A stretch of 64,000 nucleotides of DNA from positions 19,693-83,692 of the IMG/VR virus record IMGVR_UViG_3300030372_001977; one strand, given 5' to 3'. Each line of letters begins with the position of its first letter. Position 1 is the first letter of the stretch. The translations under genes were made by a program, and so were the position numbers. Shown one piece after another: positions 1 through 64,000 of the stretch. Origin of the DNA: a virus (lineage: Duplodnaviria > Caudoviricetes). Under the pieces are notes generated by a model. That model had not been told where the DNA came from. It made no database searches and was given only the letters and a program-made list of their open reading frames with translations.

Positions 1-25
1 TTGATGCATATTTACTATGTTCATA

Positions 26-838
26 TTATACTAAAGATAATTCTTTAAGTTTTGCTCTTAATATTGTTAATTTACTAGAGTTCTTTTTATCTTTTAAATG
101 AATAATAGTATCTTCTAATGTATCTCCTAGAATTTCATCCATAAATACTACCTGGTTTCCAATTCTCCTAAGAACACCTGCTGATACCATTTCTTCAAGT
201 TCTGATTTTAACTCTAAATTTTTATCTGTAGCTATAGTAAAGAATTTTTTAGGATTTTTATTCTTAAGTTCATATAAAGAATTTTCAACTTGCTCTGTAG
301 TCAATCTATCAGGATTTATGTTAGACATAAGTCTTAATATTCTCTTCATAGATTTTTCATTAGAAGATACTTTGATAAATTCTTTGTCAGCATCTTTTCT
401 AACCTGAATAGTATTATTTCTAACTTTATCATCTCTTGTAAGATCCTGAATATAAAATCTTTTACTTTGATCTCTATCCATTTCTTCTTTAGTTAATGCT
501 ACTTGTGGGTGTTTTAAAGCAAAATTATATTTAATGAAGTCCATTACTTGTATTGGCTCATCATTACTATCTAATCCTACTTCAAGTTCAATCCCAGTCC
601 ATCCTACGGGAATTGTTAGGTTTGTCCAAAATTCTTTTGTATGTTTAGGCCATTCTACATGGTCCGGAGACACATCTACTTGCTCTCTTAAATACTTTTT
701 TTCTTCCTCACCTGTAAATCCTCTTAGTGGTTGCCTGTCAACATAAACACTGCTCAGTTTGTAAACTGCTTCAGCTCTTACTGCCTTCGGCAAATGATTT
801 AACACTTCTTGTTGTCTTAATGTTACTTTTTTACTCAT
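26..838 (-). CDS. Conserved crAss-like virion/assembly protein immediately downstream of MCP
   Basis: 270 aa ORF at the syntenic position after MCP; no catalytic motif recognised. Confidence 0.55.
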   Translation of the reverse strand: MSKKVTLRQQEVLNHLPKAVRAEAVYKLSSVYVDRQPLRGFTGEEEKKYLREQVDVSPDHVEWPKHTKEFWTNLTIPVGWTGIELEVGLDSNDEPIQVMDFIKYNFALKHPQVALTKEEMDRDQSKRFYIQDLTRDDKVRNNTIQVRKDADKEFIKVSSNEKSMKRILRLMSNINPDRLTTEQVENSLYELKNKNPKKFFTIATDKNLELKSELEEMVSAGVLRRIGNQVVFMDEILGDTLEDTIIHLKDKKNSSKLTILRAKLKELSLV

Positions 839-910
839 AATATAGTTCTTTTAAAGTTTTAGTTAGTGGGTGTAAAGAATAACTCCCCGGATATATAATT
901 AATTAAAGTA

Positions 911-930
911 GTGGGGGATTGCTCCCCCAC
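911..930 (-). terminator. Intrinsic terminator/attenuator hairpin after MCP
   Basis: Minus strand GTGGGGGA-GCAA-TCCCCCAC (8 bp stem, GNRA loop) followed by TACTTTAATT, 70 nt after the MCP stop. Confidence 0.7.
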
Positions 931-999
931 AACCTTAATCAAAAACCAATATATAGACGCAAATTAATGCCAATGTTATACTACTACTGTTTTAACTTA

Positions 1000-2472
1000 T
1001 TAACAAGTTGAAGCAGAAGCAGTAGAAGCTACACATGTAATATCAATTGAAGTATCAAATCTCTTAAGAGCGATACCTGCAGTTTTTAACATATGTACGC
1101 TTGCACCGTCAACATCAGATGCTCTAGATGAAGTTGCATCAAATCCTCTAGGGACTACTGATCCAGCTACACACCATCTCATAGACTCACGACCTTTCTT
1201 AGAGATCATTTGTAAGTTATTTTGACCATCATAATTTGATTGGTCAACAAATACCATTCTATAAGACTCTAACGAGTATCCAGTGTCTGGGTGTTTTGCA
1301 CGAGCTTGAGCAACAGCACCATGGTCAAATAATGGTAATTTTACCACATTAACCATATGGCCATCAACATGCTCATACGAGTTAAAGTATCCAGTTAATC
1401 CTAATGATCTACCAGATCCAGTTACAAATTTACTTTGGTCAATTACTTTCCAAGTGTTACCTGAGAAATGGTTTTTAAGTGCCTCATCAAATTCACGAGC
1501 ACCTCCCGTACCAGTGTACAGAGTTACTTGTTTTTGAGTTGCATCAGTCATTCCGTAGAATAAGTCACCAATAATATTCTTAAGTTTACACTCAGTCATT
1601 GTAGAGTAAGTATCTTTGTTTACTATTTGTTGTAGAAGTCCAGGACCTATGATTACTGGCTGACCATTCTCATCCTTCATGTAAGTCAATCCATTTGCAT
1701 CATAAGTTTTTTCTCCGTACCAGTAATAATTTTCACACTCTTCTTTAAAGTCAAGCATGTGTAAATACTCTTCGTAGTCCATCCAAAGTTTAGTAGTAGA
1801 ACCTCCTTTAGTAGGTAAAGAAAACTCAGCTACATAATCTTTAGCATGCCCAGACATGTGGTAAGATTTTCTTACAGTTGTAAGTTTATTTCTTACTAAT
1901 CCTGGAGCTTGCCAGTTTGAAGCGTTACCTCTAGAGAAGTCTGTTCCAACTGGTGCATATAATTGCCCCCATATAGCTCCCGGTAAACAGTCTGATGCTG
2001 CTACAACCGCTGCTGCATTTGGGTCTACGATTTGTACTGTATATTCCCAATCTGTACCTGAAGCTGCCATTTCTGGTTCTTTCATGATACGCACTTGAGT
2101 ACCTGATTGAGATACTAAAACGTATGGGAAAATAAAATATTTGTCAGGAAAAGTCAATAAAAAAGTTGCTCCTCCAATACCTATTGCTGCCCCTGTTGGG
2201 CCTGCTGCTGATAACGGTCTCGTTCTCAATTTATGTGTTGCCACACGATACTCATATTCTAACCTGTCAATAGATTTTACATTACCAACACCTTCCGTTA
2301 AGAACGATAGAGGGAATCGTTTATCATCTTTACCTGCTAAATGAGTTATGATTGGAGACAGTTCAGCTGGTTTTGATAGCATAGCATTTGCTAAGCTATT
2401 CATATCAGTCATTTGTGAATCATTGTAGAATGTTTTTACAACGCTGATATTCGATCCTGTTGTTACTGCCAT
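1000..2472 (-). CDS. Major capsid protein (crAss-like, HK97 fold)
   Basis: 490 aa; size and position after portal and acidic scaffold-like gene; followed by a strong hairpin; sequence style of crAss MCPs (e.g. TGTGGAREFDEAL). Confidence 0.85.
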   Translation of the reverse strand: MAVTTGSNISVVKTFYNDSQMTDMNSLANAMLSKPAELSPIITHLAGKDDKRFPLSFLTEGVGNVKSIDRLEYEYRVATHKLRTRPLSAAGPTGAAIGIGGATFLLTFPDKYFIFPYVLVSQSGTQVRIMKEPEMAASGTDWEYTVQIVDPNAAAVVAASDCLPGAIWGQLYAPVGTDFSRGNASNWQAPGLVRNKLTTVRKSYHMSGHAKDYVAEFSLPTKGGSTTKLWMDYEEYLHMLDFKEECENYYWYGEKTYDANGLTYMKDENGQPVIIGPGLLQQIVNKDTYSTMTECKLKNIIGDLFYGMTDATQKQVTLYTGTGGAREFDEALKNHFSGNTWKVIDQSKFVTGSGRSLGLTGYFNSYEHVDGHMVNVVKLPLFDHGAVAQARAKHPDTGYSLESYRMVFVDQSNYDGQNNLQMISKKGRESMRWCVAGSVVPRGFDATSSRASDVDGASVHMLKTAGIALKRFDTSIDITCVASTASASTC

Positions 2473-2519
2473 TTTAATTTATTTTTGTAGGGTACCTATT
2501 TCCCTGTTAAGGTATGCTT

Positions 2520-3596
2520 TTATAACGATAGATCTAAATTATCTAAATCTATATTTTTACTTTTTCTTGTTGCTCTACGAGCACTTTTAACTTTTTCTTC
2601 ATTTTTAGAGATCTTGTCTCTTAATGATTTTGTAGCTTTAGTAGTTGCCTTTTTATTAATAATACTATTTAAGTCAAATCCTTTATACATTAAATAGTCA
2701 ATAGCTAATTTAACTTCCATATTAGCTTCTGCATGATCTACATCACGTTGAGTATAACCATTTTGGTTTACAGGCTTAGAAAGGTAGTCAAAGAATTTTG
2801 ACTTTTCTTTTTCAGGGACTTGTAACCCAGCAAATTCTTTAGATTCTTGAATAGTTTCAGCAACATCACTCCAAAAATTTTCTTGTTGTTCTTGCTGTTT
2901 CTGCATTTCTTGTCTTTGCTTTGATAACAATTGTTCTTTTCTTTGTGCCTGTACTTTACCTAAAGCTTGTCTTGCTTGATCTGCTTTACCATGTAATTTA
3001 CCTGCATCTTCATAATCTTCAAGCATTTCTTTTATAAAAGCTTTATCATGACCTTTTTGTGTAAAGTATTCTGATAAAATAGCTTTTTGATTACGAATAT
3101 CATCTTGTGCAATCTCCATGTTATTAAAATCTAAATTAGGATCGTTAACTTTCATAAAGTTTTGTGATTCTCCTCCAGCTAAAACATATTCTAAATGTTG
3201 CTTAACTAACGGAAAAGATTTTAAAACCTCATCAATCCTATCATCTGCCATTTTAGATGCTATTTCTTTAGTCATATCAGCCAATCCATCTGCAGTATCT
3301 TCATACTCTTCATCAGCTTCATATCCTAATTTTTCTAAAATTTCTGAAACAACTGTGTCAGAAACTTCTTCTTCAACATCTTCTTCCTCAACCTCTTCTT
3401 CAGGCTCTTCTACTTGTTCATCTTCTACCTTATCCTCAATTTCTTCTAATTCAGGGGTAGATTCTTCTTTTACTACTTCTTCTTTTTCAACCGGAGCTTC
3501 TACTTCAGCAGTAGCTTCCGGCACTTTCATGCCATCACCTGCGATTACATCATCAAAAGTAATGTCATCTAATTGTATTTTATCATTTGGGTCCAT
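2520..3596 (-). CDS. Scaffold-like/conserved head protein upstream of MCP
   Basis: 358 aa, very acidic low-complexity N-terminus, coiled-coil middle, basic C-terminus; conserved crAss position between portal and MCP. Confidence 0.6.
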   Translation of the reverse strand: MDPNDKIQLDDITFDDVIAGDGMKVPEATAEVEAPVEKEEVVKEESTPELEEIEDKVEDEQVEEPEEEVEEEDVEEEVSDTVVSEILEKLGYEADEEYEDTADGLADMTKEIASKMADDRIDEVLKSFPLVKQHLEYVLAGGESQNFMKVNDPNLDFNNMEIAQDDIRNQKAILSEYFTQKGHDKAFIKEMLEDYEDAGKLHGKADQARQALGKVQAQRKEQLLSKQRQEMQKQQEQQENFWSDVAETIQESKEFAGLQVPEKEKSKFFDYLSKPVNQNGYTQRDVDHAEANMEVKLAIDYLMYKGFDLNSIINKKATTKATKSLRDKISKNEEKVKSARRATRKSKNIDLDNLDLSL

Positions 3597-3616
3597 TATA
3601 TATTGTTTTTAATTTA

Positions 3617-3624
3617 CAAATTTA
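3617..3624 (-). promoter_or_regulatory. Bacteroidota-type -7 promoter element
   Basis: TAAATTTG (TAnnTTTG) on the minus strand 20 nt upstream of the scaffold-like start; no clear -33 element. Confidence 0.45.
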
Positions 3625-3691
3625 CTAATTATATTGATATTTTTTATAAATGTTTTATTTTTTGGTTTTCTATTATTATATAACACTTAGC

Positions 3692-4627
3692 TTATTTTTT
3701 AACAGCGTTTCTATAATCTTTCATATACTCTTCAACTGATTTATTTTTTCCTGGTGGTGTATACACCTTACCTTCTCTTCGAGCTGCAAAATATTTTCTA
3801 GCTCCTTCTCTCCCTATATAATTTGATAATGCTGCTAGTTCATTGTCAGTAAAATCAGTTGCTAAGTCTTTATAATCTTTCCTTAATTTTTTAATATTAC
3901 TCTGTAGTCCTGGAACATCTTTAATCTCACCTCTCCAACGCATATCAAAAATTTGATTTTGTAAAGTAGTGTCTGATGCAAAAGAATCTCTACTTACACC
4001 TTCCATTATAGGTAATTTTTTTATCTCTGAGTATAACTGCCCATAAAATCCAGTAGCACTAGTTTCAGGGTTTTTCATAAGAACTCCGTTACTACTCTCT
4101 ACAAATCTTACTCCTTTTTTAAGTTCCCATGGCGCTCCTTTTTCTCTACGACCTTGTGGAAATTGTGGGGGCATGTATGGTGTAGGATTAATATCATCAG
4201 GATTAAACCCACCTTTTTGATAAGCAGCTGGTGATTCTATTACTGTTCCTCTTGATGGACCAGTTGGTAAATCTTGTATTCCTGGAGGTACATTTTGATA
4301 GCTTTCTACTAAATGACCTTGATCATCTATTTTATCTATATTAATAGGTGCTTTCATCCCAACTGTGTTAAAAGATTGGTTAGGTTGTACATTAGGGAAA
4401 GCCATACTAGCTTGAGTGTTCCCCATAGCATGTTGTTCTCGTAACCCTACCTCTTGTTCTTGCGGTGTATTAGCAACTTGCATTTGTTGTTGCTCTTGCT
4501 GCATTTGATATTGCTCAATCAAATCTACTCCTTGATCTGCAGCCTGAAATACCTCAGTAATACCACCTGGGTATCCTGTAGCTCTAACTCTGTTTAGTAA
4601 TTCCCTCCTAACTTCGTTTGTTGGCAT
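3692..4627 (-). CDS. Putative virion cargo protein with C-terminal lysozyme/lytic-transglycosylase-like domain
   Basis: Gln-rich N-terminal region ending at YQKGG; then FVESSNG...NPETSATGFYGQL, resembling the catalytic Glu-Ser plus A-x-G motifs of lysozyme-like folds; Cys-free. Confidence 0.5.
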   Translation of the reverse strand: MPTNEVRRELLNRVRATGYPGGITEVFQAADQGVDLIEQYQMQQEQQQMQVANTPQEQEVGLREQHAMGNTQASMAFPNVQPNQSFNTVGMKAPINIDKIDDQGHLVESYQNVPPGIQDLPTGPSRGTVIESPAAYQKGGFNPDDINPTPYMPPQFPQGRREKGAPWELKKGVRFVESSNGVLMKNPETSATGFYGQLYSEIKKLPIMEGVSRDSFASDTTLQNQIFDMRWRGEIKDVPGLQSNIKKLRKDYKDLATDFTDNELAALSNYIGREGARKYFAARREGKVYTPPGKNKSVEEYMKDYRNAVKK

Positions 4628-6914
4628 TCTTATCAGCTATTTCTTTTCTGTTTTTACTGTCCTCTCTTTTAACTTCGTGTAACTCTCTTGTAAGATTTTC
4701 TGTAGCTTGATTACCCCTAGATTTTTCATCTAATTCTTTTTGTCTTACTTCAAGCTCTCTTTCTTTTATCTCAAAATCTCTAACCATCTTCTCAAGATTT
4801 AAAGTATGTCCTTCAGTATCTTTTTTAGATTCTGCAGATATTAATGCAATCTCAATATCTTTCTGTCTGTCTTTTTCTCTTTCAAGATTTTCAGCTTCTT
4901 GTTGCATTTGTGCAGCTTGCATCTGCTGTTGTTGCATTTGTTGTTCTGCTTCACTTTGAGCTTGTTCTAATTGCTCTTGAACTCTATCAGCTTTCTTAAG
5001 ATTCTTTTTAATTTCTATAAAACTTTCAGAATCTAACATCTGTGCTATATCCCCCATCTTAGCTCCACCTTGAACCATAGCTTGTGTCAATCCTTTAATG
5101 TTTTGTAACTTCTCTTGATCTTTACCTGCATCAGAAACAAATATCCCATAATTAGATTCCATATGTTGCATACTATCTATATCTAAAAAGTCTTGTGTAC
5201 CATCAGGCATTACATACATTGATTTCTTGCCTGTTAACCATGCTTCTTTAGAATACTCAAGTAAAGCTTGGAAATCTCTTTGCTCCATTCTTTCAAACTT
5301 TCTAAATAAATCTTCTGTAATATGTGATGATTGTAATATAGCTTGTTGTGAAGATGCTTTACCTTCGTATGCACCAATTTCACCTTGTCTTTGTCTACTA
5401 ACCCCAGATATTTTTTCCCATTCAACTAATATAGATTCTAATAAAGAAATATACTGCCCAATAGTTTTTATAGACATGTCAAGTACTGATTGATGCTGTG
5501 GATTTAGCTGTATACCTTCTTTATTGTAGTCCACCCAAGCAATACCTGTACCCTCTACATAATACATAAACTTATCCATGTCCCATTTCTTAGGTATCAT
5601 ATTTATATCAAACTGTGCAATAATATCTTTACTCCTAGCTATTGCAAGTTCTAATCTATACTTGTATATGTTGTAGTTTAACTGATAAGGTATACCAAGT
5701 TTTACTAAAGATATATTTTTTGCATTAGTATTAGAATATCTTCTCCCGTTAATAGGTAATTTACATTTAGAAGGGTTATCTAAAGATAATCTTTGGTTTA
5801 CAATAGGGTTTATATTTATATAAAATCTCCCATCTATTCTTGTACCTTCCCAAACTTCATTAACCCATTTCCAAGTTAGTCTAGCCCCTTGTTCTTTCAT
5901 TTCCATAGGTAATCTAAATCCATCTGCAACTTCTTGCTCTTCTACCGTTCCTGTTTCAGGGTCTAAGTAAGTTAAAAATCCTATTCTTTTTCTAGATTTC
6001 CAGTAAACATTAGTTACTTCAATTAATCTATTTCTAAAAGCATTTGCATCTTTACCTGTAGAGTTTGCATATAAAAATGAAACATCATTCTCTGAATGTT
6101 GCGGATCTTCAAGCTCTAATACCTGCTGTTCTGATAAACTTTCATAATATGCGTCAACTACAGTAGATGCGTGTACGTATTTTCTTACTAGAGCCCAATC
6201 ACCATCTTCTACAAACTCTAAGTCTGGGTCAAGGTCATAGTCTACATCTAAAGGATTTAATATTTCATAAAATGGTTCTGAATTTCTAACTCCTCTGTGT
6301 GTATACACTTCTCCAGATACTAAATAGTGAAACCAAGCTTTTTGTATTTTATCATACACTTCTTGATCTTGCATTATATAGTTCATAGCCTTTTGTCCTA
6401 GTATAGCTCTTTGATCTACATATGTTTCTTCAAACATTTCTGCAATATGTTGAGGTAATTCTATTTCTTGTTCAGGATCTACCCCCACATCTTGTCCTTG
6501 TCTTTGAACTGCTTGTAAAAAATGTTGTTGTAAATTTTTAAATATTAATTCTTTTTTGCTTTCCTCCTTGATAGCAATACTATCAGAATTTTGTACTGTA
6601 ACAGTGTAATTGAGAGGCCTCTTAGATTTTTCCCCTAGAAGAAGATCAATTATGGGTTTGATTATAGGGTAATTACGCATTTCGGAAGGGAAGTTTTTAC
6701 GGCTTTTACCGTAAGGTTTTAATACATAATTGTAATCGCCTTCATCAATTACACCGTTATAGTAATCATATAAAATGTTAAGATCATCTTTCTTTTGAGA
6801 GTATCCTGCTCCTGAGTTAGAAAGATTAATAAATGCTTCTACACATTCTTCTCTCCATTTTTTATCTTTTTTAGTTATAGACAGTTTTTGTCTTGGTAAT
6901 TTAGTGTATCCCAT
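4608..6914 (-). CDS. Portal protein
   Basis: 768 aa downstream of terminase; crAss portal-like N-terminus (KW..C), coiled-coil Gln-rich C-terminus. Confidence 0.85.
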   Translation of the reverse strand: MGYTKLPRQKLSITKKDKKWREECVEAFINLSNSGAGYSQKKDDLNILYDYYNGVIDEGDYNYVLKPYGKSRKNFPSEMRNYPIIKPIIDLLLGEKSKRPLNYTVTVQNSDSIAIKEESKKELIFKNLQQHFLQAVQRQGQDVGVDPEQEIELPQHIAEMFEETYVDQRAILGQKAMNYIMQDQEVYDKIQKAWFHYLVSGEVYTHRGVRNSEPFYEILNPLDVDYDLDPDLEFVEDGDWALVRKYVHASTVVDAYYESLSEQQVLELEDPQHSENDVSFLYANSTGKDANAFRNRLIEVTNVYWKSRKRIGFLTYLDPETGTVEEQEVADGFRLPMEMKEQGARLTWKWVNEVWEGTRIDGRFYININPIVNQRLSLDNPSKCKLPINGRRYSNTNAKNISLVKLGIPYQLNYNIYKYRLELAIARSKDIIAQFDINMIPKKWDMDKFMYYVEGTGIAWVDYNKEGIQLNPQHQSVLDMSIKTIGQYISLLESILVEWEKISGVSRQRQGEIGAYEGKASSQQAILQSSHITEDLFRKFERMEQRDFQALLEYSKEAWLTGKKSMYVMPDGTQDFLDIDSMQHMESNYGIFVSDAGKDQEKLQNIKGLTQAMVQGGAKMGDIAQMLDSESFIEIKKNLKKADRVQEQLEQAQSEAEQQMQQQQMQAAQMQQEAENLEREKDRQKDIEIALISAESKKDTEGHTLNLEKMVRDFEIKERELEVRQKELDEKSRGNQATENLTRELHEVKREDSKNRKEIADKNANKRS

Positions 6915-6920
6915 AATCTA

Positions 6921-6928
6921 CAAAAATA
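6921..6928 (-). promoter_or_regulatory. Bacteroidota-type -7 promoter element upstream of portal
   Basis: TATTTTTG on the minus strand 6 nt upstream of the portal ATG. Confidence 0.45.
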
Positions 6929-6991
6929 ATAAATATTTGTTCTTAATATTAGCCCTAATTACATTTTTAATTAGACATTATAAATATATCA

Positions 6992-7348
6992 CTACAGATA
7001 GTTACATATATCGTATAAACTATATTTAAGAGTTAATTCTTTACCTTCCTCTACTCTTTTTATAGTTTTTAACTTTTTATAATCTGTATTCTCATCATCC
7101 TCAACCAATTCACAATTAGCATCTTCAGAATGATTTATAAATCCTCCTAATGGTGTTCTAATATAATCGTGTTGAAAATTTGGGTCATAAACATGACTTA
7201 TACCTATAACTACCTCTCCCGGAATATCTTCTTTCGCTATGATCCCTACTCCATGAATTTCTGACGGACCTATTGTTAAGTATTCTGGTAGAGGGTTATA
7301 AGGTTCTTTTTCTTTACATTTTTCCATATTAATAATAATTTTGATCAA
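6992..7348 (-). CDS. SET-domain protein lysine methyltransferase (minimal, vSET-like)
   Basis: SET motifs SEIHGVGIIA (GxG), GFINHSEDANC (NHS..N) and GKELTLKY (ELxxxY, catalytic Tyr); likely start at ATG 7327 just after the terminase stop. Confidence 0.85.
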   Translation of the reverse strand: MIKIIINMEKCKEKEPYNPLPEYLTIGPSEIHGVGIIAKEDIPGEVVIGISHVYDPNFQHDYIRTPLGGFINHSEDANCELVEDDENTDYKKLKTIKRVEEGKELTLKYSLYDICNYL

Positions 7349-9299
7349 ACCATTTATCGGATGATCTGTCTTCTAGTATATCTTTAACTTCTGCATTATA
7401 CAATTCTCTAGTGTGATACATTCCAATCATTAACGACATTACTCGGTCAAAGTTACCTTTGTGATTAAATTTTATCAACTCTAATAATAAAGCAGGATCG
7501 TATATTTTATGCAAATTTAATAATTGTTTTCCATCTTCTTCTGTTCTCCTTACAGTATTTAGCCAATCTCTGATATATATCTCACCTTGCCTTTTCCTAG
7601 CTTCAGTCATATGCATACCATATTGTCTTTTTACTGTTCTACTTCTAAGTTCTCTTTTATCTAACATCTCAAACTCTTCTTGTAACTTGTGTAACTTCCT
7701 AAATCTTTTTGCGTAAGCTATTACCTCACCACGATCATTTTCAAACCCTATTTTACACCCATAGTAATCTGCAAGTAAGAATAAATTTCTATTATAATCA
7801 TCTTGAGTCTTAGGCCTACCTACATATGATGCTACAATAATATCGTCTGGTTGTGATAAATTATTAGGTCTTTTTAAAACATATGCAGAGCCTAAAGATG
7901 TAGAATCTGCAGATTGATTTTGACCATAAGGGTCATGACAAATAACATACATATTCATAGGTACTTGTCCTTTTTGATTTCTGTAAGGAGTTTCATATAT
8001 AACTACCGCCCCTGTCTTATCATCATCTTTTCTATGTGGAAATTTTATAATTTGTTTTAAATCTCCATCTAAAGTAAATTTAACACCACCTTTTACATCT
8101 TGGTGTAGTCTACCAACTGTCCCCATAGACTGTAGACCTCTTGCCTTAACAATATTATACTGTTCTTGCAAAGTGGCTATGTCAAATAAATTAGAAGTAA
8201 TTTGTAGTGTAGCTTCTTGAGGAGAAAAAGGGTGCTCAGCTATATATTGGTCTAATGATTTTGCATCTGCAGCACCTTTCTTCTTTTCCCTCATTTCTGT
8301 TTCATACTCTATTGCTTTTTGCTCTTCAGAGTTACCTTCATCGTCTATAAATCCATCTAAGTTTTTTTGTATAGGAATAAAATACCCACACTTAGTTCCT
8401 GTAGCTCCTTCGTCCCAAATATTTTCATATTCCATACAATCATATGCTGCAGGGTTATAAAATATCTCTTCCATAGCCTCAAAGTCTGATCCCTCAGTAC
8501 CACCCGTACCAAATGCTATCATCATCCCCAAAGTTTTACTACCTTGCCTCATTGTAGGCATTGTTACCTCCCATGCTTTTAATAATCCTGGGAAAGATCC
8601 TGCCTCTTCAAAAAATACTAGCTCCCCTGCTTTACCCCTTACTTTATCTGGGTTATCTTTTAAACTTACCCCTAGTATTTGTGACTTCATCCCCATTTCG
8701 ATCTCTAATCCATTAACCTTCTTTTTATATCCTGACATTTTATGCATTTCTCTATCCCTTAGTCTAGGTTGAGACCATGCAGTATGATCATCTATAAATG
8801 ATAGAAATTCCCACGCTTTAGATAATAGTCCATCACCAATTAAATATTCTTTTTGTCCAGCAAATACAAAGTTTTTAGAATTTTTTACAAAAAAGTAATT
8901 ACGTGCAAGCATAGATCCAGCTTTATAAGAATATCCCTTACGTCTTGCTTTTAAAACAATCATATGTTTATTATCTGCCCTAGCTTTATCTATTTCTTGA
9001 TAGTATTCCCAATCACCATCATAAAATCTAGGAAATGTACGCTCACGTCTAGCTTGTATACTACCATCAGGTAATTCTTCATCTACAGCTCTATCAATAG
9101 GACAATAGTTTAAATAAAAATAGTGAAATCCTGTAATGTGTAATTCATCTATAGTATATCCATATAAACAGCGATTTTTTTCTTCATCCCAAAAGTCATA
9201 ATATTCTTTTGTACCTGGAAGTGCAGGTGTGTAATATCCATTATTTAAAAAAGATACTGCTGCTGGTCTAATTCTATCTATATTTTTAAATCTTGACAT
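7329..9299 (-). CDS. terL: Terminase large subunit
   Basis: ATPase motifs VLKARRKGYS and VFFEEAG; RNase H-like nuclease motifs VICHDPYG and NFDRVMSL; adjacent to portal. Confidence 0.92.
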   Translation of the reverse strand: MSRFKNIDRIRPAAVSFLNNGYYTPALPGTKEYYDFWDEEKNRCLYGYTIDELHITGFHYFYLNYCPIDRAVDEELPDGSIQARRERTFPRFYDGDWEYYQEIDKARADNKHMIVLKARRKGYSYKAGSMLARNYFFVKNSKNFVFAGQKEYLIGDGLLSKAWEFLSFIDDHTAWSQPRLRDREMHKMSGYKKKVNGLEIEMGMKSQILGVSLKDNPDKVRGKAGELVFFEEAGSFPGLLKAWEVTMPTMRQGSKTLGMMIAFGTGGTEGSDFEAMEEIFYNPAAYDCMEYENIWDEGATGTKCGYFIPIQKNLDGFIDDEGNSEEQKAIEYETEMREKKKGAADAKSLDQYIAEHPFSPQEATLQITSNLFDIATLQEQYNIVKARGLQSMGTVGRLHQDVKGGVKFTLDGDLKQIIKFPHRKDDDKTGAVVIYETPYRNQKGQVPMNMYVICHDPYGQNQSADSTSLGSAYVLKRPNNLSQPDDIIVASYVGRPKTQDDYNRNLFLLADYYGCKIGFENDRGEVIAYAKRFRKLHKLQEEFEMLDKRELRSRTVKRQYGMHMTEARKRQGEIYIRDWLNTVRRTEEDGKQLLNLHKIYDPALLLELIKFNHKGNFDRVMSLMIGMYHTRELYNAEVKDILEDRSSDKWFDQNYY

Positions 9300-9550
9300 T
9301 TCTCTTTTATCTTAACTAATTCAGCACACTTTTCATACTCTTCTATACTTACAAAATACTCAACAACAATATCTATTATATCATCACTCCTACCATCCTC
9401 TGCTATAGGATCAAATGGTAGAGGAAAATCATTTATTGTGTCATCTTCTAAAGCATAGTAAATATCATCTAAAGTTTTCCTCTTAGTTATAAGATCGTAA
9501 GCGTTAACCATTGCCCGATTATAAAGTTCTAAGTCTTCTAAAAATTCCAT
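9278..9550 (-). CDS. Hypothetical protein with UVR-like C-terminal helix pair
   Basis: 90 aa; EYFVSIEEYEKCAELVKIK resembles the UvrB/UvrC (UVR) motif. Confidence 0.4.
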   Translation of the reverse strand: MEFLEDLELYNRAMVNAYDLITKRKTLDDIYYALEDDTINDFPLPFDPIAEDGRSDDIIDIVVEYFVSIEEYEKCAELVKIKEKCQDLKI

Positions 9551-10065
9551 TACATACTATATTTGTTTACTTCAATGCCCCCTCTGTTTGTATTAGCAGC
9601 TTGCTCTTCTTTTTTAACTATCTCTTCTAATCTTGATAAACCATCAACAACTTTCCCCATATTAGACAGATTAGCTATTAAATCTTTAGCATGAAATATA
9701 GGCTTACCATGGTCATCCATTAAATGTAAGTCTATATCTCTAAAATATTTTTCTAACTTTACTATTGACTCTCTAGCAGCTTTTAATAATCTTACTGCTG
9801 ATGTCTCTATTAAAGTTTCGTACTTTTTACACCCTCCTAATACTTTTTCCGAAGGTTTCCATTTACTTTTTTCTCCAAATATACTATTTTTTACTTCAAT
9901 TGTACGCTGCTCTCTATCATATACTGCAAATGGACTTTTATGATCTTCCATAAAATATATAAAAGCCAGCTCTTCAGCATTTAAAGTTTTTAACTGTATT
10001 ATAGTTTTACAGTATGGGCTAGGTACCGCTTTATTATCTTGTATGTGTATTAAATCTTCTCTCAT
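9550..10065 (-). CDS. Conserved helical protein, candidate terminase small subunit
   Basis: 171 aa, helical, two genes upstream of terL; assignment mainly positional. Confidence 0.4.
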   Translation of the reverse strand: MREDLIHIQDNKAVPSPYCKTIIQLKTLNAEELAFIYFMEDHKSPFAVYDREQRTIEVKNSIFGEKSKWKPSEKVLGGCKKYETLIETSAVRLLKAARESIVKLEKYFRDIDLHLMDDHGKPIFHAKDLIANLSNMGKVVDGLSRLEEIVKKEEQAANTNRGGIEVNKYSM

Positions 10066-10420
10066 GTTTTCTTACAAGTGTTAGGACATTCTTATATTTT
10101 TCTTTATCTTCTACTAGTTCTACAGTAATACTTATTTCATCTAGTTTTTCATTATTTTCTATTGCAATATCTTTTAAAATTCTTAATCTATGATTTCCAT
10201 TGCACGCATAATATCTATACTCTAAATTTTCTCCTTTATAATCTAAAACTTCAATATTATTTTGTATTCCATTTTCTTTAATATCTTCTTTTAACTGTTT
10301 ATTTGACCAATAACAATTATTTTTAATCGTATGTTTAACTCCATACTTTGCATAAAAACCACCAGCATTACAAAAACAACCTTTAATTTGACTTAAAAAT
10401 AAAGTTGTAGTTTTACTCAT
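10034..10420 (-). CDS. ParB/Srx-like N-terminal domain protein
   Basis: LKEDIKENGIQNNIEV...YYACNGNHRLRIL matches the ParB-like L..SI...G...PI.V...DG.HR pattern. Confidence 0.6.
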   Translation of the reverse strand: MSKTTTLFLSQIKGCFCNAGGFYAKYGVKHTIKNNCYWSNKQLKEDIKENGIQNNIEVLDYKGENLEYRYYACNGNHRLRILKDIAIENNEKLDEISITVELVEDKEKYKNVLTLVRKHERRFNTHTR

Positions 10421-10673
10421 CTACTTTTTTATTGTGTATTTCTAAAAACTGTTTTATAGTTTCAAATTGCATACAATAATCATATAATATTTTTTCATCC
10501 TCAGTATGCTCTTTTTTAGCATCATGAATTAAAGCATATTTAAATAAAGCCATTTCATGATTTTGTAACTGCGAATCTCTTTCACGAATTAACATATAAA
10601 CATCGTAGTCAATCTTTTTTTGCATTCCATTAATAAATACCTTCTTCTTACTTTTCTTTTTTTCTTTTTTCAT
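10413..10673 (-). CDS. Hypothetical protein
   Basis: 86 aa ORF overlapping both neighbours in operon fashion. Confidence 0.5.
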   Translation of the reverse strand: MKKEKKKSKKKVFINGMQKKIDYDVYMLIRERDSQLQNHEMALFKYALIHDAKKEHTEDEKILYDYCMQFETIKQFLEIHNKKVDE

Positions 10674-10896
10674 TTAATTTAGTAATATGTTTAATTCTAT
10701 TAGGGTTTACAGAAAATTTACCAAAGTAAGGTAGACGAACACTATCAAAATTTCCCTGTTTCATTATCTTTTCTACAAATTTAAATTGTGAGTTTACAAT
10801 ATTTTCTACTTTTTTAAGGGAAAGATTATATTTAGTCGCTAGAATCTGTATTATTATTTTTTTGTCTTTCAGCATTTTCTTTTTTGTAGTTTTCAA
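10648..10896 (-). CDS. IHF/HU-like DNA-binding protein
   Basis: 82 aa basic protein; helix pair then VRLPYFGKFSV, the HU/IHF beta-arm signature. Confidence 0.6.
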   Translation of the reverse strand: MKTTKKKMLKDKKIIIQILATKYNLSLKKVENIVNSQFKFVEKIMKQGNFDSVRLPYFGKFSVNPNRIKHITKLNEKRKKEK

Positions 10897-11365
10897 CCTC
10901 TTCTGGAGGTATTATCTTCATGTTTCCAGGACCTGCAGGCATCATAGTTGGGGGATTTGTATATATTTTTGTACCGTTAGCATCATAATAATGATATGCT
11001 TCTTCTATGTCTGGAGTGTTTTCTTTTTCTTTCTCCTTATCAGCTTTATCTGCTGCTTCTTTTTCTTCTTTTGATAATTCTTGCTTTTCCCACTTATCTT
11101 TTGGGCAATCTGCTGTTTTCCATTTTGCTTTATGTTCTAACAAACAGCCGCAAGCTCCACACCTCATACTTTTTTCAATTAAAAATTCACATTCTTTGCA
11201 AGTATCTAATCTTGCTACGTAGTCTTCTTCAGTTACATTAGGGGCACCTTCTTTTACATACTTAGCTACTTCTTTTGTAAAACTTTTAGCCATTTGAAAA
11301 AATGATGGGGGTTTTACATAATGTTCTTCGTTATCAATTTTTTCTTTATCAGTCATATTTCTCAA
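10832..11365 (-). CDS. Cys-rich protein (DUF6171-like)
   Basis: RLDTCKECEFL...RCGACGCLL..KAKWKTADCPKDKW six-Cys motif; likely start at ATG 11356. Confidence 0.55.
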   Translation of the reverse strand: MRNMTDKEKIDNEEHYVKPPSFFQMAKSFTKEVAKYVKEGAPNVTEEDYVARLDTCKECEFLIEKSMRCGACGCLLEHKAKWKTADCPKDKWEKQELSKEEKEAADKADKEKEKENTPDIEEAYHYYDANGTKIYTNPPTMMPAGPGNMKIIPPEEVENYKKENAERQKNNNTDSSD

Positions 11366-11468
11366 TCTTTAAAGTTATTAAATCTCCACTTGGATTTTGT
11401 AGTATAATTATTTCATATGGCCCTACTTCAAAGTATGATGGTACTAAAATATCAAGTATATTATCCAT
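11349..11468 (-). CDS. Small hypothetical protein (39 aa, not in the ORF track)
   Basis: MDNILDILVPSYFEVGPYEIIILQNPSGDLITLKIEKYD fills the gap between neighbours with 1 nt and 8 nt overlaps. Confidence 0.45.
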   Translation of the reverse strand: MDNILDILVPSYFEVGPYEIIILQNPSGDLITLKIEKYD

Positions 11469-11800
11469 TATCCTCTTTTTATTGTAACTTCTACCTTATC
11501 TGTATTTGGATTTAAAAATGGGTTAAGGGTATATACATTATCTTTCTTTATCATAGCCCCCTTATCTTTAAATCTTTTAATATAATTATTTAGTGTATTA
11601 TAATCTGTAATTCCTATCATTCCTGCTACATTCTTTTTATTATTTATAGAACAAAGATTAATATCCTTTTTACTATCTTGAACATCTATAAATGCAGCTA
11701 AAATTTGTAGTTCTTTATTAGTTAAATTAAATATACCATTCCATATTTGTAAATATTTATATGTAGTATCTATATTAACTGTTATTTTTTTATTTTTCAT
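11468..11800 (-). CDS. Winged-helix DNA-binding protein (RepL-like)
   Basis: HTH-like region followed by LNNYIKRFKDKGAM...YTLNPFL. Confidence 0.4.
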   Translation of the reverse strand: MKNKKITVNIDTTYKYLQIWNGIFNLTNKELQILAAFIDVQDSKKDINLCSINNKKNVAGMIGITDYNTLNNYIKRFKDKGAMIKKDNVYTLNPFLNPNTDKVEVTIKRG

Positions 11801-12092
11801 TGTATTTATTCTTTATACCTAATTTTTTATTTATTTCTTGTTGTTCTTTTTCTCTGTAGCCTTTACCCATATCTGTTCCATAGTATTCATCAAACGTAAC
11901 TTCTTTTTTTCGTAAAGTTGGTTCTGTTCTTATAAGACTTGGAAAACCATCAAACTCTTTTTCTACCTCTTGCATCCAATCCCCACATTCACACTGAGCT
12001 TGTTCAGTCCTAACTTTACCATCTATAACTTTTAGTGTTGCTTTAGATAATTCTCTTGTGTTCCCACAACTATTACATATATACTTCAACAT
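11790..12092 (-). CDS. Zinc-ribbon protein
   Basis: YICNSCG ... QCECG Cys pairs. Confidence 0.5.
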   Translation of the reverse strand: MLKYICNSCGNTRELSKATLKVIDGKVRTEQAQCECGDWMQEVEKEFDGFPSLIRTEPTLRKKEVTFDEYYGTDMGKGYREKEQQEINKKLGIKNKYNEK

Positions 12093-12094
12093 TT

Positions 12095-12181
12095 CTACTC
12101 TTCGTTTTCAAAAATTATTTCTTTAGCTACAAATACAGCTCCTAGTATAATTAGTATAATTATTAATATTACGTCTATCAT
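12095..12181 (-). CDS. Single-pass membrane micropeptide (28 aa, not in the ORF track)
   Basis: MIDVILIIILIILGAVFVAKEIIFENEE; ATG overlaps the upstream stop and the ORF ends 2 nt before the next start. Confidence 0.5.
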   Translation of the reverse strand: MIDVILIIILIILGAVFVAKEIIFENEE

Positions 12182-12417
12182 ATTTTTAATTCTATTTTAG
12201 CAATGCCCCCATTTATATTGATCACTGCTGTTTGTGATTGTCTATTAAACTCCTCTACATACTTCTCTACATTCTCTCTTGTGCAAATAAAAGACAAAAA
12301 TACCTGCAACTCTTTAACTGCTAAATCTAAATCTTGTTTAGCTTTTAAAGTTTTAGAGTCAGAATCTAAAAAATCATGGTAATCTTTAAGGGATATAGTT
12401 ACGCTACCTTTTACCAC
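12178..12417 (-). CDS. Hypothetical protein
   Basis: 79 aa ORF coupled to groES. Confidence 0.5.
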   Translation of the reverse strand: MVKGSVTISLKDYHDFLDSDSKTLKAKQDLDLAVKELQVFLSFICTRENVEKYVEEFNRQSQTAVININGGIAKIELKI

Positions 12418-12680
12418 TTACCTAACAACTGATGTTCCCCAACTAATAAAACATCTTTCTCATCTACACGAGACTTTATAGCCTCTGTTCTAGGATCTAC
12501 CATAACAGTATCCCCAACTTTAACAAAATTGCACATAGGACCTACAGCTATTACCTCTAATATATTAGAACGTTTAGCATTATCCGCTGCTGTCTCATCT
12601 CCTACAAAAATACCTGACTCTGTTTGTGTAATTGTTGGGTCTGGAAGGATGACCCATGATCCATTTGGTTTAAATTCCAT
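12411..12680 (-). CDS. groES: Co-chaperonin GroES-like protein
   Basis: FKPNGSWVIL, mobile loop TESGIFV, EVIAVGP...VKVGDTVM, LLVGEHQLLG. Confidence 0.8.
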   Translation of the reverse strand: MEFKPNGSWVILPDPTITQTESGIFVGDETAADNAKRSNILEVIAVGPMCNFVKVGDTVMVDPRTEAIKSRVDEKDVLLVGEHQLLGKW

Positions 12681-12699
12681 AATCTATATATTTTTTTTA

Positions 12700-12732
12700 C
12701 AAATATATAAACTATTTTTTTATATTTCCAAA
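12700..12732 (-). promoter_or_regulatory. Bacteroidota housekeeping-sigma promoter for the groES/packaging operon
   Basis: -33 TTTG (12729-12732) and -7 TATATTTG (12700-12707), 21 nt spacer. Confidence 0.7.
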
Positions 12733-12749
12733 TGTTTTTTAAGAAAAGT

Positions 12750-13013
12750 TTGTTTACTGGAAGTAACTAGACGCAGTTATCCCCCTTGAGATTTTATTTC
12801 AAACTTGGACTTCGTATCTAGCAGTGCTCCTTGTTAAGGGACCCAGGGATAATAAAACTGATGTTAATTCATCACACTTACCTATGTGTAATTTACCCCA
12901 ACTAGAACTTATACACTCGTTCTTTTGCAATTACCGGAGAAAACTCTATCTCTATTTGAGACTACAATCCGATGTCTTTTCCCATTTTTGGTTACCGTGG
13001 GATGAAATTATTG
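12750..13013 (-). ncRNA. Candidate structured non-coding RNA (~260 nt)
   Basis: No ORF on the minus strand; own promoter; many stems (TCCCA/TGGGA, GTAATT/AATTAC enclosing AGAAC/GTTCT, ACAC/GTGT, TGATG/CATCA, TTATCCCT/GGGGATAA, CCTT/AAGG, TAACT/AGTTA). Confidence 0.5.
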
Positions 13014-13018
13014 CGATG

Positions 13019-13049
13019 CAAAAATAATAAAAATTTATTACAATCCAAA
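13019..13049 (-). promoter_or_regulatory. Bacteroidota promoter upstream of the candidate ncRNA
   Basis: -33 TTTG (13046-13049) and -7 TATTTTTG (13019-13026), 19 nt spacer. Confidence 0.65.
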
Positions 13050-13109
13050 TAAAAACACAATAATCATAAGTAATAAATATATTACAGGTGTTAAATCTAT
13101 TCTTTTCAT
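13038..13109 (-). CDS. Single-pass membrane micropeptide (23 aa, not in the ORF track)
   Basis: MKRIDLTPVIYLLLMIIVFLFGL; a TATATTTG -7 element lies 4 nt upstream. Confidence 0.5.
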   Translation of the reverse strand: MKRIDLTPVIYLLLMIIVFLFGL

Positions 13110-13113
13110 ACTG

Positions 13114-13121
13114 CAAATATA
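13114..13121 (-). promoter_or_regulatory. Bacteroidota -7 element
   Basis: TATATTTG on the minus strand immediately upstream of the 23 aa ORF. Confidence 0.45.
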
Positions 13122-13312
13122 CCTAGCTGCTATCCAAATAATGTTAAGGTAATGTTAAATTTTAAAAATAAAAAAAATTTTTTTGGTGGGTTAATGAGCG
13201 TGAGGACCAGCACAATCAAAGACCCCCGCTATTTTACGGAGTTCAAAGTACCCAGGCTTTAATCTTCAAACATTAATTATTTCTGGGAATAATCTAAAAA
13301 CATAAATGCCTT

Positions 13313-13564
13313 ATGCTACCTACTATTACAGCTACAACAATTAGAACAACTACTAATCATGTATTAATATTCTACAAAGCCAACCCATTCTCTTGCGAGA
13401 ACGCTATTGGCTATGTTCAAAAGAATAATCTTATACCTGAGACTATTCAGCCTAAAGATACATTTCAAATACCAGCTAATCCTATTCCTTTTCAGAAAGA
13501 AGATGAAAATGGTAACATAATGTGTACTAAGGATGGTGAGCCATTGACGTTTCTTAAGTGGTAG
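13313..13564 (+). CDS. Hypothetical protein, first gene of the rightward block
   Basis: 83 aa ORF with an A-rich leader, followed by a terminator. Confidence 0.55.
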   Translation: MLPTITATTIRTTTNHVLIFYKANPFSCENAIGYVQKNNLIPETIQPKDTFQIPANPIPFQKEDENGNIMCTKDGEPLTFLKW

Positions 13565-13565
13565 T

Positions 13566-13588
13566 AAAGGGAGTTCTTCCCTTTTTTT
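13566..13588 (+). terminator. Intrinsic terminator
   Basis: AAAGGGA-GTTCT-TCCCTTT followed by a T run. Confidence 0.65.
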
Positions 13589-13712
13589 GTTTTCTTGTCG
13601 TAAACAATCACGAAAGTGTGTGAGTGTGTCAATCAGGTCACATTCACCACTTTTTCCCACATTTTAACATTATATCAAATTGTAAAGATATAATAATATA
13701 ACATTAACAACT

Positions 13713-13813
13713 TAATAACAGGTGTAACAATAAGCCCAAAGGTTAGTGATAACCATCTAGATTTGGTGTCGAATTGAGTAGGAAACAAAAAAACCCTACT
13801 CAACCTGTTATTA
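13713..13813 (+). other. Structured intergenic element (multi-stem junction)
   Basis: Outer stem TAATAACAGG/CCTGTTATTA; inner GGTTA-GTGA-TAACC and TTGAGTAGG/CCTACTCAA hairpins. Confidence 0.5.
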
Positions 13814-13847
13814 TTAACCTAAACATTAACTAAACACAAATAAAGAC

Positions 13848-14012
13848 ATGGAAAAAACAACACCATTTTCTGATGCACTTAACGTTGCACCTTCAGAAAG
13901 AGAACAAACAGAAATTAATATCTTAAGAGAATCTAACAGCAAGTTAAAACTTGAGCTACTAAAACTAAAAGAGAAACTTAAGAAGATTAGAGAAGAGGCG
14001 GAATGGAACTAG
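13848..14012 (+). CDS. Small coiled-coil protein (54 aa, not in the ORF track)
   Basis: MEKTTPFSDALNVAPSEREQTEINILRESNSKLKLELLKLKEKLKKIREEAEWN. Confidence 0.5.
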   Translation: MEKTTPFSDALNVAPSEREQTEINILRESNSKLKLELLKLKEKLKKIREEAEWN

Positions 14013-14206
14013 CAATAAGAAAGTTTATAATCTATCCTATAATGGACAGAATATTTAACTATAAACAGAAACCTAGTAATATACAGCCAATGAAAATAGA
14101 ATGCACTGCACATCCAGCAACTAGTAAGAAATTACAATGCTTAGATGTAAGAAGCATAACTTATGATGATTGGCTAAAATATATTAGACATGAATGCACA
14201 AGATAA
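14003..14206 (+). CDS. Hypothetical protein
   Basis: 67 aa ORF overlapping the previous stop. Confidence 0.4.
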   Translation: MELAIRKFIIYPIMDRIFNYKQKPSNIQPMKIECTAHPATSKKLQCLDVRSITYDDWLKYIRHECTR

Positions 14207-14219
14207 ATATAAGAGAACA

Positions 14220-14288
14220 ATGCGAGAGTTATACTATGCTTATATAGGTATAATTCTTGTGTTGGTCTACGCAATTATAGCACAGTAA
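14220..14288 (+). CDS. Hydrophobic micropeptide (22 aa, not in the ORF track)
   Basis: MRELYYAYIGIILVLVYAIIAQ; its 5' coding region folds into a long G-U-rich hairpin. Confidence 0.4.
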   Translation: MRELYYAYIGIILVLVYAIIAQ

Positions 14289-14352
14289 ACACAAGGTTGA
14301 TGATATACCTTTTTAAAATCATCAAATTAACCCATTAAAAATCAATTAAACA

Positions 14353-15027
14353 ATGGCAAATCAATTAAATGAAGGAGGGAAACCAAGAGCACAAGAGCTA
14401 ATGTCTTCCCTAAAAGTAGGTCAAACAGTACTTACAAAAGTAATCAAAACTAGTAATCCTGACTATGTAAGAATGGAGTTAGTGGAGAGAATCGCAAAAT
14501 CTAACAGCAAACCATCTGATGACGGCATAATAAGTATGTATGAAATGTCTATCGGTGCTAATAGCTCGTTACAGTATTTCTGGCAACCAGTTAGTGTAGA
14601 TCACTTACAAGCTTGGCTAGATATACCTGAGTTAGACATTGCGTTAGCAGAGTTTACAACTGAGGTTGACTCAAAAGGTAAATCAAGAGAGGTTTACTAT
14701 CTAAATGTACCTCAACCAACTGCGTATGTTAATCCTGCAACAGGAGAAGCTATCGAAGTTAGAATGCATGGTAGAATCATTGAGACTACTGAGGGCCAAG
14801 ACTGGCAAGTGGAGAACAATGACGTTAAAAGAAATCCATCTACTGGAGATGCTATCACACACAATGGTAACTATGTTTACTATAATAATAAGATAGTATT
14901 TACTGCAGATGTTAGTGATAACGCTAAAGTACCTCATGTATTTCTAGCTAACGATGTACAGTCAGTGACTTCTAAAGTGGAAGCTAAAGAGGAAGTTCTA
15001 GACGAAGTGCAGTTAGACATGATGTAA
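14353..15027 (+). CDS. Hypothetical beta-rich protein with acidic tail (possible ssDNA-binding protein)
   Basis: 224 aa; acidic C-terminus; AATCAATTAAA leader; strong terminator downstream. Confidence 0.45.
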   Translation: MANQLNEGGKPRAQELMSSLKVGQTVLTKVIKTSNPDYVRMELVERIAKSNSKPSDDGIISMYEMSIGANSSLQYFWQPVSVDHLQAWLDIPELDIALAEFTTEVDSKGKSREVYYLNVPQPTAYVNPATGEAIEVRMHGRIIETTEGQDWQVENNDVKRNPSTGDAITHNGNYVYYNNKIVFTADVSDNAKVPHVFLANDVQSVTSKVEAKEEVLDEVQLDMM

Positions 15028-15068
15028 AATATGGACTACAGATAAGGCAATCTGTGTTTTTAACAGTT

Positions 15069-15100
15069 AAGGGGACTTTCGAGTCCTCTTTTCTGTTTTT
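15069..15100 (+). terminator. Intrinsic terminator
   Basis: AAGGGGACT-TTCG-AGTCCTCTT followed by TTCTGTTTTT. Confidence 0.75.
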
Positions 15101-15114
15101 ATAACAAATTTTTT

Positions 15115-15122
15115 TATATTTG
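15115..15122 (+). promoter_or_regulatory. Bacteroidota -7 element for the replication operon
   Basis: TATATTTG just after the terminator and 25 nt before the ATG at 15148. Confidence 0.55.
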
Positions 15123-15147
15123 TAGTCTTAATTTTAAATATATAATC

Positions 15148-15411
15148 ATGAGTGGAAAACCATACAACACGTATCTCGACAAAATACAAATTGTTATAAA
15201 GAAGAAGATGGTAAAAGAGAAAATTAAATTTCAGGGTAAAATGATAGTTAGAGAAAGAGTAGAAACTGAATTTAAACTTCCAAAAATAATCAACACTGAC
15301 ATAGGTTATCAGCTTATGTTTGGAAATAAACCATCAATACCAAAATATAAACAAGACAGTGGTATAGAAGAAATGTCTGTAATAAGCAACCAAAACTATA
15401 TCATGGACTAA
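15148..15411 (+). CDS. Hypothetical protein
   Basis: 87 aa ORF downstream of the promoter. Confidence 0.5.
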   Translation: MSGKPYNTYLDKIQIVIKKKMVKEKIKFQGKMIVRERVETEFKLPKIINTDIGYQLMFGNKPSIPKYKQDSGIEEMSVISNQNYIMD

Positions 15412-15443
15412 TAAATTAACTAATCAATTAAAACACAATTATC

Positions 15444-15680
15444 ATGGGAAAAATGAAATGGATTTATCAAATGGTGCAAGATGGCACTTCAGAAGATTTT
15501 ATCAAAGCATATTTACAAGCTAAGTTACAAGACAAGCAAGAATTTATCTTTGATTCACAAACTATCAGTATATTACAAGGCAAGTCTATAATGCGGGAGA
15601 TCAGAAAAGTAGACAAGGAATACAATGAATACATAGACACACGAGCTGAAATGTATGGTAGACAATACTACGGAGAATGA
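15444..15680 (+). CDS. Hypothetical protein
   Basis: 78 aa, ATGA-coupled to polA. Confidence 0.5.
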   Translation: MGKMKWIYQMVQDGTSEDFIKAYLQAKLQDKQEFIFDSQTISILQGKSIMREIRKVDKEYNEYIDTRAEMYGRQYYGE

Positions 15681-17575
15681 TCTACTTAATAGACGGACAC
15701 AATACTCAATTACTTTCACCACATTATCAAAAGGCAACTATTGAAGATGCGGTGGAGTATTGTTCCACTAAAACTGTACTAGGAGTAGACACAGAGACTG
15801 AGGGCTTTGACTTCACATGTAAGAAAATGATTATGTTTCAGATTGGAGACAAAGACAAACAGTTTGTGATTGACACTAGAACAGTTAGTGTAGAACCACT
15901 GCGCAGTATACTAGAAAGCAAAGACATTATAAAAGTATTTCACAATGCTAAATTTGACTATAAGTTTATAAAAAGGTGGGGAAATATAGAATGTGAAGGT
16001 ATTTATGATACATTTCTAACTGAGCGTGTGTTAAACTGTGGTAAAGACGGTGTTAAATACGGACTTAAAGATGTTTGTAAAAAATACCTAAACGTTGAGC
16101 TGAACAAAGACGTAAGGAATCAGTTTATAGGATTAACAGGTCAACCATTTGAGAATAGTCAGATTATATACGGTGCTAAAGACGTTGAATACTTGCTAGG
16201 TGTTAGGGACCACCAGTTACCACTGATAGAAAGATATAAGTTAAATAATGTGGTAGAGCTTGAGAACAAAGCAGTTACTGCATTTGCTGACATAGAGTAT
16301 AATGGTTTAGATTTAGATACAGAGAGTTGGAAAGAGATAAAGAAAACGAACACACATAAAGCTGACATGTTGCTTATAAATCTAGATTTAATGTTAACAG
16401 AGGATTACAGGTTAAAGAAGTTTGTATCTAAATATTTACAAACAGATATGTTTACACCTGTAGAAGACTTAAGAAAGGTTGATGTAAAATGGACGTCACC
16501 TAAACAAGTTCTAGATGTATTTAAAGTGTTGATTCCTAAGTTAGAGAATGTAAATGGGAAAGCTATGTATAAACATAGGTATAAGTTCCCACTTATAAAT
16601 ACATATGTAGAATACAAAGAGGCAATGAAACTGTGTACATCTTATGGTGATGCATTTTTTAAGAATTTGTCCTCAGATAATAGAATTCATACCAATTTTC
16701 ACCAGATACTAGACACTGGCCGTGTAAGTAGCAGCAAGCCTAACATGCAGCAGATACCTGCTGACAATGTATACAGGAACTGTTTCATTGCACCCGATGG
16801 TTGGAGTTTTGTCAGTGCCGATTATTCTTCACAAGAGTTAAATGTCATAGCTTATGGTAGCCAAGATCCAGTTTGGATAGAAGCACTAAAGAATAATGAG
16901 GACCTACACTCCACATGTGCCGAGCTAGTATATGGTGATCAATGGTTAAACAGTGGGGAAGATGATTGCGCTTATTTTAAGAATAAAGTAAAATGTAATT
17001 GTCCTAATCACAAAAAACTTAGAACTAATGTCAAAACAATTAATTTCGGTCTTGCTTATGGCATGGGCCCTAATAAGCTTTCTGATACTCTTAACATCAG
17101 TTTGGAAGGAGCTAAAGAACTCATCGAAGAGTATTTCAAAGCATTCCCAGCGATCAAAGGATTCTTAGATAAGCTAGGTAACTATGGTAAGAAGTATGGG
17201 TATATTAAAACATTTCCTCCTTATAATAGGAAGAGGTGGTTTAGTAACTGGTATCCAAAGATTTGGAATAACAAGTCATCTATGATGGAGCTTGGTAGTA
17301 TTGAACGAGCATCTAAAAATACACCTATACAAGGAGCTAGCGCAGATATGACAAAGCTGGCACTAGTACTTATGAGGGACTATATAAAGATAACTAATTG
17401 TCCTGTTAAACTAGTAATGACTGTACATGATCAGATAGATACTATATGTAGTAATGAGTATTTAGAAGAGTGGACAGTCAAAATGCAAGAGCTTATGGAA
17501 CTGGCTGCTAATCAAATAGTTAAGAACGGCTTATTGAAAGCAGAAGTATCAGTAAGTAATTGTTGGGAAAAGTAA
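15677..17575 (+). CDS. polA: DNA polymerase family A (3'-5' exonuclease + polymerase)
   Basis: Exo I GVDTETEG, Exo II FHNAKFD, Exo III YGAKDV; motif A ADYSSQEL, motif B KTINFGLAYG (Phe at the E. coli 762-equivalent position), motif C VHDQI. Confidence 0.95.
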   Translation: MIYLIDGHNTQLLSPHYQKATIEDAVEYCSTKTVLGVDTETEGFDFTCKKMIMFQIGDKDKQFVIDTRTVSVEPLRSILESKDIIKVFHNAKFDYKFIKRWGNIECEGIYDTFLTERVLNCGKDGVKYGLKDVCKKYLNVELNKDVRNQFIGLTGQPFENSQIIYGAKDVEYLLGVRDHQLPLIERYKLNNVVELENKAVTAFADIEYNGLDLDTESWKEIKKTNTHKADMLLINLDLMLTEDYRLKKFVSKYLQTDMFTPVEDLRKVDVKWTSPKQVLDVFKVLIPKLENVNGKAMYKHRYKFPLINTYVEYKEAMKLCTSYGDAFFKNLSSDNRIHTNFHQILDTGRVSSSKPNMQQIPADNVYRNCFIAPDGWSFVSADYSSQELNVIAYGSQDPVWIEALKNNEDLHSTCAELVYGDQWLNSGEDDCAYFKNKVKCNCPNHKKLRTNVKTINFGLAYGMGPNKLSDTLNISLEGAKELIEEYFKAFPAIKGFLDKLGNYGKKYGYIKTFPPYNRKRWFSNWYPKIWNNKSSMMELGSIERASKNTPIQGASADMTKLALVLMRDYIKITNCPVKLVMTVHDQIDTICSNEYLEEWTVKMQELMELAANQIVKNGLLKAEVSVSNCWEK

Positions 17576-17595
17576 ATAACTTAAAAATATAAATT

Positions 17596-18291
17596 ATGAG
17601 TACTATAAAACAACAGGTAGGGGATTGGTATGGTATACTAGATCCTATCTTTAGATCAGACTATTTTAGAAAGTTAACTGATCAACACAGGAAGCACACA
17701 ACTGAGTGTACGGTTTATCCAGAAAAAGGTAAAACATTTAGAGCTTTTGAGTTATGTTCGTTAAACTCTGTAAAAGTTGTAATATTGGGACAAGATCCTT
17801 ATCACGATGGTAGTGCAACTGGACTAGCTTTTGCAAACGATGGTAAAGGTAGAGTTAGTCCTAGTTTGCGTAACATATTGCAGACAGTAAAGAATGATTT
17901 TGGAGATGTAAATGTAAATCCAAATCTAGAGAGCTGGGCTAAACAAGGTGTATTATTGTTAAATACTGCTTTGACTGTACAAAAAGGTATGCCTGCATCA
18001 CATATAGATATGTGGATGCCATTTACAAGAGATATTATAACTAAACTATCTTTAGAAAAGCCACATCTTGTATGGGTATTATGGGGCAAAAAAGCGCAAG
18101 AGTATCATAGGCATATTATGTACAAAGCTGCACATACTATACTTGAAGCTCCTCATCCTGCTGCAGAAGTATACAGCGGAGGTAAGGCTGGCTTTTTTAC
18201 ATGTGAACACTTTAAGAAGATTAATATGGCGCTATTTAAAAACAAGATAGAGCCTATAGAATGGGGTGTAACACAAAATGTTGAGGTATGA
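17596..18291 (+). CDS. ung: Uracil-DNA glycosylase, family 1
   Basis: VVILGQDPYH, GVLLLNTALTV, LWGKKAQ, HP loop. Confidence 0.92.
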   Translation: MSTIKQQVGDWYGILDPIFRSDYFRKLTDQHRKHTTECTVYPEKGKTFRAFELCSLNSVKVVILGQDPYHDGSATGLAFANDGKGRVSPSLRNILQTVKNDFGDVNVNPNLESWAKQGVLLLNTALTVQKGMPASHIDMWMPFTRDIITKLSLEKPHLVWVLWGKKAQEYHRHIMYKAAHTILEAPHPAAEVYSGGKAGFFTCEHFKKINMALFKNKIEPIEWGVTQNVEV

Positions 18292-18599
18292 CAGAAGAAG
18301 CTAAGCATCTTATACAAGAATGTAAACAAAAAAAAGAGTGGGAAGAGCGCTACAGATCTAACTATATAGAATTAGATGATTATTTTAAATATAGTGGTGA
18401 AGTAGAGCCTACCCGAGTATTAATTACTCGTTATGAATATAATTATAATACTAAATGTAATGATTTATGCGAGCACTATATAAAAAAAGAAGATTATGAA
18501 AAATTATGGGAAAAATATAAGAGCAAGTCAGGTAGATTCGCTGAAGAAGTTGACTCCTTCTATTGGCATGAAACAGAAGACAGTCTACGGAGCAATTAA
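18288..18599 (+). CDS. Hypothetical protein
   Basis: 103 aa, coupled to ung. Confidence 0.5.
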   Translation: MTEEAKHLIQECKQKKEWEERYRSNYIELDDYFKYSGEVEPTRVLITRYEYNYNTKCNDLCEHYIKKEDYEKLWEKYKSKSGRFAEEVDSFYWHETEDSLRSN

Positions 18600-18768
18600 A
18601 ACTGCTAACCCAGCTACAAATAGGAACATAGCTAAGGTTTTAGGTTGGGATATAAACAGAGTTACAGGTCGTGTCACAGAGCTTGTTAGTAAGGGTATGG
18701 TTAAATCTAATGGTACATACTTTGACAAGGATACAAATAGAACAGTAACGTTATGGCAAGCAGTGTGA
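18496..18768 (+). CDS. Winged-helix HTH protein
   Basis: ATNRNIAKVLGWDINRVTGRVTELVSKGMV; likely start at ATG 18568. Confidence 0.6.
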   Translation: MKNYGKNIRASQVDSLKKLTPSIGMKQKTVYGAIKTANPATNRNIAKVLGWDINRVTGRVTELVSKGMVKSNGTYFDKDTNRTVTLWQAV

Positions 18769-19925
18769 CCAAAAAGATTAACCAAATAAGAGATAAAGAG
18801 CAAAGAAACGCTCTAAATAGCTGGGCTAAGCAAAACTATATTGGCTCTGTTATAGCAGGTACAGGCTTTGGTAAATCTAGAGTTGGTGTTTTAGCTGTCA
18901 ATCATGCACTTAGAGATGGTGGCAGAGCACTAATACTTGTACCTACAGTTCAACTGCAAGAACAATTTAAAGAAGAGTTTTCTAAATGGGGACTAGAACA
19001 TTGTTTAGACTTTACAGATGTACTATGTTATCAGACTGCTTATAAAATGGCTGGTGAGCACTATACTATTGTGATTTGTGACGAAGTTCACCTAGGATTG
19101 AGTCCTGAATACAGGAAATTCTTTAAATATAATAGCTATGATTATCTATTGTGTATGACTGCTACACCACCTGAAGAAGCAGAATATAAAGAAATTTTGT
19201 ATAAATTGGCACCTATTGCCTATTCTATCACTTTAGATAGGTGTGTTAAACTAGGGATAGTCAGTCCTTATAAGATTACATGTGTTCCAGTCAAATTAAC
19301 CAAGAAAGAGCAAGATAGTTATAAAAAAATTAACAATAAATTTTTATACTATAAGTATAGCCTTGGTCAATTTGATGCTTTTAATGAGGCAAAACGCATA
19401 TTAAAAGACAATAGCGCATCTCCTGCACAGAAACAGGCTGCTGTACAATTTTACAGATGTATTAGAGAACGTAAGAAAATTGTAGACTTTGCATCTAATA
19501 AGATAAAGAAGTTTCAGCAGATATTTGCAAAGAAAAAAGACAATAAGATCTTGGTTTTCAGTGGTGCAAATACCTTTACAGATGAGCTCTGTGAGTCTAT
19601 TTCTCCTTTTGCGCTGTCTTACCATTCTAAGAAGACTAAAAAGCAAAGAGACGAAGCCTTAGAGGCATTTAAGACAAACAAAATCAGTGTGTTATGCTCT
19701 ACTAAAGCTTTGAATCAAGGTTTTGATGTACCTGACGCTAATATGGGGATTATATGTGGAATTACTAGTAAGTCACTCCCTATGATCCAGCGTGTAGGTA
19801 GGCTGATTAGATTTCAAGAGAATAAAGTAGGTGAAATTATTATCTTGTATGTAAAAGATAGTCAGGAAGAAAAATGGCTAAAAAATGCAGTTAAAAGTTT
19901 GAATAATATAGTATGGAAAAAATAA
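18753..19925 (+). CDS. Superfamily 2 helicase (DExH, ResIII-like)
   Basis: IAGTGFGKS, ICDEVH, MTATP, QRVGRLIR. Confidence 0.9.
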   Translation: MASSVTKKINQIRDKEQRNALNSWAKQNYIGSVIAGTGFGKSRVGVLAVNHALRDGGRALILVPTVQLQEQFKEEFSKWGLEHCLDFTDVLCYQTAYKMAGEHYTIVICDEVHLGLSPEYRKFFKYNSYDYLLCMTATPPEEAEYKEILYKLAPIAYSITLDRCVKLGIVSPYKITCVPVKLTKKEQDSYKKINNKFLYYKYSLGQFDAFNEAKRILKDNSASPAQKQAAVQFYRCIRERKKIVDFASNKIKKFQQIFAKKKDNKILVFSGANTFTDELCESISPFALSYHSKKTKKQRDEALEAFKTNKISVLCSTKALNQGFDVPDANMGIICGITSKSLPMIQRVGRLIRFQENKVGEIIILYVKDSQEEKWLKNAVKSLNNIVWKK

Positions 19926-19936
19926 TGTTTAAAATA

Positions 19937-19968
19937 TTTGTATACTATGTAAATTGTTATTATATTTG
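19937..19968 (+). promoter_or_regulatory. Bacteroidota promoter upstream of the helicase-loader/DnaB unit
   Basis: -33 TTTG (19937-19940) and -7 TATATTTG (19961-19968), 20 nt spacer. Confidence 0.7.
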
Positions 19969-19982
19969 CACTAGATTAAAAT

Positions 19983-20570
19983 GTGAATATAATAAATTCT
20001 TTTATAAATTTTACTGCCATGAAAATTGATATAGATTTTGAAATACTGATGGAGACTAACATGTCTGCAGATGATTTTACTTATTTGTATCTACTATATA
20101 AGAAAGAATATAGTTATATACCCAATCTTAATCTTAAACCAAATTTAGACAAATTACAGGAAGCGGGATATATTAAGTTAGGCGAATCGTCTGATCAACA
20201 CGTTGTTAGACAAGAGTTTATAGATCTTTTCTCTAATGACTTTGATCAGATGTTTGCTGAGCTTATATCTACATATCCTATGAAAGTAACCACATCTAAT
20301 AAAGGAGTTAGAGTGTTGCATGCTAAGGATCCAGATGCTAAAGCTAATCTGAAATGCAAACTAAGGTATAAAAGAATAGTTGGTGACAAGAAGTATAAAC
20401 ATAAGCATATAATGCGATGTTTAGATAACCAGCTAAAAATAGAAAGAAACAACCTTGGGTATTTACAGAATTTAGAAACTTGGATTAATAACCATACTTG
20501 GGAAAAGTATGAAAACTTAGATGAACATGACACACGAGAAACTACCACACGGATTACAAGATCCCTTTAA
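19983..20570 (+). CDS. Putative replication initiator/helicase loader (HTH-containing)
   Basis: wHTH-like N-terminus (FTYLYLLY...LQEAGYIK); directly precedes DnaB; likely start at ATG 20019. Confidence 0.45.
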   Translation: MNIINSFINFTAMKIDIDFEILMETNMSADDFTYLYLLYKKEYSYIPNLNLKPNLDKLQEAGYIKLGESSDQHVVRQEFIDLFSNDFDQMFAELISTYPMKVTTSNKGVRVLHAKDPDAKANLKCKLRYKRIVGDKKYKHKHIMRCLDNQLKIERNNLGYLQNLETWINNHTWEKYENLDEHDTRETTTRITRSL

Positions 20571-21474
20571 ACAAAACGGCTTTAAGAGTATAAAACAGTC
20601 AGTATCTGCGTCTTTGACAGAGATTAGGACTGGTATGTACGGTAAAAGACGTGTATACCCCACTAAATGGGGGAGATTAAATACTAATTTACTAGGAGGT
20701 TTACAACCTGGTAAGATGTATGTCGTTGCTGGACGACCTGGTGTAGGTAAGTCAGCATTTAGTAATCAAATGATCTTTGACTTACTGGACAATAATAAAG
20801 ATAAGCAATTAACTGTATTGTATTGGAGCTTCGAGATGCCTGGCTATCAGCAGATATTAAGGGCTGGTGCAAAAGGAGCTAACAAGCAAGTTAGTGATTT
20901 ATTATCTGTAAAAGAAACTCTGCAACAGGCTGAGTATGAGAAGTATAGAGATGAGGTTATTAAGTATAATGACTACCCTATATACTTTAACAACATACCT
21001 AGAGATATAGAGTTTATTAAGAAGGCAAATATAGATGTAACAAACAAGCATCCTGACACTACTATTATAAATGTGTTTGACCATTCTAGATTAATACTTA
21101 GTGGTAAAGATCAAGAATTGCAAAAACTAAATGAGGTTAGCAAAGGATGTATGTGGTTACAAGCTAAGATAGGATGTATAAATATATTATTATCACAGCT
21201 AAATCGTAACATAGAGCAAGAACACCGTGCTAAGGCACAGTATCAGCCATTGCTTACAGATTTGTTTGGTGGTGACAGTATAGGTCAGGATGCACATGTA
21301 GTATTAATGCTACAAAGGCCTAACGATTTGTATGGTATTACCGATGCATATTGTGGAGAAAGTCCTATTAAACTGCTGGCATGTCATGTAGAGAAAAACC
21401 GTGATGGTTTACTAGGTATGATACCGTATGAAGCAGAGATGTCAACATTTACTATTAACGAAAGAATAAAATAA
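20521..21474 (+). CDS. dnaB: Replicative helicase, DnaB-like SF4 (ATPase domain only)
   Basis: VVAGRPGVGKS, WSFEMP, VFDH, LSQLNRNIE, DSIGQDAHVV, EKNRDG. Confidence 0.9.
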   Translation: MNMTHEKLPHGLQDPFKQNGFKSIKQSVSASLTEIRTGMYGKRRVYPTKWGRLNTNLLGGLQPGKMYVVAGRPGVGKSAFSNQMIFDLLDNNKDKQLTVLYWSFEMPGYQQILRAGAKGANKQVSDLLSVKETLQQAEYEKYRDEVIKYNDYPIYFNNIPRDIEFIKKANIDVTNKHPDTTIINVFDHSRLILSGKDQELQKLNEVSKGCMWLQAKIGCINILLSQLNRNIEQEHRAKAQYQPLLTDLFGGDSIGQDAHVVLMLQRPNDLYGITDAYCGESPIKLLACHVEKNRDGLLGMIPYEAEMSTFTINERIK

Positions 21475-21632
21475 TGTTTAAAAAAATATTTAACCTATTT
21501 ATAGGAGAGGAAAATCAAAACGAAACACTAATTAGAAACATAGAAAACTATGAGCAAAAAGAAAAAGCTAAACAGCAAAAACCCAAAGTACTGGCCAAAG
21601 GACAGGCGAGAAGGACCAAAAATAAAAAATAG
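21474..21632 (+). CDS. Small hypothetical protein (52 aa, not in the ORF track)
   Basis: MFKKIFNLFIGEENQNETL...RRTKNKK; start overlaps the dnaB stop. Confidence 0.35.
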   Translation: MFKKIFNLFIGEENQNETLIRNIENYEQKEKAKQQKPKVLAKGQARRTKNKK

Positions 21633-21696
21633 AGTATTAATGTGTACTACACACCATGGATGTAAAGTTTATGGGATATGGTACGAAAACGAGTAA
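21550..21696 (+). CDS. Small basic protein (48 aa, not in the ORF track)
   Basis: MSKKKKLNSKNPKYWPKDRREGPKIKNRVLMCTTHHGCKVYGIWYENE; ends 2 nt before the AAA start. Confidence 0.45.
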   Translation: MSKKKKLNSKNPKYWPKDRREGPKIKNRVLMCTTHHGCKVYGIWYENE

Positions 21697-22397
21697 ATAT
21701 GGAATTACCAAAAACAAAGGTAAAGGCTAGCCGTAAATCGCCTAAAAACATGATAATATATGGTCCACCAAAGATTGGTAAGACTACAATATTGTCAGAA
21801 CTAGATAACTGTTTGATTATAGATCTTGAGGATGGTTCTGATATGGTTGATGCTTTAAAAGTTAAAGTAACTAACCTTAAAGAGCTAGCTAATGTGGGTA
21901 GAGAGGTAATTAAACAAGGGAAGCCGTATAAATATGTTGCTATCGACACTATATCTAAACTAGAGGAATGGTGTGAGGAGGAAGGTAAGCAGATTTATAT
22001 GAAGACACCTATGGGTAAGAACTTTGAGACTAAAAACCCTGGTATGTCAATTTTGTCATTGCCTAATGGCGCAGGTTATTTATATTTGCGGATGGCATAC
22101 AAAAAATGGATTGATAGATTAAATTTACTTGCTGATAGAGTTATACTTGTAGGTCACTTAAAAGACAAGATGCTAGAGAAGAAAGGTAAAGAAGTATCTG
22201 TCAAAGACCTAGATTTAACAGGTAAAATAAAACAGATTACATGCGCTAATGCAGATGCTGTTGGTTATATATATAGAGAAGGAGATGAGACTATGGTATC
22301 ATTCAATTCTCTAGATGATGTAACTGCAGGTTCACGTTGCGCACACCTAAAAGGCCAGACTATGCCTATGAAATGGTCAGAAATATATATAGATTAA
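21678..22397 (+). CDS. AAA/RecA-like NTPase (Sak4/AAA_24-like recombination protein)
   Basis: IIYGPPKIGKTT, LIIDLEDG, VAIDTIS, ILVGH; likely start at ATG 21699. Confidence 0.8.
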   Translation: MVRKRVNMELPKTKVKASRKSPKNMIIYGPPKIGKTTILSELDNCLIIDLEDGSDMVDALKVKVTNLKELANVGREVIKQGKPYKYVAIDTISKLEEWCEEEGKQIYMKTPMGKNFETKNPGMSILSLPNGAGYLYLRMAYKKWIDRLNLLADRVILVGHLKDKMLEKKGKEVSVKDLDLTGKIKQITCANADAVGYIYREGDETMVSFNSLDDVTAGSRCAHLKGQTMPMKWSEIYID

Positions 22398-22418
22398 TAA
22401 CCAATTAAACACAAAAAA

Positions 22419-22907
22419 ATGATTGAAATGAGAAAAACCCCAGAGACAGGAGTAAAGACTCCTGCAAAAATTTCCGTAATGCAGATTGATCAAGATCTTA
22501 AGGACGGTATTAGTAAGTCAGAAATGGCAAAAAAGTATAACATTAAACCATGGGAAGTGGATGAGATGTTTAAGCATTCTTTTCTAAAAGGTAGAAGACC
22601 TAGCAGAAAGAAAGCTTTATCTTTTACTTTTGTAGATGATGCACCTAAAACTACACCGGAAGAAGATTTTGTAGATCCTAATCAAGTAACTCTAGAGCAA
22701 GCTATAGACAATGCTATGGATAGTGCTGAAGAGGCTAGACAAGAGTTACAGGATGCAGAAGCGGCTATAACTGAAATGCTAAGTCCTACACAGTTTGCTA
22801 CTCCTGAGCAGGAGGTAGTTAGTGCTTTGACTGACTCAGCTGAAGAAGTAGAGGTAGAAGAAATTACAGAAGAACTAGAAGAAGACGATACAACGTTTGA
22901 ATTATAA
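22419..22907 (+). CDS. Hypothetical protein, HTH-like N-terminus and acidic C-terminus
   Basis: LKDGISKSEMAKKYNIKPWEVDEMF followed by a Glu-rich tail. Confidence 0.45.
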   Translation: MIEMRKTPETGVKTPAKISVMQIDQDLKDGISKSEMAKKYNIKPWEVDEMFKHSFLKGRRPSRKKALSFTFVDDAPKTTPEEDFVDPNQVTLEQAIDNAMDSAEEARQELQDAEAAITEMLSPTQFATPEQEVVSALTDSAEEVEVEEITEELEEDDTTFEL

Positions 22908-22934
22908 TTAATTAACCAATAAAAATAGATAAAA

Positions 22935-23717
22935 ATGGCAATACAAAGTAATGCAAGTACCCAAGAGGTAGTAGGAGGAATAAAAGTTTATTCTGGCCTA
23001 ACAAATGTAAAAGTTTTAGCAGTAAATCCAACAATGGCAGAGTTACACGCTATGGATATAAATGTTAAACAAGAACCTAATTATAAAGTGTCGTTTAGTG
23101 ACCAAGATTATAATAAAGTTGTATTCTGGCTAGCTAACGAAGATGGTAACTTTAAATTAGAAATACTAATGGCTAGTAACTTTAGAGTTTCACAAGCCGG
23201 TAAACACCAATGGATTAATGCTACTGGTCAATCTACATGGTCTGAAGAAGCTCCTAGTTATGAGTGGTGGAAAGCAGATGGTCAGAGAAAAGCATATATA
23301 GGTGAGGAAACTCTAATTAATTTTGTAAAAGCATGGGCTAATGTAGCTAATGGTGATGAAGTATCTTTTGATACTATTAATGCTATTGCTTCTGGTGATG
23401 TAACAGAAATTAAAGAGCTAGTTAAAGTATTAACTAATAACGAAGTTAGAGTTCTTGTAGGTGTAAAAGACGATAAGTATCAGCAAGTGTATACTAAATA
23501 TTTTGGTAGAGTAAAACCTCAAAGAAATGATTTATTTGTAAAAGCACTTAATGATGATTATGGTTCTTTTAATGCAGATTTTAATGCTGACTTAGTGTGG
23601 GGCACACATAAACCAACTAGTGAGTTAATTTCTCCTGATGCACCAGCAGAAGATGAGGATTGGACTGCAGAACCTGCAATGGCTAGCACAGAAAAAGGCG
23701 AAGACTTGCCGTTCTAA
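22935..23717 (+). CDS. Single-stranded DNA-binding protein (putative)
   Basis: 260 aa, acidic tail ending DLPF; lies between the Sak4-like ATPase and the primase. Confidence 0.6.
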   Translation: MAIQSNASTQEVVGGIKVYSGLTNVKVLAVNPTMAELHAMDINVKQEPNYKVSFSDQDYNKVVFWLANEDGNFKLEILMASNFRVSQAGKHQWINATGQSTWSEEAPSYEWWKADGQRKAYIGEETLINFVKAWANVANGDEVSFDTINAIASGDVTEIKELVKVLTNNEVRVLVGVKDDKYQQVYTKYFGRVKPQRNDLFVKALNDDYGSFNADFNADLVWGTHKPTSELISPDAPAEDEDWTAEPAMASTEKGEDLPF

Positions 23718-24718
23718 TGGCAATTAAGAGCCGAAGAAGCGAGGATCATTTACACACGGATGTCATACTTGGTAAAATTACTGAGTATGACATTTTTGTG
23801 TATTATTGTCCTAGCTTTAAAGAACTTGGTAAAAAGTTTAAAAGTGACTTAAGGAAAGATAACTCTCCAACAGTTTCTATAGTACCTTACAATGGTAAGT
23901 TGTTGTATAAAGACTTTGGTAATCCTGATCATACTTTTGACTGTTTTAATTATATTAGGCATAAGTATGCATGTTCTTTTATAGGTGCTCTAAGAATTAT
24001 AGACTGCGACTTTAATTTAGGACTAGGTTCTAAAACAGACGCTATTAAATTTACAATGGGCTATATGGCCTATAGACAAGACAAAACCCCAAAACTAATA
24101 AAGCCTGAGATAATTATCAGGAAGAAAAGACGACAATGGACAAAGGCAGATGCGAACTTTTGGTCTCAATATTTGGTTAGTAGAAAATTATTGATTAAGT
24201 TTGCTGTCGAACCAATAAGTCACTTCTGGGTTAACAGTTCTAGATTTAGCTGTAAATCAATTAGTTATGCTTTTCGATTCAATAATAGGTATAAAATCTA
24301 TTCTCCTTATGATGAACAAAATAAATGGTTGAGCAACACAAAAAAGACAGACGTGCAAGGCTATAACCAACTCCCAAATAAAGGTGAGAGGCTAATCATC
24401 ACATCATCTCTTAAAGATGTTATATGTTTACATGCTGCAGGCTACAATTCGATTGCTATGCAAAGCGAAATGCAATTACCTTCAGATAAACTAATAAGTG
24501 AGCTAAAACAAAGATTTACTACAGTAGAAATTTTATACGATAATGATTTTGATAAAGCAAATAATCCTGGCCAGGTAATGGCTAAGAAAATTTGTGACTT
24601 ATATGGTTTTAATAATATCTGTTTACCAGCTAAATATAAATCTAAAGATCCATCAGATTTAGTTAGTAAGACAGGTAGTTTTAATGAATTAAAAACTATA
24701 TTAAATGAGACGAGATGA
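23717..24718 (+). CDS. DNA primase (DnaG/TOPRIM)
   Basis: Degenerate zinc-binding-type N-terminus (LRKDNSPTV...YKDFG), TOPRIM ITSSLKDV, LYDND, KDPSDL. Confidence 0.85.
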   Translation: MAIKSRRSEDHLHTDVILGKITEYDIFVYYCPSFKELGKKFKSDLRKDNSPTVSIVPYNGKLLYKDFGNPDHTFDCFNYIRHKYACSFIGALRIIDCDFNLGLGSKTDAIKFTMGYMAYRQDKTPKLIKPEIIIRKKRRQWTKADANFWSQYLVSRKLLIKFAVEPISHFWVNSSRFSCKSISYAFRFNNRYKIYSPYDEQNKWLSNTKKTDVQGYNQLPNKGERLIITSSLKDVICLHAAGYNSIAMQSEMQLPSDKLISELKQRFTTVEILYDNDFDKANNPGQVMAKKICDLYGFNNICLPAKYKSKDPSDLVSKTGSFNELKTILNETR

Positions 24719-25874
24719 AATTATTGAAAAATTTAGAACACGGAAAGGCTTTTTAAAGAAAGGGGCGCAATGGCTTGCCGACAAATGGGGCGTAGACATA
24801 GCTATTATTAAAGATTGTAAAAAAATTGTAACTTCTGAAGAGTGGGTACAAGAGCGCATGAATAATGATAACGGTCACGAACTAAGTCAAAGTCAAGCAT
24901 TTTCAAAACATTTGTTAGATAACGGATTAACTATGGCAGATGTAAAGTCTGTTAAGTTTTGGCAGAACTTTAACGGTGAGCAAAGGTATAGTATAGTAAC
25001 ACATAATCAGTGGCATGAACAGCCGCAGGTTAAAGATGAGTTGCTAAATTATATTAAGAGTAGGTCTGTTAAAGTTCCAAAGCTTAAGTACAAAAAACCT
25101 AAAGATCCTATTTGTTATGAAATATCTTTACCAGATATACATTATGGTAAGATAACTGATGAGGGGCCAGAAGCGTTAGAAAAGCAATATTTAGAAACTA
25201 TTCAAGATTTGCATAGAAAAGCTGATGGTTTAGAGATTGAAAGGTTTCTTTTACCTGTAGGTAATGATGGTCTTAACTCAGAAGGTATGAGTAGAGCTAC
25301 AACTAAAGGTACACCTCAACAAGATAGTATGCGTTGGCGTCAATCTTTTAGAGGTTATTGGCATTTAGTTACAAAAGCAATTGACTATTTATCACAATTT
25401 GCACCTGTAGATGTAGTAGTTGTACAAGGTAATCATGACTTTGAACGCATGTTTTATGTGGGAGAAGTGTTAGATGCTTTATATCATAAGAATAAAAACG
25501 TAACTGTAGATAATAATTTAGAGTCACGTAAATATTATGAGTATGGTATAAATATGATTATGTTTACACACGGTGATAAAGAAAAAGCTAATGAGCTTCC
25601 GCTATTGATTGCCACTGAACAACCTGACATGTGGAGTAGATGTAAAATTAGAGAGATACACTGTGGACACAAGCATAAGGAAATGCTTAATGAATACATG
25701 GGTACAAAAGTAAGGTTTATTCCTAGTATATGTGCTAACGATACTTGGCACAAAACACAAGGCTATGTAGGTACACTGCGATGTGGACAAGCATACATTT
25801 GGAATAAATCTAGAGGACTAGAAGGTTATTTACAAACTAACGTGGTAAAATATGGTGTGGAAGCGGAGAGCTAA
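24705..25874 (+). CDS. Calcineurin-like metallophosphoesterase (Mre11/SbcD-like)
   Basis: LPDIHYG, VGNDG, QGNHD, FTHGD, HCGHKH. Confidence 0.85.
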   Translation: MRRDEIIEKFRTRKGFLKKGAQWLADKWGVDIAIIKDCKKIVTSEEWVQERMNNDNGHELSQSQAFSKHLLDNGLTMADVKSVKFWQNFNGEQRYSIVTHNQWHEQPQVKDELLNYIKSRSVKVPKLKYKKPKDPICYEISLPDIHYGKITDEGPEALEKQYLETIQDLHRKADGLEIERFLLPVGNDGLNSEGMSRATTKGTPQQDSMRWRQSFRGYWHLVTKAIDYLSQFAPVDVVVVQGNHDFERMFYVGEVLDALYHKNKNVTVDNNLESRKYYEYGINMIMFTHGDKEKANELPLLIATEQPDMWSRCKIREIHCGHKHKEMLNEYMGTKVRFIPSICANDTWHKTQGYVGTLRCGQAYIWNKSRGLEGYLQTNVVKYGVEAES

Positions 25875-26298
25875 AAAGAAGTCAAGATCTAAAGTAAAGA
25901 ATGCTAAAAAGTGTACTTACGATGGTAAGAAGTTTCAGTCTAATTTAGAACTTTATTGTTATAAACAGTTAGAAGAAGCTGAGATATTAGTAGATTATGA
26001 AGAACATACATTTACTATATTTCCAGCTCTAGTATATCCTCAAGCATGTTATGAGGGTACAACTAAAAAGCTTTATAATAAAGGCTCTAAAATTAGACCG
26101 ATAACTTATACACCTGACTTTGTAGATCCAAATGGTAAATTTATTATAGAAACAAAAGGCTATGCAAATGAGTCTTTTCCTTTAAGATGGAAGCTGTTTA
26201 AAAAACATCTTAAGGACAACAACAAACAATATGTGCTTTTTATGCCAAGAAACAAAAAGCAGGTAGATGAGGTTGTTGAACTTATCAAACAATTATAG
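25852..26298 (+). CDS. PD-(D/E)XK endonuclease, T7 endonuclease I-like resolvase
   Basis: FQSNLE...YTPDFV...IIETKG. Confidence 0.75.
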   Translation: MVWKRRAKKKSRSKVKNAKKCTYDGKKFQSNLELYCYKQLEEAEILVDYEEHTFTIFPALVYPQACYEGTTKKLYNKGSKIRPITYTPDFVDPNGKFIIETKGYANESFPLRWKLFKKHLKDNNKQYVLFMPRNKKQVDEVVELIKQL

Positions 26299-26301
26299 GT
26301 T

Positions 26302-26372
26302 AAGGGGAGGTTAGTAATTTAATTTTAATAACGAGCGGTTATACTTTGTGTGTAATTACAATTCCTCCCCTT
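26302..26372 (+). other. Structured intergenic element / large-loop terminator
   Basis: AAGGGGAGG/CCTCCCCTT outer stem, GTAATT/AATTAC and ATAAC-GAGCG-GTTAT inner stems, then TCCTTTTT. Confidence 0.5.
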
Positions 26373-26405
26373 TCCTTTTTATTAATCAATTAAATAATTA
26401 AACGT

Positions 26406-26603
26406 ATGGCAAATTTAGTAAGCCCTTGCTGTGGGCATGATTACAGCGACACCCTAGATAGTGAAGGATATGAAATCTATGTTTGTGACCATCCTAGATG
26501 TGGAGAAGAATTTGATGAGCCTGTAGAGGACTATGAGTATGATGCTCGTATAAGGGAATCATATTTAGAGGACCGCATGGATGAAAGAAGGTTAGGACTA
26601 TGA
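26406..26603 (+). CDS. Small zinc-finger protein
   Basis: SPCCG ... CDHPRCG. Confidence 0.5.
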   Translation: MANLVSPCCGHDYSDTLDSEGYEIYVCDHPRCGEEFDEPVEDYEYDARIRESYLEDRMDERRLGL

Positions 26604-27454
26604 TAGAAAGAGTTATCAGAAAGTCTATGCTAATTAGACCTTCAGGTAGATCTACAGATTTTATATCACCAAGCTTTGGTTATGGCTGTTTATATAACTG
26701 CTCTTACTGCTACATGAAACGACATAAAGATAAAGGTCTTACAGTGGCTAGTAACACAGGAGATATATTAACAGCTATAAATAACCATGCTTTCTTTACA
26801 CCGGTAGATAAACCTAATCAAACACATTCACAATTTACAACATATGATATTAGTTGTAATGAAGACTTTGCTTTGCACGCTAAGCATCATGATTGGAAAA
26901 AGATATTTGAATTCTTTAGAGACCATCCTGTTGCTATGGGCAGTTTTGCTACAAAGTATGTTAATCCTATTCTTAAGGATTTTAATCCAGAAGGTAAAGT
27001 GCGGATAAGATTTAGTCTTATGCCTCAGCACAAATCAGATTTACATGAACCAAAGACATCTAAAATTATAGATAGAATAAAAGCTATTGATGCATTTATA
27101 GATGCTGGTTATGATGTGCATGTTAACTACAGTCCTATTATTGTATATGATGGGTGGTTAGATGACTATGCAGATCTATTTCATATGATGAATGAACATG
27201 TTAAGTATAAGGATCAGGTATTAGCAGAGTGTATATTTCTTACACATAATTTTAAAAAGCATACTATTAATCTAGGCAGACATCCAGAGACAGAGGTAGA
27301 TCTTTGGGTACTTACAAAACAGGAGCTTAAAACCTCACAGTATGGAGGTGAGAATGTACGATACAAACTTGGGATGAAGTCCGAGTATATAAATCAATTT
27401 AAACAATTACACAAATCAATTGTACCATGGAATAAGATAAGGTACATATTTTAA
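26600..27454 (+). CDS. splB: Spore photoproduct lyase family radical SAM enzyme
   Basis: GYGCLYNCSYCYM (CxxxCxYCY), ISCNED (equivalent of B. subtilis Cys141), FATKYVN, RIRFSL, EPKTS..IDRIKA..AGY..PII..GW. Confidence 0.85.
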   Translation: MIERVIRKSMLIRPSGRSTDFISPSFGYGCLYNCSYCYMKRHKDKGLTVASNTGDILTAINNHAFFTPVDKPNQTHSQFTTYDISCNEDFALHAKHHDWKKIFEFFRDHPVAMGSFATKYVNPILKDFNPEGKVRIRFSLMPQHKSDLHEPKTSKIIDRIKAIDAFIDAGYDVHVNYSPIIVYDGWLDDYADLFHMMNEHVKYKDQVLAECIFLTHNFKKHTINLGRHPETEVDLWVLTKQELKTSQYGGENVRYKLGMKSEYINQFKQLHKSIVPWNKIRYIF

Positions 27455-27465
27455 ATCAATTAAAC

Positions 27466-28638
27466 ATGAGAACAGTTCAAGACCAACTCTCCCGTATATC
27501 AAAAACACTGATATTTACGGAGCCTTTCTACGGTATATTTCTTATTGGAATGCAAAAAGAATTCAGTAAGCAATGCGCTACCGCAGGTGTAGGAAAACAC
27601 GGCATAGGAATGAGGTTAGTTATAAATCCGGATTTCTTTGCAGAACTTAGTGAGCCACATCAACACGGCTTGCTAAAACATGAGCTATTACACATAGCTT
27701 TTGGGCATCTTATATTGGCAGATAAATATCCTAATAAAAAGCTATTTAACATAGCTGCAGATATAGAAATCAATCAATATATAGATCGTAACATGCTGCC
27801 AGATGGCGGATTAACTTTGGATACATTTAAAGATCTTAATTTACCAAGAAAAGCTGGTACAGATAAATACTATAAGCTATTAGAAGATACCATGGATAAA
27901 GATGGTAATAGCAGCTCTGATAGATTGCAGGGTATACTAGATCAAATGGACGGTAACAGTCAGTATGATCATAAGTTATGGGATGAGGTTACAGATTTAC
28001 CTGAAGCAGAGAAGAAACTAGTGCAAAAGCAATACGAGCATCAGATGAAGACTACTGCAGAAGAGATCCAGAAGAAGCACGGGACAATCCCTGGGGAATT
28101 AGCGGAAATTATCGAAAGATTATTTAAAGTAGATCCTCCTAAATTCAACTGGAAGCAGTATCTTAAAAGGTTTATTAACAACGCATCTAAAATCTATACT
28201 AAAAAGCTGCGTAGAAAGTATAACAAGAGATACTCAGGGAATCCGGGTCTTAAGATTAAGCATAAAAATCACGTGCTTGTAGGCGTTGATACTTCAGGAT
28301 CTGTAAGCAGCTCAGAGCTTGTAGAGTTTATGAATGAGTTATGTCATATGCATAAGACTGGTAATCAAATTACTGTAGCGCAGTTTGATACACAGCTTAC
28401 TAGTGTAGAAGAATTCAATCCTAGAAAAAACTGGGAAATAAAAGGTAGAGGTGGTACATGTTTTCAGCCGGTTACAGATCATTATAATGACCCTAAAAAC
28501 AAATACTCTGCTTTTATATGTCTTACAGACGGTGAGGCCCCTAATCCAGAAGGATGTCCACAGAATGCATTGTGGGTACACAGCAGCGCATCTAGAATAA
28601 ACGAAGAGCTAACTGGAATAAAAATTCAATTAAATTAA
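27466..28638 (+). CDS. Metallopeptidase + VWA domain protein (DUF2201-like), MoxR partner
   Basis: LKHELLH zincin motif; MIDAS VDTSGS, GRGGT, LTDG. Confidence 0.85.
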   Translation: MRTVQDQLSRISKTLIFTEPFYGIFLIGMQKEFSKQCATAGVGKHGIGMRLVINPDFFAELSEPHQHGLLKHELLHIAFGHLILADKYPNKKLFNIAADIEINQYIDRNMLPDGGLTLDTFKDLNLPRKAGTDKYYKLLEDTMDKDGNSSSDRLQGILDQMDGNSQYDHKLWDEVTDLPEAEKKLVQKQYEHQMKTTAEEIQKKHGTIPGELAEIIERLFKVDPPKFNWKQYLKRFINNASKIYTKKLRRKYNKRYSGNPGLKIKHKNHVLVGVDTSGSVSSSELVEFMNELCHMHKTGNQITVAQFDTQLTSVEEFNPRKNWEIKGRGGTCFQPVTDHYNDPKNKYSAFICLTDGEAPNPEGCPQNALWVHSSASRINEELTGIKIQLN

Positions 28639-28657
28639 TCAATTAAACAATAAAATT

Positions 28658-29836
28658 ATGAACCAAGTAAATTTAAACATCGATGAACTACAAAATTTTG
28701 TAGGGCACATTATTAACAACAACCGGCACTTACAGAGTGAAGGTAAAAAACCTGTAGCTATAGAAGTTGTAGGTGAATCAGGTATAGGTAAAACTACTAG
28801 TATTATGGACATGACTAAATCTCATGGCCTAGACTTTGTAAAGCTAAATCTAGCACAGATAGAAGAGCTAGGTGACCTTGTAGGTTTCCCTATAAAGCAG
28901 TTCCAAATGTGGAATACTAAGGATGGTAAGAAGATAGGTAAGTGGGTAGATGAGGTAGCAGTAAAAGATCATTCTAATGATGGGTGGAAAACTACAGGTA
29001 AAAGCAAGATGTCATACAGTGCACCAGAGTGGATTGCAGATAAAAAAGCCGGTGGTGTATTGTTGCTAGATGACTGGAATCGTGCAGATGTAAGATTTAT
29101 ACAAGCATGCATGGAATTGGTAGATAGACAACAGTATATATCATGGACCCTTCCAAAGGACTGGCACATTATATTGACTGCAAATCCTGACAACGGTGAC
29201 TACATGGTAAACTCTGTAGATGCAGCACAGAAGACACGTTATATTACAGCTAATCTTAAGTTTGATATAGATGTGTGGGCTAGATGGGCAGAAGAAAATA
29301 GTATAGACTCTAGATGTATTAACTTCTTGTTATTACACCCGGAGCTAGTTACACAGGAGACTAATGCTAGATCTATATCAACGTTCTTTAACAGTATTTC
29401 TAGTATAAAGAGCTTTGAAGAGCAGCTGCCTCTAATCCAAATGATTGGTGAAGGCTCAGTGGGTAACGAGTTTGCTTCTATGTTTACTACATTTATTAAT
29501 AATAAATTAGACAAACTAGTGACACCAAAGGACGTAGTTCTTGGGAAAGAAGAGGAAATACTACCACGTTTAGGTGAGTGTATAGGTCAGGGAGAAAACT
29601 ACAGAGCTGATATAGCTAGTATTTTAGCTACTCGTATAGCCAATTTCTCTGTTGCATACTCAAAAACTGACACTGTAACGCCAAAAATGCAAGAGCGTCT
29701 CGTTACGCTGTGCACAGGAAGCTATTTTACTAATGACTTAAAGTACCTTGTTGTTAGGACTATATTCAACGGCAATAAATCGAAGTTTAACCAGATGATG
29801 ATGAATCCTCACATTATCAAAATGACAATTAAATAA
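28658..29836 (+). CDS. MoxR-like AAA+ ATPase
   Basis: VGESGIGKTT, LLLDDWNRAD, ILTANP; adjacent to the VWA gene. Confidence 0.85.
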   Translation: MNQVNLNIDELQNFVGHIINNNRHLQSEGKKPVAIEVVGESGIGKTTSIMDMTKSHGLDFVKLNLAQIEELGDLVGFPIKQFQMWNTKDGKKIGKWVDEVAVKDHSNDGWKTTGKSKMSYSAPEWIADKKAGGVLLLDDWNRADVRFIQACMELVDRQQYISWTLPKDWHIILTANPDNGDYMVNSVDAAQKTRYITANLKFDIDVWARWAEENSIDSRCINFLLLHPELVTQETNARSISTFFNSISSIKSFEEQLPLIQMIGEGSVGNEFASMFTTFINNKLDKLVTPKDVVLGKEEEILPRLGECIGQGENYRADIASILATRIANFSVAYSKTDTVTPKMQERLVTLCTGSYFTNDLKYLVVRTIFNGNKSKFNQMMMNPHIIKMTIK

Positions 29837-29838
29837 TT

Positions 29839-30873
29839 ATGGCAAGCAAAAACATACACGATGGTCCATACCCAGACGCAGAATTAACTGCGCTTGGGTT
29901 TGAGGACCCAGAAGTTGTTGGCATGGTCCAAAACAACTTAGATGTAGTAGATCTAGTTTTATCAGAATCTCTTGCACAATATGACAAAGTAAAAAGTCTT
30001 TTAGAAACTGAAACAACTAATGATTTAACTACAGTTAAAAAAGCTTTTATATTACCTATGGCTGATGTATCTACAGATAGACTAAAGTCAGCGCTTAAGG
30101 AGCATAAGATTACTGTTACTAATGATTATGAGAAAGCTGATTTTATTATACCGCATCTTAACTTTTATGATTCTTATTCATCAATTGACCCTATACCGCA
30201 AACTAAAATGATGTTTCATTTAAAAAATGGTTATTATTGTAATGACCATAGAGAATGTGTAAGAGATTATTATGATAGAACAGATAATAATGTTATATTA
30301 GACAAACGTAGTCTAGGTGATAAGTATCAGCATAATGTAGATTATGAAAGTTTACCTTATGATAGTTATGTTTTTAGTAACATGGCTATTTGTATTGCTA
30401 ATCTAGTAGATAGCGGTGTATTGCAAGTTGTAGAAACAGATACTATTCTTAATCAGTCTGCAAACAGGGTCCCTATGACAAAAGAACTTATGGAGGATCT
30501 TGAAAAGATGACAAGTGGTTATTCTGTTAGTGATGAGGAATTACAAATGGCAGGTAAGATTATACCTACTATTGATCCTACAGGAGAACCGTATTTATTA
30601 TACAAAGCTGCTAAAGATTTTCTAGGTGGTATAGATTATAAGTACAGTAGAAATAAGGATGTGTTGTATTGGTTAGACAAACATAATATATCAATACTAG
30701 CACGTAAAAGTGCTGAACAAGCTATTAAGTATTTTGAAGACAAAGATATGTTAGACTCAAGATGCTTTAGAGCTTTGGAGGTAGAATGTAGAAAAGAGAT
30801 ACAAATCCACAATAGGGAATTGTATACATTTAAAGTTCAAGTTAAACCCGAGTATAGAAAGTACATGAAGTAA
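29839..30873 (+). CDS. Hypothetical protein co-transcribed with MoxR/VWA
   Basis: 344 aa, starts 2 nt after the MoxR stop; no recognised motif. Confidence 0.55.
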   Translation: MASKNIHDGPYPDAELTALGFEDPEVVGMVQNNLDVVDLVLSESLAQYDKVKSLLETETTNDLTTVKKAFILPMADVSTDRLKSALKEHKITVTNDYEKADFIIPHLNFYDSYSSIDPIPQTKMMFHLKNGYYCNDHRECVRDYYDRTDNNVILDKRSLGDKYQHNVDYESLPYDSYVFSNMAICIANLVDSGVLQVVETDTILNQSANRVPMTKELMEDLEKMTSGYSVSDEELQMAGKIIPTIDPTGEPYLLYKAAKDFLGGIDYKYSRNKDVLYWLDKHNISILARKSAEQAIKYFEDKDMLDSRCFRALEVECRKEIQIHNRELYTFKVQVKPEYRKYMK

Positions 30874-30880
30874 CTGAGGA

Positions 30881-30978
30881 GAGTTGTCATGCAACTCGTG
30901 TTTAATTGATTGCATATATAGGGGAGCGCACTGATTGCAAAAGTAACGTGCACGACATTCAGTGTCCCCCTTTATATG
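30881..30978 (+). other. Structured intergenic element
   Basis: GAGTTG/CAACTC hairpin, then nested CATATA/TATATG, GGGGA/TCCCC, CACTGA/TCAGTG and TTGC-AAAA-GTAA. Confidence 0.5.
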
Positions 30979-31002
30979 TTTAACCTAATAAAAATTAAAT
31001 AA

Positions 31003-31752
31003 ATGAAAGACACAACAGCTTTAATAGATGGCGATAGTTTAATCTATTATGAGATGGGTAAACCTACCCTAGAAGAGGCATTGCAAGGTTTGGATACTAG
31101 AATTAGAACTATGATTGAGCAATGCGGAGCAAATAAATACGCTGGATTTTTGACATCTGGTAAGTGTTTTAGATATGCAGCAGCTAAAACAAAACCTTAC
31201 AAAGGCAATAGAAAGTATGGAGATAAACCTATTATATTTCCTGCGTTAAAGGAATACTTAAGACAGGAATGGAAGTTTATATCTGTCCCTGAATTGGAAG
31301 CAGATGATTTAGTTTCTGTGTATCATGACCCTATGAAAACTGTTATATGTAGCCCTGATAAGGATGTACTATATCAAAACAAGGTACATAATTATAACTA
31401 TGGAAAAGCAGAATTTGTGACTATAGATGAAAATGATTCTATAAGATTTTTATGGAAACAAATGCTTATGGGAGACTCAACTGATGGTATTACAGGTATA
31501 CCAAAGGTGGGCCCAAAAACAGCTGATACATGGTTAAAAAGCTTGCTTCCAGACGAAATGCCATCGTTTGTTTTAAATAAATACATAGAAAAATTTGGAT
31601 ATGCGGCAGGAATTACTAACTTTGCAGAGACATTTAAACTTGTGTATATCCTAAAAACCAAGGAAGACGTTCTGAGGGAAACTGGCATCGAGCTACCTGA
31701 ATTAGTAACTTATGATGTTAAACCTTTAAATGAAAATGACGAATGGCTGTGA
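31003..31752 (+). CDS. 5'-3' exonuclease (T7 gp6/FEN-like)
   Basis: LIDGDSL, LEADDL, SPDKDV, MGDSTDGITGIPKVGPKTA (H3TH). Confidence 0.9.
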   Translation: MKDTTALIDGDSLIYYEMGKPTLEEALQGLDTRIRTMIEQCGANKYAGFLTSGKCFRYAAAKTKPYKGNRKYGDKPIIFPALKEYLRQEWKFISVPELEADDLVSVYHDPMKTVICSPDKDVLYQNKVHNYNYGKAEFVTIDENDSIRFLWKQMLMGDSTDGITGIPKVGPKTADTWLKSLLPDEMPSFVLNKYIEKFGYAAGITNFAETFKLVYILKTKEDVLRETGIELPELVTYDVKPLNENDEWL

Positions 31753-32501
31753 AATGTACAGAACTATTATATACCCCAATAAACGCACTATCTTTTAGAA
31801 TTACTGGTGGTACAAAATCCTTATCAACTACAAAGAAAGGTAATATTATTACTTCTATAGATGACCCTGATGGTACTTTTTTATCGTTAGGGACAAATCT
31901 AGAAATAAAACGTATAAAATATAAAGTAAATATTATTGAAGAGATTATAGTAAACACAACTAAATACTATAAAATATCTCTAGCTAAGAGAACTAAAGCT
32001 TCTACTTTTATTATGCCTATGTTAGGTGCAAATAAAAATTTATACTTTTGGAATAAACTATTTGTAAATTGTTTTATAGAAACTCCTGAAGATAAAAATT
32101 GTATTGCTTTACTTTATAGATGGTCTTCTAATCCTACGTATATAAAATTTGAGAAAGCTTTGACAAAATTTCAAAACTTTAGACGTAGGTATGACCCAAG
32201 CCCAAACTATGTCATGTTTGTGTTTGATGTACCTAAGAGACATATTAGAAACTATAAAAAATTTATAGAAGGTAAATACTCTAAGTTTTCTAAAGCTTAT
32301 AAAGTAGATATTTTAGAGTTTCATGATGCAGATATAGAAGACGAGGTAGGACAAATACTATTTAGAAGTGAAAAGAGACGCAAAGCTCTAGAAAGAAAGC
32401 TTGATTCTAGATTGCCTAAAGATTCTGAGTTGTTGAGTATTATTAATATAGAAGATGAAAAATATAACCCAGAAGTATATAAACTTAAAAAATTAATATA
32501 A
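31743..32501 (+). CDS. Conserved hypothetical phage protein
   Basis: 252 aa, operonic; no motif recognised. Confidence 0.5.
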   Translation: MAVKCTELLYTPINALSFRITGGTKSLSTTKKGNIITSIDDPDGTFLSLGTNLEIKRIKYKVNIIEEIIVNTTKYYKISLAKRTKASTFIMPMLGANKNLYFWNKLFVNCFIETPEDKNCIALLYRWSSNPTYIKFEKALTKFQNFRRRYDPSPNYVMFVFDVPKRHIRNYKKFIEGKYSKFSKAYKVDILEFHDADIEDEVGQILFRSEKRRKALERKLDSRLPKDSELLSIINIEDEKYNPEVYKLKKLI

Positions 32502-32899
32502 TGGCAAAAAAGAAAAAAGAAATAAAAATGTCTGTACCTGAAGGATTAGAGTTTAACACCTCTTATACTTTAGCAGACTTACACCAACGAGAGCATAGTA
32601 AATATTACTACGAATCTGATAGAAATATAAATCCTTTTACAGAGAAAGACTTTGAAGGAAAATTACTAGAAGTAACTAAAGAGATAACTGATTTATTGAT
32701 TAGTAAAAACAAGGCCTATGGAGATACCGCTCTTAACCCTGTTAAAATCTTTAGTAGTTTAGATGCAACAGAAGCTTTATGTGCTAGAATTGATGATAAA
32801 ATTATGCGTATAAAAAACAAAGGTATTAATGATGACACTGAAGACACCGTGTCTGATTTAATTGGATACTTGTTACTACTTAAGATGTCTAAACTATAA
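32501..32899 (+). CDS. Nucleotide-modification-associated domain 1 (DUF1599-like) protein
   Basis: LLISKNKAYGD...ARIDDKIMRIKN...EDTVSDLIGYLLL. Confidence 0.7.
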   Translation: MAKKKKEIKMSVPEGLEFNTSYTLADLHQREHSKYYYESDRNINPFTEKDFEGKLLEVTKEITDLLISKNKAYGDTALNPVKIFSSLDATEALCARIDDKIMRIKNKGINDDTEDTVSDLIGYLLLLKMSKL

Positions 32900-32903
32900 A
32901 AAC

Positions 32904-32927
32904 AAAGGGGCTTATCGCCCCTTTTTT
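32904..32927. terminator. Bidirectional terminator between the convergent blocks
   Basis: AAAGGGGC-TTATC-GCCCCTTT with A and T tracts on either side; lies between stops at 32899 and 32936. Confidence 0.8.
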
Positions 32928-32935
32928 ACTGCCCC

Positions 32936-35900
32936 TTATTGTAGTGTTGTAAACCACTTATAAGCATCACCAGGAGAACCGGATCTAGTAAATCCTCTCC
33001 ATATAGGTAGTAGGTCCTCAAAATCTTTTCTTATTTTACGATCTCCTTTGTTAAATCTTCCTGTACGTCTTTGGTAGTATACGTCTTTTTCATCTACCCA
33101 CGGTGCAACACCGCTAAAGTATCCAAGGTCTGATCCTATTTGGCTCATTAATTCAAAACCTTTTTCTATTGGCCTTGCCGTTGCTGTAGGAGATCGCATA
33201 ATTCTAAATGCTTCTTTGTAACCTACAGCTGGATTCCACTGCATAATTTCTGTGTGGTATCTTTTAGCTTGGTACATAGCAAAGTTAACTGCCCAATCGT
33301 CTTCATCTGCATCTAGACTAGCTAAACCATTAACTATTGCTGCTGCAGCAATCATAGCAGATAGTTCAACAAATGTTCTCTTAACATTTTGACGTTCCAT
33401 CTCTGTCATTTTACTGTATGCAAACTCTCTATTTGATATAGACTCTCTTATCATATTCCAAAAAGATATATACATACCCTGTGTAACAGTTCCTAATTCT
33501 TCATCAACTCTTAACGTACTTCCTCCTCCGTGACCATAACGTCTTCTAATTCCTGGTAACAGCCAGCTTCTAAACAACATTAATAGTTTACCGTATGCTC
33601 TTCTTTGCAGCATAGGCTGATGCATCTTACCTTTAGTTTGATTTGTTCTTCTACTTAAACCTTGCACTAAACCTATAAAATCTAAACGGTTAAAGTTATC
33701 TACTCTAGGGTCTACAGACATTACACCATCTTTATCTATAGTTAACATGTCGTATAAATCTGCAGGTTCTCCTTTATCATTCTTTATAACATTTCCATCA
33801 CTGTCTTTTAACTTACCTTTTAAACTTCTCATTAAGCCAAGTAGTCTAGTACCGGATAGTTCATGTTCTGCAGCCTGTTGTAAAAACAATAAATTATTTG
33901 TACTTAAGAATTTTCTAGCTTTACCTCCTACTATTTGATTACCTTCATGATCTGTAAATTCTGTTAAAGCATCAAAATATTCCATTGCTTTACCAAGTTT
34001 AGTTTTAGGGTCAAATCTACCTATATCTGTCATCGCTCCCCCTTCAAACCAGTACTGAGTTTTAGCCCAAGCAAGGTCAGATGCAGACATAAATTGTTTT
34101 GCAACTGCTTCTTGCGCCATAGTAAGGTTATCAAGTATTAATTGGTTAGTACCTTGTAGCAAGTTAAATGATAGAGTGCTTATAGCTGTAAAGCTATTCA
34201 AAGCGCCTACTGCTTTAGTTGCAGAAATTCCTCTAAAGTTTTGCTTTAGTTCATTCTGACCAAACATAACAGTATCAATCCATTCGTCAACGTGTTTAAA
34301 GTTAAATGAATCTCCTTCTTTAAGTAGTGGCATTTTGAAGCCCATAGCTTCTGCAGTTTTTTGTATATACTCTATTCCTCCTGAGTTAGTTACTAATGTT
34401 TTTCTATCTTTTATAATATCTCTAAACAACATAACTTGACCTACAACTTCTGATTTAACTTTATAGTTGTGAGCCATATGTCTAAATTTATATAAACTAC
34501 TAGCAATATCTCTAGAGACATCCGATGCTGGGACTCTATTAGTATAGTATACAGGCACACGTTTATTTAGCTCACCACTATTTTGATCATAAGTACCAAA
34601 TTGGTCATCTGTTTCTACTATAGAAAATCCTTCTTTTAATATATCTTTAGTACCCGCTAGCAAACCTTGCTCTCTAAGTCTATCAACATCTTCTTTTCTT
34701 ATAGACGGCATTAAATAAGAAAACTTATCCCAAGAATTCTTATCCATACGGGTAGCCCCAACCATTTCGTGTCCTTTTTGTAACTCCTCTAAAACAAAAT
34801 TATAATATTCTTTTAGTATAGGATTATTTTGTATTTTAATATACTTTAAATTAGTATACTTATCTTTTCTAGGTCTTACCCATTCTCTCCTAGGAGAACC
34901 TGTAAGAGAGTTATAGTTTGCATCTTTAAATTTTATAAGCTCTTGCAATCTACCGGTTTGCATAGAGTACGCATCGCTGTCTTCTTGACCGTCCTCTTTT
35001 AACTTTTGTCTTAATTTTCTAGCTTGTTCTATTTGTTTATTTAAAACCTTTAGCTCTTGTCTCCAATTATCCACAGGCTCACTATTTTCTTTATCCCACT
35101 TCGTTTCTTCTTGCCTAGCCCTTTTGTAATTGTTTGATAATTTCCATGCTGAATAAGCAGCTTTAAAAGCTTCTTCAGACTGACCCTCTCTTTTTTGCGG
35201 TTGACCATACTCTATATTTATTTTTTTAATAAATGCTTGCTTATCTTTATAATATTTATCTGAGTCAATAGGATTAACTATAGCTAATCTTTTAACGCCC
35301 CTTATAGTTACCTCTTCTAGTAAATCATCATTTAACTTAGATACATCAGATTCAGATCTACCTTCTGCAAATTTATTATATGCGGCACTTAGTTTAGATT
35401 TAAACATACGAGTCATGTCATTCTTTCTTAAATCCGCATCTTGTACAGACTTAACAAATAATTGTATAGCATTATCATTACTATAGATTAGTGGGTCTAG
35501 TAAGTATGAAAAACCACTCTTATCTTTATTTGCTGCTCTTAGTTGTTTAACTAAGGCCCCATAGTTAGGGATCATTTTATTTTTAAGTTGCTCTACTTTT
35601 AAATCTACTTTTTTATTTAAGAATTCTACAGCTGTAATTTCTCCCGCATCAAAACTTTTTTTAAGCTCTTTGTATTCTATTGTTTGTGTGTTTAGTCCTT
35701 GTGTTCTTTTATACTTAATTGCATTATCAATCTGAGCTTGTAGTTGCGGATCAATTGCTTTATTATGGTAACCAGATAAAAACTGTGCCATTATAGGGAT
35801 TACCTCATCATTAAATTTCATACTATATACTCTAGCTGATCTTAAAATAGAATTTAATCTACCTTCTAGTGTATCAAACTTACCCTGATCTAAAACTTTA

Positions 35901-37297
35901 CCCTCGTTTTCTTTAACAAGCATAACAACTTCTAATGCTTGCATTACATCTAGTGCATCTAATTCAGTTTTTAATTTGTATATTTCACTCATATTTTCTA
36001 ATGTAGCTCTTTCGTTTTCAGGAAGCTCCATTATTTTATCATATGTATTAATTGCAGAAGCTAATGAATTTCCCATACTATTTACAGTAGCTAACAAATC
36101 CTCTACTTTTTCAACTTTATCTAAACCTTGCTTAAGATTCTGTAGTTTATAAATACGTTTTTCTCGTTCTTCTGGTGGTAATTGCTCTACTTCATATATT
36201 TCAGATGCTATCCGTACTTTTAAGTTTTGTACAATTTCTGTAAAGTATTCTGAATGATCTCTGCTTTCCTGTGTGTAAGGACTTATAGGATTAAGCATTC
36301 CCTCTGCACGAAGCTTTTTAGCAAACATTTCTTCTGCAATAATTGCAGCTGCGTTAGGTTCAATACCAAATAGTTTTCCAAATGCACGCAATATTCTATT
36401 TATAAATTGTTGTAGTGGACTAGGATTATCTCTTACAATTCTAGCGCCTTCTAACCCAATTGCTGTAGCTAGTACTTCTTTGTCTAATCTTTCCCCGGTT
36501 AATTCAGGATACATTTCCTGCACTTTTCTGTACAAGTTAGTATCTCTAAGCTGAGCTATTGCTGCAGCTACTACAGGGTCGTTAACACCTAACATGTCAA
36601 TATAAATATGACCAAACTCATGATAGGCAGTGTCATCTTTTACTTTGTTAGGATTAAGAACTACCACGGGATTTGTTTCTCCTGGCCTTACTTCTCCTAA
36701 GTTATCTATTTCAGTATCATATATAACATCTACTACAACACCTGCTTTAGAAAATGCCTCTTTTAACTGTACTACCTTAGACTCAAGCCTATCTATATCT
36801 TCTTTAGCCATGTCAGAGAACTTACTCTGATCACTAGTATTCTCTTGCCTTGCTTTCTCTGATAGATAATAATCTTCCGTATTTTCTTTACCTGCAACAA
36901 GACGTACATACTGATCTAATTCCGTCTGGTCGTTATATGTAAAGTCTGCAGTTTCTGGACCCTCTTTTTGTATAGTTTTTAGTAAAGCTTCATTAATATC
37001 TAACACATGCAACTCTGATGCTCTAGAATAAATAGTTTCTGGGGTTGTTTTTATAAAGGTAGTTTTTAATAATCCCGGATATTTACCATTTATTCTTTCT
37101 ATTTCTCTTAAGCTAGGTTGTAGATTAGCTTGGTTTAAATATGTAGAACCACGGAATTTTGTAGCTATACCATTGTTTTTCAATATTTTATACACTGCAT
37201 TAGAAGTTTTCTTTTCTGCAGATGTATTATCCATGTAGCCATATAACTCTGTATATAACTTACTTTCTACTCCATTTATATAATATTTACACGCCAT
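32936..37297 (-). CDS. Giant ejected virion protein with zincin-like metallopeptidase motif
   Basis: 1453 aa; AYHEFGHIY (HExxH); helical; hydrophobic segment near the C-terminus; only Cys at residue 3; adjacent to vRNAP as in crAss-like phages. Confidence 0.7.
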   Translation of the reverse strand: MACKYYINGVESKLYTELYGYMDNTSAEKKTSNAVYKILKNNGIATKFRGSTYLNQANLQPSLREIERINGKYPGLLKTTFIKTTPETIYSRASELHVLDINEALLKTIQKEGPETADFTYNDQTELDQYVRLVAGKENTEDYYLSEKARQENTSDQSKFSDMAKEDIDRLESKVVQLKEAFSKAGVVVDVIYDTEIDNLGEVRPGETNPVVVLNPNKVKDDTAYHEFGHIYIDMLGVNDPVVAAAIAQLRDTNLYRKVQEMYPELTGERLDKEVLATAIGLEGARIVRDNPSPLQQFINRILRAFGKLFGIEPNAAAIIAEEMFAKKLRAEGMLNPISPYTQESRDHSEYFTEIVQNLKVRIASEIYEVEQLPPEEREKRIYKLQNLKQGLDKVEKVEDLLATVNSMGNSLASAINTYDKIMELPENERATLENMSEIYKLKTELDALDVMQALEVVMLVKENEGKVLDQGKFDTLEGRLNSILRSARVYSMKFNDEVIPIMAQFLSGYHNKAIDPQLQAQIDNAIKYKRTQGLNTQTIEYKELKKSFDAGEITAVEFLNKKVDLKVEQLKNKMIPNYGALVKQLRAANKDKSGFSYLLDPLIYSNDNAIQLFVKSVQDADLRKNDMTRMFKSKLSAAYNKFAEGRSESDVSKLNDDLLEEVTIRGVKRLAIVNPIDSDKYYKDKQAFIKKINIEYGQPQKREGQSEEAFKAAYSAWKLSNNYKRARQEETKWDKENSEPVDNWRQELKVLNKQIEQARKLRQKLKEDGQEDSDAYSMQTGRLQELIKFKDANYNSLTGSPRREWVRPRKDKYTNLKYIKIQNNPILKEYYNFVLEELQKGHEMVGATRMDKNSWDKFSYLMPSIRKEDVDRLREQGLLAGTKDILKEGFSIVETDDQFGTYDQNSGELNKRVPVYYTNRVPASDVSRDIASSLYKFRHMAHNYKVKSEVVGQVMLFRDIIKDRKTLVTNSGGIEYIQKTAEAMGFKMPLLKEGDSFNFKHVDEWIDTVMFGQNELKQNFRGISATKAVGALNSFTAISTLSFNLLQGTNQLILDNLTMAQEAVAKQFMSASDLAWAKTQYWFEGGAMTDIGRFDPKTKLGKAMEYFDALTEFTDHEGNQIVGGKARKFLSTNNLLFLQQAAEHELSGTRLLGLMRSLKGKLKDSDGNVIKNDKGEPADLYDMLTIDKDGVMSVDPRVDNFNRLDFIGLVQGLSRRTNQTKGKMHQPMLQRRAYGKLLMLFRSWLLPGIRRRYGHGGGSTLRVDEELGTVTQGMYISFWNMIRESISNREFAYSKMTEMERQNVKRTFVELSAMIAAAAIVNGLASLDADEDDWAVNFAMYQAKRYHTEIMQWNPAVGYKEAFRIMRSPTATARPIEKGFELMSQIGSDLGYFSGVAPWVDEKDVYYQRRTGRFNKGDRKIRKDFEDLLPIWRGFTRSGSPGDAYKWFTTLQ

Positions 37298-37302
37298 ATA
37301 TT

Positions 37303-40300
37303 TTAACTTTTACAAACTTTTTGTGCCTGCTGGTCTTCTTTAACGATGACCGGTGGTTTTGGTTGTTGGAACTTAGCGCCAGGCCTATCAGTTGTAGTAT
37401 TAACTGCAAAATTAACTAAACTTTCTGAATTACTACTCGATATTCCTGACTCATTTAATTTTCTAGATTTACCTAACATTGATAATCTTTGGTATTTACC
37501 GTTTTCTACATTTACAAATACATTAGCCTGACCTGTAGCGTAAGATAAAAAGTAATCTAAATTTAAATTATTATCTCCGTATATTCTAGAGTCTTGTTTA
37601 TTAAAACTTACAAATCCATCTGGACTCATTTTAATTTTTCTAATAGTTTTTAGTAGTGACACTCCTCCCGGGCTTTGCAATCCGTATGTTCTTACAAACT
37701 CATGCTGGAAGTTATCAAAGTAATCTGTCTTAGTTAACGCTGTAGCTTCTTGTCTAAAAAACTCTACAGGACTTTCTGCTGATGTATTTAACATGTTTGT
37801 AGTTAATGCTTCTGTAGGTATTAGATCTATGTAGCTTCCAAATGTAGGATTAAAACCACTAGTTAGAATTTGATTAACTACAAGAGATTTACCAAAGTCT
37901 CGTATTTCTTCATTAGGACTACTAATCAATTGGTTTAAACTATCACTAAACTGATTCTTATCTGTTGTAGATATTCCTATTGGTAAATCTAAACGTAATA
38001 AAAATAAACCGGTTTCTTTATTAGATGGATCCTCTTCTAGAGCTTGTACAAATAAATTATTATTTAGTTCTGGATACTTAACTTTTATTTCTTCTAGTTT
38101 AGTAACTAGATTATTATTAGGATTTATATACATATTTCTAAAAGTATTTTCAGAAATAATACCTCCATCTATAAAAGGACTGTTAGGCTGAGTCATTATC
38201 TTTAAAAATAATGCTCTGTCTATTAGTTTATGCTGCTTGTCTGTAAATCTAGAGACGCCTAGAGATTCTTTTAGGTTATCTTTAAATGTATTGAATGCTG
38301 GAGAATTGTTTATAAACCCTGCTCGACCAGCTTCTTCTAGTATAGTATCAAATATCCCTCTATATGCAACTCCTATAGGATTTAACGGCTTGTCTGTTCC
38401 TTTATTGTGTAGTATAAACTCTTCTGCTCCTGATATTAAACTGTCTACATTATTTAGATATAAATTTTCTCTATCTATCCAAGCTATAACCGATGATAGT
38501 TCGTTTACATTATCTATATTATCAGGTGTTATAATTTTATTTACAGTTTGTAATGCTCTACCTGCTTTGTAAAATGTTTTAAAGTTTAGTAGATATTGTG
38601 CTTGTAGCTCAGGATCTGCTTCTGATAGATTATCTTGCAATTGTATTGAAGACATAGGAAAGTTTGGTGCAAAATCAGGATTGTTTATTTTATATTTTTT
38701 AGCTATTTTATCTATAGACTGATTAAACTCTCCTAGAGATCTTGCATTTAATTTTGCATCATCTGTAATCTCTCTAATTATAGGTTGGTTTACAAAGTTT
38801 AATGCTGTATCTATAGGAATACCTAAACTATAGAATAGTCCTAAAACTGGATTAGTATATATATTATCATTTATATCTAACTGTATAGGCTCCTTAGCAT
38901 AATCAGTAGCTCCAGATAAGTGCTCTGATATATTAGCATCAGTGTAGTTTCCTTTTATGTCTTTTGTAACTCCTAAATCTCCATAGTTTACATTGTCAAT
39001 TGACAGCATAAATTCTGGTTTTAATCTTAAAAGCTTTGCAGTCTCTGATACATTTCTACCCGCCAAATGATTTGCCCATAATCCAATTAGACTAGCTCCT
39101 TCTTTAGTTCTCTCTTCCATAGCTATTTCTGCTAAAGGACTGTTGTAATCTATTGTAGTATCTACACCAATTTTATCAGATAAAAATGCTTTAGAATCTC
39201 TTAGACTTTGTATATCTAGTGGCTTTATAACTTCTTCTAAATGTTTTGCATCTGTTAGTATAGACTTAAATACATCAAATACTACATTGTTTCTTTCTTT
39301 TCTACTCATTTTAGAAGGGTCTACAGAATAATCCGGTTTAACAACGTTTCCATCTGTATCTACTTCAGGGAGTATTATATTTAGCTTATCAATATCAAAG
39401 TCACTACCCATCTGTACAGTTATAGCTCCAGGTACCATGATAGCTTTTTCATGTGACTCTGGTAAAAAGTCTACTACCTCCATAAACAATGATGAATTCT
39501 TACCCTGTTGAGGTATACGATACCCAATAACTTGTAGTTTTTCTTTTGGTACATCTTCTATTTTAACGTTAGGCTCTAATCCTAATGCGCTAGCTTTTAT
39601 TCTTATTTGTGCAGCATTTGTTCCGTCATAAAACTCTAACTCTCCACTTACTGTATGCCCACCAAGCTCTGCAATCTGCACTAACTCTTTACCTTTAAAC
39701 TTCTGATTAAACAGTTCATTATTATATGTGCTCATAAATATACCTTCAAACTTAGCTTGATAGTTAGGAAAAGCTAGTGGTATTTTAAATGTCCAGTCAA
39801 ATGCTCCATTAGGGACTATGTTTAATGCTTCTAGATAATTATCAGGCAAGTCTCTATCTTTAATTTGCCTAGCCATTTTATCTCTAACATTTATTAGATA
39901 GTTTAGTTTAGCATCTCTATACTCTTTAGTACCTTCTCTACCCCTTAACTTTTTTATTTGTGTAATACCTAGTTCTTTTTCTAAGTTTACTCTATCTTCG
40001 TTTATATTAGCAGCTATAGATTCTCCGTATATCTTATATAGTAACGAGCCTGATACTGTAACATCTCCTAATTTATATTGCTGTGTTGGAAATATGTTTG
40101 CAGTTATATTTTTTCTAATCTGTCTGTTAAATGCTAACTCATCTTTTTTAGTTCTAGGCATCATTTGTGGAAACCTCAACATCTTAGAGTCCATAACTGT
40201 TGGATTTGACACATCTAAATTTCCTGTTCCTTCAAAATCTTGTACATTTCTTTTAGCTCCTTTAGTTGCACTTACTGTATTAACTACATCGATACCATTG

Positions 40301-43300
40301 TTCATAGCATCTAACATAGTAGATAAGTAAGGGTAGAACATAGCTAACTCTGGAGTTACAACTGTATATGAATTTTTATCCATATATAGTGTGTTTACAC
40401 TATTTTGTAAAGATAATTCTTCGTGGAACGGTTTTAACGGATATATAGGCATAGCTTGCCCGCTGTTATTAATATATCTATTAACTTCAGGATTTCTAGC
40501 ATTGTTGTATGCTTCTTCATCTTTTACGGTCCACTGACCTAGTCCTTGCATTATACCACGATACATCGGTAAACTAATAAATGATTGTGCATCTGACTTG
40601 TTTACACTGCGGTAGTCTTGAGCTATCTCTTCTGCTGTAAACATATCTATACCTTGACTTTGTAATGTTGTAGATAAGCTATCTGCTATTTCATTAGCTC
40701 TTTCTTTATCTGTAAAATCAAAATCTCTAATAGTAATAGTATTATATGTAGGAGGCATACCATATGTTGGATCTGTCTCAGACATACCTTTAATAAATAG
40801 TTTATTACCTGGTGTTTTTAGAAGAGCCATACGTTTATAGAAGTCTTCTGTATTTTTAGCAAAGCTAAATCCTCCTCTTAACACTTTAGTAATTTCTATT
40901 TTACCTATAAAATTTTCAAATATAAAATCCTTAAGAAATTTATTACGTTTAGTATCCGTATCTAACTCAGAGCTAACTTCTGTAAACAGATCTATTCCGT
41001 AGCTATTAATTTTTTGTACTATATCCTCTTCGTAAAGTTTTATTTTGTTTTCAACGTCATTTATTTTATCATTTAGTAATGTCTCAAACTCTTCTCTTTG
41101 TACAAATTGTTTATTTAAAATGTAGTCTTTTGTATAGTCAGACATTTCAGTACCATCTTTTAATATTGTATTTTGTAGTCCTGATATTTGTGTCATAGTA
41201 AATGCAGAACCATCTGCCGCATAAGGATCTGCTATGTTCTTATAGTGATAACCTTCTATTAATATGCTAGGGTCACTCATTTTAAATGCTTCTATTATCA
41301 GTTCATTAGCTTGATCCATTCTAGCTAAGTCTTGTAATATTAAATTTTCTATTAACTGTTTTCTATTAGTGCTTACCCCATATTTTAAATAACTACTAAT
41401 TCTAGGTATAGTTAAAAAATCTAAAGATTGTCTTCCCGCTTGTATAGGTAATGCTACCTTAGTAAAGTTTTTACTTCCTCTGTTTTGATATGCTAGCAAT
41501 CTTTCTATTAAAGATATTTTACTAGTTTGGTTATCATAATCCGAGCTAGCTACTAACTCATCAGAAGATTTGTATGAGTCTAGCACTTCATGTATAAAGT
41601 TTCTTCTAGCCTCTTCGTTGTTATGTAGCGCAGATATTAAAGGAGATGAATGCTTAATACTTCCGTAAGGTCTGTTTAGAGGATCTGTTAAAAGCTGAGT
41701 TAAAAGTTTAATTTTTCCATCTGCTTCTTTAGGGTTATTAATTTCACTAGTAAGTTCATGTAATCTTGTAGGAAGATTAATAGGATAGTACTGTTTGTTT
41801 GTTCCGCTAATAAAGGATCCAAATGGTTTAGACTCAAATAGAGGAGCAATGTCTACAAGCTTATCCACTAAACTGCTGTGTTCTCTGTAGATGTCTTTTG
41901 GATTTTCTTGGTTAATACTATTTACAAACTTGTTAAGATTATTTCCTGGCTCAAATACTAGCCTAGAGAATAAGTTATTTTCAGCTACACCTTCTTCATT
42001 CCCTAGATTATAATACCTTAATAAATTTTCTTGTGTTGTTTCTAGAGATGGTCCGTACTGCATACCTAATGTCCACAGGTATTCTCCTAAAGCTAGAATA
42101 TCTTCTGTATCCCATTGTCCTCTTTTTGTATTGTTAACAGCACTAATTTGATCCCAAAGCTTTACTAGTAACTCTTTCTTATCTTCTTTTACTGATATTT
42201 TATTATCAGCATCTATCATATATATAGCTCTATCATTAGGTATTAACCTTTGTCTAGAGTTTTCTCTAAATTTTTCTTTAGCCTTTTTACTTATTTGACT
42301 TTGATTAGAGTTAATAATTTTATTTGTAGTGCTTATCTGTCCTGTTATAGGATCTGTGTATAACTCACTTTTAAATAGAATAAAATTATTGTATGCTGTT
42401 TTAAAGTTAGTGAATAAAGCTGCTTCTTCTTGAGGTGTAAGTGTATCTAGCTTAGCTCTTAAAGCTACTGCTTCAGGTTTGTACAATGCATACCAGTCTA
42501 GTTTACTTCTCATGTCAGCAAAGGTAGGCTCACCTACAGCTGCTTCAGCCATAATACTGTATGCTTTATCCATAGACATAATTACAGGATACCCAAAACT
42601 GTTAAGTGTCCCTAACTTAATATTGCCTAGAATAGATCTTGCTTCAGAAGACAACTTATCTCTTGGGTTTTCTTCTAAGCTAGACATGCTATATATCTTT
42701 TCAGGAGTATCATCAAACTCCTCCATAGTACCTGCTCTATCTGAGAGCTTCATACCATATGCCGATAGACTGTCTTTTAGTATTTCTCTAACACCTACTT
42801 TTTCTATGTTACCTGTAATAGGATTTCTTTCTGTATTCCAATTATGGTAAGCAAATATAAAAATTTGACTTGCATTGTTAGGGGCCCCTGGTACAGTGTT
42901 CATACTAACACCTTCAGGGAGCGCTTCTACAAAAGCATCTTTACCTTCTGTAGTTAATATTTTATAAAGTCTTTTAGCTTCTTGTATATCGTCTAGTCCT
43001 TGGAATGCTTCTAATAAAAGTTTATCTGCTAAGTCTCCTTTCTCTTCTGTATCTTGAGCTAGACCAAAGTATTTATTAACGTCTCCTTTAAATGTCTCCG
43101 GATTGTTTTCTTTGACGGTATTTACAAAGTTAACTATTGTATTAATAAGCTCATCTTGTAACTCTCTCCCTATATTTAATACACTGCTTTTTTCTTTTAC
43201 TTCTACAGGTATTTCCCAAGTATCTCCTTTGTTATTTTTAAAAGAAACATACCCAGTTTCATATGCTAATTTAGGCTCTCCATTATTATCAGTAAATAAA

Positions 43301-43482
43301 TCTACATTATAATCTTTTTCCCAGTCTTTACCATACCACTTCTTAAACTCTGCAGAATGTATGTCATCATAAATTTTTGTAGCTTCATTACTATCTCGTG
43401 TAGCAATTTTTAAATCTTCGTATAACTCAGATGTCTTACCGTTTGGTAGTATAGCTTTTCCTTTTTGTACTCTACAACTCAT
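37303..43482 (-). CDS. Virion-packaged single-subunit DNA-dependent RNA polymerase (crAss/phi14:2 gp66-like)
   Basis: 2059 aa; catalytic GSDFDIDKL (DFDID as in phi14:2 gp66), upstream IGYRIP (RxP), and MDKNS lysine motif. Confidence 0.88.
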   Translation of the reverse strand: MSCRVQKGKAILPNGKTSELYEDLKIATRDSNEATKIYDDIHSAEFKKWYGKDWEKDYNVDLFTDNNGEPKLAYETGYVSFKNNKGDTWEIPVEVKEKSSVLNIGRELQDELINTIVNFVNTVKENNPETFKGDVNKYFGLAQDTEEKGDLADKLLLEAFQGLDDIQEAKRLYKILTTEGKDAFVEALPEGVSMNTVPGAPNNASQIFIFAYHNWNTERNPITGNIEKVGVREILKDSLSAYGMKLSDRAGTMEEFDDTPEKIYSMSSLEENPRDKLSSEARSILGNIKLGTLNSFGYPVIMSMDKAYSIMAEAAVGEPTFADMRSKLDWYALYKPEAVALRAKLDTLTPQEEAALFTNFKTAYNNFILFKSELYTDPITGQISTTNKIINSNQSQISKKAKEKFRENSRQRLIPNDRAIYMIDADNKISVKEDKKELLVKLWDQISAVNNTKRGQWDTEDILALGEYLWTLGMQYGPSLETTQENLLRYYNLGNEEGVAENNLFSRLVFEPGNNLNKFVNSINQENPKDIYREHSSLVDKLVDIAPLFESKPFGSFISGTNKQYYPINLPTRLHELTSEINNPKEADGKIKLLTQLLTDPLNRPYGSIKHSSPLISALHNNEEARRNFIHEVLDSYKSSDELVASSDYDNQTSKISLIERLLAYQNRGSKNFTKVALPIQAGRQSLDFLTIPRISSYLKYGVSTNRKQLIENLILQDLARMDQANELIIEAFKMSDPSILIEGYHYKNIADPYAADGSAFTMTQISGLQNTILKDGTEMSDYTKDYILNKQFVQREEFETLLNDKINDVENKIKLYEEDIVQKINSYGIDLFTEVSSELDTDTKRNKFLKDFIFENFIGKIEITKVLRGGFSFAKNTEDFYKRMALLKTPGNKLFIKGMSETDPTYGMPPTYNTITIRDFDFTDKERANEIADSLSTTLQSQGIDMFTAEEIAQDYRSVNKSDAQSFISLPMYRGIMQGLGQWTVKDEEAYNNARNPEVNRYINNSGQAMPIYPLKPFHEELSLQNSVNTLYMDKNSYTVVTPELAMFYPYLSTMLDAMNNGIDVVNTVSATKGAKRNVQDFEGTGNLDVSNPTVMDSKMLRFPQMMPRTKKDELAFNRQIRKNITANIFPTQQYKLGDVTVSGSLLYKIYGESIAANINEDRVNLEKELGITQIKKLRGREGTKEYRDAKLNYLINVRDKMARQIKDRDLPDNYLEALNIVPNGAFDWTFKIPLAFPNYQAKFEGIFMSTYNNELFNQKFKGKELVQIAELGGHTVSGELEFYDGTNAAQIRIKASALGLEPNVKIEDVPKEKLQVIGYRIPQQGKNSSLFMEVVDFLPESHEKAIMVPGAITVQMGSDFDIDKLNIILPEVDTDGNVVKPDYSVDPSKMSRKERNNVVFDVFKSILTDAKHLEEVIKPLDIQSLRDSKAFLSDKIGVDTTIDYNSPLAEIAMEERTKEGASLIGLWANHLAGRNVSETAKLLRLKPEFMLSIDNVNYGDLGVTKDIKGNYTDANISEHLSGATDYAKEPIQLDINDNIYTNPVLGLFYSLGIPIDTALNFVNQPIIREITDDAKLNARSLGEFNQSIDKIAKKYKINNPDFAPNFPMSSIQLQDNLSEADPELQAQYLLNFKTFYKAGRALQTVNKIITPDNIDNVNELSSVIAWIDRENLYLNNVDSLISGAEEFILHNKGTDKPLNPIGVAYRGIFDTILEEAGRAGFINNSPAFNTFKDNLKESLGVSRFTDKQHKLIDRALFLKIMTQPNSPFIDGGIISENTFRNMYINPNNNLVTKLEEIKVKYPELNNNLFVQALEEDPSNKETGLFLLRLDLPIGISTTDKNQFSDSLNQLISSPNEEIRDFGKSLVVNQILTSGFNPTFGSYIDLIPTEALTTNMLNTSAESPVEFFRQEATALTKTDYFDNFQHEFVRTYGLQSPGGVSLLKTIRKIKMSPDGFVSFNKQDSRIYGDNNLNLDYFLSYATGQANVFVNVENGKYQRLSMLGKSRKLNESGISSSNSESLVNFAVNTTTDRPGAKFQQPKPPVIVKEDQQAQKVCKS

Positions 43483-43483
43483 A

Positions 43484-46400
43484 TTAACATTTTTTACCTA
43501 AGTCGTCAAAGAATATGTTTAGTTGATCATTATCGCTCTTTTTTATTGTCTTAGTTTTTGATTTTGTTTCTACTTTAGTTTCTGGTCTTATTGCGGCTAA
43601 TTGCATATCATATTTATCATTGATTTCATTTATAAGAGTTTGGTTTGTTACACCTTTTAAAGCTTTTCTTCTTTTAACTTCAATGTTAACTGCTTGGTTC
43701 CGTGTCTCTGATGAACTATATATATTTTTCATATTCTGTTCAGAGGCTATAAAAGCTTCTCTTTTAATCTTAGTATTCTTAATAATCTCTGGTGCAGTCT
43801 CACCTAGTAGATCTCCTTTCTCAAATATTACTCTAGGACTGTTAAACATACTTTCTCCTTTTCTAGTTATATCTGTAGTTAGTATAGCATTATATCCTAC
43901 ACCATCTACTCTTGCTTCATCTCCTAGTTCTTTAGAGCTAAATAAATATTCTTGATAACTACTATATTGTATATCTGTTACTGGGCTAGTATATGGAGTT
44001 TTTTGATTACCCAAATCTCTATCTACATTATATTTTTTAGTTTCTAAAAACTCTGTTAAATCTTTTGCTAGGTCTAGTTTTGATTTTGTTGTATCAGATT
44101 TACCTCCTACAAATTTTTCATTCTTTTCAGTTACAATATGGAATGTGCTTTCTTGGTCAGTTCCTAAACCTTTTGCTAATTCGTTTTCATTTATTCTAAT
44201 TAACTTTCCTAGCTTAGGACTATTATAAACTATATATTTAGTTCCATCCTCAAACTCTGCAAACTCTAAGTAGGATGGATTTGTATTAGCACCACTTCTT
44301 ATAGAACTACTAGCTACAATTTGTGCTGCTACATCATACTGTTTATTTGCTAAAGCCTCTAATACTTTATCTCTAGCTTGTGCATTTAAGTTAGCTGTGC
44401 TTGCTATAGACATCCTAGCTATTCCTTCAGGATTATTTTCTTTCTTAATTACTATACCTATTTGATTTAATGCTCCAGGTGTAACATCGTTTTGAACCTC
44501 TGTTTTAATTGAGTTTAGCTCATTAAGTTTATTTTTATCAGGATGAACTTCTCCTAATGTCCACTGGTAGGTTAATGTGTCTCCTTCTTTAACAGCGCTA
44601 GTAAATCCTAATAAGATGTCATCTTCTTTACCAAATGTTTCTGTAGGATTGTGGAAGTGTATCTCTAAAGTATCAGCGTTTACAGTATTGTTAAAGTTGT
44701 TTGCTTTAATACTGCTTATCTTAGTAGTTACTCTTTGACCTTTTTGTAGTTTATCTACAATAGCTTTTCTTTCTGGATTATTAGATACTTCTAGTTTACC
44801 TACGTAAGCATTACCTATTTTATAGTAGATAGGTATCTCAGTCCAAGACTCTTCTGCTTTATTTAATCTATCAGATTTATACCAATCGTTTTCTATTATC
44901 TCTAACTCTATCTCTTCTTCTAATATATCTTCTTTTAATAGTAGGTCTGGCTGTAATAAAATAGGTTTATCTATAGCAGTCTCTTTTACAACTCCTTGAT
45001 CTACTCTGTTTTTAATATAATTTTTTAATGAAGCACTTTCTGAAGCTACAATAAATTGAAGTATACTACCAGGAGTCCCTAATTTAATATGAGCTTGATA
45101 TACTTCATCAATAATTCTTTGTGCAGACATAATAGGTTTACCCTGTTTACGCAATATTTCATTCATCCTAATACGTTTTTCAATAAACTCGAGCATAGCA
45201 TCAAATTGTTTTTGAGCTTCTTCATAAGTTAAAGTATTAGGATCAACTCCTTTTTGAGATTTTGCACCAGCTTTAGCTTCACTAACTGCAGTATCAGTTA
45301 ATACTTTAATATTACCAAAAGTTCCAAATACTCCTTCATAAGAATTATCAATTATTTCATCTGTAATAGTATCAGGATCTGGTTCTACTGTATTACCATT
45401 TTCATCAACCGGTACTTTATACACAGGGTCTTCAGGTGTACCTACATTTATAACTTCTTCTACGTTTGTAGCAGATACAATATTTAACTGACCTGGAGAT
45501 GTATTTTTATTACCAGTTATATTTTTATCACTTGATGCTTTTGGCTTTCTAGGTACAGATCTTTCTTGAGGTTTATTATTTTTTATATTATCATTATTCT
45601 CATCTGATATAATAGTACTTTCATCAAGAACTAATTCATCTACTATTTCATCATCTTGTATCTCAGATGTATCATTTTTCTTAATCTTGTTTTCTAAAAG
45701 TTTAATAGCATTTTCTAAACCTTTTCTTTCTGTAGGAGATAAGTTTGTTTCTTCTTTAGCTAAAGATTGTAATACCTTAAGTTGATCTTTTAACGATTTA
45801 TTTTTATTTAATTTTAGATAGTTTCTTTCTGCTTCTTGCTCTTGTCTTTTTAATTCTTGTCTTTTTTGTTTAGCTGTCATTTTAGCTGCACTTGATGCAT
45901 CTTCAGGAACAGCATCATTAACTTGGTCAGACGTCTCTGCATTAGCTATATCTTCTTTTGCTTTTTTATCTTTAGCCACTAACTTTGCAGATTCTTGATT
46001 TGCTTTTACTGTTTCTTCAAAAAGATCTTGGAAGTATTTACTAGACGATAGTTTATTGTAAGCTTCTATAGATACAGAGTTATCCATAAACAAGGATAAG
46101 TAATCCTCTGCTAATTTAGTAAACGGCATAGTTGCAGCTAAAGCATTCTTTTTAACTAGCTCCTGTTGTATATCTTGGAATGTTTTAGCAATAATATTAA
46201 CTTCTTCTCGAGCATTGTATTCACCCGTTTCATCTACTAACAAATCTTCACCAGGATTAAGTAGTAGATCTATATCTGTTTTTATCTTTACACCATTAAT
46301 CTTTTCTGCTTCTTGTATTAGAGTTTTCATTTGCTTTTGAATGTTCTCTAACCTTTCGTTTCTATTTCCTATTCCAGATGCTCTTAGTACTAGCTCTGCA

Positions 46401-48211
46401 CGTAAGTTCTCTCTTTGGTTATAAACAGCATCTTCTGCTTTTCTTTCTTCCTCAGACATCATCATTCTAGGTAATCCCATAGTTTTAGGGACTGGTGGGA
46501 ACATATCGTTTATATTCTTATATGTCTTTTCAAATTTATCAAGTTTAGTTTCTAAATTTTTAATTACATCTGATTTAGACTTACCTCCAGTTTGCTCTTC
46601 TAGCGTTATTTCTGTATCATACCCAAACGCTTTTGCAAAATCTTGATCACTTAAAGACTTAGAGTCTTTTAGTTTTTCTCTAAATACATCATAGGTTCCG
46701 TTCTCTAGTGCTGCAAATGCATTATATTGCATTAGTTTAAACTGGGCATCTTTAAAAGCTTTAATATCTCCAGACCTTCTAGCATTTTCCATGTCTGCAA
46801 CCACCTTAGCTTGAGCGTTGTAGTTTAGCATTTTATTATTAACGTTATCCATAAACCCTCCATTAATAACATCAGCAGCATATTGCGCTGCAGCTTTTCT
46901 TTGTTCAAACTCTCCGGCTGCAGTACTTCTTACACCTGCCATTCCACCCCCTACTATAGCCCCAACTAACATAGATTCTAAACCTTCTTGACTTCCTAAA
47001 GTTTCTGTAATACCTTTATATAAAGATTCAGTCATGCTAGCCATACCACCATCATAGTATTTATCTGTATGGTAATCAGTAGCTATTATATTAGATGCAA
47101 ACTGCCATCCTTCTTGACCTGCCTCTGCTAGTGCGCCTTGTCCTGTAGGTTTTAATCTAGACAGAGCATTTCTATATATACCCTGATCTGCTACTCTACT
47201 AACTGTTTTATTTAGCGCAGCATCAAATGCTACATCTTTATTTACTCTAGACGCCGGTTTAAATCCAGCAACCGCTCTTCCAAACATAAACAAGTTAGTA
47301 CCAGCAAGAACTGGTAACTGAGTTATAAAGTTTCTATTACCTGCAGCATAAGAAGCGTCTTCTATACCTTTTAAATCTACCTCACTTAACTGTGATGCAT
47401 CTGTAAATCCTCGTTCTTCTAACTCTTTATTTAATAGATCTTCATAAACACCTTTTTGAGTTTCTCTTGCTTCTACTGATGCTTCTGCTAACGACATATA
47501 AAGACCCATTTCAGTCATGTTAGCTAAATTAATAAATCCTTGTCTAGTAAATCTGCTTCCTTTTTCAACAGCGCCTGCTATCTTTGTACCATTTGCTAGT
47601 GCTTTACTAGTATTATATAAGGCCATTGATTTAGCACTTTTTCCAATCAATCCTACACCTCCTGTTAAAGCCATAGTTGCTATAGATCCTATACTGTAAC
47701 CTAAACCATTCATTACTGTATCAGCCCAAAAGTTAGCTGTAAGAAGTTTTCTTCCTGTAGACATTTCTTGTTCCTCTTGAGTTCTGTAGTTAGGAAATCT
47801 TTCCCGCATAGCCTCGTTCATCTTATCTACATTCTGCCCAATAAAATTATCATAGTATGCTCCACCAGAAACCATTTCTCCTATTCCAAATGCAATTCCT
47901 AATGTATTTTCTGCTACAGCTCCTAATGTAGTTACACCAGCCTTACCCAAACCACGCATCCATTTTTCTCCTGTGCCTTGATTTTTAGCTCTTTCTTCGT
48001 CCCAATTAAAATATCTAGTTGTAGGTACGTCATATTTTTTGTATTTACTAACATCATCTTGATACATATTAGTAAAGTTCATAGAATCGTAAGGATACTT
48101 TTCTAATATACCTGAACCAGCGTAAGAAGCGTTACCTTTTTCAATAGTTATACCCTTAGTAACAGGCTCCTCTTGTTGTAAATTAGTCTGTGGATTTATA
48201 ATAATAGCCAT
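43484..48211 (-). CDS. Giant ejected virion protein with N-terminal membrane-spanning segments
   Basis: 1575 aa; Gly/Ala-rich hydrophobic segments (GLGKAGVTTLGAVAENTLGIAFGIG; GLGYSIGSIATMALTGGVGLIG); only Cys is the last residue. Confidence 0.7.
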   Translation of the reverse strand: MAIIINPQTNLQQEEPVTKGITIEKGNASYAGSGILEKYPYDSMNFTNMYQDDVSKYKKYDVPTTRYFNWDEERAKNQGTGEKWMRGLGKAGVTTLGAVAENTLGIAFGIGEMVSGGAYYDNFIGQNVDKMNEAMRERFPNYRTQEEQEMSTGRKLLTANFWADTVMNGLGYSIGSIATMALTGGVGLIGKSAKSMALYNTSKALANGTKIAGAVEKGSRFTRQGFINLANMTEMGLYMSLAEASVEARETQKGVYEDLLNKELEERGFTDASQLSEVDLKGIEDASYAAGNRNFITQLPVLAGTNLFMFGRAVAGFKPASRVNKDVAFDAALNKTVSRVADQGIYRNALSRLKPTGQGALAEAGQEGWQFASNIIATDYHTDKYYDGGMASMTESLYKGITETLGSQEGLESMLVGAIVGGGMAGVRSTAAGEFEQRKAAAQYAADVINGGFMDNVNNKMLNYNAQAKVVADMENARRSGDIKAFKDAQFKLMQYNAFAALENGTYDVFREKLKDSKSLSDQDFAKAFGYDTEITLEEQTGGKSKSDVIKNLETKLDKFEKTYKNINDMFPPVPKTMGLPRMMMSEEERKAEDAVYNQRENLRAELVLRASGIGNRNERLENIQKQMKTLIQEAEKINGVKIKTDIDLLLNPGEDLLVDETGEYNAREEVNIIAKTFQDIQQELVKKNALAATMPFTKLAEDYLSLFMDNSVSIEAYNKLSSSKYFQDLFEETVKANQESAKLVAKDKKAKEDIANAETSDQVNDAVPEDASSAAKMTAKQKRQELKRQEQEAERNYLKLNKNKSLKDQLKVLQSLAKEETNLSPTERKGLENAIKLLENKIKKNDTSEIQDDEIVDELVLDESTIISDENNDNIKNNKPQERSVPRKPKASSDKNITGNKNTSPGQLNIVSATNVEEVINVGTPEDPVYKVPVDENGNTVEPDPDTITDEIIDNSYEGVFGTFGNIKVLTDTAVSEAKAGAKSQKGVDPNTLTYEEAQKQFDAMLEFIEKRIRMNEILRKQGKPIMSAQRIIDEVYQAHIKLGTPGSILQFIVASESASLKNYIKNRVDQGVVKETAIDKPILLQPDLLLKEDILEEEIELEIIENDWYKSDRLNKAEESWTEIPIYYKIGNAYVGKLEVSNNPERKAIVDKLQKGQRVTTKISSIKANNFNNTVNADTLEIHFHNPTETFGKEDDILLGFTSAVKEGDTLTYQWTLGEVHPDKNKLNELNSIKTEVQNDVTPGALNQIGIVIKKENNPEGIARMSIASTANLNAQARDKVLEALANKQYDVAAQIVASSSIRSGANTNPSYLEFAEFEDGTKYIVYNSPKLGKLIRINENELAKGLGTDQESTFHIVTEKNEKFVGGKSDTTKSKLDLAKDLTEFLETKKYNVDRDLGNQKTPYTSPVTDIQYSSYQEYLFSSKELGDEARVDGVGYNAILTTDITRKGESMFNSPRVIFEKGDLLGETAPEIIKNTKIKREAFIASEQNMKNIYSSSETRNQAVNIEVKRRKALKGVTNQTLINEINDKYDMQLAAIRPETKVETKSKTKTIKKSDNDQLNIFFDDLGKKC

Positions 48212-48214
48212 AAA

Positions 48215-50587
48215 TTATATGTCTTGTCCGTTTTTAATTAAAGATCCTTCAATTTCTTTTAAACCGTCTTCTAGATCATATTCTGTATCTCCAATAAATA
48301 TTTTATTAGCTGACTTTCCTGCTTCCTTAGCTTCATCACTATCATAGTATACAAAGGTTACAGAGCCTCCAAATATTTCTGGACTCCAGCTTCTTACATT
48401 AGCCCATATACCTTGTCTATACATACTTCTAACTCTAAACTGCATAGAGCTTGTATAGTTATTTAGTGCAGAACCTTCTGATCCTACTATATTTGTAGCA
48501 TCTACATAATAAATTTTAATATCACCAGTTTTTGGATGTTTATAAGGAAGTGCTATTAAAGCTTTACCATCAGGCCTAGCAACGTGTACTAATCCTATTT
48601 GATCTAAAACTAGCTCTGGATTTTCATCTCTTTTTCCTAAATCCATATCGTCTTTTATTTCAGAAGATTTTATAACTTTATCGTCTGGAGTAATTACTTC
48701 CATTTTATCTCCTCCTGGTAATCCTTCTTTAAATATAGACTTTATATTTTTAGCTGTTTTACCTGTAGGGTCAGAGAAGCTAGGCATTACTATTGCATCC
48801 GTTGGAATTTCTGCATCAAGATAATCATTTATTTTCTTTTTATCTTTACCTACTTTTTTGTTAAATTCTCTTAGCATAGAGTTAGTTGACGAATATAAAT
48901 TTCTAGTCAGGTCAGGAATAGTCATTCTTGATCTATCTATATTATCTTGTCTCTGTGTTGTAAGAGAGTCAATAACCTTTTTTAGAAGTGCTTTATTAGA
49001 GTTTAGTTCTTCTAGCCCTGAACTAACAGTGTAATTACCTCCTTCTACCGTATTTAATGTTTTTATTAAATCGCTAACAGACACATCTCCTCCCGTAAAG
49101 TCTCCACCTCTTCTTACATTAGAAAACAAATTATTCATTTGAACAGTATAATCATCTTTACTCATATTAAATGCTGCTTGATAAGCTTCTGATTCTTGTA
49201 TTGAAGCAAGCTCTATTAGTCTAGTATCATATTGTACTTGTCTAGATAAAGCTCTAGCCCGATCTGCACTTAACCCATACTTTATTGTCATATCATCATA
49301 ATCTTCTGCACTAGAAGCATTTAATGCATCAGCAATAAACTGTGGTCCTTTTTTAGGATCATTTCTAAATTTATTAAGATCATTATTAGAATTAGCAACT
49401 AACTTTTGTTTTTCTTCTAAAGTAGTTCCGCCTAACACATCTACTACTAATCCTTTAACTCCTACTCTATATGATATATTTGTAGGTACTCTGTTTGGAT
49501 CATTTGCAGCTTTTAGGCTAGATCCTTCTGTAAAGTCTTGAACTGCTTTTTTAGATTTAACTCCTGCGTATTTTGTAATTGCATTGTCTAAATAGTAATA
49601 TCTTTTAGCATCATTAGCTAGTAGAGTTACTAAGGCTACATCATTTACACCCCTAGCTTTAGCTTCTTCTATAGTATCTAGTACAGCTATGTTTTTTTCT
49701 AACTTAATTTCCTCAGCATCACTCAAGTCTTTTTTATCTTCTAACTTCTCTGTCTCTGCTTCTATAACGCTTACTATTTGTGCTAGCTTATCAAAAGCCT
49801 TAGTGTTTCCAGTTTCTGTATTTATATCAGCTAGCGCATAATTTTCTAAGTGAGCTTTTTGATAAATAGATGAACTAACATTAGGTTGATTTAATACACT
49901 GTTAACCACACTTGAAACTAAATCTTCATCTAATTTTTTCTCATAAGTTCCTGACTTCATGTAATATGCAGGAGACTGTGTTGCAGGATCAAGTTTTGTT
50001 ATAATGTTCATTTCTGCATCTAGTGGAAATTCCATTCCTGTACTATCTATTTCAGTCATTACTACATCTTTCATGTGTTTAATTATCTCCTCCTCTACAT
50101 TAACATCATGTACATAAGAAGAGCCATTGAACAAAGAATCATCATCTACACTACCATCTTCTCTGTACTGCACGCCTTTATAATTGTATAAAGACTCTGC
50201 TAATCTACCATCTTTTGTTTGTGAATCTATTTTACCATCTTGGTAATCTTTTTCTAACTGAGCAGCATATGTATCATACCTCATCTTGCTTACCTTAATA
50301 GGTTGATAATCATTTGTAAAAGCTCTAGCATCTTTTTGTATAGCTACACCTTTCATCTCATAATTACCTTGCTCTGCTCTTTGATTTAGTTGTGTATTGT
50401 ATTTTTGTATAAGGGCTTGTTTAGTTTCATCATCAGCGCCTAAAGAATCCATTTCTAAAATAGCTTGAGCTAATGCATCATCAGCTGCTAAATTTTGCAC
50501 GTATCTATCTCGTAACAATTTTGTAATTTCTACAGCCCCAGTATCTCTATACATAGATTGTGGAGCGGGTAATTGGTATCTTGCCAT
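48215..50587 (-). CDS. Putative internal/ejected virion protein
   Basis: 790 aa, Cys-free, helical; located in the cargo cluster. Confidence 0.55.
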   Translation of the reverse strand: MARYQLPAPQSMYRDTGAVEITKLLRDRYVQNLAADDALAQAILEMDSLGADDETKQALIQKYNTQLNQRAEQGNYEMKGVAIQKDARAFTNDYQPIKVSKMRYDTYAAQLEKDYQDGKIDSQTKDGRLAESLYNYKGVQYREDGSVDDDSLFNGSSYVHDVNVEEEIIKHMKDVVMTEIDSTGMEFPLDAEMNIITKLDPATQSPAYYMKSGTYEKKLDEDLVSSVVNSVLNQPNVSSSIYQKAHLENYALADINTETGNTKAFDKLAQIVSVIEAETEKLEDKKDLSDAEEIKLEKNIAVLDTIEEAKARGVNDVALVTLLANDAKRYYYLDNAITKYAGVKSKKAVQDFTEGSSLKAANDPNRVPTNISYRVGVKGLVVDVLGGTTLEEKQKLVANSNNDLNKFRNDPKKGPQFIADALNASSAEDYDDMTIKYGLSADRARALSRQVQYDTRLIELASIQESEAYQAAFNMSKDDYTVQMNNLFSNVRRGGDFTGGDVSVSDLIKTLNTVEGGNYTVSSGLEELNSNKALLKKVIDSLTTQRQDNIDRSRMTIPDLTRNLYSSTNSMLREFNKKVGKDKKKINDYLDAEIPTDAIVMPSFSDPTGKTAKNIKSIFKEGLPGGDKMEVITPDDKVIKSSEIKDDMDLGKRDENPELVLDQIGLVHVARPDGKALIALPYKHPKTGDIKIYYVDATNIVGSEGSALNNYTSSMQFRVRSMYRQGIWANVRSWSPEIFGGSVTFVYYDSDEAKEAGKSANKIFIGDTEYDLEDGLKEIEGSLIKNGQDI

Positions 50588-50591
50588 ATTA

Positions 50592-53486
50592 TTAACTTTT
50601 TATTTTAAAACTTTGAGATTCCTCATCCCAGGTTAAGCCTTCTATAAAAGGTATAGTACTTCTTTGATAAACACCTGTATCAGATCCTATAGCTTCTGCC
50701 ATAGCCATATCTGCTTTATAATCTAAAATATCACCAAAACCTGTTTGTAAACTTTGTGCTAAACTACTTATTCCTGCATACTTTTGGAACTCCATATCAT
50801 CCTGACGTTTTTGTCTTCTTTGTGTATTCATTTCATCTACCTGATCTTTTCTAGCAGCTTCTGCTCTAATCATTTGAGCATTTACTATAGATGCTTGTTG
50901 AGATCTTCTTAAGTTATCTAAAGTCATTTGCTGTTCTAGCTGTGCTTCAGTATTTTGTACACCTATATTAGCCCTAGTTTCTGCAGCTCTAATTTTCATT
51001 TTAGCGTCTTGACCTCGGCTAAATGCCATCATTTTATTAACCATGTTAGCTGGTCCTCCACCAGAAGTTTCAATATATTTATTCATACCTCTTACCTCTG
51101 CTCCAACATTTGCTATATCTTGATTATAATCATATCTTTCTAATCTTGGAGCTACTCCTCTTTCTGGTACAATAGGTGTTCTAAACCCTTTAGTATAGCC
51201 CGCCTGCTGTGCAGCAGGTTGTTTGTATAACAAAGAAAATGCTGCTGGTATTATACCTGCTCCCATTCCCGCATAAGCTTGCCAAGGAACTTTTGCAGTT
51301 TTATCTTTATCTTTATCTTCCTCATCTTCCTCGTCAATTATCACATCTGTCGGATTATACTCAGGCATTTCTACTGTTTGTAATTCTGGCTCAGTAGTAT
51401 TAACAGTTAATTGTTTTATTTCTTTAGGTTTAATGCTAATTAGATCTTGATCTTTTCTTTCCCACTGATCTGTATCCTCATTATATTCTAATTCGTTTTC
51501 AGCCCTTTCATAGTCTTCTATACTTTGAATATCTAAATCTAAAAGATCTTTAGCTGCTTTATCAAACCTGTCTGTATCTCCACCTTCTGGCATTGGTCCT
51601 GGAGTAGTTGGTAACATGTCTGAATCAGTAGGTAATAATTGTAAAGGTTTTTGCTCTATGGTTAAAGGTTTACTGTCTTCAACGTCAACCTGATCTATAA
51701 GAGTATTTTCTAATATTTCTTTCTCACTCATACGAATTCCTGTATTAAGAGTTTCTTCTCCTAATAACCCATCATCCTCAATTTCTCTGTCTGGATATTT
51801 AGCATTATAAGCTTGTTGATATGCTAAAACTTTGGCTGGATCTTGTAAATCACTAAACTTAGTTATACCTGCAGCATCTAATACTTCTTGATCTACGTTA
51901 TCCATCCATGTTGGACCAAAATCCTCTCCTTGACTTTCTATATAACTCTGCAGCTGAGGATCATCAAGATAAAACTTTTCATCTCCAATAGTTACTTCTG
52001 GTTGATTCTCTGGTATACCTTCTGTTCCTGGTAAGAAAGACTCTTCCCCTTTTCTTTTCTTTTCAAGGCTTTCATCTGCTTTAACACTATCAATTAATTT
52101 TTGTATCTCAGATGGTTTTATTTTTTTAGGAAGCTTTATACCAAGATCTTTAGCTTCTTGTATAAGAGCTTCGTTTCTTGCTTTTATTTCTTCTTTTCTT
52201 ATTCTTTCTTGCTCTGCTTTTTCTTCAGCTTCTCTTTCCTCTTGCTCTAAAATCATTTCTTCTGCTTCTATTGCATCAGATAGTTCTGACTCTTGAGTCT
52301 CCCATTCTGTTAATGCTGCTTCATACTCTGCTTTAGCTGCATTATACGCTTCTAATTCTTTTTGAAAAGCTTCTTCTCTTTTCTTTTCTGCTCTCATTTC
52401 AGCTGCTGTAGGTGTTCTACCAAAATAAGCAGTCTTTTTAAATTTAGGTTCTTTTAAATCAAAAGTAGGTTTATTAGCTTCATGCTTATCATATGCTTTT
52501 TGTGCATTTTCTAACGCTCCACCTGTTTGATATTTAACCACTCCCCCTAGCTTAGCTACTTTATTAGGATTTCTACCTGCTGCTTTTTCTTGCATTCTAG
52601 CAAGCATATTAATTTCTTCTTGGTCTCCACCATTTCTTAGTATATCTTTATGCATATCAGCAAATGACTTACCACCTTTCTTTAAATAAGACGAAAAGAA
52701 ATAATCTCTTTTACCTCCTTTTTTAGCCATACTTACCTGGTCCATAGTTTCTCCGTCTTCTACCTCTGTTTGACTATCCATCATAATACCACCTTCATCA
52801 TGTGTTTGCCCTTCAAACTCTACAGCATCACTACCAGGTATAGGTTTTACCATTCCTCCAGGTAATCTCATTCCACCCATTTGCTTCATACTACCCATAC
52901 CTAGAAGACCTGAATGCGCTGCTAAATCACCAACTGTTATATCTCCACCACCAGCTCTTTCAGTATTTTTACCTAAGTTAGGTAATTTATCACCATATCT
53001 TTTAAACGTTTCATACCCAAGAGCTCCAGCTGTCAGTGTTCCTCCGGCTACTCCTATAACAGGAGCAAACCTAGGAAGTGCAGCTTGTAGACCTTTTTTA
53101 ACTACTTGTTTACCTGCAAATTCTCCTGCACCTTTAGCGTAATCTACAACATTAAAACCTCCTGCTTGCATAACAGACATTGCTGCTGATAAATCTCTAT
53201 TAACATCGGCAACATTAACACTACCCCCATAAGTAGGAGCGTCTTTGCCAAAAGGTCTATAAATTTGTTCTCCTGTAAATGTATTTACTCCGGTTTTAGG
53301 ATCTACAACTGGTTGTGCATATGCGTTAGTAGCTCCTAAAATCATACCTGCAGGACCACTAACTCTTTTAGCAACTCCTTTGATAAAAGGTTTTATTCCT
53401 TTTAATCCAAACTTAAGTGCTTTTCTTAAAGAACTTTTCTTTGATCCTCCTGATTGATATTTTGTTTTTAATTTTTTTCTATGCAT
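50592..53486 (-). CDS. Putative cargo (poly)protein with repeated xQxGG/xKxGG motifs
   Basis: 964 aa, Cys-free; motifs YQSGG, MQAGG, MKQMGG, AKKGG, LKKGG, AKLGG, YQTGG; conserved-looking EFEGQTHDEGG...EVEDGETM domain. Confidence 0.55.
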   Translation of the reverse strand: MHRKKLKTKYQSGGSKKSSLRKALKFGLKGIKPFIKGVAKRVSGPAGMILGATNAYAQPVVDPKTGVNTFTGEQIYRPFGKDAPTYGGSVNVADVNRDLSAAMSVMQAGGFNVVDYAKGAGEFAGKQVVKKGLQAALPRFAPVIGVAGGTLTAGALGYETFKRYGDKLPNLGKNTERAGGGDITVGDLAAHSGLLGMGSMKQMGGMRLPGGMVKPIPGSDAVEFEGQTHDEGGIMMDSQTEVEDGETMDQVSMAKKGGKRDYFFSSYLKKGGKSFADMHKDILRNGGDQEEINMLARMQEKAAGRNPNKVAKLGGVVKYQTGGALENAQKAYDKHEANKPTFDLKEPKFKKTAYFGRTPTAAEMRAEKKREEAFQKELEAYNAAKAEYEAALTEWETQESELSDAIEAEEMILEQEEREAEEKAEQERIRKEEIKARNEALIQEAKDLGIKLPKKIKPSEIQKLIDSVKADESLEKKRKGEESFLPGTEGIPENQPEVTIGDEKFYLDDPQLQSYIESQGEDFGPTWMDNVDQEVLDAAGITKFSDLQDPAKVLAYQQAYNAKYPDREIEDDGLLGEETLNTGIRMSEKEILENTLIDQVDVEDSKPLTIEQKPLQLLPTDSDMLPTTPGPMPEGGDTDRFDKAAKDLLDLDIQSIEDYERAENELEYNEDTDQWERKDQDLISIKPKEIKQLTVNTTEPELQTVEMPEYNPTDVIIDEEDEEDKDKDKTAKVPWQAYAGMGAGIIPAAFSLLYKQPAAQQAGYTKGFRTPIVPERGVAPRLERYDYNQDIANVGAEVRGMNKYIETSGGGPANMVNKMMAFSRGQDAKMKIRAAETRANIGVQNTEAQLEQQMTLDNLRRSQQASIVNAQMIRAEAARKDQVDEMNTQRRQKRQDDMEFQKYAGISSLAQSLQTGFGDILDYKADMAMAEAIGSDTGVYQRSTIPFIEGLTWDEESQSFKIKS

Positions 53487-53497
53487 AGTTATATTTT

Positions 53498-54835
53498 TTA
53501 AGCGGCATATCCATATCTAGGCATACCCATTCTCATACCTCCCATCTGTGCAATAACATTTCTACCTAAATCATATCCAGAATATGTTTTTTGCTGCATC
53601 TCTCCAGCTCTCATTCTAGCCATTTGTGCCCCATATCTTTTACGTAACTGTTTATTGTCTTTTTGTACTTTTTCTTTTCTTTTTGCTTCTAGTTTAGCTT
53701 CTTCTTTTCTAGCCTTCTTTCTTCCCGCTAGTCCTGTCCATATAGCCTTACCAGTACCAATAAGAGCTCCTGCTGCAGCACCTACTGCATTTCCTACACC
53801 AGGTATTACAGATCCTAACATAGCTCCGTATCCTGCATATTCTCCAGCATCTCCTAATATATCAAAAGATGCTTCTTTAGCTGTCCAAGTAGTTTCATCT
53901 TGATCATCAACAAAAGCACCCCCTATGTTTCCTACTAAACTTGCTGCCATAGCAATTGCATTTGGATTTACAGAAGATGCTGCTGCACTTTTTATACCTT
54001 CTTTACCAACTGCCTTTCCAGTTTCTTTAAGAGCTTCTTTTCCAACTTCCTTAGCAACTTCTTTACCAACTGTTTGAACTCCTGTTTCAACTAATTCTGG
54101 TACAGCCTGCTGTCCAAACGCAGACAAAGCATCTTTTGCTCCAAAGCCTACAAGCTCTCCTGTAATTTCTTTACCAGCTTGCTTAGTTGCTTGCTGAGCT
54201 AGCATACCACTTACTTCTGACTTAAGAGCAGATCCAGCAGCTTGACTACCTGCCCACTTTAAACCTTGTTGTTGTAATTGTTGTTGTGCTCTTTTTTGCA
54301 AAAATTTTGTACCTTGTTCTATACCCATTTTTGCATAACCTGCTATTTGTTCAGTTTTTTGTCCGGCCTGTGCTCCTGCTTGCTGAACAGCTACTTTATC
54401 CATTTCTTCTTGCTGCTTTAGCTCTTGTTCAGTTGATTCAGCCTCTCTTGTTAAAGCTTCTTTTTCTTGCTCCATAGCAGAAATTCTTTCTTCTTGTAAT
54501 CTAGGATCACTCTCTTGGTATACAATATTAGCTGTGCTTCCTGCATTACCTTGTCCTGCAGCTGCCACTGTATTGTCAGCATACATACCACCCATCTGAT
54601 GCATCATGCGTTCCATATAACCACCTTTTTTCATATATCTTGCAGATGCACGTTTAGCTTTTTTAATTTCTTCTAAACTTTTTTTAGCGTCTGTAAACCT
54701 ATTAATTTCAGAATCATATCGAGAGCGTATTCCTCCTGATTGTAACATTGATTTAATTCTGTTTGCCTGACTTCTGTGCATTGCAGATGCTTTTAAAAGT
54801 TCTTTTGATATTTTTTTAAGTTTTTTTGTTTTCAT
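53498..54835 (-). CDS. Putative cargo protein with glycine-zipper transmembrane region
   Basis: 445 aa; GYGAMLGSVIPGVGNAVGAAAGALIG; KE-rich amphipathic repeats; LQSGG, MKKGG, HQMGG, AQMGG. Confidence 0.55.
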   Translation of the reverse strand: MKTKKLKKISKELLKASAMHRSQANRIKSMLQSGGIRSRYDSEINRFTDAKKSLEEIKKAKRASARYMKKGGYMERMMHQMGGMYADNTVAAAGQGNAGSTANIVYQESDPRLQEERISAMEQEKEALTREAESTEQELKQQEEMDKVAVQQAGAQAGQKTEQIAGYAKMGIEQGTKFLQKRAQQQLQQQGLKWAGSQAAGSALKSEVSGMLAQQATKQAGKEITGELVGFGAKDALSAFGQQAVPELVETGVQTVGKEVAKEVGKEALKETGKAVGKEGIKSAAASSVNPNAIAMAASLVGNIGGAFVDDQDETTWTAKEASFDILGDAGEYAGYGAMLGSVIPGVGNAVGAAAGALIGTGKAIWTGLAGRKKARKEEAKLEAKRKEKVQKDNKQLRKRYGAQMARMRAGEMQQKTYSGYDLGRNVIAQMGGMRMGMPRYGYAA

Positions 54836-54836
54836 A

Positions 54837-57800
54837 CTATCTTAATATTTTTCTTGCACCTACATTCGTAGAGTACAAATTTAGTAAATTATTTGTAACA
54901 TTATCATAGATTAAACGAATTCCTACCCATTTATCCATAAATTTTCTTTTTTTATCCCAATTTTTAGCTAGATCTATAAAACTTGCGTTTACAATCTCAT
55001 GCATACCGTCTACCAGAAACATATTATTTATAGAAGAAGTTGTTACAGTTCCTGTATTAGCTCCCCCAATAACGTTAGTTCCTGCAGGAGTATAGTAAGC
55101 TCCTGTATTAGTTGCTAAGCTTGCTAAATCTCTAAACTGATTTATTTTCCAGTCATTACCAACTCTCCTAACATTGATTAAATATTCTAATTTATCTATA
55201 TTAGCAGAAGTTAATGTTGTACCATCTGCGGTAATTTGTGCTCCCACACCTGTTATATTCTGCCAGTAAGAACCTATACCTGAAATTTGCATTGTATTGT
55301 ATATTACAAAACTAGTAAAACCATGTTCTAAGACACTAATACCTGCCTGATTAAATGTTTCTAAAGTATAGCTTATATTAGAAGTTAGTGTATCCATGCT
55401 TTTAAATTCATTGTGTATAAATTCAAATTCAAAGGCATAGAAGTTAATAGCATTTTCAAACTCTGATCTAGTGTAATAACCATTAGTATTTTCTTGATAA
55501 AGAATACCTTTATTATCTTCAGCGTTGTGTTCCCATATTCCAATATTACAGAATGTAGATCCAACCCAATTAACAGCAGGAGTTAATGGAGCAATACTAG
55601 TTCCAGGTCTTGCATACTTATCAGTTGCAGAATAAAAGTTTATGGATGTATTAAAGTAAATGTAAGGAATATAATCATGGAAGCTGCACCATATTCCTAG
55701 TTCTGGGTAGTAGGATATTGTCCATCCAGTTTTTGTAAAATATGATATGTTATCCCAATCTATAGGTGTCCAGGTGGTTTTAACAATTTGCGGAGGTCCT
55801 GTATTTATTATCGTATTAGCAACCTCATAATAACATCCGCTAGAATTCCATCTAATATCTCCAGTATTATGCCAATTAAAATTACTAGGAAATAGAGTAG
55901 GATCATATGCGTTGTATCCAGTTACAAATAAATGTGTAGGTTTTAAATCTCTTTTAGTTAATAATACTCTTTTGTATTTAGGGTCATAAACACTGTGAAA
56001 GCCTAGTCCTATTATTGGATTATCTATATTACAAGACTGTTCAAATCCATATGCTTCTAATCCCGATCTTAGATTTTCTCTAAACCATTCTTCCATTCCT
56101 AAATTGCTTATCTCTGCTAACTCTTGCTTCATTAAAAATACTTTTTTAGAAGCAACGTCTACAAAAAAGTATCCATATCTAGTAGTTAGTGCTGCATACT
56201 GAGATTGAGTTCCTGCAAAACCACCACTTGTTTGTATTAACTCATCAGGGTCTTGTTGGAATATATCCCCACTTCCTACAAAAGCCTCACTACCATCTTT
56301 CATACTCATTGTTTGTTTACCCTTAGCAGCAAATAAACTTTCTTCCATATGAAAATATAAAAGATTATTAAAAGTAGAAAGTTTCCATAAATCCCCTCTA
56401 TTTTTAGGTAAGTCTTTAAACTGATTAGCTAGAAAAATTCTATAGTTATCAACTAAACTAGTAGGATCAGCCTTAGTGCTTCTATGAGTTCTTGTAGGAA
56501 AATCTGTTTGATTAACTTCTTTTATAGGTAAAGGAAATGCAGGTCTTATAGTATTAAGTTCAGAATAATTACTATTATATCTTAAATTATCAAAGTGCAT
56601 AAAATCTTTAGGGCCTGCATTTCTAAGAATAGATTTAGCTATGCCTTGTGGGAAGTACTGACTATCAGCATCTTCTTGATGTCTAAAGTTAATATTATCT
56701 GTGCTTTCTACTATATGATAATGTATACCTTTTTCAGGTTCTGATGTTAACTCTGATTGATTATGTTTTAGAGCTGTGCTTATTCCATATCTACATATAA
56801 ATGTATCTCCTCCAAATATACCTGTTTGGCTGATATTGATAGGATTCTCATTAAAATCTCTTTGTATTGTATTTTGTAAAGTAGTCACAGAATAGTCTGC
56901 ATTATAATTATATAGTAATCCGGTAGGCCCTTCCCAATCAAAGTTTGCAGCACTACCATTATCTTCAAATATAAAATTATTTAAATCTTGACCTAACACC
57001 TCAAACCCTGTCCAAACTAAATCTTGGTCATCTATAGATTTATATACATCTGTTTTAAAAGCTCTTAAATTTGCAATAGCTGTATTGCTTCTAACCCACC
57101 CATTAGCCGGACTCCAATCTCCATTCCCATCTAAAGTGTTAACAAGTATAGCGTCATTTAAACCACCAATACCATATTCTCCTAAATTAGTATTTTGTCC
57201 GTCAAAAAATCCTGCATTATCTCCTCCTGTTCCCCCACCATCACTTGCACTAGATTGAGTTTGTCCTGGATAACTTCTAAGGTGAGTGTATGCTCCTATA
57301 GCATGATCATTCATTAGCTTAAATACTATACAACTTTCACCAAACTCATTAAATAACTTTCCTCCAAAACCTAAAGCTTTACCTTCAAATATGCTATCTC
57401 CTAATAAATAAGTTTTTGCTTTTTGCCCAATTATTCTAGGCATAGTTAAATATGGGGGAGTTTTATAAATAGCCCCAATAAAAATAGCTGACTTCATATA
57501 TTGAGGGTAACAATTAAATTGTGCATCCCATCCCCAAGTTTCTTCTATTTCATCAATACCTGTAGCACTATTAGTTTTAATCCTAGTAACCATTTTTTTA
57601 TCTTGCTCTAAACCAGGACCATTCCAAACTAAATTTTCTGAGTAGTATTCAATACTTATATGTGTTGCTGCCGCTAAACTATTTTTAGTTCTTAGTAAAT
57701 AAAAATCATGAAAAGAAAATACATTCATAGCGGGATCATCCATGTCTATTGCCCCTACTTGTGTAGGACCTTCATCATAAAAAGGTATATTTGGATAGTC

Positions 57801-60590
57801 TTGCCAGTCTCTCATCCAAGCATCTAAATTATAAAATATTTCAGGCTGTTCTTGCAGTGTTGCTAAAATTTGAGAAGACTCTGCAACTTCGCCTGGCGTA
57901 GTTCCACTTGCAGCTTCTTTACATATTCCTATTCTATCATCTTGTTGTAAACCTGGAATTAAAGGAGCCTGACCTAAAACAGTTCTGTCTGCGTGTGTTC
58001 TTTTAGCATAGTATATTCTAAATCCTTGAACTTTGTTTGCTATTGATCTAGGAACCATAACATCCTCTAATGTAAAACCTAATCTTTGAACAGCATGATT
58101 AACATCAGCATCATTATAATCAGCTAAAGTTGTAGCTCCTGATCCAGAGGTAATTACAAATTCTATAAAACTAAAATTATAACCAAAATCTATACACTGA
58201 TGACAATATGCATTATAACCTGCCTGGAACATAGAACTTCCATTAGCAGTTTCTTTTTGAGATTCTAAATAAATAACATCGCCCGGACCCATAGTAATTG
58301 TTGCTGCTCCAGATGCTCTCCAACTATTATAACCAACCCATAATTGCCCTGATAGCCCACACCCACAATCAGAATTAGCATGACCACAAGAACCACTATA
58401 CGCACCCCCTGTTGCATCACTACCGTTAGTCCAATTAATATCAGGAGTATCTACATCTGATGCCTCAACTTGCCATCCGTTGGCAGCTGTGTTAGATATA
58501 AGCCTAGTTTTTATATCACCGTTAGGATCAGTAGTAGTCTTTTGTCTGTGAACTACTTGCCACCTAACTGTAACAGTCATAGTTTGATCAGCTTTAAAAT
58601 AGTTATTATTAAAATCCCACAAAGCGGATTCCATAGCTGGATCATTTTGAGTTGGTTGCGGTCCAGGATTACTACAAATACCTCCAGCCCTTCTCCCCAT
58701 ATCAAATACATTTCTAGTCCAATTAGAACAACAGTTATACCATTCAGGATGACTATTATTAAAAGTTTGTCTACCCCCATAAATCATAACTAATGTGCCG
58801 TTCCAAGCCGGAATTGTATTTACAGTTCCTATAGATCCTGTAGTTCTGCACTTTCTATCCTCTAAAATAGTTTTATATTCTAGATGTCTATTAGAAGGAA
58901 AATGATGATGCCTAACATTTAAACCTTTTAAGTCATTAGATGTGTATCCACTATTATCCCATATTTCAAAATTACTATTGTCAGGATAAAACTCTGTGTT
59001 GTTTTGCCAGTAGTTCATATTCCTGTAAAGAGCTAAACTCCAGTTATTAGCGTTAGCCCCATCATGACTCCAAGAGTCTAAGAAATGAAATCTTTTAGCT
59101 TGTCCTGTAGAAAGTAATTCAAAATCTGTCCATAGTCCCCCATAAGTATTACCTGCTAAACTAGTTACATCTTCTAATTCATCGTCCTGATATTCTCTTC
59201 CTGGTATATGATAAGCATAGCTCATTGAGCCATCTTTCATAATAAAAGCTATATAAAATGCATATACTTCACCCCTCATATAACCTTTCCACCGAAATGC
59301 ATTAGGGGCATACCTATAAGATTCTGCAGGTTTTGTTTGAACTACAGCTCCTCCAAAATTATCTACAGGAGTACTTCCCCATCCTGTTTGAAAATTATCT
59401 ACTGCTGCAATGTATCTATCAAAGTCGTCAAATGTCCTAACCTCTGGGTAAAGTTTAATATTGTTTGCATATTTTTGATACCCTAAATCTGGAGAGCTAG
59501 TTAAATTACCTAAGTAAAGAACTCCATCTAACTGCTCAATAGTTTTTGCAGTTTCATAAGCTACGGTGTCAATTATTATTTCATTTACTGATGCAGGGGT
59601 AAAACCTTCTAGCCCAGTAAAAGTTATTTTCATTTCTCCCCACTGATCAGTATCTATCTCTATATCGTTTATTCTTAAAGCCTCTGTAGCATCCCCCATT
59701 TTCCTAATAATAACAGGACGAACATATCTATAGTTTGTGTTAAAGTTATTTACTTTCCATGCAATACATTTTGTAGTTTGACTGCCCTCCTTCATACCAT
59801 CCTTTTTAGTAGTAGGTTTAGTAGCGTCAAACTCTTCTACAATAGGTACAGGATTACTAACAGTTAAAAAATTAGTAGCGACATTATCATCATCTACATA
59901 AGCTAAAGCTAGGTAGTATACACCTGTTAGTAAACCTCCTCCAGCATTAACTGATTTTTGATATGGACTAAAAGCCCAATATATATCATGTAAAAATGTA
60001 TGAGGTACTGGTCCGGAATAAGGAAATAAATTTAATATACTTATATCATCAATATTTGCAGAAGTTATTCCATATAACCTTGTAGGATTACCTATTCCTC
60101 CAGATCTTATTTGTCTATCTATATTAAAAGCTCTAGGAGGGTTTAAATCGTCTGTCCAGTAAACTACTAAATCTCCTTTAGAATCTATTTTAAAAGTACC
60201 TTCTATAGGGTGTGTTTCTTGAAAATTTAAATCATTTGTTAACTTACCAGGAGAAAGAATAATAGGATTAAATAGTTTTGTGTACACACCATTTTCCCAC
60301 ATACCTATTTCACTTCTAGGAGCTGTTGCAGGAGGAGAGTAAGCAGTTACAACATCTTTAAGAAATAATACAACTCTATCATCATTAACTTCAACAGCTC
60401 CAATAATTTTTTCTTTTTGTCCAGACGATTCAAAGTTTAAAAATCCAGCAAGCTTTGTTCCTCCTTCATTAGAAATAGAACCTTTCTTTTCATTAAGAAT
60501 TGTATTTTTAGCATATCTCCAACTTCCGGCAGGTTGGTCAATATGCCCAGTATCTTTAAATAATCCTTTTATAAATCTTTTTTCTGCCAT
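54837..60590 (-). CDS. Tail stabilisation/muzzle protein (P22 gp10/crAss muzzle-like)
   Basis: 1917 aa; N-terminus FIKGLFKD...SWRYAKN...ISNEGG; YYLALAY and LYLGNL beta-propeller segments; between ring protein and cargo genes. Confidence 0.8.
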   Translation of the reverse strand: MAEKRFIKGLFKDTGHIDQPAGSWRYAKNTILNEKKGSISNEGGTKLAGFLNFESSGQKEKIIGAVEVNDDRVVLFLKDVVTAYSPPATAPRSEIGMWENGVYTKLFNPIILSPGKLTNDLNFQETHPIEGTFKIDSKGDLVVYWTDDLNPPRAFNIDRQIRSGGIGNPTRLYGITSANIDDISILNLFPYSGPVPHTFLHDIYWAFSPYQKSVNAGGGLLTGVYYLALAYVDDDNVATNFLTVSNPVPIVEEFDATKPTTKKDGMKEGSQTTKCIAWKVNNFNTNYRYVRPVIIRKMGDATEALRINDIEIDTDQWGEMKITFTGLEGFTPASVNEIIIDTVAYETAKTIEQLDGVLYLGNLTSSPDLGYQKYANNIKLYPEVRTFDDFDRYIAAVDNFQTGWGSTPVDNFGGAVVQTKPAESYRYAPNAFRWKGYMRGEVYAFYIAFIMKDGSMSYAYHIPGREYQDDELEDVTSLAGNTYGGLWTDFELLSTGQAKRFHFLDSWSHDGANANNWSLALYRNMNYWQNNTEFYPDNSNFEIWDNSGYTSNDLKGLNVRHHHFPSNRHLEYKTILEDRKCRTTGSIGTVNTIPAWNGTLVMIYGGRQTFNNSHPEWYNCCSNWTRNVFDMGRRAGGICSNPGPQPTQNDPAMESALWDFNNNYFKADQTMTVTVRWQVVHRQKTTTDPNGDIKTRLISNTAANGWQVEASDVDTPDINWTNGSDATGGAYSGSCGHANSDCGCGLSGQLWVGYNSWRASGAATITMGPGDVIYLESQKETANGSSMFQAGYNAYCHQCIDFGYNFSFIEFVITSGSGATTLADYNDADVNHAVQRLGFTLEDVMVPRSIANKVQGFRIYYAKRTHADRTVLGQAPLIPGLQQDDRIGICKEAASGTTPGEVAESSQILATLQEQPEIFYNLDAWMRDWQDYPNIPFYDEGPTQVGAIDMDDPAMNVFSFHDFYLLRTKNSLAAATHISIEYYSENLVWNGPGLEQDKKMVTRIKTNSATGIDEIEETWGWDAQFNCYPQYMKSAIFIGAIYKTPPYLTMPRIIGQKAKTYLLGDSIFEGKALGFGGKLFNEFGESCIVFKLMNDHAIGAYTHLRSYPGQTQSSASDGGGTGGDNAGFFDGQNTNLGEYGIGGLNDAILVNTLDGNGDWSPANGWVRSNTAIANLRAFKTDVYKSIDDQDLVWTGFEVLGQDLNNFIFEDNGSAANFDWEGPTGLLYNYNADYSVTTLQNTIQRDFNENPINISQTGIFGGDTFICRYGISTALKHNQSELTSEPEKGIHYHIVESTDNINFRHQEDADSQYFPQGIAKSILRNAGPKDFMHFDNLRYNSNYSELNTIRPAFPLPIKEVNQTDFPTRTHRSTKADPTSLVDNYRIFLANQFKDLPKNRGDLWKLSTFNNLLYFHMEESLFAAKGKQTMSMKDGSEAFVGSGDIFQQDPDELIQTSGGFAGTQSQYAALTTRYGYFFVDVASKKVFLMKQELAEISNLGMEEWFRENLRSGLEAYGFEQSCNIDNPIIGLGFHSVYDPKYKRVLLTKRDLKPTHLFVTGYNAYDPTLFPSNFNWHNTGDIRWNSSGCYYEVANTIINTGPPQIVKTTWTPIDWDNISYFTKTGWTISYYPELGIWCSFHDYIPYIYFNTSINFYSATDKYARPGTSIAPLTPAVNWVGSTFCNIGIWEHNAEDNKGILYQENTNGYYTRSEFENAINFYAFEFEFIHNEFKSMDTLTSNISYTLETFNQAGISVLEHGFTSFVIYNTMQISGIGSYWQNITGVGAQITADGTTLTSANIDKLEYLINVRRVGNDWKINQFRDLASLATNTGAYYTPAGTNVIGGANTGTVTTSSINNMFLVDGMHEIVNASFIDLAKNWDKKRKFMDKWVGIRLIYDNVTNNLLNLYSTNVGARKILR

Positions 60591-61474
60591 TAGCTTCTAT
60601 ATAAATCTTCTCTTGTATTTAAATGTTCAAATGCTGTATCATGTCTATTTATGTCTGGGATGAGTCTAACCCATTGATTCATAAACGATTCGTATTTATC
60701 TATATCTGGATAGTTAGCTGCATTTCTTGCTTGTGTGCAGTAATATTTCCATTGTTGTTCTGCAAATGTATAATTAATACCATTGTTTTTAATATCTGGT
60801 TTAGATAGTAATATCTTTTTATATATGTACCAAAACATTGCTTCAGAAAAACTAATGTCATCTGGCACCAGTGGGTAACAATCTTCATCTAATGGAAAAG
60901 CCATATAACTTAAACATATTTTACCACTAGCAAAAGATGTTTTTATGTAATCACAATCTATTATATATGTGTCTTCGTAGTTTGTGTTTTCATTAACACA
61001 TCCTGTACAATGCATGCTTTTATGAAATGTACTTGCTCCATACTGCAAAGGCTGTAATTGATTTCTACTTCTAAAGTATACATTTTCAACTACAACTATT
61101 CTGTTATTTATTTCATTTAAAATAGAAGCAGTATCAGCATATGCTATACCGTCATCTTGTGCGCTTTTAATTTGATCTTGTAGTTCTTTTACTCTAGTGT
61201 TTAGTTTATCTAACTCTGTAGAATCAACTGCAGACACGCTGTTATTAATAGCAACTTGATTAATATAATACAAATCAGAAGGCATTAATGTTTTATGATC
61301 TGACACATCTAAAACACATTGTTTTTGACACAGTTGTGCAGAAGATCCTATGTGTTCTAAAGCTTCTCCTATCCACTCTATAGCATCATCAATCCAGTCA
61401 TCGTTATCTGGTTTTAAATCTCTAAAGATTTTTCTAATTATTGTCTTACTAGACTTTGTTTTATATATACTCAT
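60590..61474 (-). CDS. Tail ring/adaptor protein
   Basis: 294 aa; IEWIGEAL...LPxDLYYI and KICLSYMAFPLDEDCYPLVPD...EAMFWYI patterns of crAss ring proteins. Confidence 0.7.
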   Translation of the reverse strand: MSIYKTKSSKTIIRKIFRDLKPDNDDWIDDAIEWIGEALEHIGSSAQLCQKQCVLDVSDHKTLMPSDLYYINQVAINNSVSAVDSTELDKLNTRVKELQDQIKSAQDDGIAYADTASILNEINNRIVVVENVYFRSRNQLQPLQYGASTFHKSMHCTGCVNENTNYEDTYIIDCDYIKTSFASGKICLSYMAFPLDEDCYPLVPDDISFSEAMFWYIYKKILLSKPDIKNNGINYTFAEQQWKYYCTQARNAANYPDIDKYESFMNQWVRLIPDINRHDTAFEHLNTREDLYRS

Positions 61475-61791
61475 TATTCAAATATGTTTGGTATTGGCGG
61501 CTCTAAAAACCCTCCTGTTTCATACGCTTTAGGTTTACAAGTTCCCCCCATTCTGCAATTCCACTTTTTTAAAGATAAACTTAATCTATCTTTACCTGTA
61601 TTGTTGCTAGGCTTTTGTCTTTTACGCATACCCTTCATTCTAGCACAAAAAGATTTTTTTCTTTTCTTTGCTTTTCCTTTAGGGTTCTTTTGTGTAACAG
61701 GTCTTCCTACACCAGCACTCTTAGAGCCTGCTGCAGTTAATCCACCTGTAGGACTTTTACCCGCTTTTCTTTGCCATAGTGGTGTTGCCAT
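61474..61791 (-). CDS. Small basic virion protein (DUF6321-like)
   Basis: WQRKAGKSPTGGLTAAG...RKKSFCARMKGM...SLKKWNC; C-terminal YETGGFLEPPIPNIFE. Confidence 0.6.
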   Translation of the reverse strand: MATPLWQRKAGKSPTGGLTAAGSKSAGVGRPVTQKNPKGKAKKRKKSFCARMKGMRKRQKPSNNTGKDRLSLSLKKWNCRMGGTCKPKAYETGGFLEPPIPNIFE

Positions 61792-61793
61792 GT

Positions 61794-62270
61794 TTAATGT
61801 TTTTTAAATTTTAAATACGCTAAATCATCTTTTTTTAATAGATGTATTAACCTTTCTTTATTTCCCTTTAATCCTCTTGTAGCATCAAACCTGTAAACTG
61901 ACTTGTTTGGAATTTTACATTTACCCTTTCTCCAATAGTATTTACAATAAAACTCATCAGTGTGATATATGTGCCATCTTACCCCTTCACCGGTTTTAGC
62001 ATCATATAAATCTTGACCTTCTTCTAGGAGTTCTTTTTTATATTTATTACTTTCTCCCCAATCTAATCTAGGCGATCTTGGATCTCTTTCTCTCCTAATA
62101 ATAGATAAGGTAGAAAGATTATTACCCATGTTAAATTCTTTACCCTCTAATATATAATCTATTATCATTATATTAAATTCTTGCACAATACTAGTATAAA
62201 TACTTTTATCTATAGTATCATTAGAATCTTTTACATAATTCTCATATACATCTTTTAAGGTATATAACAT
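61794..62270 (-). CDS. IHF-like conserved crAss protein
   Basis: EFNMIIDYILEGKEFNMGNNLSTLSI...YRFDATRG: HU/IHF-like helix plus beta arm; typical position between ring genes. Confidence 0.55.
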   Translation of the reverse strand: MLYTLKDVYENYVKDSNDTIDKSIYTSIVQEFNIMIIDYILEGKEFNMGNNLSTLSIIRRERDPRSPRLDWGESNKYKKELLEEGQDLYDAKTGEGVRWHIYHTDEFYCKYYWRKGKCKIPNKSVYRFDATRGLKGNKERLIHLLKKDDLAYLKFKKH

Positions 62271-62271
62271 T

Positions 62272-62706
62272 TTATATATCGTCTATGTTAGGAATTTTAG
62301 GCTCTAAGAATCCACCAGACTTGTACATCATCTTTTTCATTCCTCCACCCATCATTTTTTTCTTACCACCACCTTTGTACATCATCTTCTTTTTAGAACC
62401 ACCCATACCATAGCTCATAGTAGATTTTTTCTTTTTCTTTTTCTTATGAACTCCTCCATGCTTTTTAATAGTTCCTTTTTCTTTTTTTCTTAGATATATA
62501 TCTGCTTGTGTAATTTCCCCATCTTTATTCATATCAGGAAATCCTCCTTTTTTCTTTGCTGTTTTTGCTGAACGTTCTAACGCTTCATCAGTTACAGTAC
62601 CTTTTCCAGGTCTAGATGTACCACGCTTTTTAGCACGGTTCATGTAGTAGTACAAGCCTTTTTTAGCTGTTCTACCATCTTTAGTTTTATGTGTTCCTTT
62701 ACTCAT
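62272..62706 (-). CDS. Highly basic modular small protein (putative DNA-condensing core protein)
   Basis: 144 aa, Lys-rich; EF-hand-like FPDMNKDGEITQAD; repeated GG motifs; C-terminal YKSGGFLEPKIPNIDDI. Confidence 0.55.
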   Translation of the reverse strand: MSKGTHKTKDGRTAKKGLYYYMNRAKKRGTSRPGKGTVTDEALERSAKTAKKKGGFPDMNKDGEITQADIYLRKKEKGTIKKHGGVHKKKKKKKSTMSYGMGGSKKKMMYKGGGKKKMMGGGMKKMMYKSGGFLEPKIPNIDDI

Positions 62707-62717
62707 TTTATTTAATT

Positions 62718-63410
62718 TTATTTTTTAGTACTTTTTGTTATTGTTTTATCATCTTGAGCTCTATCATTAGCAGTATCGCTAAATGTTCCTGACAGTAACC
62801 CTAATTCTCCGTTTATTAAACCACTGTTAATCATGTTTAACATATCTAAAGGCAAAGGATACTGATCATCATCATTGTAGCATTCTCCTGTAGTGCACTC
62901 ATCAAATCTAGAAACATCTCTAGGATCTTCAAATACACCCCTTACATTAATTGCTTCAAGACCTTCAGCATTATATATATGTAGATGGTCATTAATCATA
63001 TAAGCCTTTAGTTTATCCTTTGTATATTTATCATGAGGTAAAAATTTAACTGTGTTTGGATGTATAAGCGGTATTGTTCCTGTTCCGTGTATATCCCCAA
63101 CATATGAAATTGCTTCTTCAAAGTTATATCTTATAGTCCGTGGAATATGTTTTTTAGTTCTATATACTGTGCAGTTTGTAGGAAGATCACAACACTTAGA
63201 AGCATCTACTGGTTCTAAATATACACACCCTAAATCTTGCTCAATATGTCTACTACTAAATCCATTTCTATTATAATCTCTTCTAATAAACATAGCTCTG
63301 TAGTGCCTAATATTAAATTTAATTTGCTCTAAAGAAATATGCTCATCAGTGTTAGATCTACCTCCTCTAACTAGATTTAGTAAGTTATATGCAATTTCGT
63401 TTAATGTCAT
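62718..63410 (-). CDS. Tail ring/adaptor protein
   Basis: 230 aa; MTLNEIAY...QIKFNIRHYRAMFI, INVRGVFEDP, YPLPLDM patterns of crAss ring proteins. Confidence 0.7.
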   Translation of the reverse strand: MTLNEIAYNLLNLVRGGRSNTDEHISLEQIKFNIRHYRAMFIRRDYNRNGFSSRHIEQDLGCVYLEPVDASKCCDLPTNCTVYRTKKHIPRTIRYNFEEAISYVGDIHGTGTIPLIHPNTVKFLPHDKYTKDKLKAYMINDHLHIYNAEGLEAINVRGVFEDPRDVSRFDECTTGECYNDDDQYPLPLDMLNMINSGLINGELGLLSGTFSDTANDRAQDDKTITKSTKK

Positions 63411-63802
63411 TATTTTTTTCTTTTTTCAAGTGATCGTCCTCCAAAGTAAGCACCTATTACTGTAATAAGTACAAGTTGTAACAAGTCTGTCCACTTAGGT
63501 TCAACGTTAAAATTTATTGTACCTGCGTCTATAAATATCATTAATACAGTACTAATAACTAAAAATATTAATACCATTGGTCTTACATTTTTACTTAACC
63601 ATGAATCACTGTTCATATCAGCTTTCCACCTATCGCTGATTTGTTTTTCCATTTCAATCTCGTAGCTTGCTACAAGTTCTTTTATTTTTCTTTCAGCTTC
63701 AAGCTTTTCTTCTTTTGATGTATGTAAGCTGTCTATAACTCCACCTACATTTTTAACAAGTTCTCCTGCTCCTGCACTGAATATTTTTCCTAATACCCCC
63801 AT
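63410..63802 (-). CDS. Holin (3TM/GTA holin-like)
   Basis: RWKADMNSDSWLSKNVRP followed by two TM helices and GAYFGGRSLEK. Confidence 0.8.
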   Translation of the reverse strand: MGVLGKIFSAGAGELVKNVGGVIDSLHTSKEEKLEAERKIKELVASYEIEMEKQISDRWKADMNSDSWLSKNVRPMVLIFLVISTVLMIFIDAGTINFNVEPKWTDLLQLVLITVIGAYFGGRSLEKRKK

Positions 63803-63999
63803 TATTTTGTTTTTACTTTTTCAAATGCACTAATACCAAAACACCCTAATGTTACTAAAACAAAAGAGTTGTATATAGTATCATTAATAACTAGTTCTCC
63901 ATCTCCTACATATCCCATAAATGCTATGCCTGTAACTAGATCAGCTACAGCAAATAAAACCATAACAGTAAAAGATATAAAACCAACTATATTCTTTTC
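63802..63999 (-). CDS. Two-TM membrane protein, 5'-truncated by the window edge (possible second holin/antiholin)
   Basis: EKNIVGFISFTVMVLFAVADLVTGIAFMG...IYNSFVLVTLGCFGISAFEKVKTK; stop overlaps the holin ATG. Confidence 0.6.
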   Translation of the reverse strand, partial: EKNIVGFISFTVMVLFAVADLVTGIAFMGYVGDGELVINDTIYNSFVLVTLGCFGISAFEKVKTK

Positions 64000-64000
64000 G

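What the first reader, a model, noticed from the sequence alone, without database searches (positions are those of the whole stretch)
32936..48211. Three giant ejected proteins carry only four cysteines, all terminal, in a head-to-tail pattern: a possible disulfide-linked ejection chain
Seen: reading all 5,087 aa, the 1575 aa protein has one Cys, its last residue (...DDLGKKC*). The 2059 aa vRNAP has two, residue 3 (MSC) and residue 2057 (QKVCKS*). The 1453 aa protein has one, residue 3 (MAC). The outer ends (N-terminus of the first, C-terminus of the last) have none, and I found no Cys in the 790, 964, 445 and 311 aa cargo proteins. Established: N4 vRNAP is Cys-free, and crAss-like cargo is thought to be ejected unfolded through the narrow tail. 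Inference: C-term(A)-N-term(B) and C-term(B)-N-term(C) pairs join the three products, in gene order, into one covalent or Zn-bridged chain. The links would form on oxidation after lysis; the membrane-inserting protein A would lead, pulling RNAP and the zincin protein through in order, and the chain would be released by reduction in the host cytoplasm. I know of no description of such a system.
Basis: partly seen in the sequence, partly recalled or inferred. Interest (0 to 1): 0.92.

Follow-up and report, generated by a model that had tools for sequence, protein, structure and literature searches.

The report
Terminal cysteines chain crassvirus cargo proteins
Three giant proteins that this marine crAss-like phage probably packs and injects, with its RNA polymerase in the middle, have cysteine only at the ends that face the next protein. 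Relatives lose those cysteines wherever the genes are fused, which suggests disulfide bonds tie the proteins into one thread, though nobody has shown the bond in a crassvirus.

Summary
A (1575 aa) has one Cys, its last residue. B, the virion RNA polymerase (2059 aa), has Cys3 and Cys2057. C, a zincin protein (1453 aa), has Cys3. The 445, 964 and 790 aa cargo proteins have none.

The pattern is conserved in about 360 metagenomic homologues, in cultured phi14:2 and crAss001, and in 80 IMG/VR loci.

The decisive test is natural gene fusion:
- Where A and B are separate genes, the B protein starts with a Cys in 46 of 46 cases. Where they are fused, 0 of 26 do.
- Where B and C are separate, B ends with a Cys in 68 of 69 cases. 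Where they are fused, 0 of 16 do.
- Fully fused A-B-C polyproteins (4730-5711 aa) contain no Cys at all.
- The outer ends never carry Cys.
- The changes recur independently on the tree (8 of 8 and 5 of 5 contrasts).

So each Cys pair stands in for a peptide bond, which supports head-to-tail pairing. A disulfide is the likely link. The same signature in cyanophage A4 (gp27 Cys1715, gp26 Cys5) is a disulfide seen by cryo-EM, so the kind is not wholly undescribed.

The timing of oxidation, A leading the chain, and release by reduction remain untested. This scan found the same rule earlier on at least eight other crAss-like genomes.

The parts
43484..48211 (-). Protein A, 1575 aa. First giant cargo protein, homologous to crAss001 gp47; phi14:2 gp67 is its positional counterpart with the same Cys pattern. 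Cys-free except for its last residue.
   Evidence: jackhmmer maps the A domain onto crAss001 gp47 and the Dulem virus 2474 aa protein; blastp matches cr3_1 gp23.
43487..43489 (-). Codon of Cys1575 of A (donor 1). It is the last codon before the stop, and B's ATG follows 1 nt after the stop.
   Evidence: All 116 full-length A homologues listed carry one Cys within the last 1-6 residues. Across the order, 18 of 18 unique A-ending C-termini do.
37303..43482 (-). Protein B, 2059 aa. Virion RNA polymerase, homologous to phi14:2 gp66 and crAss001 gp50.
   Evidence: (PDB 6VR4, E 5e-24).
43474..43476 (-). Codon of Cys3 of B (acceptor 1).
   Evidence: C3 is an invariant column in the 32-sequence alignment A1, alongside the catalytic D1361 F1362 D1363 D1365. 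43 of 43 unique B-starting N-termini carry it.
43318..43482 (-). N-terminal module of B, about residues 1-55, with the pattern M-x-C ... PNGK-x-S-x-L. It is homologous to the N-terminus of C.
   Evidence: hhalign of the B and C N-termini in local mode gives probability 88% and E 2.9e-6. Alignment A4.
39388..39402 (-). DFDxD catalytic motif of the RNA polymerase, residues 1361-1365.
   Evidence: Invariant columns in A1.
37312..37314 (-). Codon of Cys2057 of B (donor 2), two residues before the C-terminus.
   Evidence: 63 of 64 unique B-ending C-termini carry a Cys. The one exception, L034, is an ORF split by an apparent frameshift.
32936..37297 (-). Protein C, 1453 aa. Zincin-domain protein, homologous to phi14:2 gp65 and crAss001 gp49.
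37289..37291 (-). Codon of Cys3 of C (acceptor 2). C's ATG lies 5 nt after B's stop.
   Evidence: C3 is invariant in A2. 57 of 58 unique C-starting N-termini carry it.
36968..37297 (-). N-terminal alpha/beta domain of C, residues 1-110, with Cys3 on a short coil. A disordered linker follows at residues 115-164. This domain and linker are absent from B-C fusions in the marine relatives.
   Evidence: AlphaFold2 model: pLDDT about 90 for residues 11-110 and below 50 for 115-164. In fused relatives the C part begins at C residue 139-172 directly after the end of B.
36608..36622 (-). HEFGH zincin motif of C, residues 226-230.
   Evidence: H226, E227 and H230 are invariant or nearly so. The model of residues 164-335 resembles zincin peptidases, with PPEP-3 at Z 7.1 and the lethal-factor family at about Z 6.
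48215..54835 (-). Three Cys-free cargo-like ORFs of 790, 964 and 445 aa, lying between the muzzle gene and A.
   Evidence: The proteins at the same position in crAss001, phi14:2, cr3_1, cr110_1, cr53_1 and Dulem virus are also Cys-free or nearly so.
54837..60590 (-). Muzzle protein, 1917 aa with 18 Cys. It marks the start of the cargo block and shows that Cys is not avoided in tail proteins.
   Evidence: Pfam crAss_MUZ, E 7e-40.

Best explanation
A, B (the virion RNA polymerase) and C are the split form of a giant crassvirus cargo polyprotein. In this phage they are re-joined after translation by two inter-protein links, most likely disulfides: A-Cys1575 to B-Cys3, and B-Cys2057 to C-Cys3. The product would be one unbranched chain of about 5,087 residues in the order A-B-C.

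Each Cys sits within a few residues of a chain end, and no other Cys exists in these proteins. The joined product is therefore topologically a single thread with no loops or branches. That matters for material which must pass partly unfolded through the tail and the host envelope.

What is shown: the Cys pattern, its conservation, its strict dependence on gene breaks, and the fixed order A-B-C.

What is inferred: that the link is a disulfide (by analogy with cyanophage A4 and from chemistry), when it forms, and that its purpose is ordered co-ejection.
For: 1. Conservation. Almost every full-length homologue of B has exactly two Cys, at position 3-5 and within the last 1-6 residues. Homologues of A have one Cys at the C-terminus, and homologues of C have one at position 3-6. 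The apparent exceptions P0016 and P0255 are a frameshift and a late start call.
2. Breadth. The pattern holds in phi14:2 gp67/gp66/gp65, crAss001 gp47/gp50/gp49 and Dulem virus 41.
3. Fusion test. This used 88 B-containing ORFs, with domains mapped independently of Cys by jackhmmer.
   - A|B split: 46 of 46 have an N-terminal Cys. A-B fused: 0 of 26.
   - B|C split: 68 of 69 have a C-terminal Cys. B-C fused: 0 of 16.
   - Nine complete or near-complete A-B-C polyproteins have no Cys at all.
4. Independence. There are at least 8 and 6 architecture changes on the B-core tree. Independent contrasts are 8 of 8 (p = 0.008) and 5 of 5 concordant.
5. Outer ends. 1 of 41 A N-termini carries a Cys (an artefact), and 0 of 72 C C-termini do.
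6. Only the pairing A_C-B_N plus B_C-C_N makes each kind of fusion remove one complete pair.
7. It is not a DNA-level signal. crAss001 gp47 lies on the opposite strand, intergenic gaps range from -11 to +43 nt, and both TGT (155) and TGC (16) are used.
8. Precedent. A-4L gp27 (1717 aa, sole Cys at 1715) and gp26 (1114 aa, sole Cys at 5) form a disulfide in the cryo-EM pre-ejectosome (PMC12002296; PDB 9K3A).
9. crAss001 virions carry many structural disulfides in the tail (PMC10172136).
10. B and C share a homologous N-terminal module that carries the Cys. In B-C fusions among the marine relatives, C's N-terminal domain and linker are gone.
Against: - No disulfide between these proteins has been observed in any crassvirus.
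- The host cytoplasm is reducing and gut crassviruses live in anoxic habitats, so when and how oxidation happens is unknown.
- No thiol oxidase turned up among the 26 window ORFs scanned against Pfam.
- Some 'A-B fused' calls rest on a long N-terminal extension plus the absence of a separate A gene, not on detected A homology.
- The tree is a FastTree on a fast alignment, so the counts of independent events are approximate.
Confidence: 0.62

Rival explanations
1. The disulfides (or tight Cys-dependent contacts) exist, but they only lock a static cargo assembly inside the capsid or fix 1:1:1 packaging and keep the polymerase module together. They play no part in pulling the proteins through the tail in order. 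This is how the A4 authors describe their bond.
For: The A4 paper describes the gp27-gp26 bond as stabilising a docked helix in a cleft. C has a folded N-terminal domain that could act as a docking site.
Against: A static staple could sit anywhere on a surface. Here every Cys lies 0-9 residues from a chain end (one case at 23), and it is interchangeable with a peptide bond in the fixed order A-B-C. That pattern fits chain continuity better than lateral stapling.
Confidence: 0.2
2. The facing thiolates bridge a metal ion (Zn, Cu or Fe) together with other ligands, rather than forming a disulfide.
For: A metal site could form in the reducing cytoplasm. Acidic residues are common just upstream of the donor Cys.
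Against: Each junction contributes only two Cys. Architectures with a single break keep just two Cys in total, which is too few for a Cys4 site. No conserved His or further Cys lies nearby. The one solved example with this signature is a disulfide.
Confidence: 0.08
3. Each terminal Cys acts on its own and does not pair with the neighbouring protein. For example, each could anchor to another virion protein or carry a modification.
For: Tail and muzzle proteins are Cys-rich and could offer partners.
Against: This does not explain why the N-terminus of A and the C-terminus of C never carry Cys (1 of 41, an artefact, and 0 of 72). It also does not explain why Cys vanish in facing pairs on fusion, or why fully fused proteins have none.
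Confidence: 0.05
4. The Cys codons are conserved for a nucleotide-level reason at gene junctions, such as translational coupling, read-through or RNA structure.
For: The codons lie within about 10 nt of the gene boundaries in this window.
Against: crAss001 gp47 is on the opposite strand from gp50 and gp49 and still keeps the pattern. Spacers and reading frames vary. The distance of the Cys from the chain end varies from 0 to 9 residues. Both Cys codons occur.
Confidence: 0.01

Closest known systems
Cyanopodophage A4 (Anabaena phage A-4L) ejection proteins gp27 and gp26; cryo-EM pre-ejectosome, PNAS 2025, PMC12002296; gp26 is chain A of PDB 9K3A
   Same: The upstream giant ejection protein has a single Cys three residues from its C-terminus (1715 of 1717). 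The next gene's product has a single Cys at residue 5. The two were seen disulfide-bonded in the virion.
   Different: There is no detectable sequence or profile similarity to A, B or C. A4 has one link between two proteins, not a three-protein chain. No RNA polymerase is involved. The authors treat the bond as a local stabiliser. No rule linking Cys to gene fusion was reported.
RNA-polymerase cargo block of cultured crassviruses: phi14:2 gp67/gp66/gp65 (gp66 is PDB 6VR4) and crAss001 gp47/gp50/gp49
   Same: B and C are homologous to both phages' proteins and A to crAss001 gp47. The order A-B-C and the Cys pattern are the same, and the proteins were detected in virions by MS.
   Different: The papers I could read (bioRxiv 10.1101/2020.03.07.982082; PMC10172136; PMC13434306) do not mention these cysteines or any covalent link. 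The polyprotein forms were assumed to be cleaved.
Cys-suppressed ejection proteins of Schitoviridae: N4 gp50-52 and DEV gp71-73
   Same: A giant ejected virion RNA polymerase and its companion proteins are almost free of Cys. The accepted rationale is passage through the periplasm (PMC11445570).
   Different: In that family Cys is absent everywhere, including the termini, and the polymerase is a single 3,400-3,500 aa chain. Here the interior is Cys-free but the junction-facing termini carry conserved Cys.

Membership tests
Crassvirales RNA-polymerase cargo block (gp47/gp50/gp49-like) | The middle protein is a two-barrel RNA polymerase with a DFDxD motif, related to phi14:2 gp66 | tested here: met
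   PDB 6VR4 hit, E 5e-24. D1361, F1362, D1363 and D1365 are invariant. tblastn matches crass RNAPs.
Crassvirales RNA-polymerase cargo block (gp47/gp50/gp49-like) | The downstream protein has a zincin HExxH domain | tested here: met
   HEFGH at residues 226-230 is conserved. The model of residues 164-335 aligns to zincin peptidases at Z 6-7.
Crassvirales RNA-polymerase cargo block (gp47/gp50/gp49-like) | Synteny with crassvirus capsid, portal, ring, muzzle and small cargo genes | tested here: met
   Pfam Crass_capsid, P22_portal, CrAss_Ring_1, CrAss_Ring_2 and crAss_MUZ. The order is muzzle, 445, 964, 790, A, B, C.
Crassvirales RNA-polymerase cargo block (gp47/gp50/gp49-like) | The proteins are present in virions and are ejected | not testable with these tools
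   Known only for homologues: MS/MS annotation for phi14:2 and virion MS for crAss001.
Head-to-tail disulfide-linked ejection proteins (A4 gp27-gp26 type) | A sole Cys within a few residues of the C-terminus of protein n, and a sole Cys at about residue 3-6 of protein n+1 | tested here: met
   for the window; for A-4L.
Head-to-tail disulfide-linked ejection proteins (A4 gp27-gp26 type) | A disulfide between the two Cys observed in the virion | not testable with these tools
Head-to-tail disulfide-linked ejection proteins (A4 gp27-gp26 type) | Sequence homology to A4 gp27 or gp26 | tested here: not met
   blastp and HMM searches give no hit better than E 0.07. hhalign probability is below 1%.
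Cys-free ejection cassette of Schitoviridae | Complete absence of Cys, termini included | tested here: not met
   Four conserved terminal Cys are present. Interior Cys is only 0.028%.
Split inteins / protein trans-splicing | Intein (Hint) fragments flank the junction, with the nucleophilic Cys following a C-intein segment | tested here: not met
   The Cys lie at residue 3 and at 0-2 residues from the end, which leaves no room for intein fragments. Pfam finds no Hint domain in A, B or C.
Inter-chain Zn(Cys)4 hook | Four Cys ligands are available wherever the system occurs | tested here: not met
   Architectures with one break retain only two Cys.

The most novel reading that the evidence does not exclude
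Across Crassvirales, the polymerase cargo is a 'disulfide-spliced polyprotein'. Separately translated modules are joined end to end into one unbranched thread of 5,000 residues or more by redox-sensitive bonds. The thread is ejected in a fixed order and then cut by the reducing cytoplasm to free an active RNA polymerase. A dedicated N-terminal acceptor module, shared by B and C, would give the joints their specificity.
Probability: 0.4. Interest if true: 0.85.

Novelty: new variant of a known kind. Interest (0 to 1): 0.76.

Why it matters
How crassviruses, the most abundant phages of the human gut, store and eject about 0.7 MDa of polymerase cargo is unresolved. A June 2026 paper still lists it as open (PMC13434306).

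A covalent head-to-tail chain would explain several things at once:
- how three giant proteins leave in order and in equal numbers;
- why they tolerate being fused or split so freely in evolution;
- why Cys is purged everywhere except at the joints.

It also gives a simple sequence rule for finding linked ejection proteins in other phages; cyanophage A4 already shows the same signature. The experiments it points to are cheap, and suitable virion preparations and MS data already exist.

Tried and rejected
No co-folding evidence exists either way.
- The search for related loci with the single B protein found nothing in viral contigs. The alignment-based scan worked.
- PHROGs and Pfam gave almost nothing for A, B and C.
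- My marine-clade HMMs missed the Intestiviridae proteins. blastp with crAss001 and Dulem queries, and then jackhmmer, mapped them.
- treekit with MAFFT --auto timed out. I used FFT-NS-2 plus FastTree instead.
- Three apparent B-C fusions with an internal C-x4-C (L042, L046, L084) came from my own choice of a recoded genetic code. The only stop codon read through lies exactly between '...KC' and 'MSC' or 'MAC'. They are split genes that obey the rule.
- The apparent co-loss of Cys in P0016 and P0255 was a frameshift plus a late start call.
- Foldseek against the PDB gave no match at E 0.001 or better for the C 1-360 model. VIA-align matched only the zincin part. The N-terminal domain had no clear match, with Z about 4.5, and it was not searched on its own.
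- I looked for a phage thiol oxidase or thioredoxin among 20 further window ORFs (26 with the six cargo ORFs) and found none. The scan was not exhaustive.
- Hydropathy gave no support for A as a membrane-inserting leader.
- The final Nature version of the phi14:2 paper (PMC12127119) is not held, so I read only the preprint.

Full report
WHAT IS IN THE WINDOW

The window is a crassvirus genome segment. Pfam identifies:
- the crassvirus major capsid protein (1000-2472);
- the portal (4608-6914);
- ring proteins 1 and 2 (60590-61474 and 62718-63410);
- the muzzle protein (54837-60590).

Downstream of the muzzle gene on the minus strand lie three ORFs of 445, 964 and 790 aa. Then come A (43484-48211, 1575 aa), B (37303-43482, 2059 aa) and C (32936-37297, 1453 aa).

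B is a distant relative, about 25% identical, of the crass virion RNA polymerases, namely phi14:2 gp66 and crAss001 gp50. It matches PDB 6VR4 and has an invariant DFDxD motif. C carries a conserved HEFGH zincin motif at residues 226-230.

THE OBSERVATION

A has one Cys, its last residue. B has Cys3 and Cys2057. C has Cys3. The 445, 964, 790 and 311 aa ORFs have none.

The remaining ORFs of the window contain 1.25% Cys. Four or fewer Cys in 5087 residues then has probability 1e-22, and the placement of the four at the junction-facing ends has probability about 3e-12. The muzzle protein (18 Cys) and the ring proteins (8 and 6 Cys) show that the phage does not avoid Cys in general.

CONSERVATION

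Searches of the 5.8-billion-protein collection returned 120 listed homologues for each protein.
- Nearly every full-length B homologue, down to 27% identity, has exactly two Cys, at position 3-5 and within the last 1-6 residues.
- Every full-length A homologue has one Cys within the last 1-6 residues.
- Nearly every C homologue has one Cys at position 3-6.

In a 32-sequence alignment of B, C3 is one of only 66 invariant columns, alongside the catalytic aspartates. C3 of protein C is likewise invariant.

One apparent joint loss (P0016 and P0255 on one contig) turned out to be a frameshift in a 4.6x-coverage contig plus a late start call. The DNA encodes '...DNTDCL*' followed by 'MACKFKY'.

CULTURED AND REFERENCE PHAGES

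- phi14:2: gp67 (1797 aa) has one Cys, its last residue. gp66 (2180 aa) has Cys3 and Cys2179. gp65 (1421 aa) has Cys3. All three are virion proteins by MS/MS annotation.
- crAss001: gp47 (2341 aa) has Cys2339. gp50 (2412 aa) has Cys5, Cys1334 and Cys2404. gp49 (1349 aa) has Cys5. gp47 is encoded on the opposite strand from gp50 and gp49, yet the pattern is kept.
- Dulem virus 41 shows the same pattern.

THE FUSION TEST

[quoted passage not shown] I fetched 80 IMG/VR loci with a B alignment. I listed the large ORFs and mapped A, B and C homology onto them with jackhmmer, independently of Cys content. blastp confirmed the key reference cases:
- cr3_1 gp24, cr11_1 gp66 and cr110_1 gp40 (Intestiviridae) are B followed by C.
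- cr3_1 gp23 is an A homologue.
- cr53_1 gp57 is A followed by B.

After I corrected three false fusions of my own making, the counts are as follows:

| Junction | Genes separate | Genes fused |
|---|---|---|
| A/B: Cys in the first 8 residues of the B-containing ORF | 46 of 46 | 0 of 26 |
| B/C: Cys in the last 10 residues of the B-containing ORF | 68 of 69 | 0 of 16 |

The false fusions were L042, L046 and L084. In each, the only stop I had read through lies exactly between '...KC' and 'MSC' or 'MAC'. The single exception among split B/C loci, L034, is an ORF broken by an apparent frameshift, and the Cys sits at the end of the next piece.

Complete A-B-C polyproteins of 4730-5711 aa (L021, L024, L025, L028, L029, L030, L037, L064) contain no Cys at all.

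On the partner side, counted over unique proteins:
- C-termini ending in A: 18 of 18 carry a Cys.
- N-termini starting with C: 57 of 58 carry a Cys. The exception is a 5'-truncated ORF call.
- N-termini starting with A: 1 of 41 carries a Cys, and that one is a start-call artefact.
- C-termini ending in C: 0 of 72 carry a Cys.
- Interior Cys makes up 0.028% of 387,911 residues.

On a tree of the B core, the A/B state changes at least 8 times and the B/C state at least 6 times. Independent contrasts are 8 of 8 concordant (sign test p = 0.008) and 5 of 5 concordant (p = 0.06). Every fusion has the order A-B-C.

WHAT THE FUSION TEST DISCRIMINATES

The number of terminal Cys equals twice the number of breaks, and only the ends that face a break carry Cys.
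- Of the three ways to pair four Cys, only A_C-B_N plus B_C-C_N makes both kinds of single fusion remove one complete pair.
- A Zn(Cys)4 knot is not possible where only two Cys remain.
- Independent terminal tags do not explain the bare outer ends.
- Cys-dependent self-cleavage of polyproteins is excluded, because the polyproteins have no Cys.
- A DNA-level signal is excluded by the crAss001 arrangement, by variable spacers (-11 to +43 nt) and by the use of both codons (TGT 155, TGC 16).

ANATOMY OF THE JOINTS

The donor tails are poorly conserved, hydrophilic and often acidic, with Lys beside the Cys. The Cys lies 0-9 residues from the end, except in L077 where it lies 23 from the end. Lys or Arg is enriched at positions -2 (0.34) and +1 (0.29) against a background of 0.13.

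The acceptor ends of B and C share a homologous module of about 50 residues, M-x-C ... PNG-K-x-S-x-L-[FY]-x-x-L. hhalign in local mode gives probability 88% and E 2.9e-6.

An AlphaFold2 model of C residues 1-360 has three parts:
- a confident alpha/beta domain at residues 11-110 (pLDDT about 90), with Cys3 on a short N-terminal coil;
- a disordered linker at residues 115-164;
- the zincin domain from about residue 168.

In B-C fusions among the marine relatives, the C part begins at C residue 139-172, directly after the end of B. So the N-terminal domain and linker appear only where the genes are split.

IS THE LINK A DISULFIDE?

The cryo-EM structure of cyanopodophage A4 shows a disulfide between Cys1715 of gp27 and Cys5 of gp26 in the pre-ejectosome (PMC12002296).

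In the A-4L genome, gp27 is 1717 aa with that single Cys. The next gene, gp26, is 1114 aa with that single Cys. gp26 is chain A of PDB 9K3A. I found no sequence or profile similarity to A, B or C, so the resemblance is in design and not in ancestry.

crAss001 virions also contain many inter-subunit disulfides in the tail (PMC10172136). Together with the two-ligand arithmetic, this makes a disulfide the most likely link. It has not been shown for any crassvirus.

WHAT REMAINS INFERENCE

The following are all untested:
- that oxidation happens after lysis;
- which end leads during ejection;
- that the cytoplasm reduces the links.

A has no hydrophobic 19-mer at Kyte-Doolittle 1.6 or above.

The argument for a threading role is topological. 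Cys at the extreme ends, and nowhere else, yields one linear chain equivalent to the natural polyprotein. A static staple would not need that.

LITERATURE

Suppression of Cys in ejected proteins is known for Schitoviridae, namely N4 gp50 and DEV gp71-73 (PMC11445570). I found no mention of the terminal Cys or of a covalent link in:
- the crAss001 atlas;
- the phi14:2 preprint;
- a 2026 N4 paper that still calls the crassvirus ejection proteins unresolved;
- full-text searches.

The same rule was noted earlier by this scan on at least eight other crAss-like genomes. I re-derived it here from this window's own relatives.

VERDICT

The head-to-tail pairing is strongly supported by covariation with gene architecture. 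A disulfide is likely but unproven, and the mechanistic details are open. I class this as a new variant of a known kind: a disulfide between ejection proteins, as in A4, extended to an order-wide three-module chain that carries the virion RNA polymerase.

Noticed in passing
L042, L046, L084 (B/C junctions): B's stop codon is followed in frame, after 0-1 intervening codons, by C's ATG ('...KC-stop-x-MSC'). Choosing a recoded genetic code by ORF length therefore creates false B-C fusions. In these loci, the junction stop was the only one read through inside the B-C coding part.
   Followed up: yes
window 6992-7327 (-): A 111 aa ORF with a SET domain (Pfam PF00856, E 2.5e-7) lies next to the portal gene. 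This would be a possible protein lysine methyltransferase in a marine crassvirus.
   Followed up: no
window 32936-37297 (-), C residues 1308-1326: This is the only strongly hydrophobic 19-mer in the six cargo-block proteins. It lies near the C-terminus of C, in a region where the homologue consensus is also hydrophobic. If any part of the chain inserts into a membrane, this is the candidate, not A.
   Followed up: partly
window 32936-37297 (-), C residues 397-499: The profile of C weakly matches the syntaxin-1A Habc three-helix bundle (E 2e-5). The match may only reflect coiled-coil composition.
   Followed up: no
homologues of A and B (P0134, P0144, P0184, P0198, P0199, P0225, P0056, P0063 and others): Many homologues carry extra precomputed Pfam domains (PF08719, PF18760, PF12694, PF08010, PF25176). 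A homologues cover only the N-terminal 60% of the query. The chain therefore seems to carry variable add-on modules, perhaps injected effectors.
   Followed up: no
L077:3491-8134: The A homologue's single Cys lies 23 residues from the C-terminus instead of 0-3. It is the one outlier among the donor tails.
   Followed up: partly
L035:4220-14116, residues 947-991: An A-B fused protein keeps an internal copy of the 'APNG..S.LY..L' acceptor module, but no Cys precedes it.
   Followed up: partly
L002, L005, L007, L008 (gut crassviruses): Gut lineages tolerate a few interior Cys in B and C (for example crAss001 gp50 Cys1334, and cr3_1 gp24 Cys1972/1973 and 2096/2099). Marine lineages have essentially none.
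   Followed up: no
The 358 aa ORF next to it (2520-3596) is also Cys-free.
   Followed up: no

What the first reader, a model, noticed from the sequence alone, without database searches (positions are those of the whole stretch)
50592..62706. Recurrent [YMAL]-[QKE]-x-G-G motif across unrelated virion cargo proteins: candidate maturation-protease cleavage code
Seen in the 964 aa protein (KYQSGG, VMQAGG, MKQMGG, MAKKGG, YLKKGG, VAKLGG, KYQTGG), the 445 aa protein (MLQSGG, YMKKGG, MHQMGG, IAQMGG), the 105 aa protein (CRMGG, AYETGG), the 144 aa protein (AKKKGG, IKKHGG, YGMGG, MYKGGG, MYKSGG) and the 311 aa protein (AYQKGG, nt 4208-4222). Phe or Met often follows. I did not see this pattern in the MCP, portal or terminase, or recurring in the replication proteins. 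Established: adenovirus protease cleaves (M/L/I)-x-G-G|x and the ASFV SUMO-protease-like enzyme cleaves G-G|x in core polyproteins. Inference: an adenain/Ulp1-like or other GG-specific protease processes this phage's internal proteins into many small peptides. No such protease is recognisable in this window.
Basis: partly seen in the sequence, partly recalled or inferred. Interest (0 to 1): 0.82.

Follow-up and report, generated by a model that had tools for sequence, protein, structure and literature searches.

The report
Gly-Gly junction tag on crassvirus cargo
A five-residue signal (aromatic or Met, then Gln/Lys/Glu, any residue, Gly-Gly) marks the ends and module joints of some proteins that this marine crAss-like phage probably packs and injects; it is conserved in relatives, but whether it is a docking handle or a protease cut site is still open.

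Summary
All 19 listed instances exist. In the other 66 proteins of the 83.7-kb genome it occurs once against 3.7 expected. A stricter core, [YFM]-[QKE]-x-G-G, is conserved in relatives: 114 of 120 homologues of the 964-aa protein carry it (385 copies against 22 expected). Muzzle, ring, C2-like and polymerase-block proteins sit at or below expectation.

The phage is a marine crAss-like virus, and the 964-aa protein corresponds to cargo protein C1. The signal lies 13 residues from N-termini, 9-15 residues from C-termini, and at module joints. One joint ends a conserved DUF192 module, after which relatives carry different C-terminal parts. Three listed instances are invariant residues inside the portal-binding domain, not free signals.

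No adenain, Ulp1 or C39 type protease is present.

Cleavage is neither shown nor excluded. I favour an uncut docking or hinge tag (0.45) over a cleavage code (0.3).

This scan has noted the same signal on several other crAss-like genomes. I found no published description in the papers searched.

The parts
50592..53486 (-). 964-aa cargo protein C1 homologue. Core signal copies at residues 10-14 (nt 53445-53459), 106-110 (53157-53171), 201-205 (52872-52886) and 319-323 (52518-52532).
   Evidence: Gene lies after the muzzle gene, as in crAss001.
52557..52871 (-). Portal-binding domain of C1 (residues about 206-310), flanked on both sides by signal copies. The Lys-containing GG copies inside it are fold residues.
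   Evidence: hhalign of domain profile A5 against crAss001 gp45 residues 400-600: E 2.2e-5, probability 76%, 41% identity over 76 columns, aligning to gp45 440-546. ESM Atlas neighbours carry PF25725. Invariant columns.
53498..54835 (-). 445-aa protein with a basic N-terminal leader, signal copies at residues 30-34, 67-71, 78-82 and 428-432, and Gly-rich hydrophobic segments. The last copy is followed by a conserved tail of about 12 residues.
61474..61791 (-). 105-aa basic protein: a DUF6321 domain followed by a signal copy and a C-terminal tag (nt 61477-61515).
   Evidence: Pfam DUF6321, E 2.4e-10. In cyanophage Syn19 the same domain ends its protein without the tag.
62272..62706 (-). 144-aa Lys/Met/Gly-rich basic protein with an EF-hand-like loop directly after one GG, and the same C-terminal tag after the last copy (nt 62275-62316).
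3692..4627 (-). 311-aa protein next to the portal gene: a DUF192 module (residues 1-142) ending in the signal (nt 4208-4222), then a C-terminal part that differs between relatives.
   Evidence: Pfam DUF192, 28.4 bits against a cut-off of 27. tblastn matches in 16 relatives stop at query residues 140-172, 11 of them at 140-144. The junction signal is present in 17 of 19 relatives.
32936..37297 (-). 1453-aa cargo protein with a zincin-like metallopeptidase domain (His-Glu-x-x-His at residues 226-230, nt 36608-36622). This is the candidate protease if the signal is cut.
   Evidence: His, Glu, His and a downstream Glu are invariant in 14 genomes. The AF2 model has a zincin-like topology. Weak fold matches to M34-type and other zincins. 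Literature on phi14:2 gp65.
27466..28638 (+). DUF2201_N putative metallopeptidase (HExxH at residue 72) fused to a VWA-like domain. This is a second candidate protease; it lies in the replication-side gene block.
   Evidence: Pfam E 1.3e-20 and 4.2e-13; sequence.
28658..29836 (+). AAA-type ATPase adjacent to the metallopeptidase-VWA gene, a possible MoxR-like partner.
   Evidence: Weak Pfam AAA_22 match only; the pairing is an inference.
2520..3596 (-). 358-aa acidic, helical, probable scaffolding protein. Its C-terminal acidic-hydrophobic tail resembles the tags that follow GG in the small basic proteins.
   Evidence: Gene order is portal, DUF192 protein, this gene, major capsid protein.
54837..60590 (-). 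Muzzle protein (context only; no signal copies).
   Evidence: Pfam crAss_MUZ, E 7.3e-40; signal at expectation in 51 homologues.

Best explanation
The signal [YFM]-[QKE]-x-G-G is a short linear tag that this clade of marine crAss-like phages places at the ends and module joints of one class of packaged proteins. That class comprises cargo protein C1, the 445-aa protein, the small basic proteins encoded between the ring genes, and the DUF192 protein encoded next to the portal gene. The most likely mechanism is that the aromatic or Met residue plus the Gly-Gly turn forms an uncut handle and hinge. A common partner inside the particle would recognise it: the 12-fold portal and tail-barrel lumen, or the procapsid interior. 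This would recruit and position unrelated modules, and several copies per protein would add avidity. Shown: enrichment, restriction to these proteins, conservation, and position at termini and joints. Inferred: the binding partner, and the absence of cleavage.
For: 1. The signal is restricted to genes interleaved with portal, ring and muzzle genes. It is absent from capsid, portal, terminase, rings, muzzle, the 790-aa protein and the three giant polymerase-block proteins. So it is not a tag for all cargo, only for one class.
2. It is close to termini: 79 of 118 N-proximal copies start at residue 14. C-terminal copies lie 9-15 residues from the end in three different families, each with its own conserved tail.
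3. Several small proteins carry a copy only 4-5 residues from the first Met. Cutting there would release almost nothing, which fits a tag better than a cut site.
4. The copy before the portal-binding domain is nearly universal. In crAss001 gp45 the ordered portal-bound domain is residues 425-552, and it starts with an aromatic-Gly-Gly followed five residues later by a second Gly-Gly. Here the spacing is four residues. If these are equivalent, that copy is ordered and uncut in a solved virion.
5. There is no depletion of Pro directly after GG: 19 of 459 contexts.
6. A relative whose polymerase-block proteins are fused into one 3780-aa protein has no copy at the fusion point or anywhere else in it.
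7. The tails after the C-terminal copies resemble the C-terminal tail of the probable scaffolding protein, which suggests a shared binding site in the procapsid.
Against: A strict Gly-Gly with specificity mainly on the N-terminal side (P5, P4) and a variable P1' is what protease sites look like. The modules that follow GG start immediately (EF-hand-like loop, other conserved modules), as in polyproteins. A conserved zincin domain travels in the same particle. No binding partner has been identified. The equivalence with the crAss001 site rests on an unaligned stretch: hhalign starts at gp45 residue 440. crAss001 and phi14:2 lack this exact signal.
Confidence: 0.45

Rival explanations
1. Cleavage code. 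A protease cuts after Gly-Gly, removing short terminal peptides and separating modules, as adenovirus protease and ASFV pS273R do for core proteins. The best candidate enzyme is the zincin domain of the co-packaged 1453-aa cargo protein. Other candidates are the DUF2201_N-VWA metallopeptidase or a host enzyme.
For: Strict GG with P5 and P4 preferences and a variable P1'. Position at module joints and 9-15 residues from the ends. Modular swapping directly after the signal in the DUF192 family. A zincin motif and downstream Glu invariant in 14 genomes. The literature proposes that the orthologous domain processes virion proteins. The catalytic part of the model aligns best, though weakly, with site-specific M34-type endopeptidases: PPEP-3 at Z 6.5 over 142 residues, lethal-factor-like domains at Z 5.8-6.1. 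The signal is mildly under-represented in other proteins: 0 against 1.9, and 3 against 8.0.
Against: There is no direct evidence of cutting. The fused polymerase polyprotein lacks the signal. Pro at P1' is not depleted. Some copies lie 4-5 residues from the N-terminus. The probable equivalent in crAss001 is ordered and continuous. The zincin domain occurs in crAss001 and phi14:2, which lack this signal. No clan CE or C39 enzyme is present. The fold matches are below the tool's own significance guide.
Confidence: 0.3
2. Low-complexity sticker. The Tyr/Met plus Gly-Gly units, with Gln- or Lys-rich spacers, are cohesive or DNA-binding elements. They would let the proteins condense with each other and with DNA inside the particle, with no specific receptor or protease.
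For: C1 homologues carry 12-residue units rich in Tyr, Gln, Met and Gly, with GG spaced 12 apart. The small proteins are Lys/Met/Gly-rich and highly basic. AF2 gives low confidence for these regions.
Against: The exact register (Y/F/M at -3, Q/K/E at -2, invariant GG) is kept in otherwise unrelated contexts, including the end of a folded DUF192 module. Enrichment is about tenfold over composition-matched shuffles.
Confidence: 0.12
3. Chance or composition: the pattern reflects only Gly-, Lys- and Met-rich composition.
For: The five proteins are Gly-rich (8-16% Gly), and the pattern was defined after seeing the data.
Against: Shuffles that keep composition never reach the observed counts. The signal is conserved at homologous positions in distant relatives.
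Confidence: 0.02

Closest known systems
Cargo protein C1 (gp45) of Bacteroides phage crAss001 (Bayfield et al. 2023, PMC10172136; PDB 7QOG and related entries)
   Same: Same gene position after the muzzle gene. Homologous portal-binding domain (hhalign E 2.2e-5) and a weakly similar C-terminal region (E 0.003, probability 10%). Basic N-terminus followed by aromatic-x-x-Gly-Gly. Many aromatic-Gly-Gly sites next to the ordered segments.
   Different: gp45 has no copy of the Y/F/M-Q/K/E-x-G-G form. The Pfam model PF25725 does not score on this genome. No shared signal across several proteins was described in that paper.
Adenovirus protease (C5) and ASFV pS273R (clan CE) maturation sites
   Same: Gly-Gly at P2-P1. 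Several unrelated internal, partly DNA-binding basic proteins carry the site, and short terminal peptides are delimited by it.
   Different: No clan CE enzyme in the genome. The hydrophobic position is P5, not P4. Cleavage has not been shown.
Capsid-targeting and cargo-loading peptides (T4 internal-protein targeting sequence; encapsulin cargo-loading peptides; from my own knowledge)
   Same: Short terminal peptides shared by unrelated cargo of an HK97-fold shell, joined by flexible Gly-containing linkers.
   Different: Here the signal also recurs internally at module joints and in several copies. The largest cargo proteins lack it. The binding partner is unknown.
Zincin-like domain of phi14:2 gp65 and the HExxH subdomain of the phage N4 virion RNA polymerase C-terminal domain
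   Same: A conserved HExxH domain packaged beside a virion RNA polymerase, with no known substrate.
   Different: No link to a Gly-Gly signal has been reported for either.
MuF-type polymorphic head proteins encoded next to portal genes (from my own knowledge)
   Same: A conserved N-terminal module next to the portal gene, with exchangeable C-terminal parts, as in the DUF192 protein family.
   Different: The N-terminal module here is DUF192, not MuF, and the joint carries the Gly-Gly signal.

Membership tests
Clan CE (adenain C5 / Ulp1 C48) Gly-Gly maturation system | Virus-encoded His-Asp/Glu-Cys protease of family C5, C48 or relatives | tested here: not met
   Six-frame HMM searches for PF00770 and PF02902 found no match at E <= 10. 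Pfam scans of 57 predicted proteins, nearly all those over 130 aa, found no cysteine protease. Distant, unmodelled relatives cannot be excluded.
Clan CE (adenain C5 / Ulp1 C48) Gly-Gly maturation system | Site consensus with Met/Leu/Ile at P4 and Gly-Gly at P2-P1 | tested here: not met
   GG is kept, but the hydrophobic or aromatic residue is at P5 and P4 is Gln/Lys/Glu.
Clan CE (adenain C5 / Ulp1 C48) Gly-Gly maturation system | Cleavage after Gly-Gly in virions | not testable with these tools
   Needs virion proteomics; no cultured member of this clade was found.
Double-glycine leader / C39 peptidase system | C39 peptidase domain | tested here: not met
   PF03412 gave no match at E <= 10.
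Crassvirus cargo protein 1 (PF25725 crAss_CARG1) | Match to the family model or to gp45's portal-bound domain | tested here: inconclusive
   The Pfam model finds nothing in the genome. A domain profile aligns to gp45 residues 440-546 at E 2.2e-5, and ESM Atlas neighbours carry PF25725.
Crassvirus cargo protein 1 (PF25725 crAss_CARG1) | Gene directly downstream of the muzzle gene and upstream of the polymerase block | tested here: met
   The order here is muzzle, 445 aa, 964 aa, 790 aa, then the three giant proteins. In crAss001 the order is gp44 to gp47.
Zincin metallopeptidase (phi14:2 gp65-like) | HExxH plus a conserved downstream Glu as third ligand | tested here: met
   H81, E82, H85 and E129 of alignment A4 are invariant in 14 genomes.
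Zincin metallopeptidase (phi14:2 gp65-like) | Zincin fold | tested here: inconclusive
   The AF2 model (pLDDT 64.6) has a helix, three strands, then the active-site helix. Foldseek's best hits are zincins but only at E 0.03-0.8. VIA-align gives Z 5.8-6.5 to M34-type enzymes, below the tool's guide value.
Zincin metallopeptidase (phi14:2 gp65-like) | Proteolytic activity on the Gly-Gly signal | not testable with these tools
   Needs an enzyme assay.
DUF192 (PF02643) | Score above Pfam's gathering cut-off | tested here: met
   28.4 bits against a cut-off of 27, E 1.9e-6, residues 48-134.
Cargo-targeting peptide (T4 or encapsulin type) | Short terminal peptide shared by unrelated packaged proteins | tested here: met
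   N-terminal leaders ending in the signal, and C-terminal tails after it, in four families.
Cargo-targeting peptide (T4 or encapsulin type) | Binding to shell, scaffold or portal | not testable with these tools
   No complex prediction or structure is available. There is only a resemblance between the tags and the scaffold tail.

The most novel reading that the evidence does not exclude
Crassviruses mature their ejection proteins with a particle-borne, site-specific zincin endopeptidase (the HExxH domain of the gp65-like cargo protein). It would cut after a conserved aromatic-Q/K-x-Gly-Gly code, releasing terminal targeting peptides and separating modules. This would be a phage counterpart of adenovirus or ASFV core maturation that uses a metalloprotease instead of a clan CE cysteine protease.
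Probability: 0.2. Interest if true: 0.85.

Novelty: new variant of a known kind. Interest (0 to 1): 0.6.

Why it matters
How crassviruses choose, order and release the several megadaltons of protein they inject is unknown. A short conserved code restricted to the portal- and tail-associated class of cargo gives a direct experimental handle: mutate Gly-Gly, map new termini, and look for the pocket or the enzyme. It could also predict packaged proteins in uncultured crassvirus genomes. If the code is cut by the co-packaged zincin domain, that domain would gain its first substrate, and phages would gain a maturation system analogous to that of adenovirus.

Tried and rejected
1. DUF192 module as the protease. 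It has the classical position (portal, X, scaffold, capsid). However, a 100% complete relative with no DUF192 match (G001) keeps the signal: 2 copies in C1 and 5 in the locus. No catalytic set is conserved in the distant members.

2. The conserved 200-330 domain of C1 as a LAS-type metallopeptidase (invariant His, Asp, His). Rejected because it aligns to the portal-bound domain of gp45.

3. Close relatives. A single-sequence tblastn against cultured phages and a first IMG/VR scan found nothing. An alignment-based scan then found 59 loci.

4. PDB sequence searches with the 311-aa protein, the C1 profile and the zincin profile gave only noise.

5. Pfam scan of the 45 largest C1 homologues, looking for an inserted protease module: only MORN repeats and one lysozyme were found.

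6. AF2 of C1 residues 1-340: mean pLDDT 46, too low for a fold search. It shows only that the signal copies lie in low-confidence stretches around two ordered pieces.

7. Signal at fusion points of polymerase-block proteins: absent.

8. PF25725 on the genome: no match.

9. Cultured crassviruses crAss001 and phi14:2 as models: neither carries this form of the signal.

10. Literature searches for a described Gly-Gly signal or protease in crassviruses: none found apart from the zincin remark.

Full report
**What the window is.** The window is bases 19693-83692 of an 83,692-bp IMG/VR virus record estimated 97% complete. Pfam identifies several crassvirus virion proteins:
- major capsid protein (1000-2472, E 2e-82);
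- a P22-like portal (4608-6914);
- ring proteins 1 and 2 (60590-61474 and 62718-63410);
- the muzzle protein (54837-60590);
- a ring 3/4 protein just upstream of the window.

Homologues come almost entirely from marine metagenomes. This is therefore an uncultured marine crAss-like phage. On the minus strand the order is muzzle, 445 aa, 964 aa, 790 aa, then three giant proteins of 1575, 2059 and 1453 aa. This mirrors gp44 to gp50 of crAss001. In crAss001, gp45 and gp46 are cargo proteins C1 and C2, and the giant proteins are packaged polymerase-associated proteins.

- All listed peptides exist.
No shuffle in 5000 exceeded 7.
- The other 66 proteins of the whole genome have 1 copy against 3.7 expected.
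- Among GG dipeptides, the combination of Y/F/M at -3 and Q/K/E at -2 occurs at 23% of sites in the five proteins and at none of 94 sites elsewhere.

**Conservation in relatives.** This is the independent test, because the pattern was chosen after the fact.
- Of 120 homologues of the 964-aa protein, 114 carry the stricter core [YFM]-[QKE]-x-G-G. In total there are 385 copies against 22 expected, and 82 have a copy starting near residue 14.
- An alignment-based scan of IMG/VR returned 59 related loci. Observed against expected in these loci:

| Family | Observed | Expected |
|---|---|---|
| C1 | 103 | 10.9 |
| 445 aa | 17 | 2.5 |
| 144 aa | 9 | 0.6 |
| Muzzle | 8 | 8.8 |
| 1575 aa | 3 | 8.0 |
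| 790 aa | 4 | 3.0 |
| Rings and the 158-aa protein | 0 | - |

. Relatives are not independent samples, but the contrast between families in the same genomes is clear.

**Where the signal sits.**
- In C1 it follows a conserved 13-residue basic leader.
- It recurs in 12-residue Tyr/Gln/Met/Gly units.
- It ends inserted modules: compare P0006 with P0016.
- It directly precedes and follows one conserved domain.

That domain aligns to residues 440-546 of crAss001 gp45, the portal-bound domain (hhalign E 2.2e-5). ESM Atlas neighbours point the same way.

In the 445-aa family, a basic leader ends in the signal, followed by a conserved Met-Tyr-x-Asp/Asn stretch. A second copy lies 9-15 residues from the C-terminus, before a conserved tail.

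The small basic proteins between the ring genes are mosaics of modules: DUF6321, an EF-hand-like loop, other conserved pieces, and Lys/Met/Gly repeats. These modules start directly after GG and are shuffled between genomes. Many of these proteins end in the signal plus a 12-13-residue acidic-hydrophobic tag.

In the 311-aa protein next to the portal gene, a DUF192 module (above Pfam's cut-off) is conserved in relatives only up to residues 140-150. It ends in Pro-Ala-x-[Tyr/Met]-Gln-x-Gly-Gly in 17 of 19 relatives. What follows is an unrelated C-terminal part, in open frames of 190 to 1408 residues.

The signal is therefore a junction and end mark of one class of proteins. Their genes are interleaved with portal, ring and muzzle genes.

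**Is there a protease?**
- Six-frame searches for Peptidase_C48, C5 and C39 found nothing.
- Pfam scans of 57 predicted proteins, nearly all those over 130 aa, found no cysteine or serine protease.
- The tagged proteins contain no cysteine, apart from two in the 105-aa protein.

Two metallopeptidase-like domains were overlooked.
- **Zincin domain in the 1453-aa cargo protein.** It has His-Glu-Phe-Gly-His at residues 226-230. The two His, the Glu and a Glu 48 residues downstream are invariant in 14 genomes. A similar motif sits near the C-terminus of crAss001 gp47. The literature describes the phi14:2 orthologue gp65 as carrying a Zincin-like protease domain that might activate the polymerase or digest peptidoglycan. 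N4's virion polymerase has a comparable HExxH subdomain. An AF2 model (pLDDT 64.6) shows a zincin-like topology. The fold matches are weak but point consistently at zincins. The longest alignments are to M34-type site-specific endopeptidases, at Z 5.8-6.5.
- **DUF2201_N-VWA protein.** The gene at 27466-28638 encodes a DUF2201_N putative metallopeptidase with a VWA domain, next to an AAA-type ATPase gene.

**Cut or uncut?** Nothing here shows cleavage.

For cutting:
- the strict Gly-Gly;
- preferences at P5 and P4 with a variable P1';
- short terminal peptides delimited by the signal;
- modules that begin immediately after GG;
- a co-packaged protease-like domain.

Against cutting at every copy:
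- A relative with a fused 3780-aa polymerase-block protein has no copy in it.
- Pro directly after GG is as common as background, 19 of 459.
- Some copies lie 4-5 residues from the first Met.
- The zincin domain is present in crAss001 and phi14:2, which lack this signal.
- In crAss001 the ordered, continuous portal-bound domain begins with an aromatic-Gly-Gly followed by a second Gly-Gly. This looks like the counterpart of the copy before the domain here. That stretch lies outside the hhalign alignment, so the equivalence is only probable.
- The C-terminal tags resemble the tail of the probable scaffolding protein, which hints at a shared docking site.

I therefore rank an uncut docking or hinge tag first (0.45), a cleavage code second (0.30), a cohesive low-complexity element third (0.12), and chance last (0.02).

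**Earlier notes of this scan.** After forming this reading I found that follow-up agents had noted the same kind of signal on at least six other crAss-like genomes. They reached the same open verdict, and two leaned towards an uncut tag. These are unchecked AI notes and I do not count them as independent evidence. I found no published description in the papers searched.

**Verdict.** This is a real, conserved and apparently undescribed signal. The new contribution here is a named candidate enzyme and a clear class of tagged proteins.

Noticed in passing
window 32936-37297 (-), residues 226-230: Strictly conserved zincin motif with a downstream Glu in the last giant cargo protein. A similar motif sits at residue 2157 of crAss001 gp47, so the domain has moved between genes of the polymerase block.
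   Followed up: yes
window 27466-29836 (+): DUF2201_N putative metallopeptidase fused to a VWA-like domain, next to an AAA-type ATPase gene. crAss001 has a VWA protein (gp52) next to a 208-aa protein at the end of its polymerase block.
   Followed up: partly
window 3692-4627 (-) and loci L064-L081: The gene after the portal encodes a DUF192 module joined to C-terminal parts that differ between relatives (open frames of 190-1408 aa). This architecture is like polymorphic MuF head proteins. The C-terminal part here has a Glu-Ser ... Gly-x-x-Gly-Gln stretch that looks transglycosylase-like by eye, but Pfam does not support it.
   Followed up: partly
window 2520-3596 (-) and loci L102-L125: The probable scaffolding protein ends in a conserved acidic-hydrophobic tail (Phe/Val-Asp-Leu-Asp-x-Leu-Asp-Leu type) that resembles the C-terminal tags of the small basic proteins in the same genomes.
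   Followed up: partly
window 61474-61791 (-); L062:3068-4231: The DUF6321 domain of the 105-aa protein is about 46-55% identical to the C-terminus of a 388-aa protein of T4-like cyanophages (Syn19_101, between terS and later genes) and to a pelagiphage HTVC103P protein encoded just after the capsid gene. There the domain ends the protein, without the Gly-Gly tag.
   Followed up: partly
window 62272-62706 (-), residues about 55-68: An EF-hand-like Asp-x-Asn-x-Asp-Gly loop directly after a Gly-Gly in the 144-aa basic protein. Relatives carry this or a second Asp-x-Asp-Gly-Asp-Gly-Asn type of loop at the same kind of position.
   Followed up: no
L101:10360-12141 (phi14:2 g070): The phi14:2 protein that holds the C1 portal-binding-domain signature also carries two HExxH motifs, so cargo protein 1 itself can carry zincin-like modules in some crassviruses.
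   Followed up: no
window 61794-62270 (-): The 158-aa protein between the two small basic protein genes occupies the position of the IHF/HU-like gene of crAss001 (gp42) and phi14:2 (g073). The basic tagged proteins cluster around it.
   Followed up: no
control output: A Peptidase_C48 match above the cut-off exists in Bacteroides thetaiotaomicron, so a host-encoded Ulp1-like enzyme in Bacteroidota cannot be dismissed as a source of Gly-Gly cleavage. The host of this phage is unknown.
   Followed up: no
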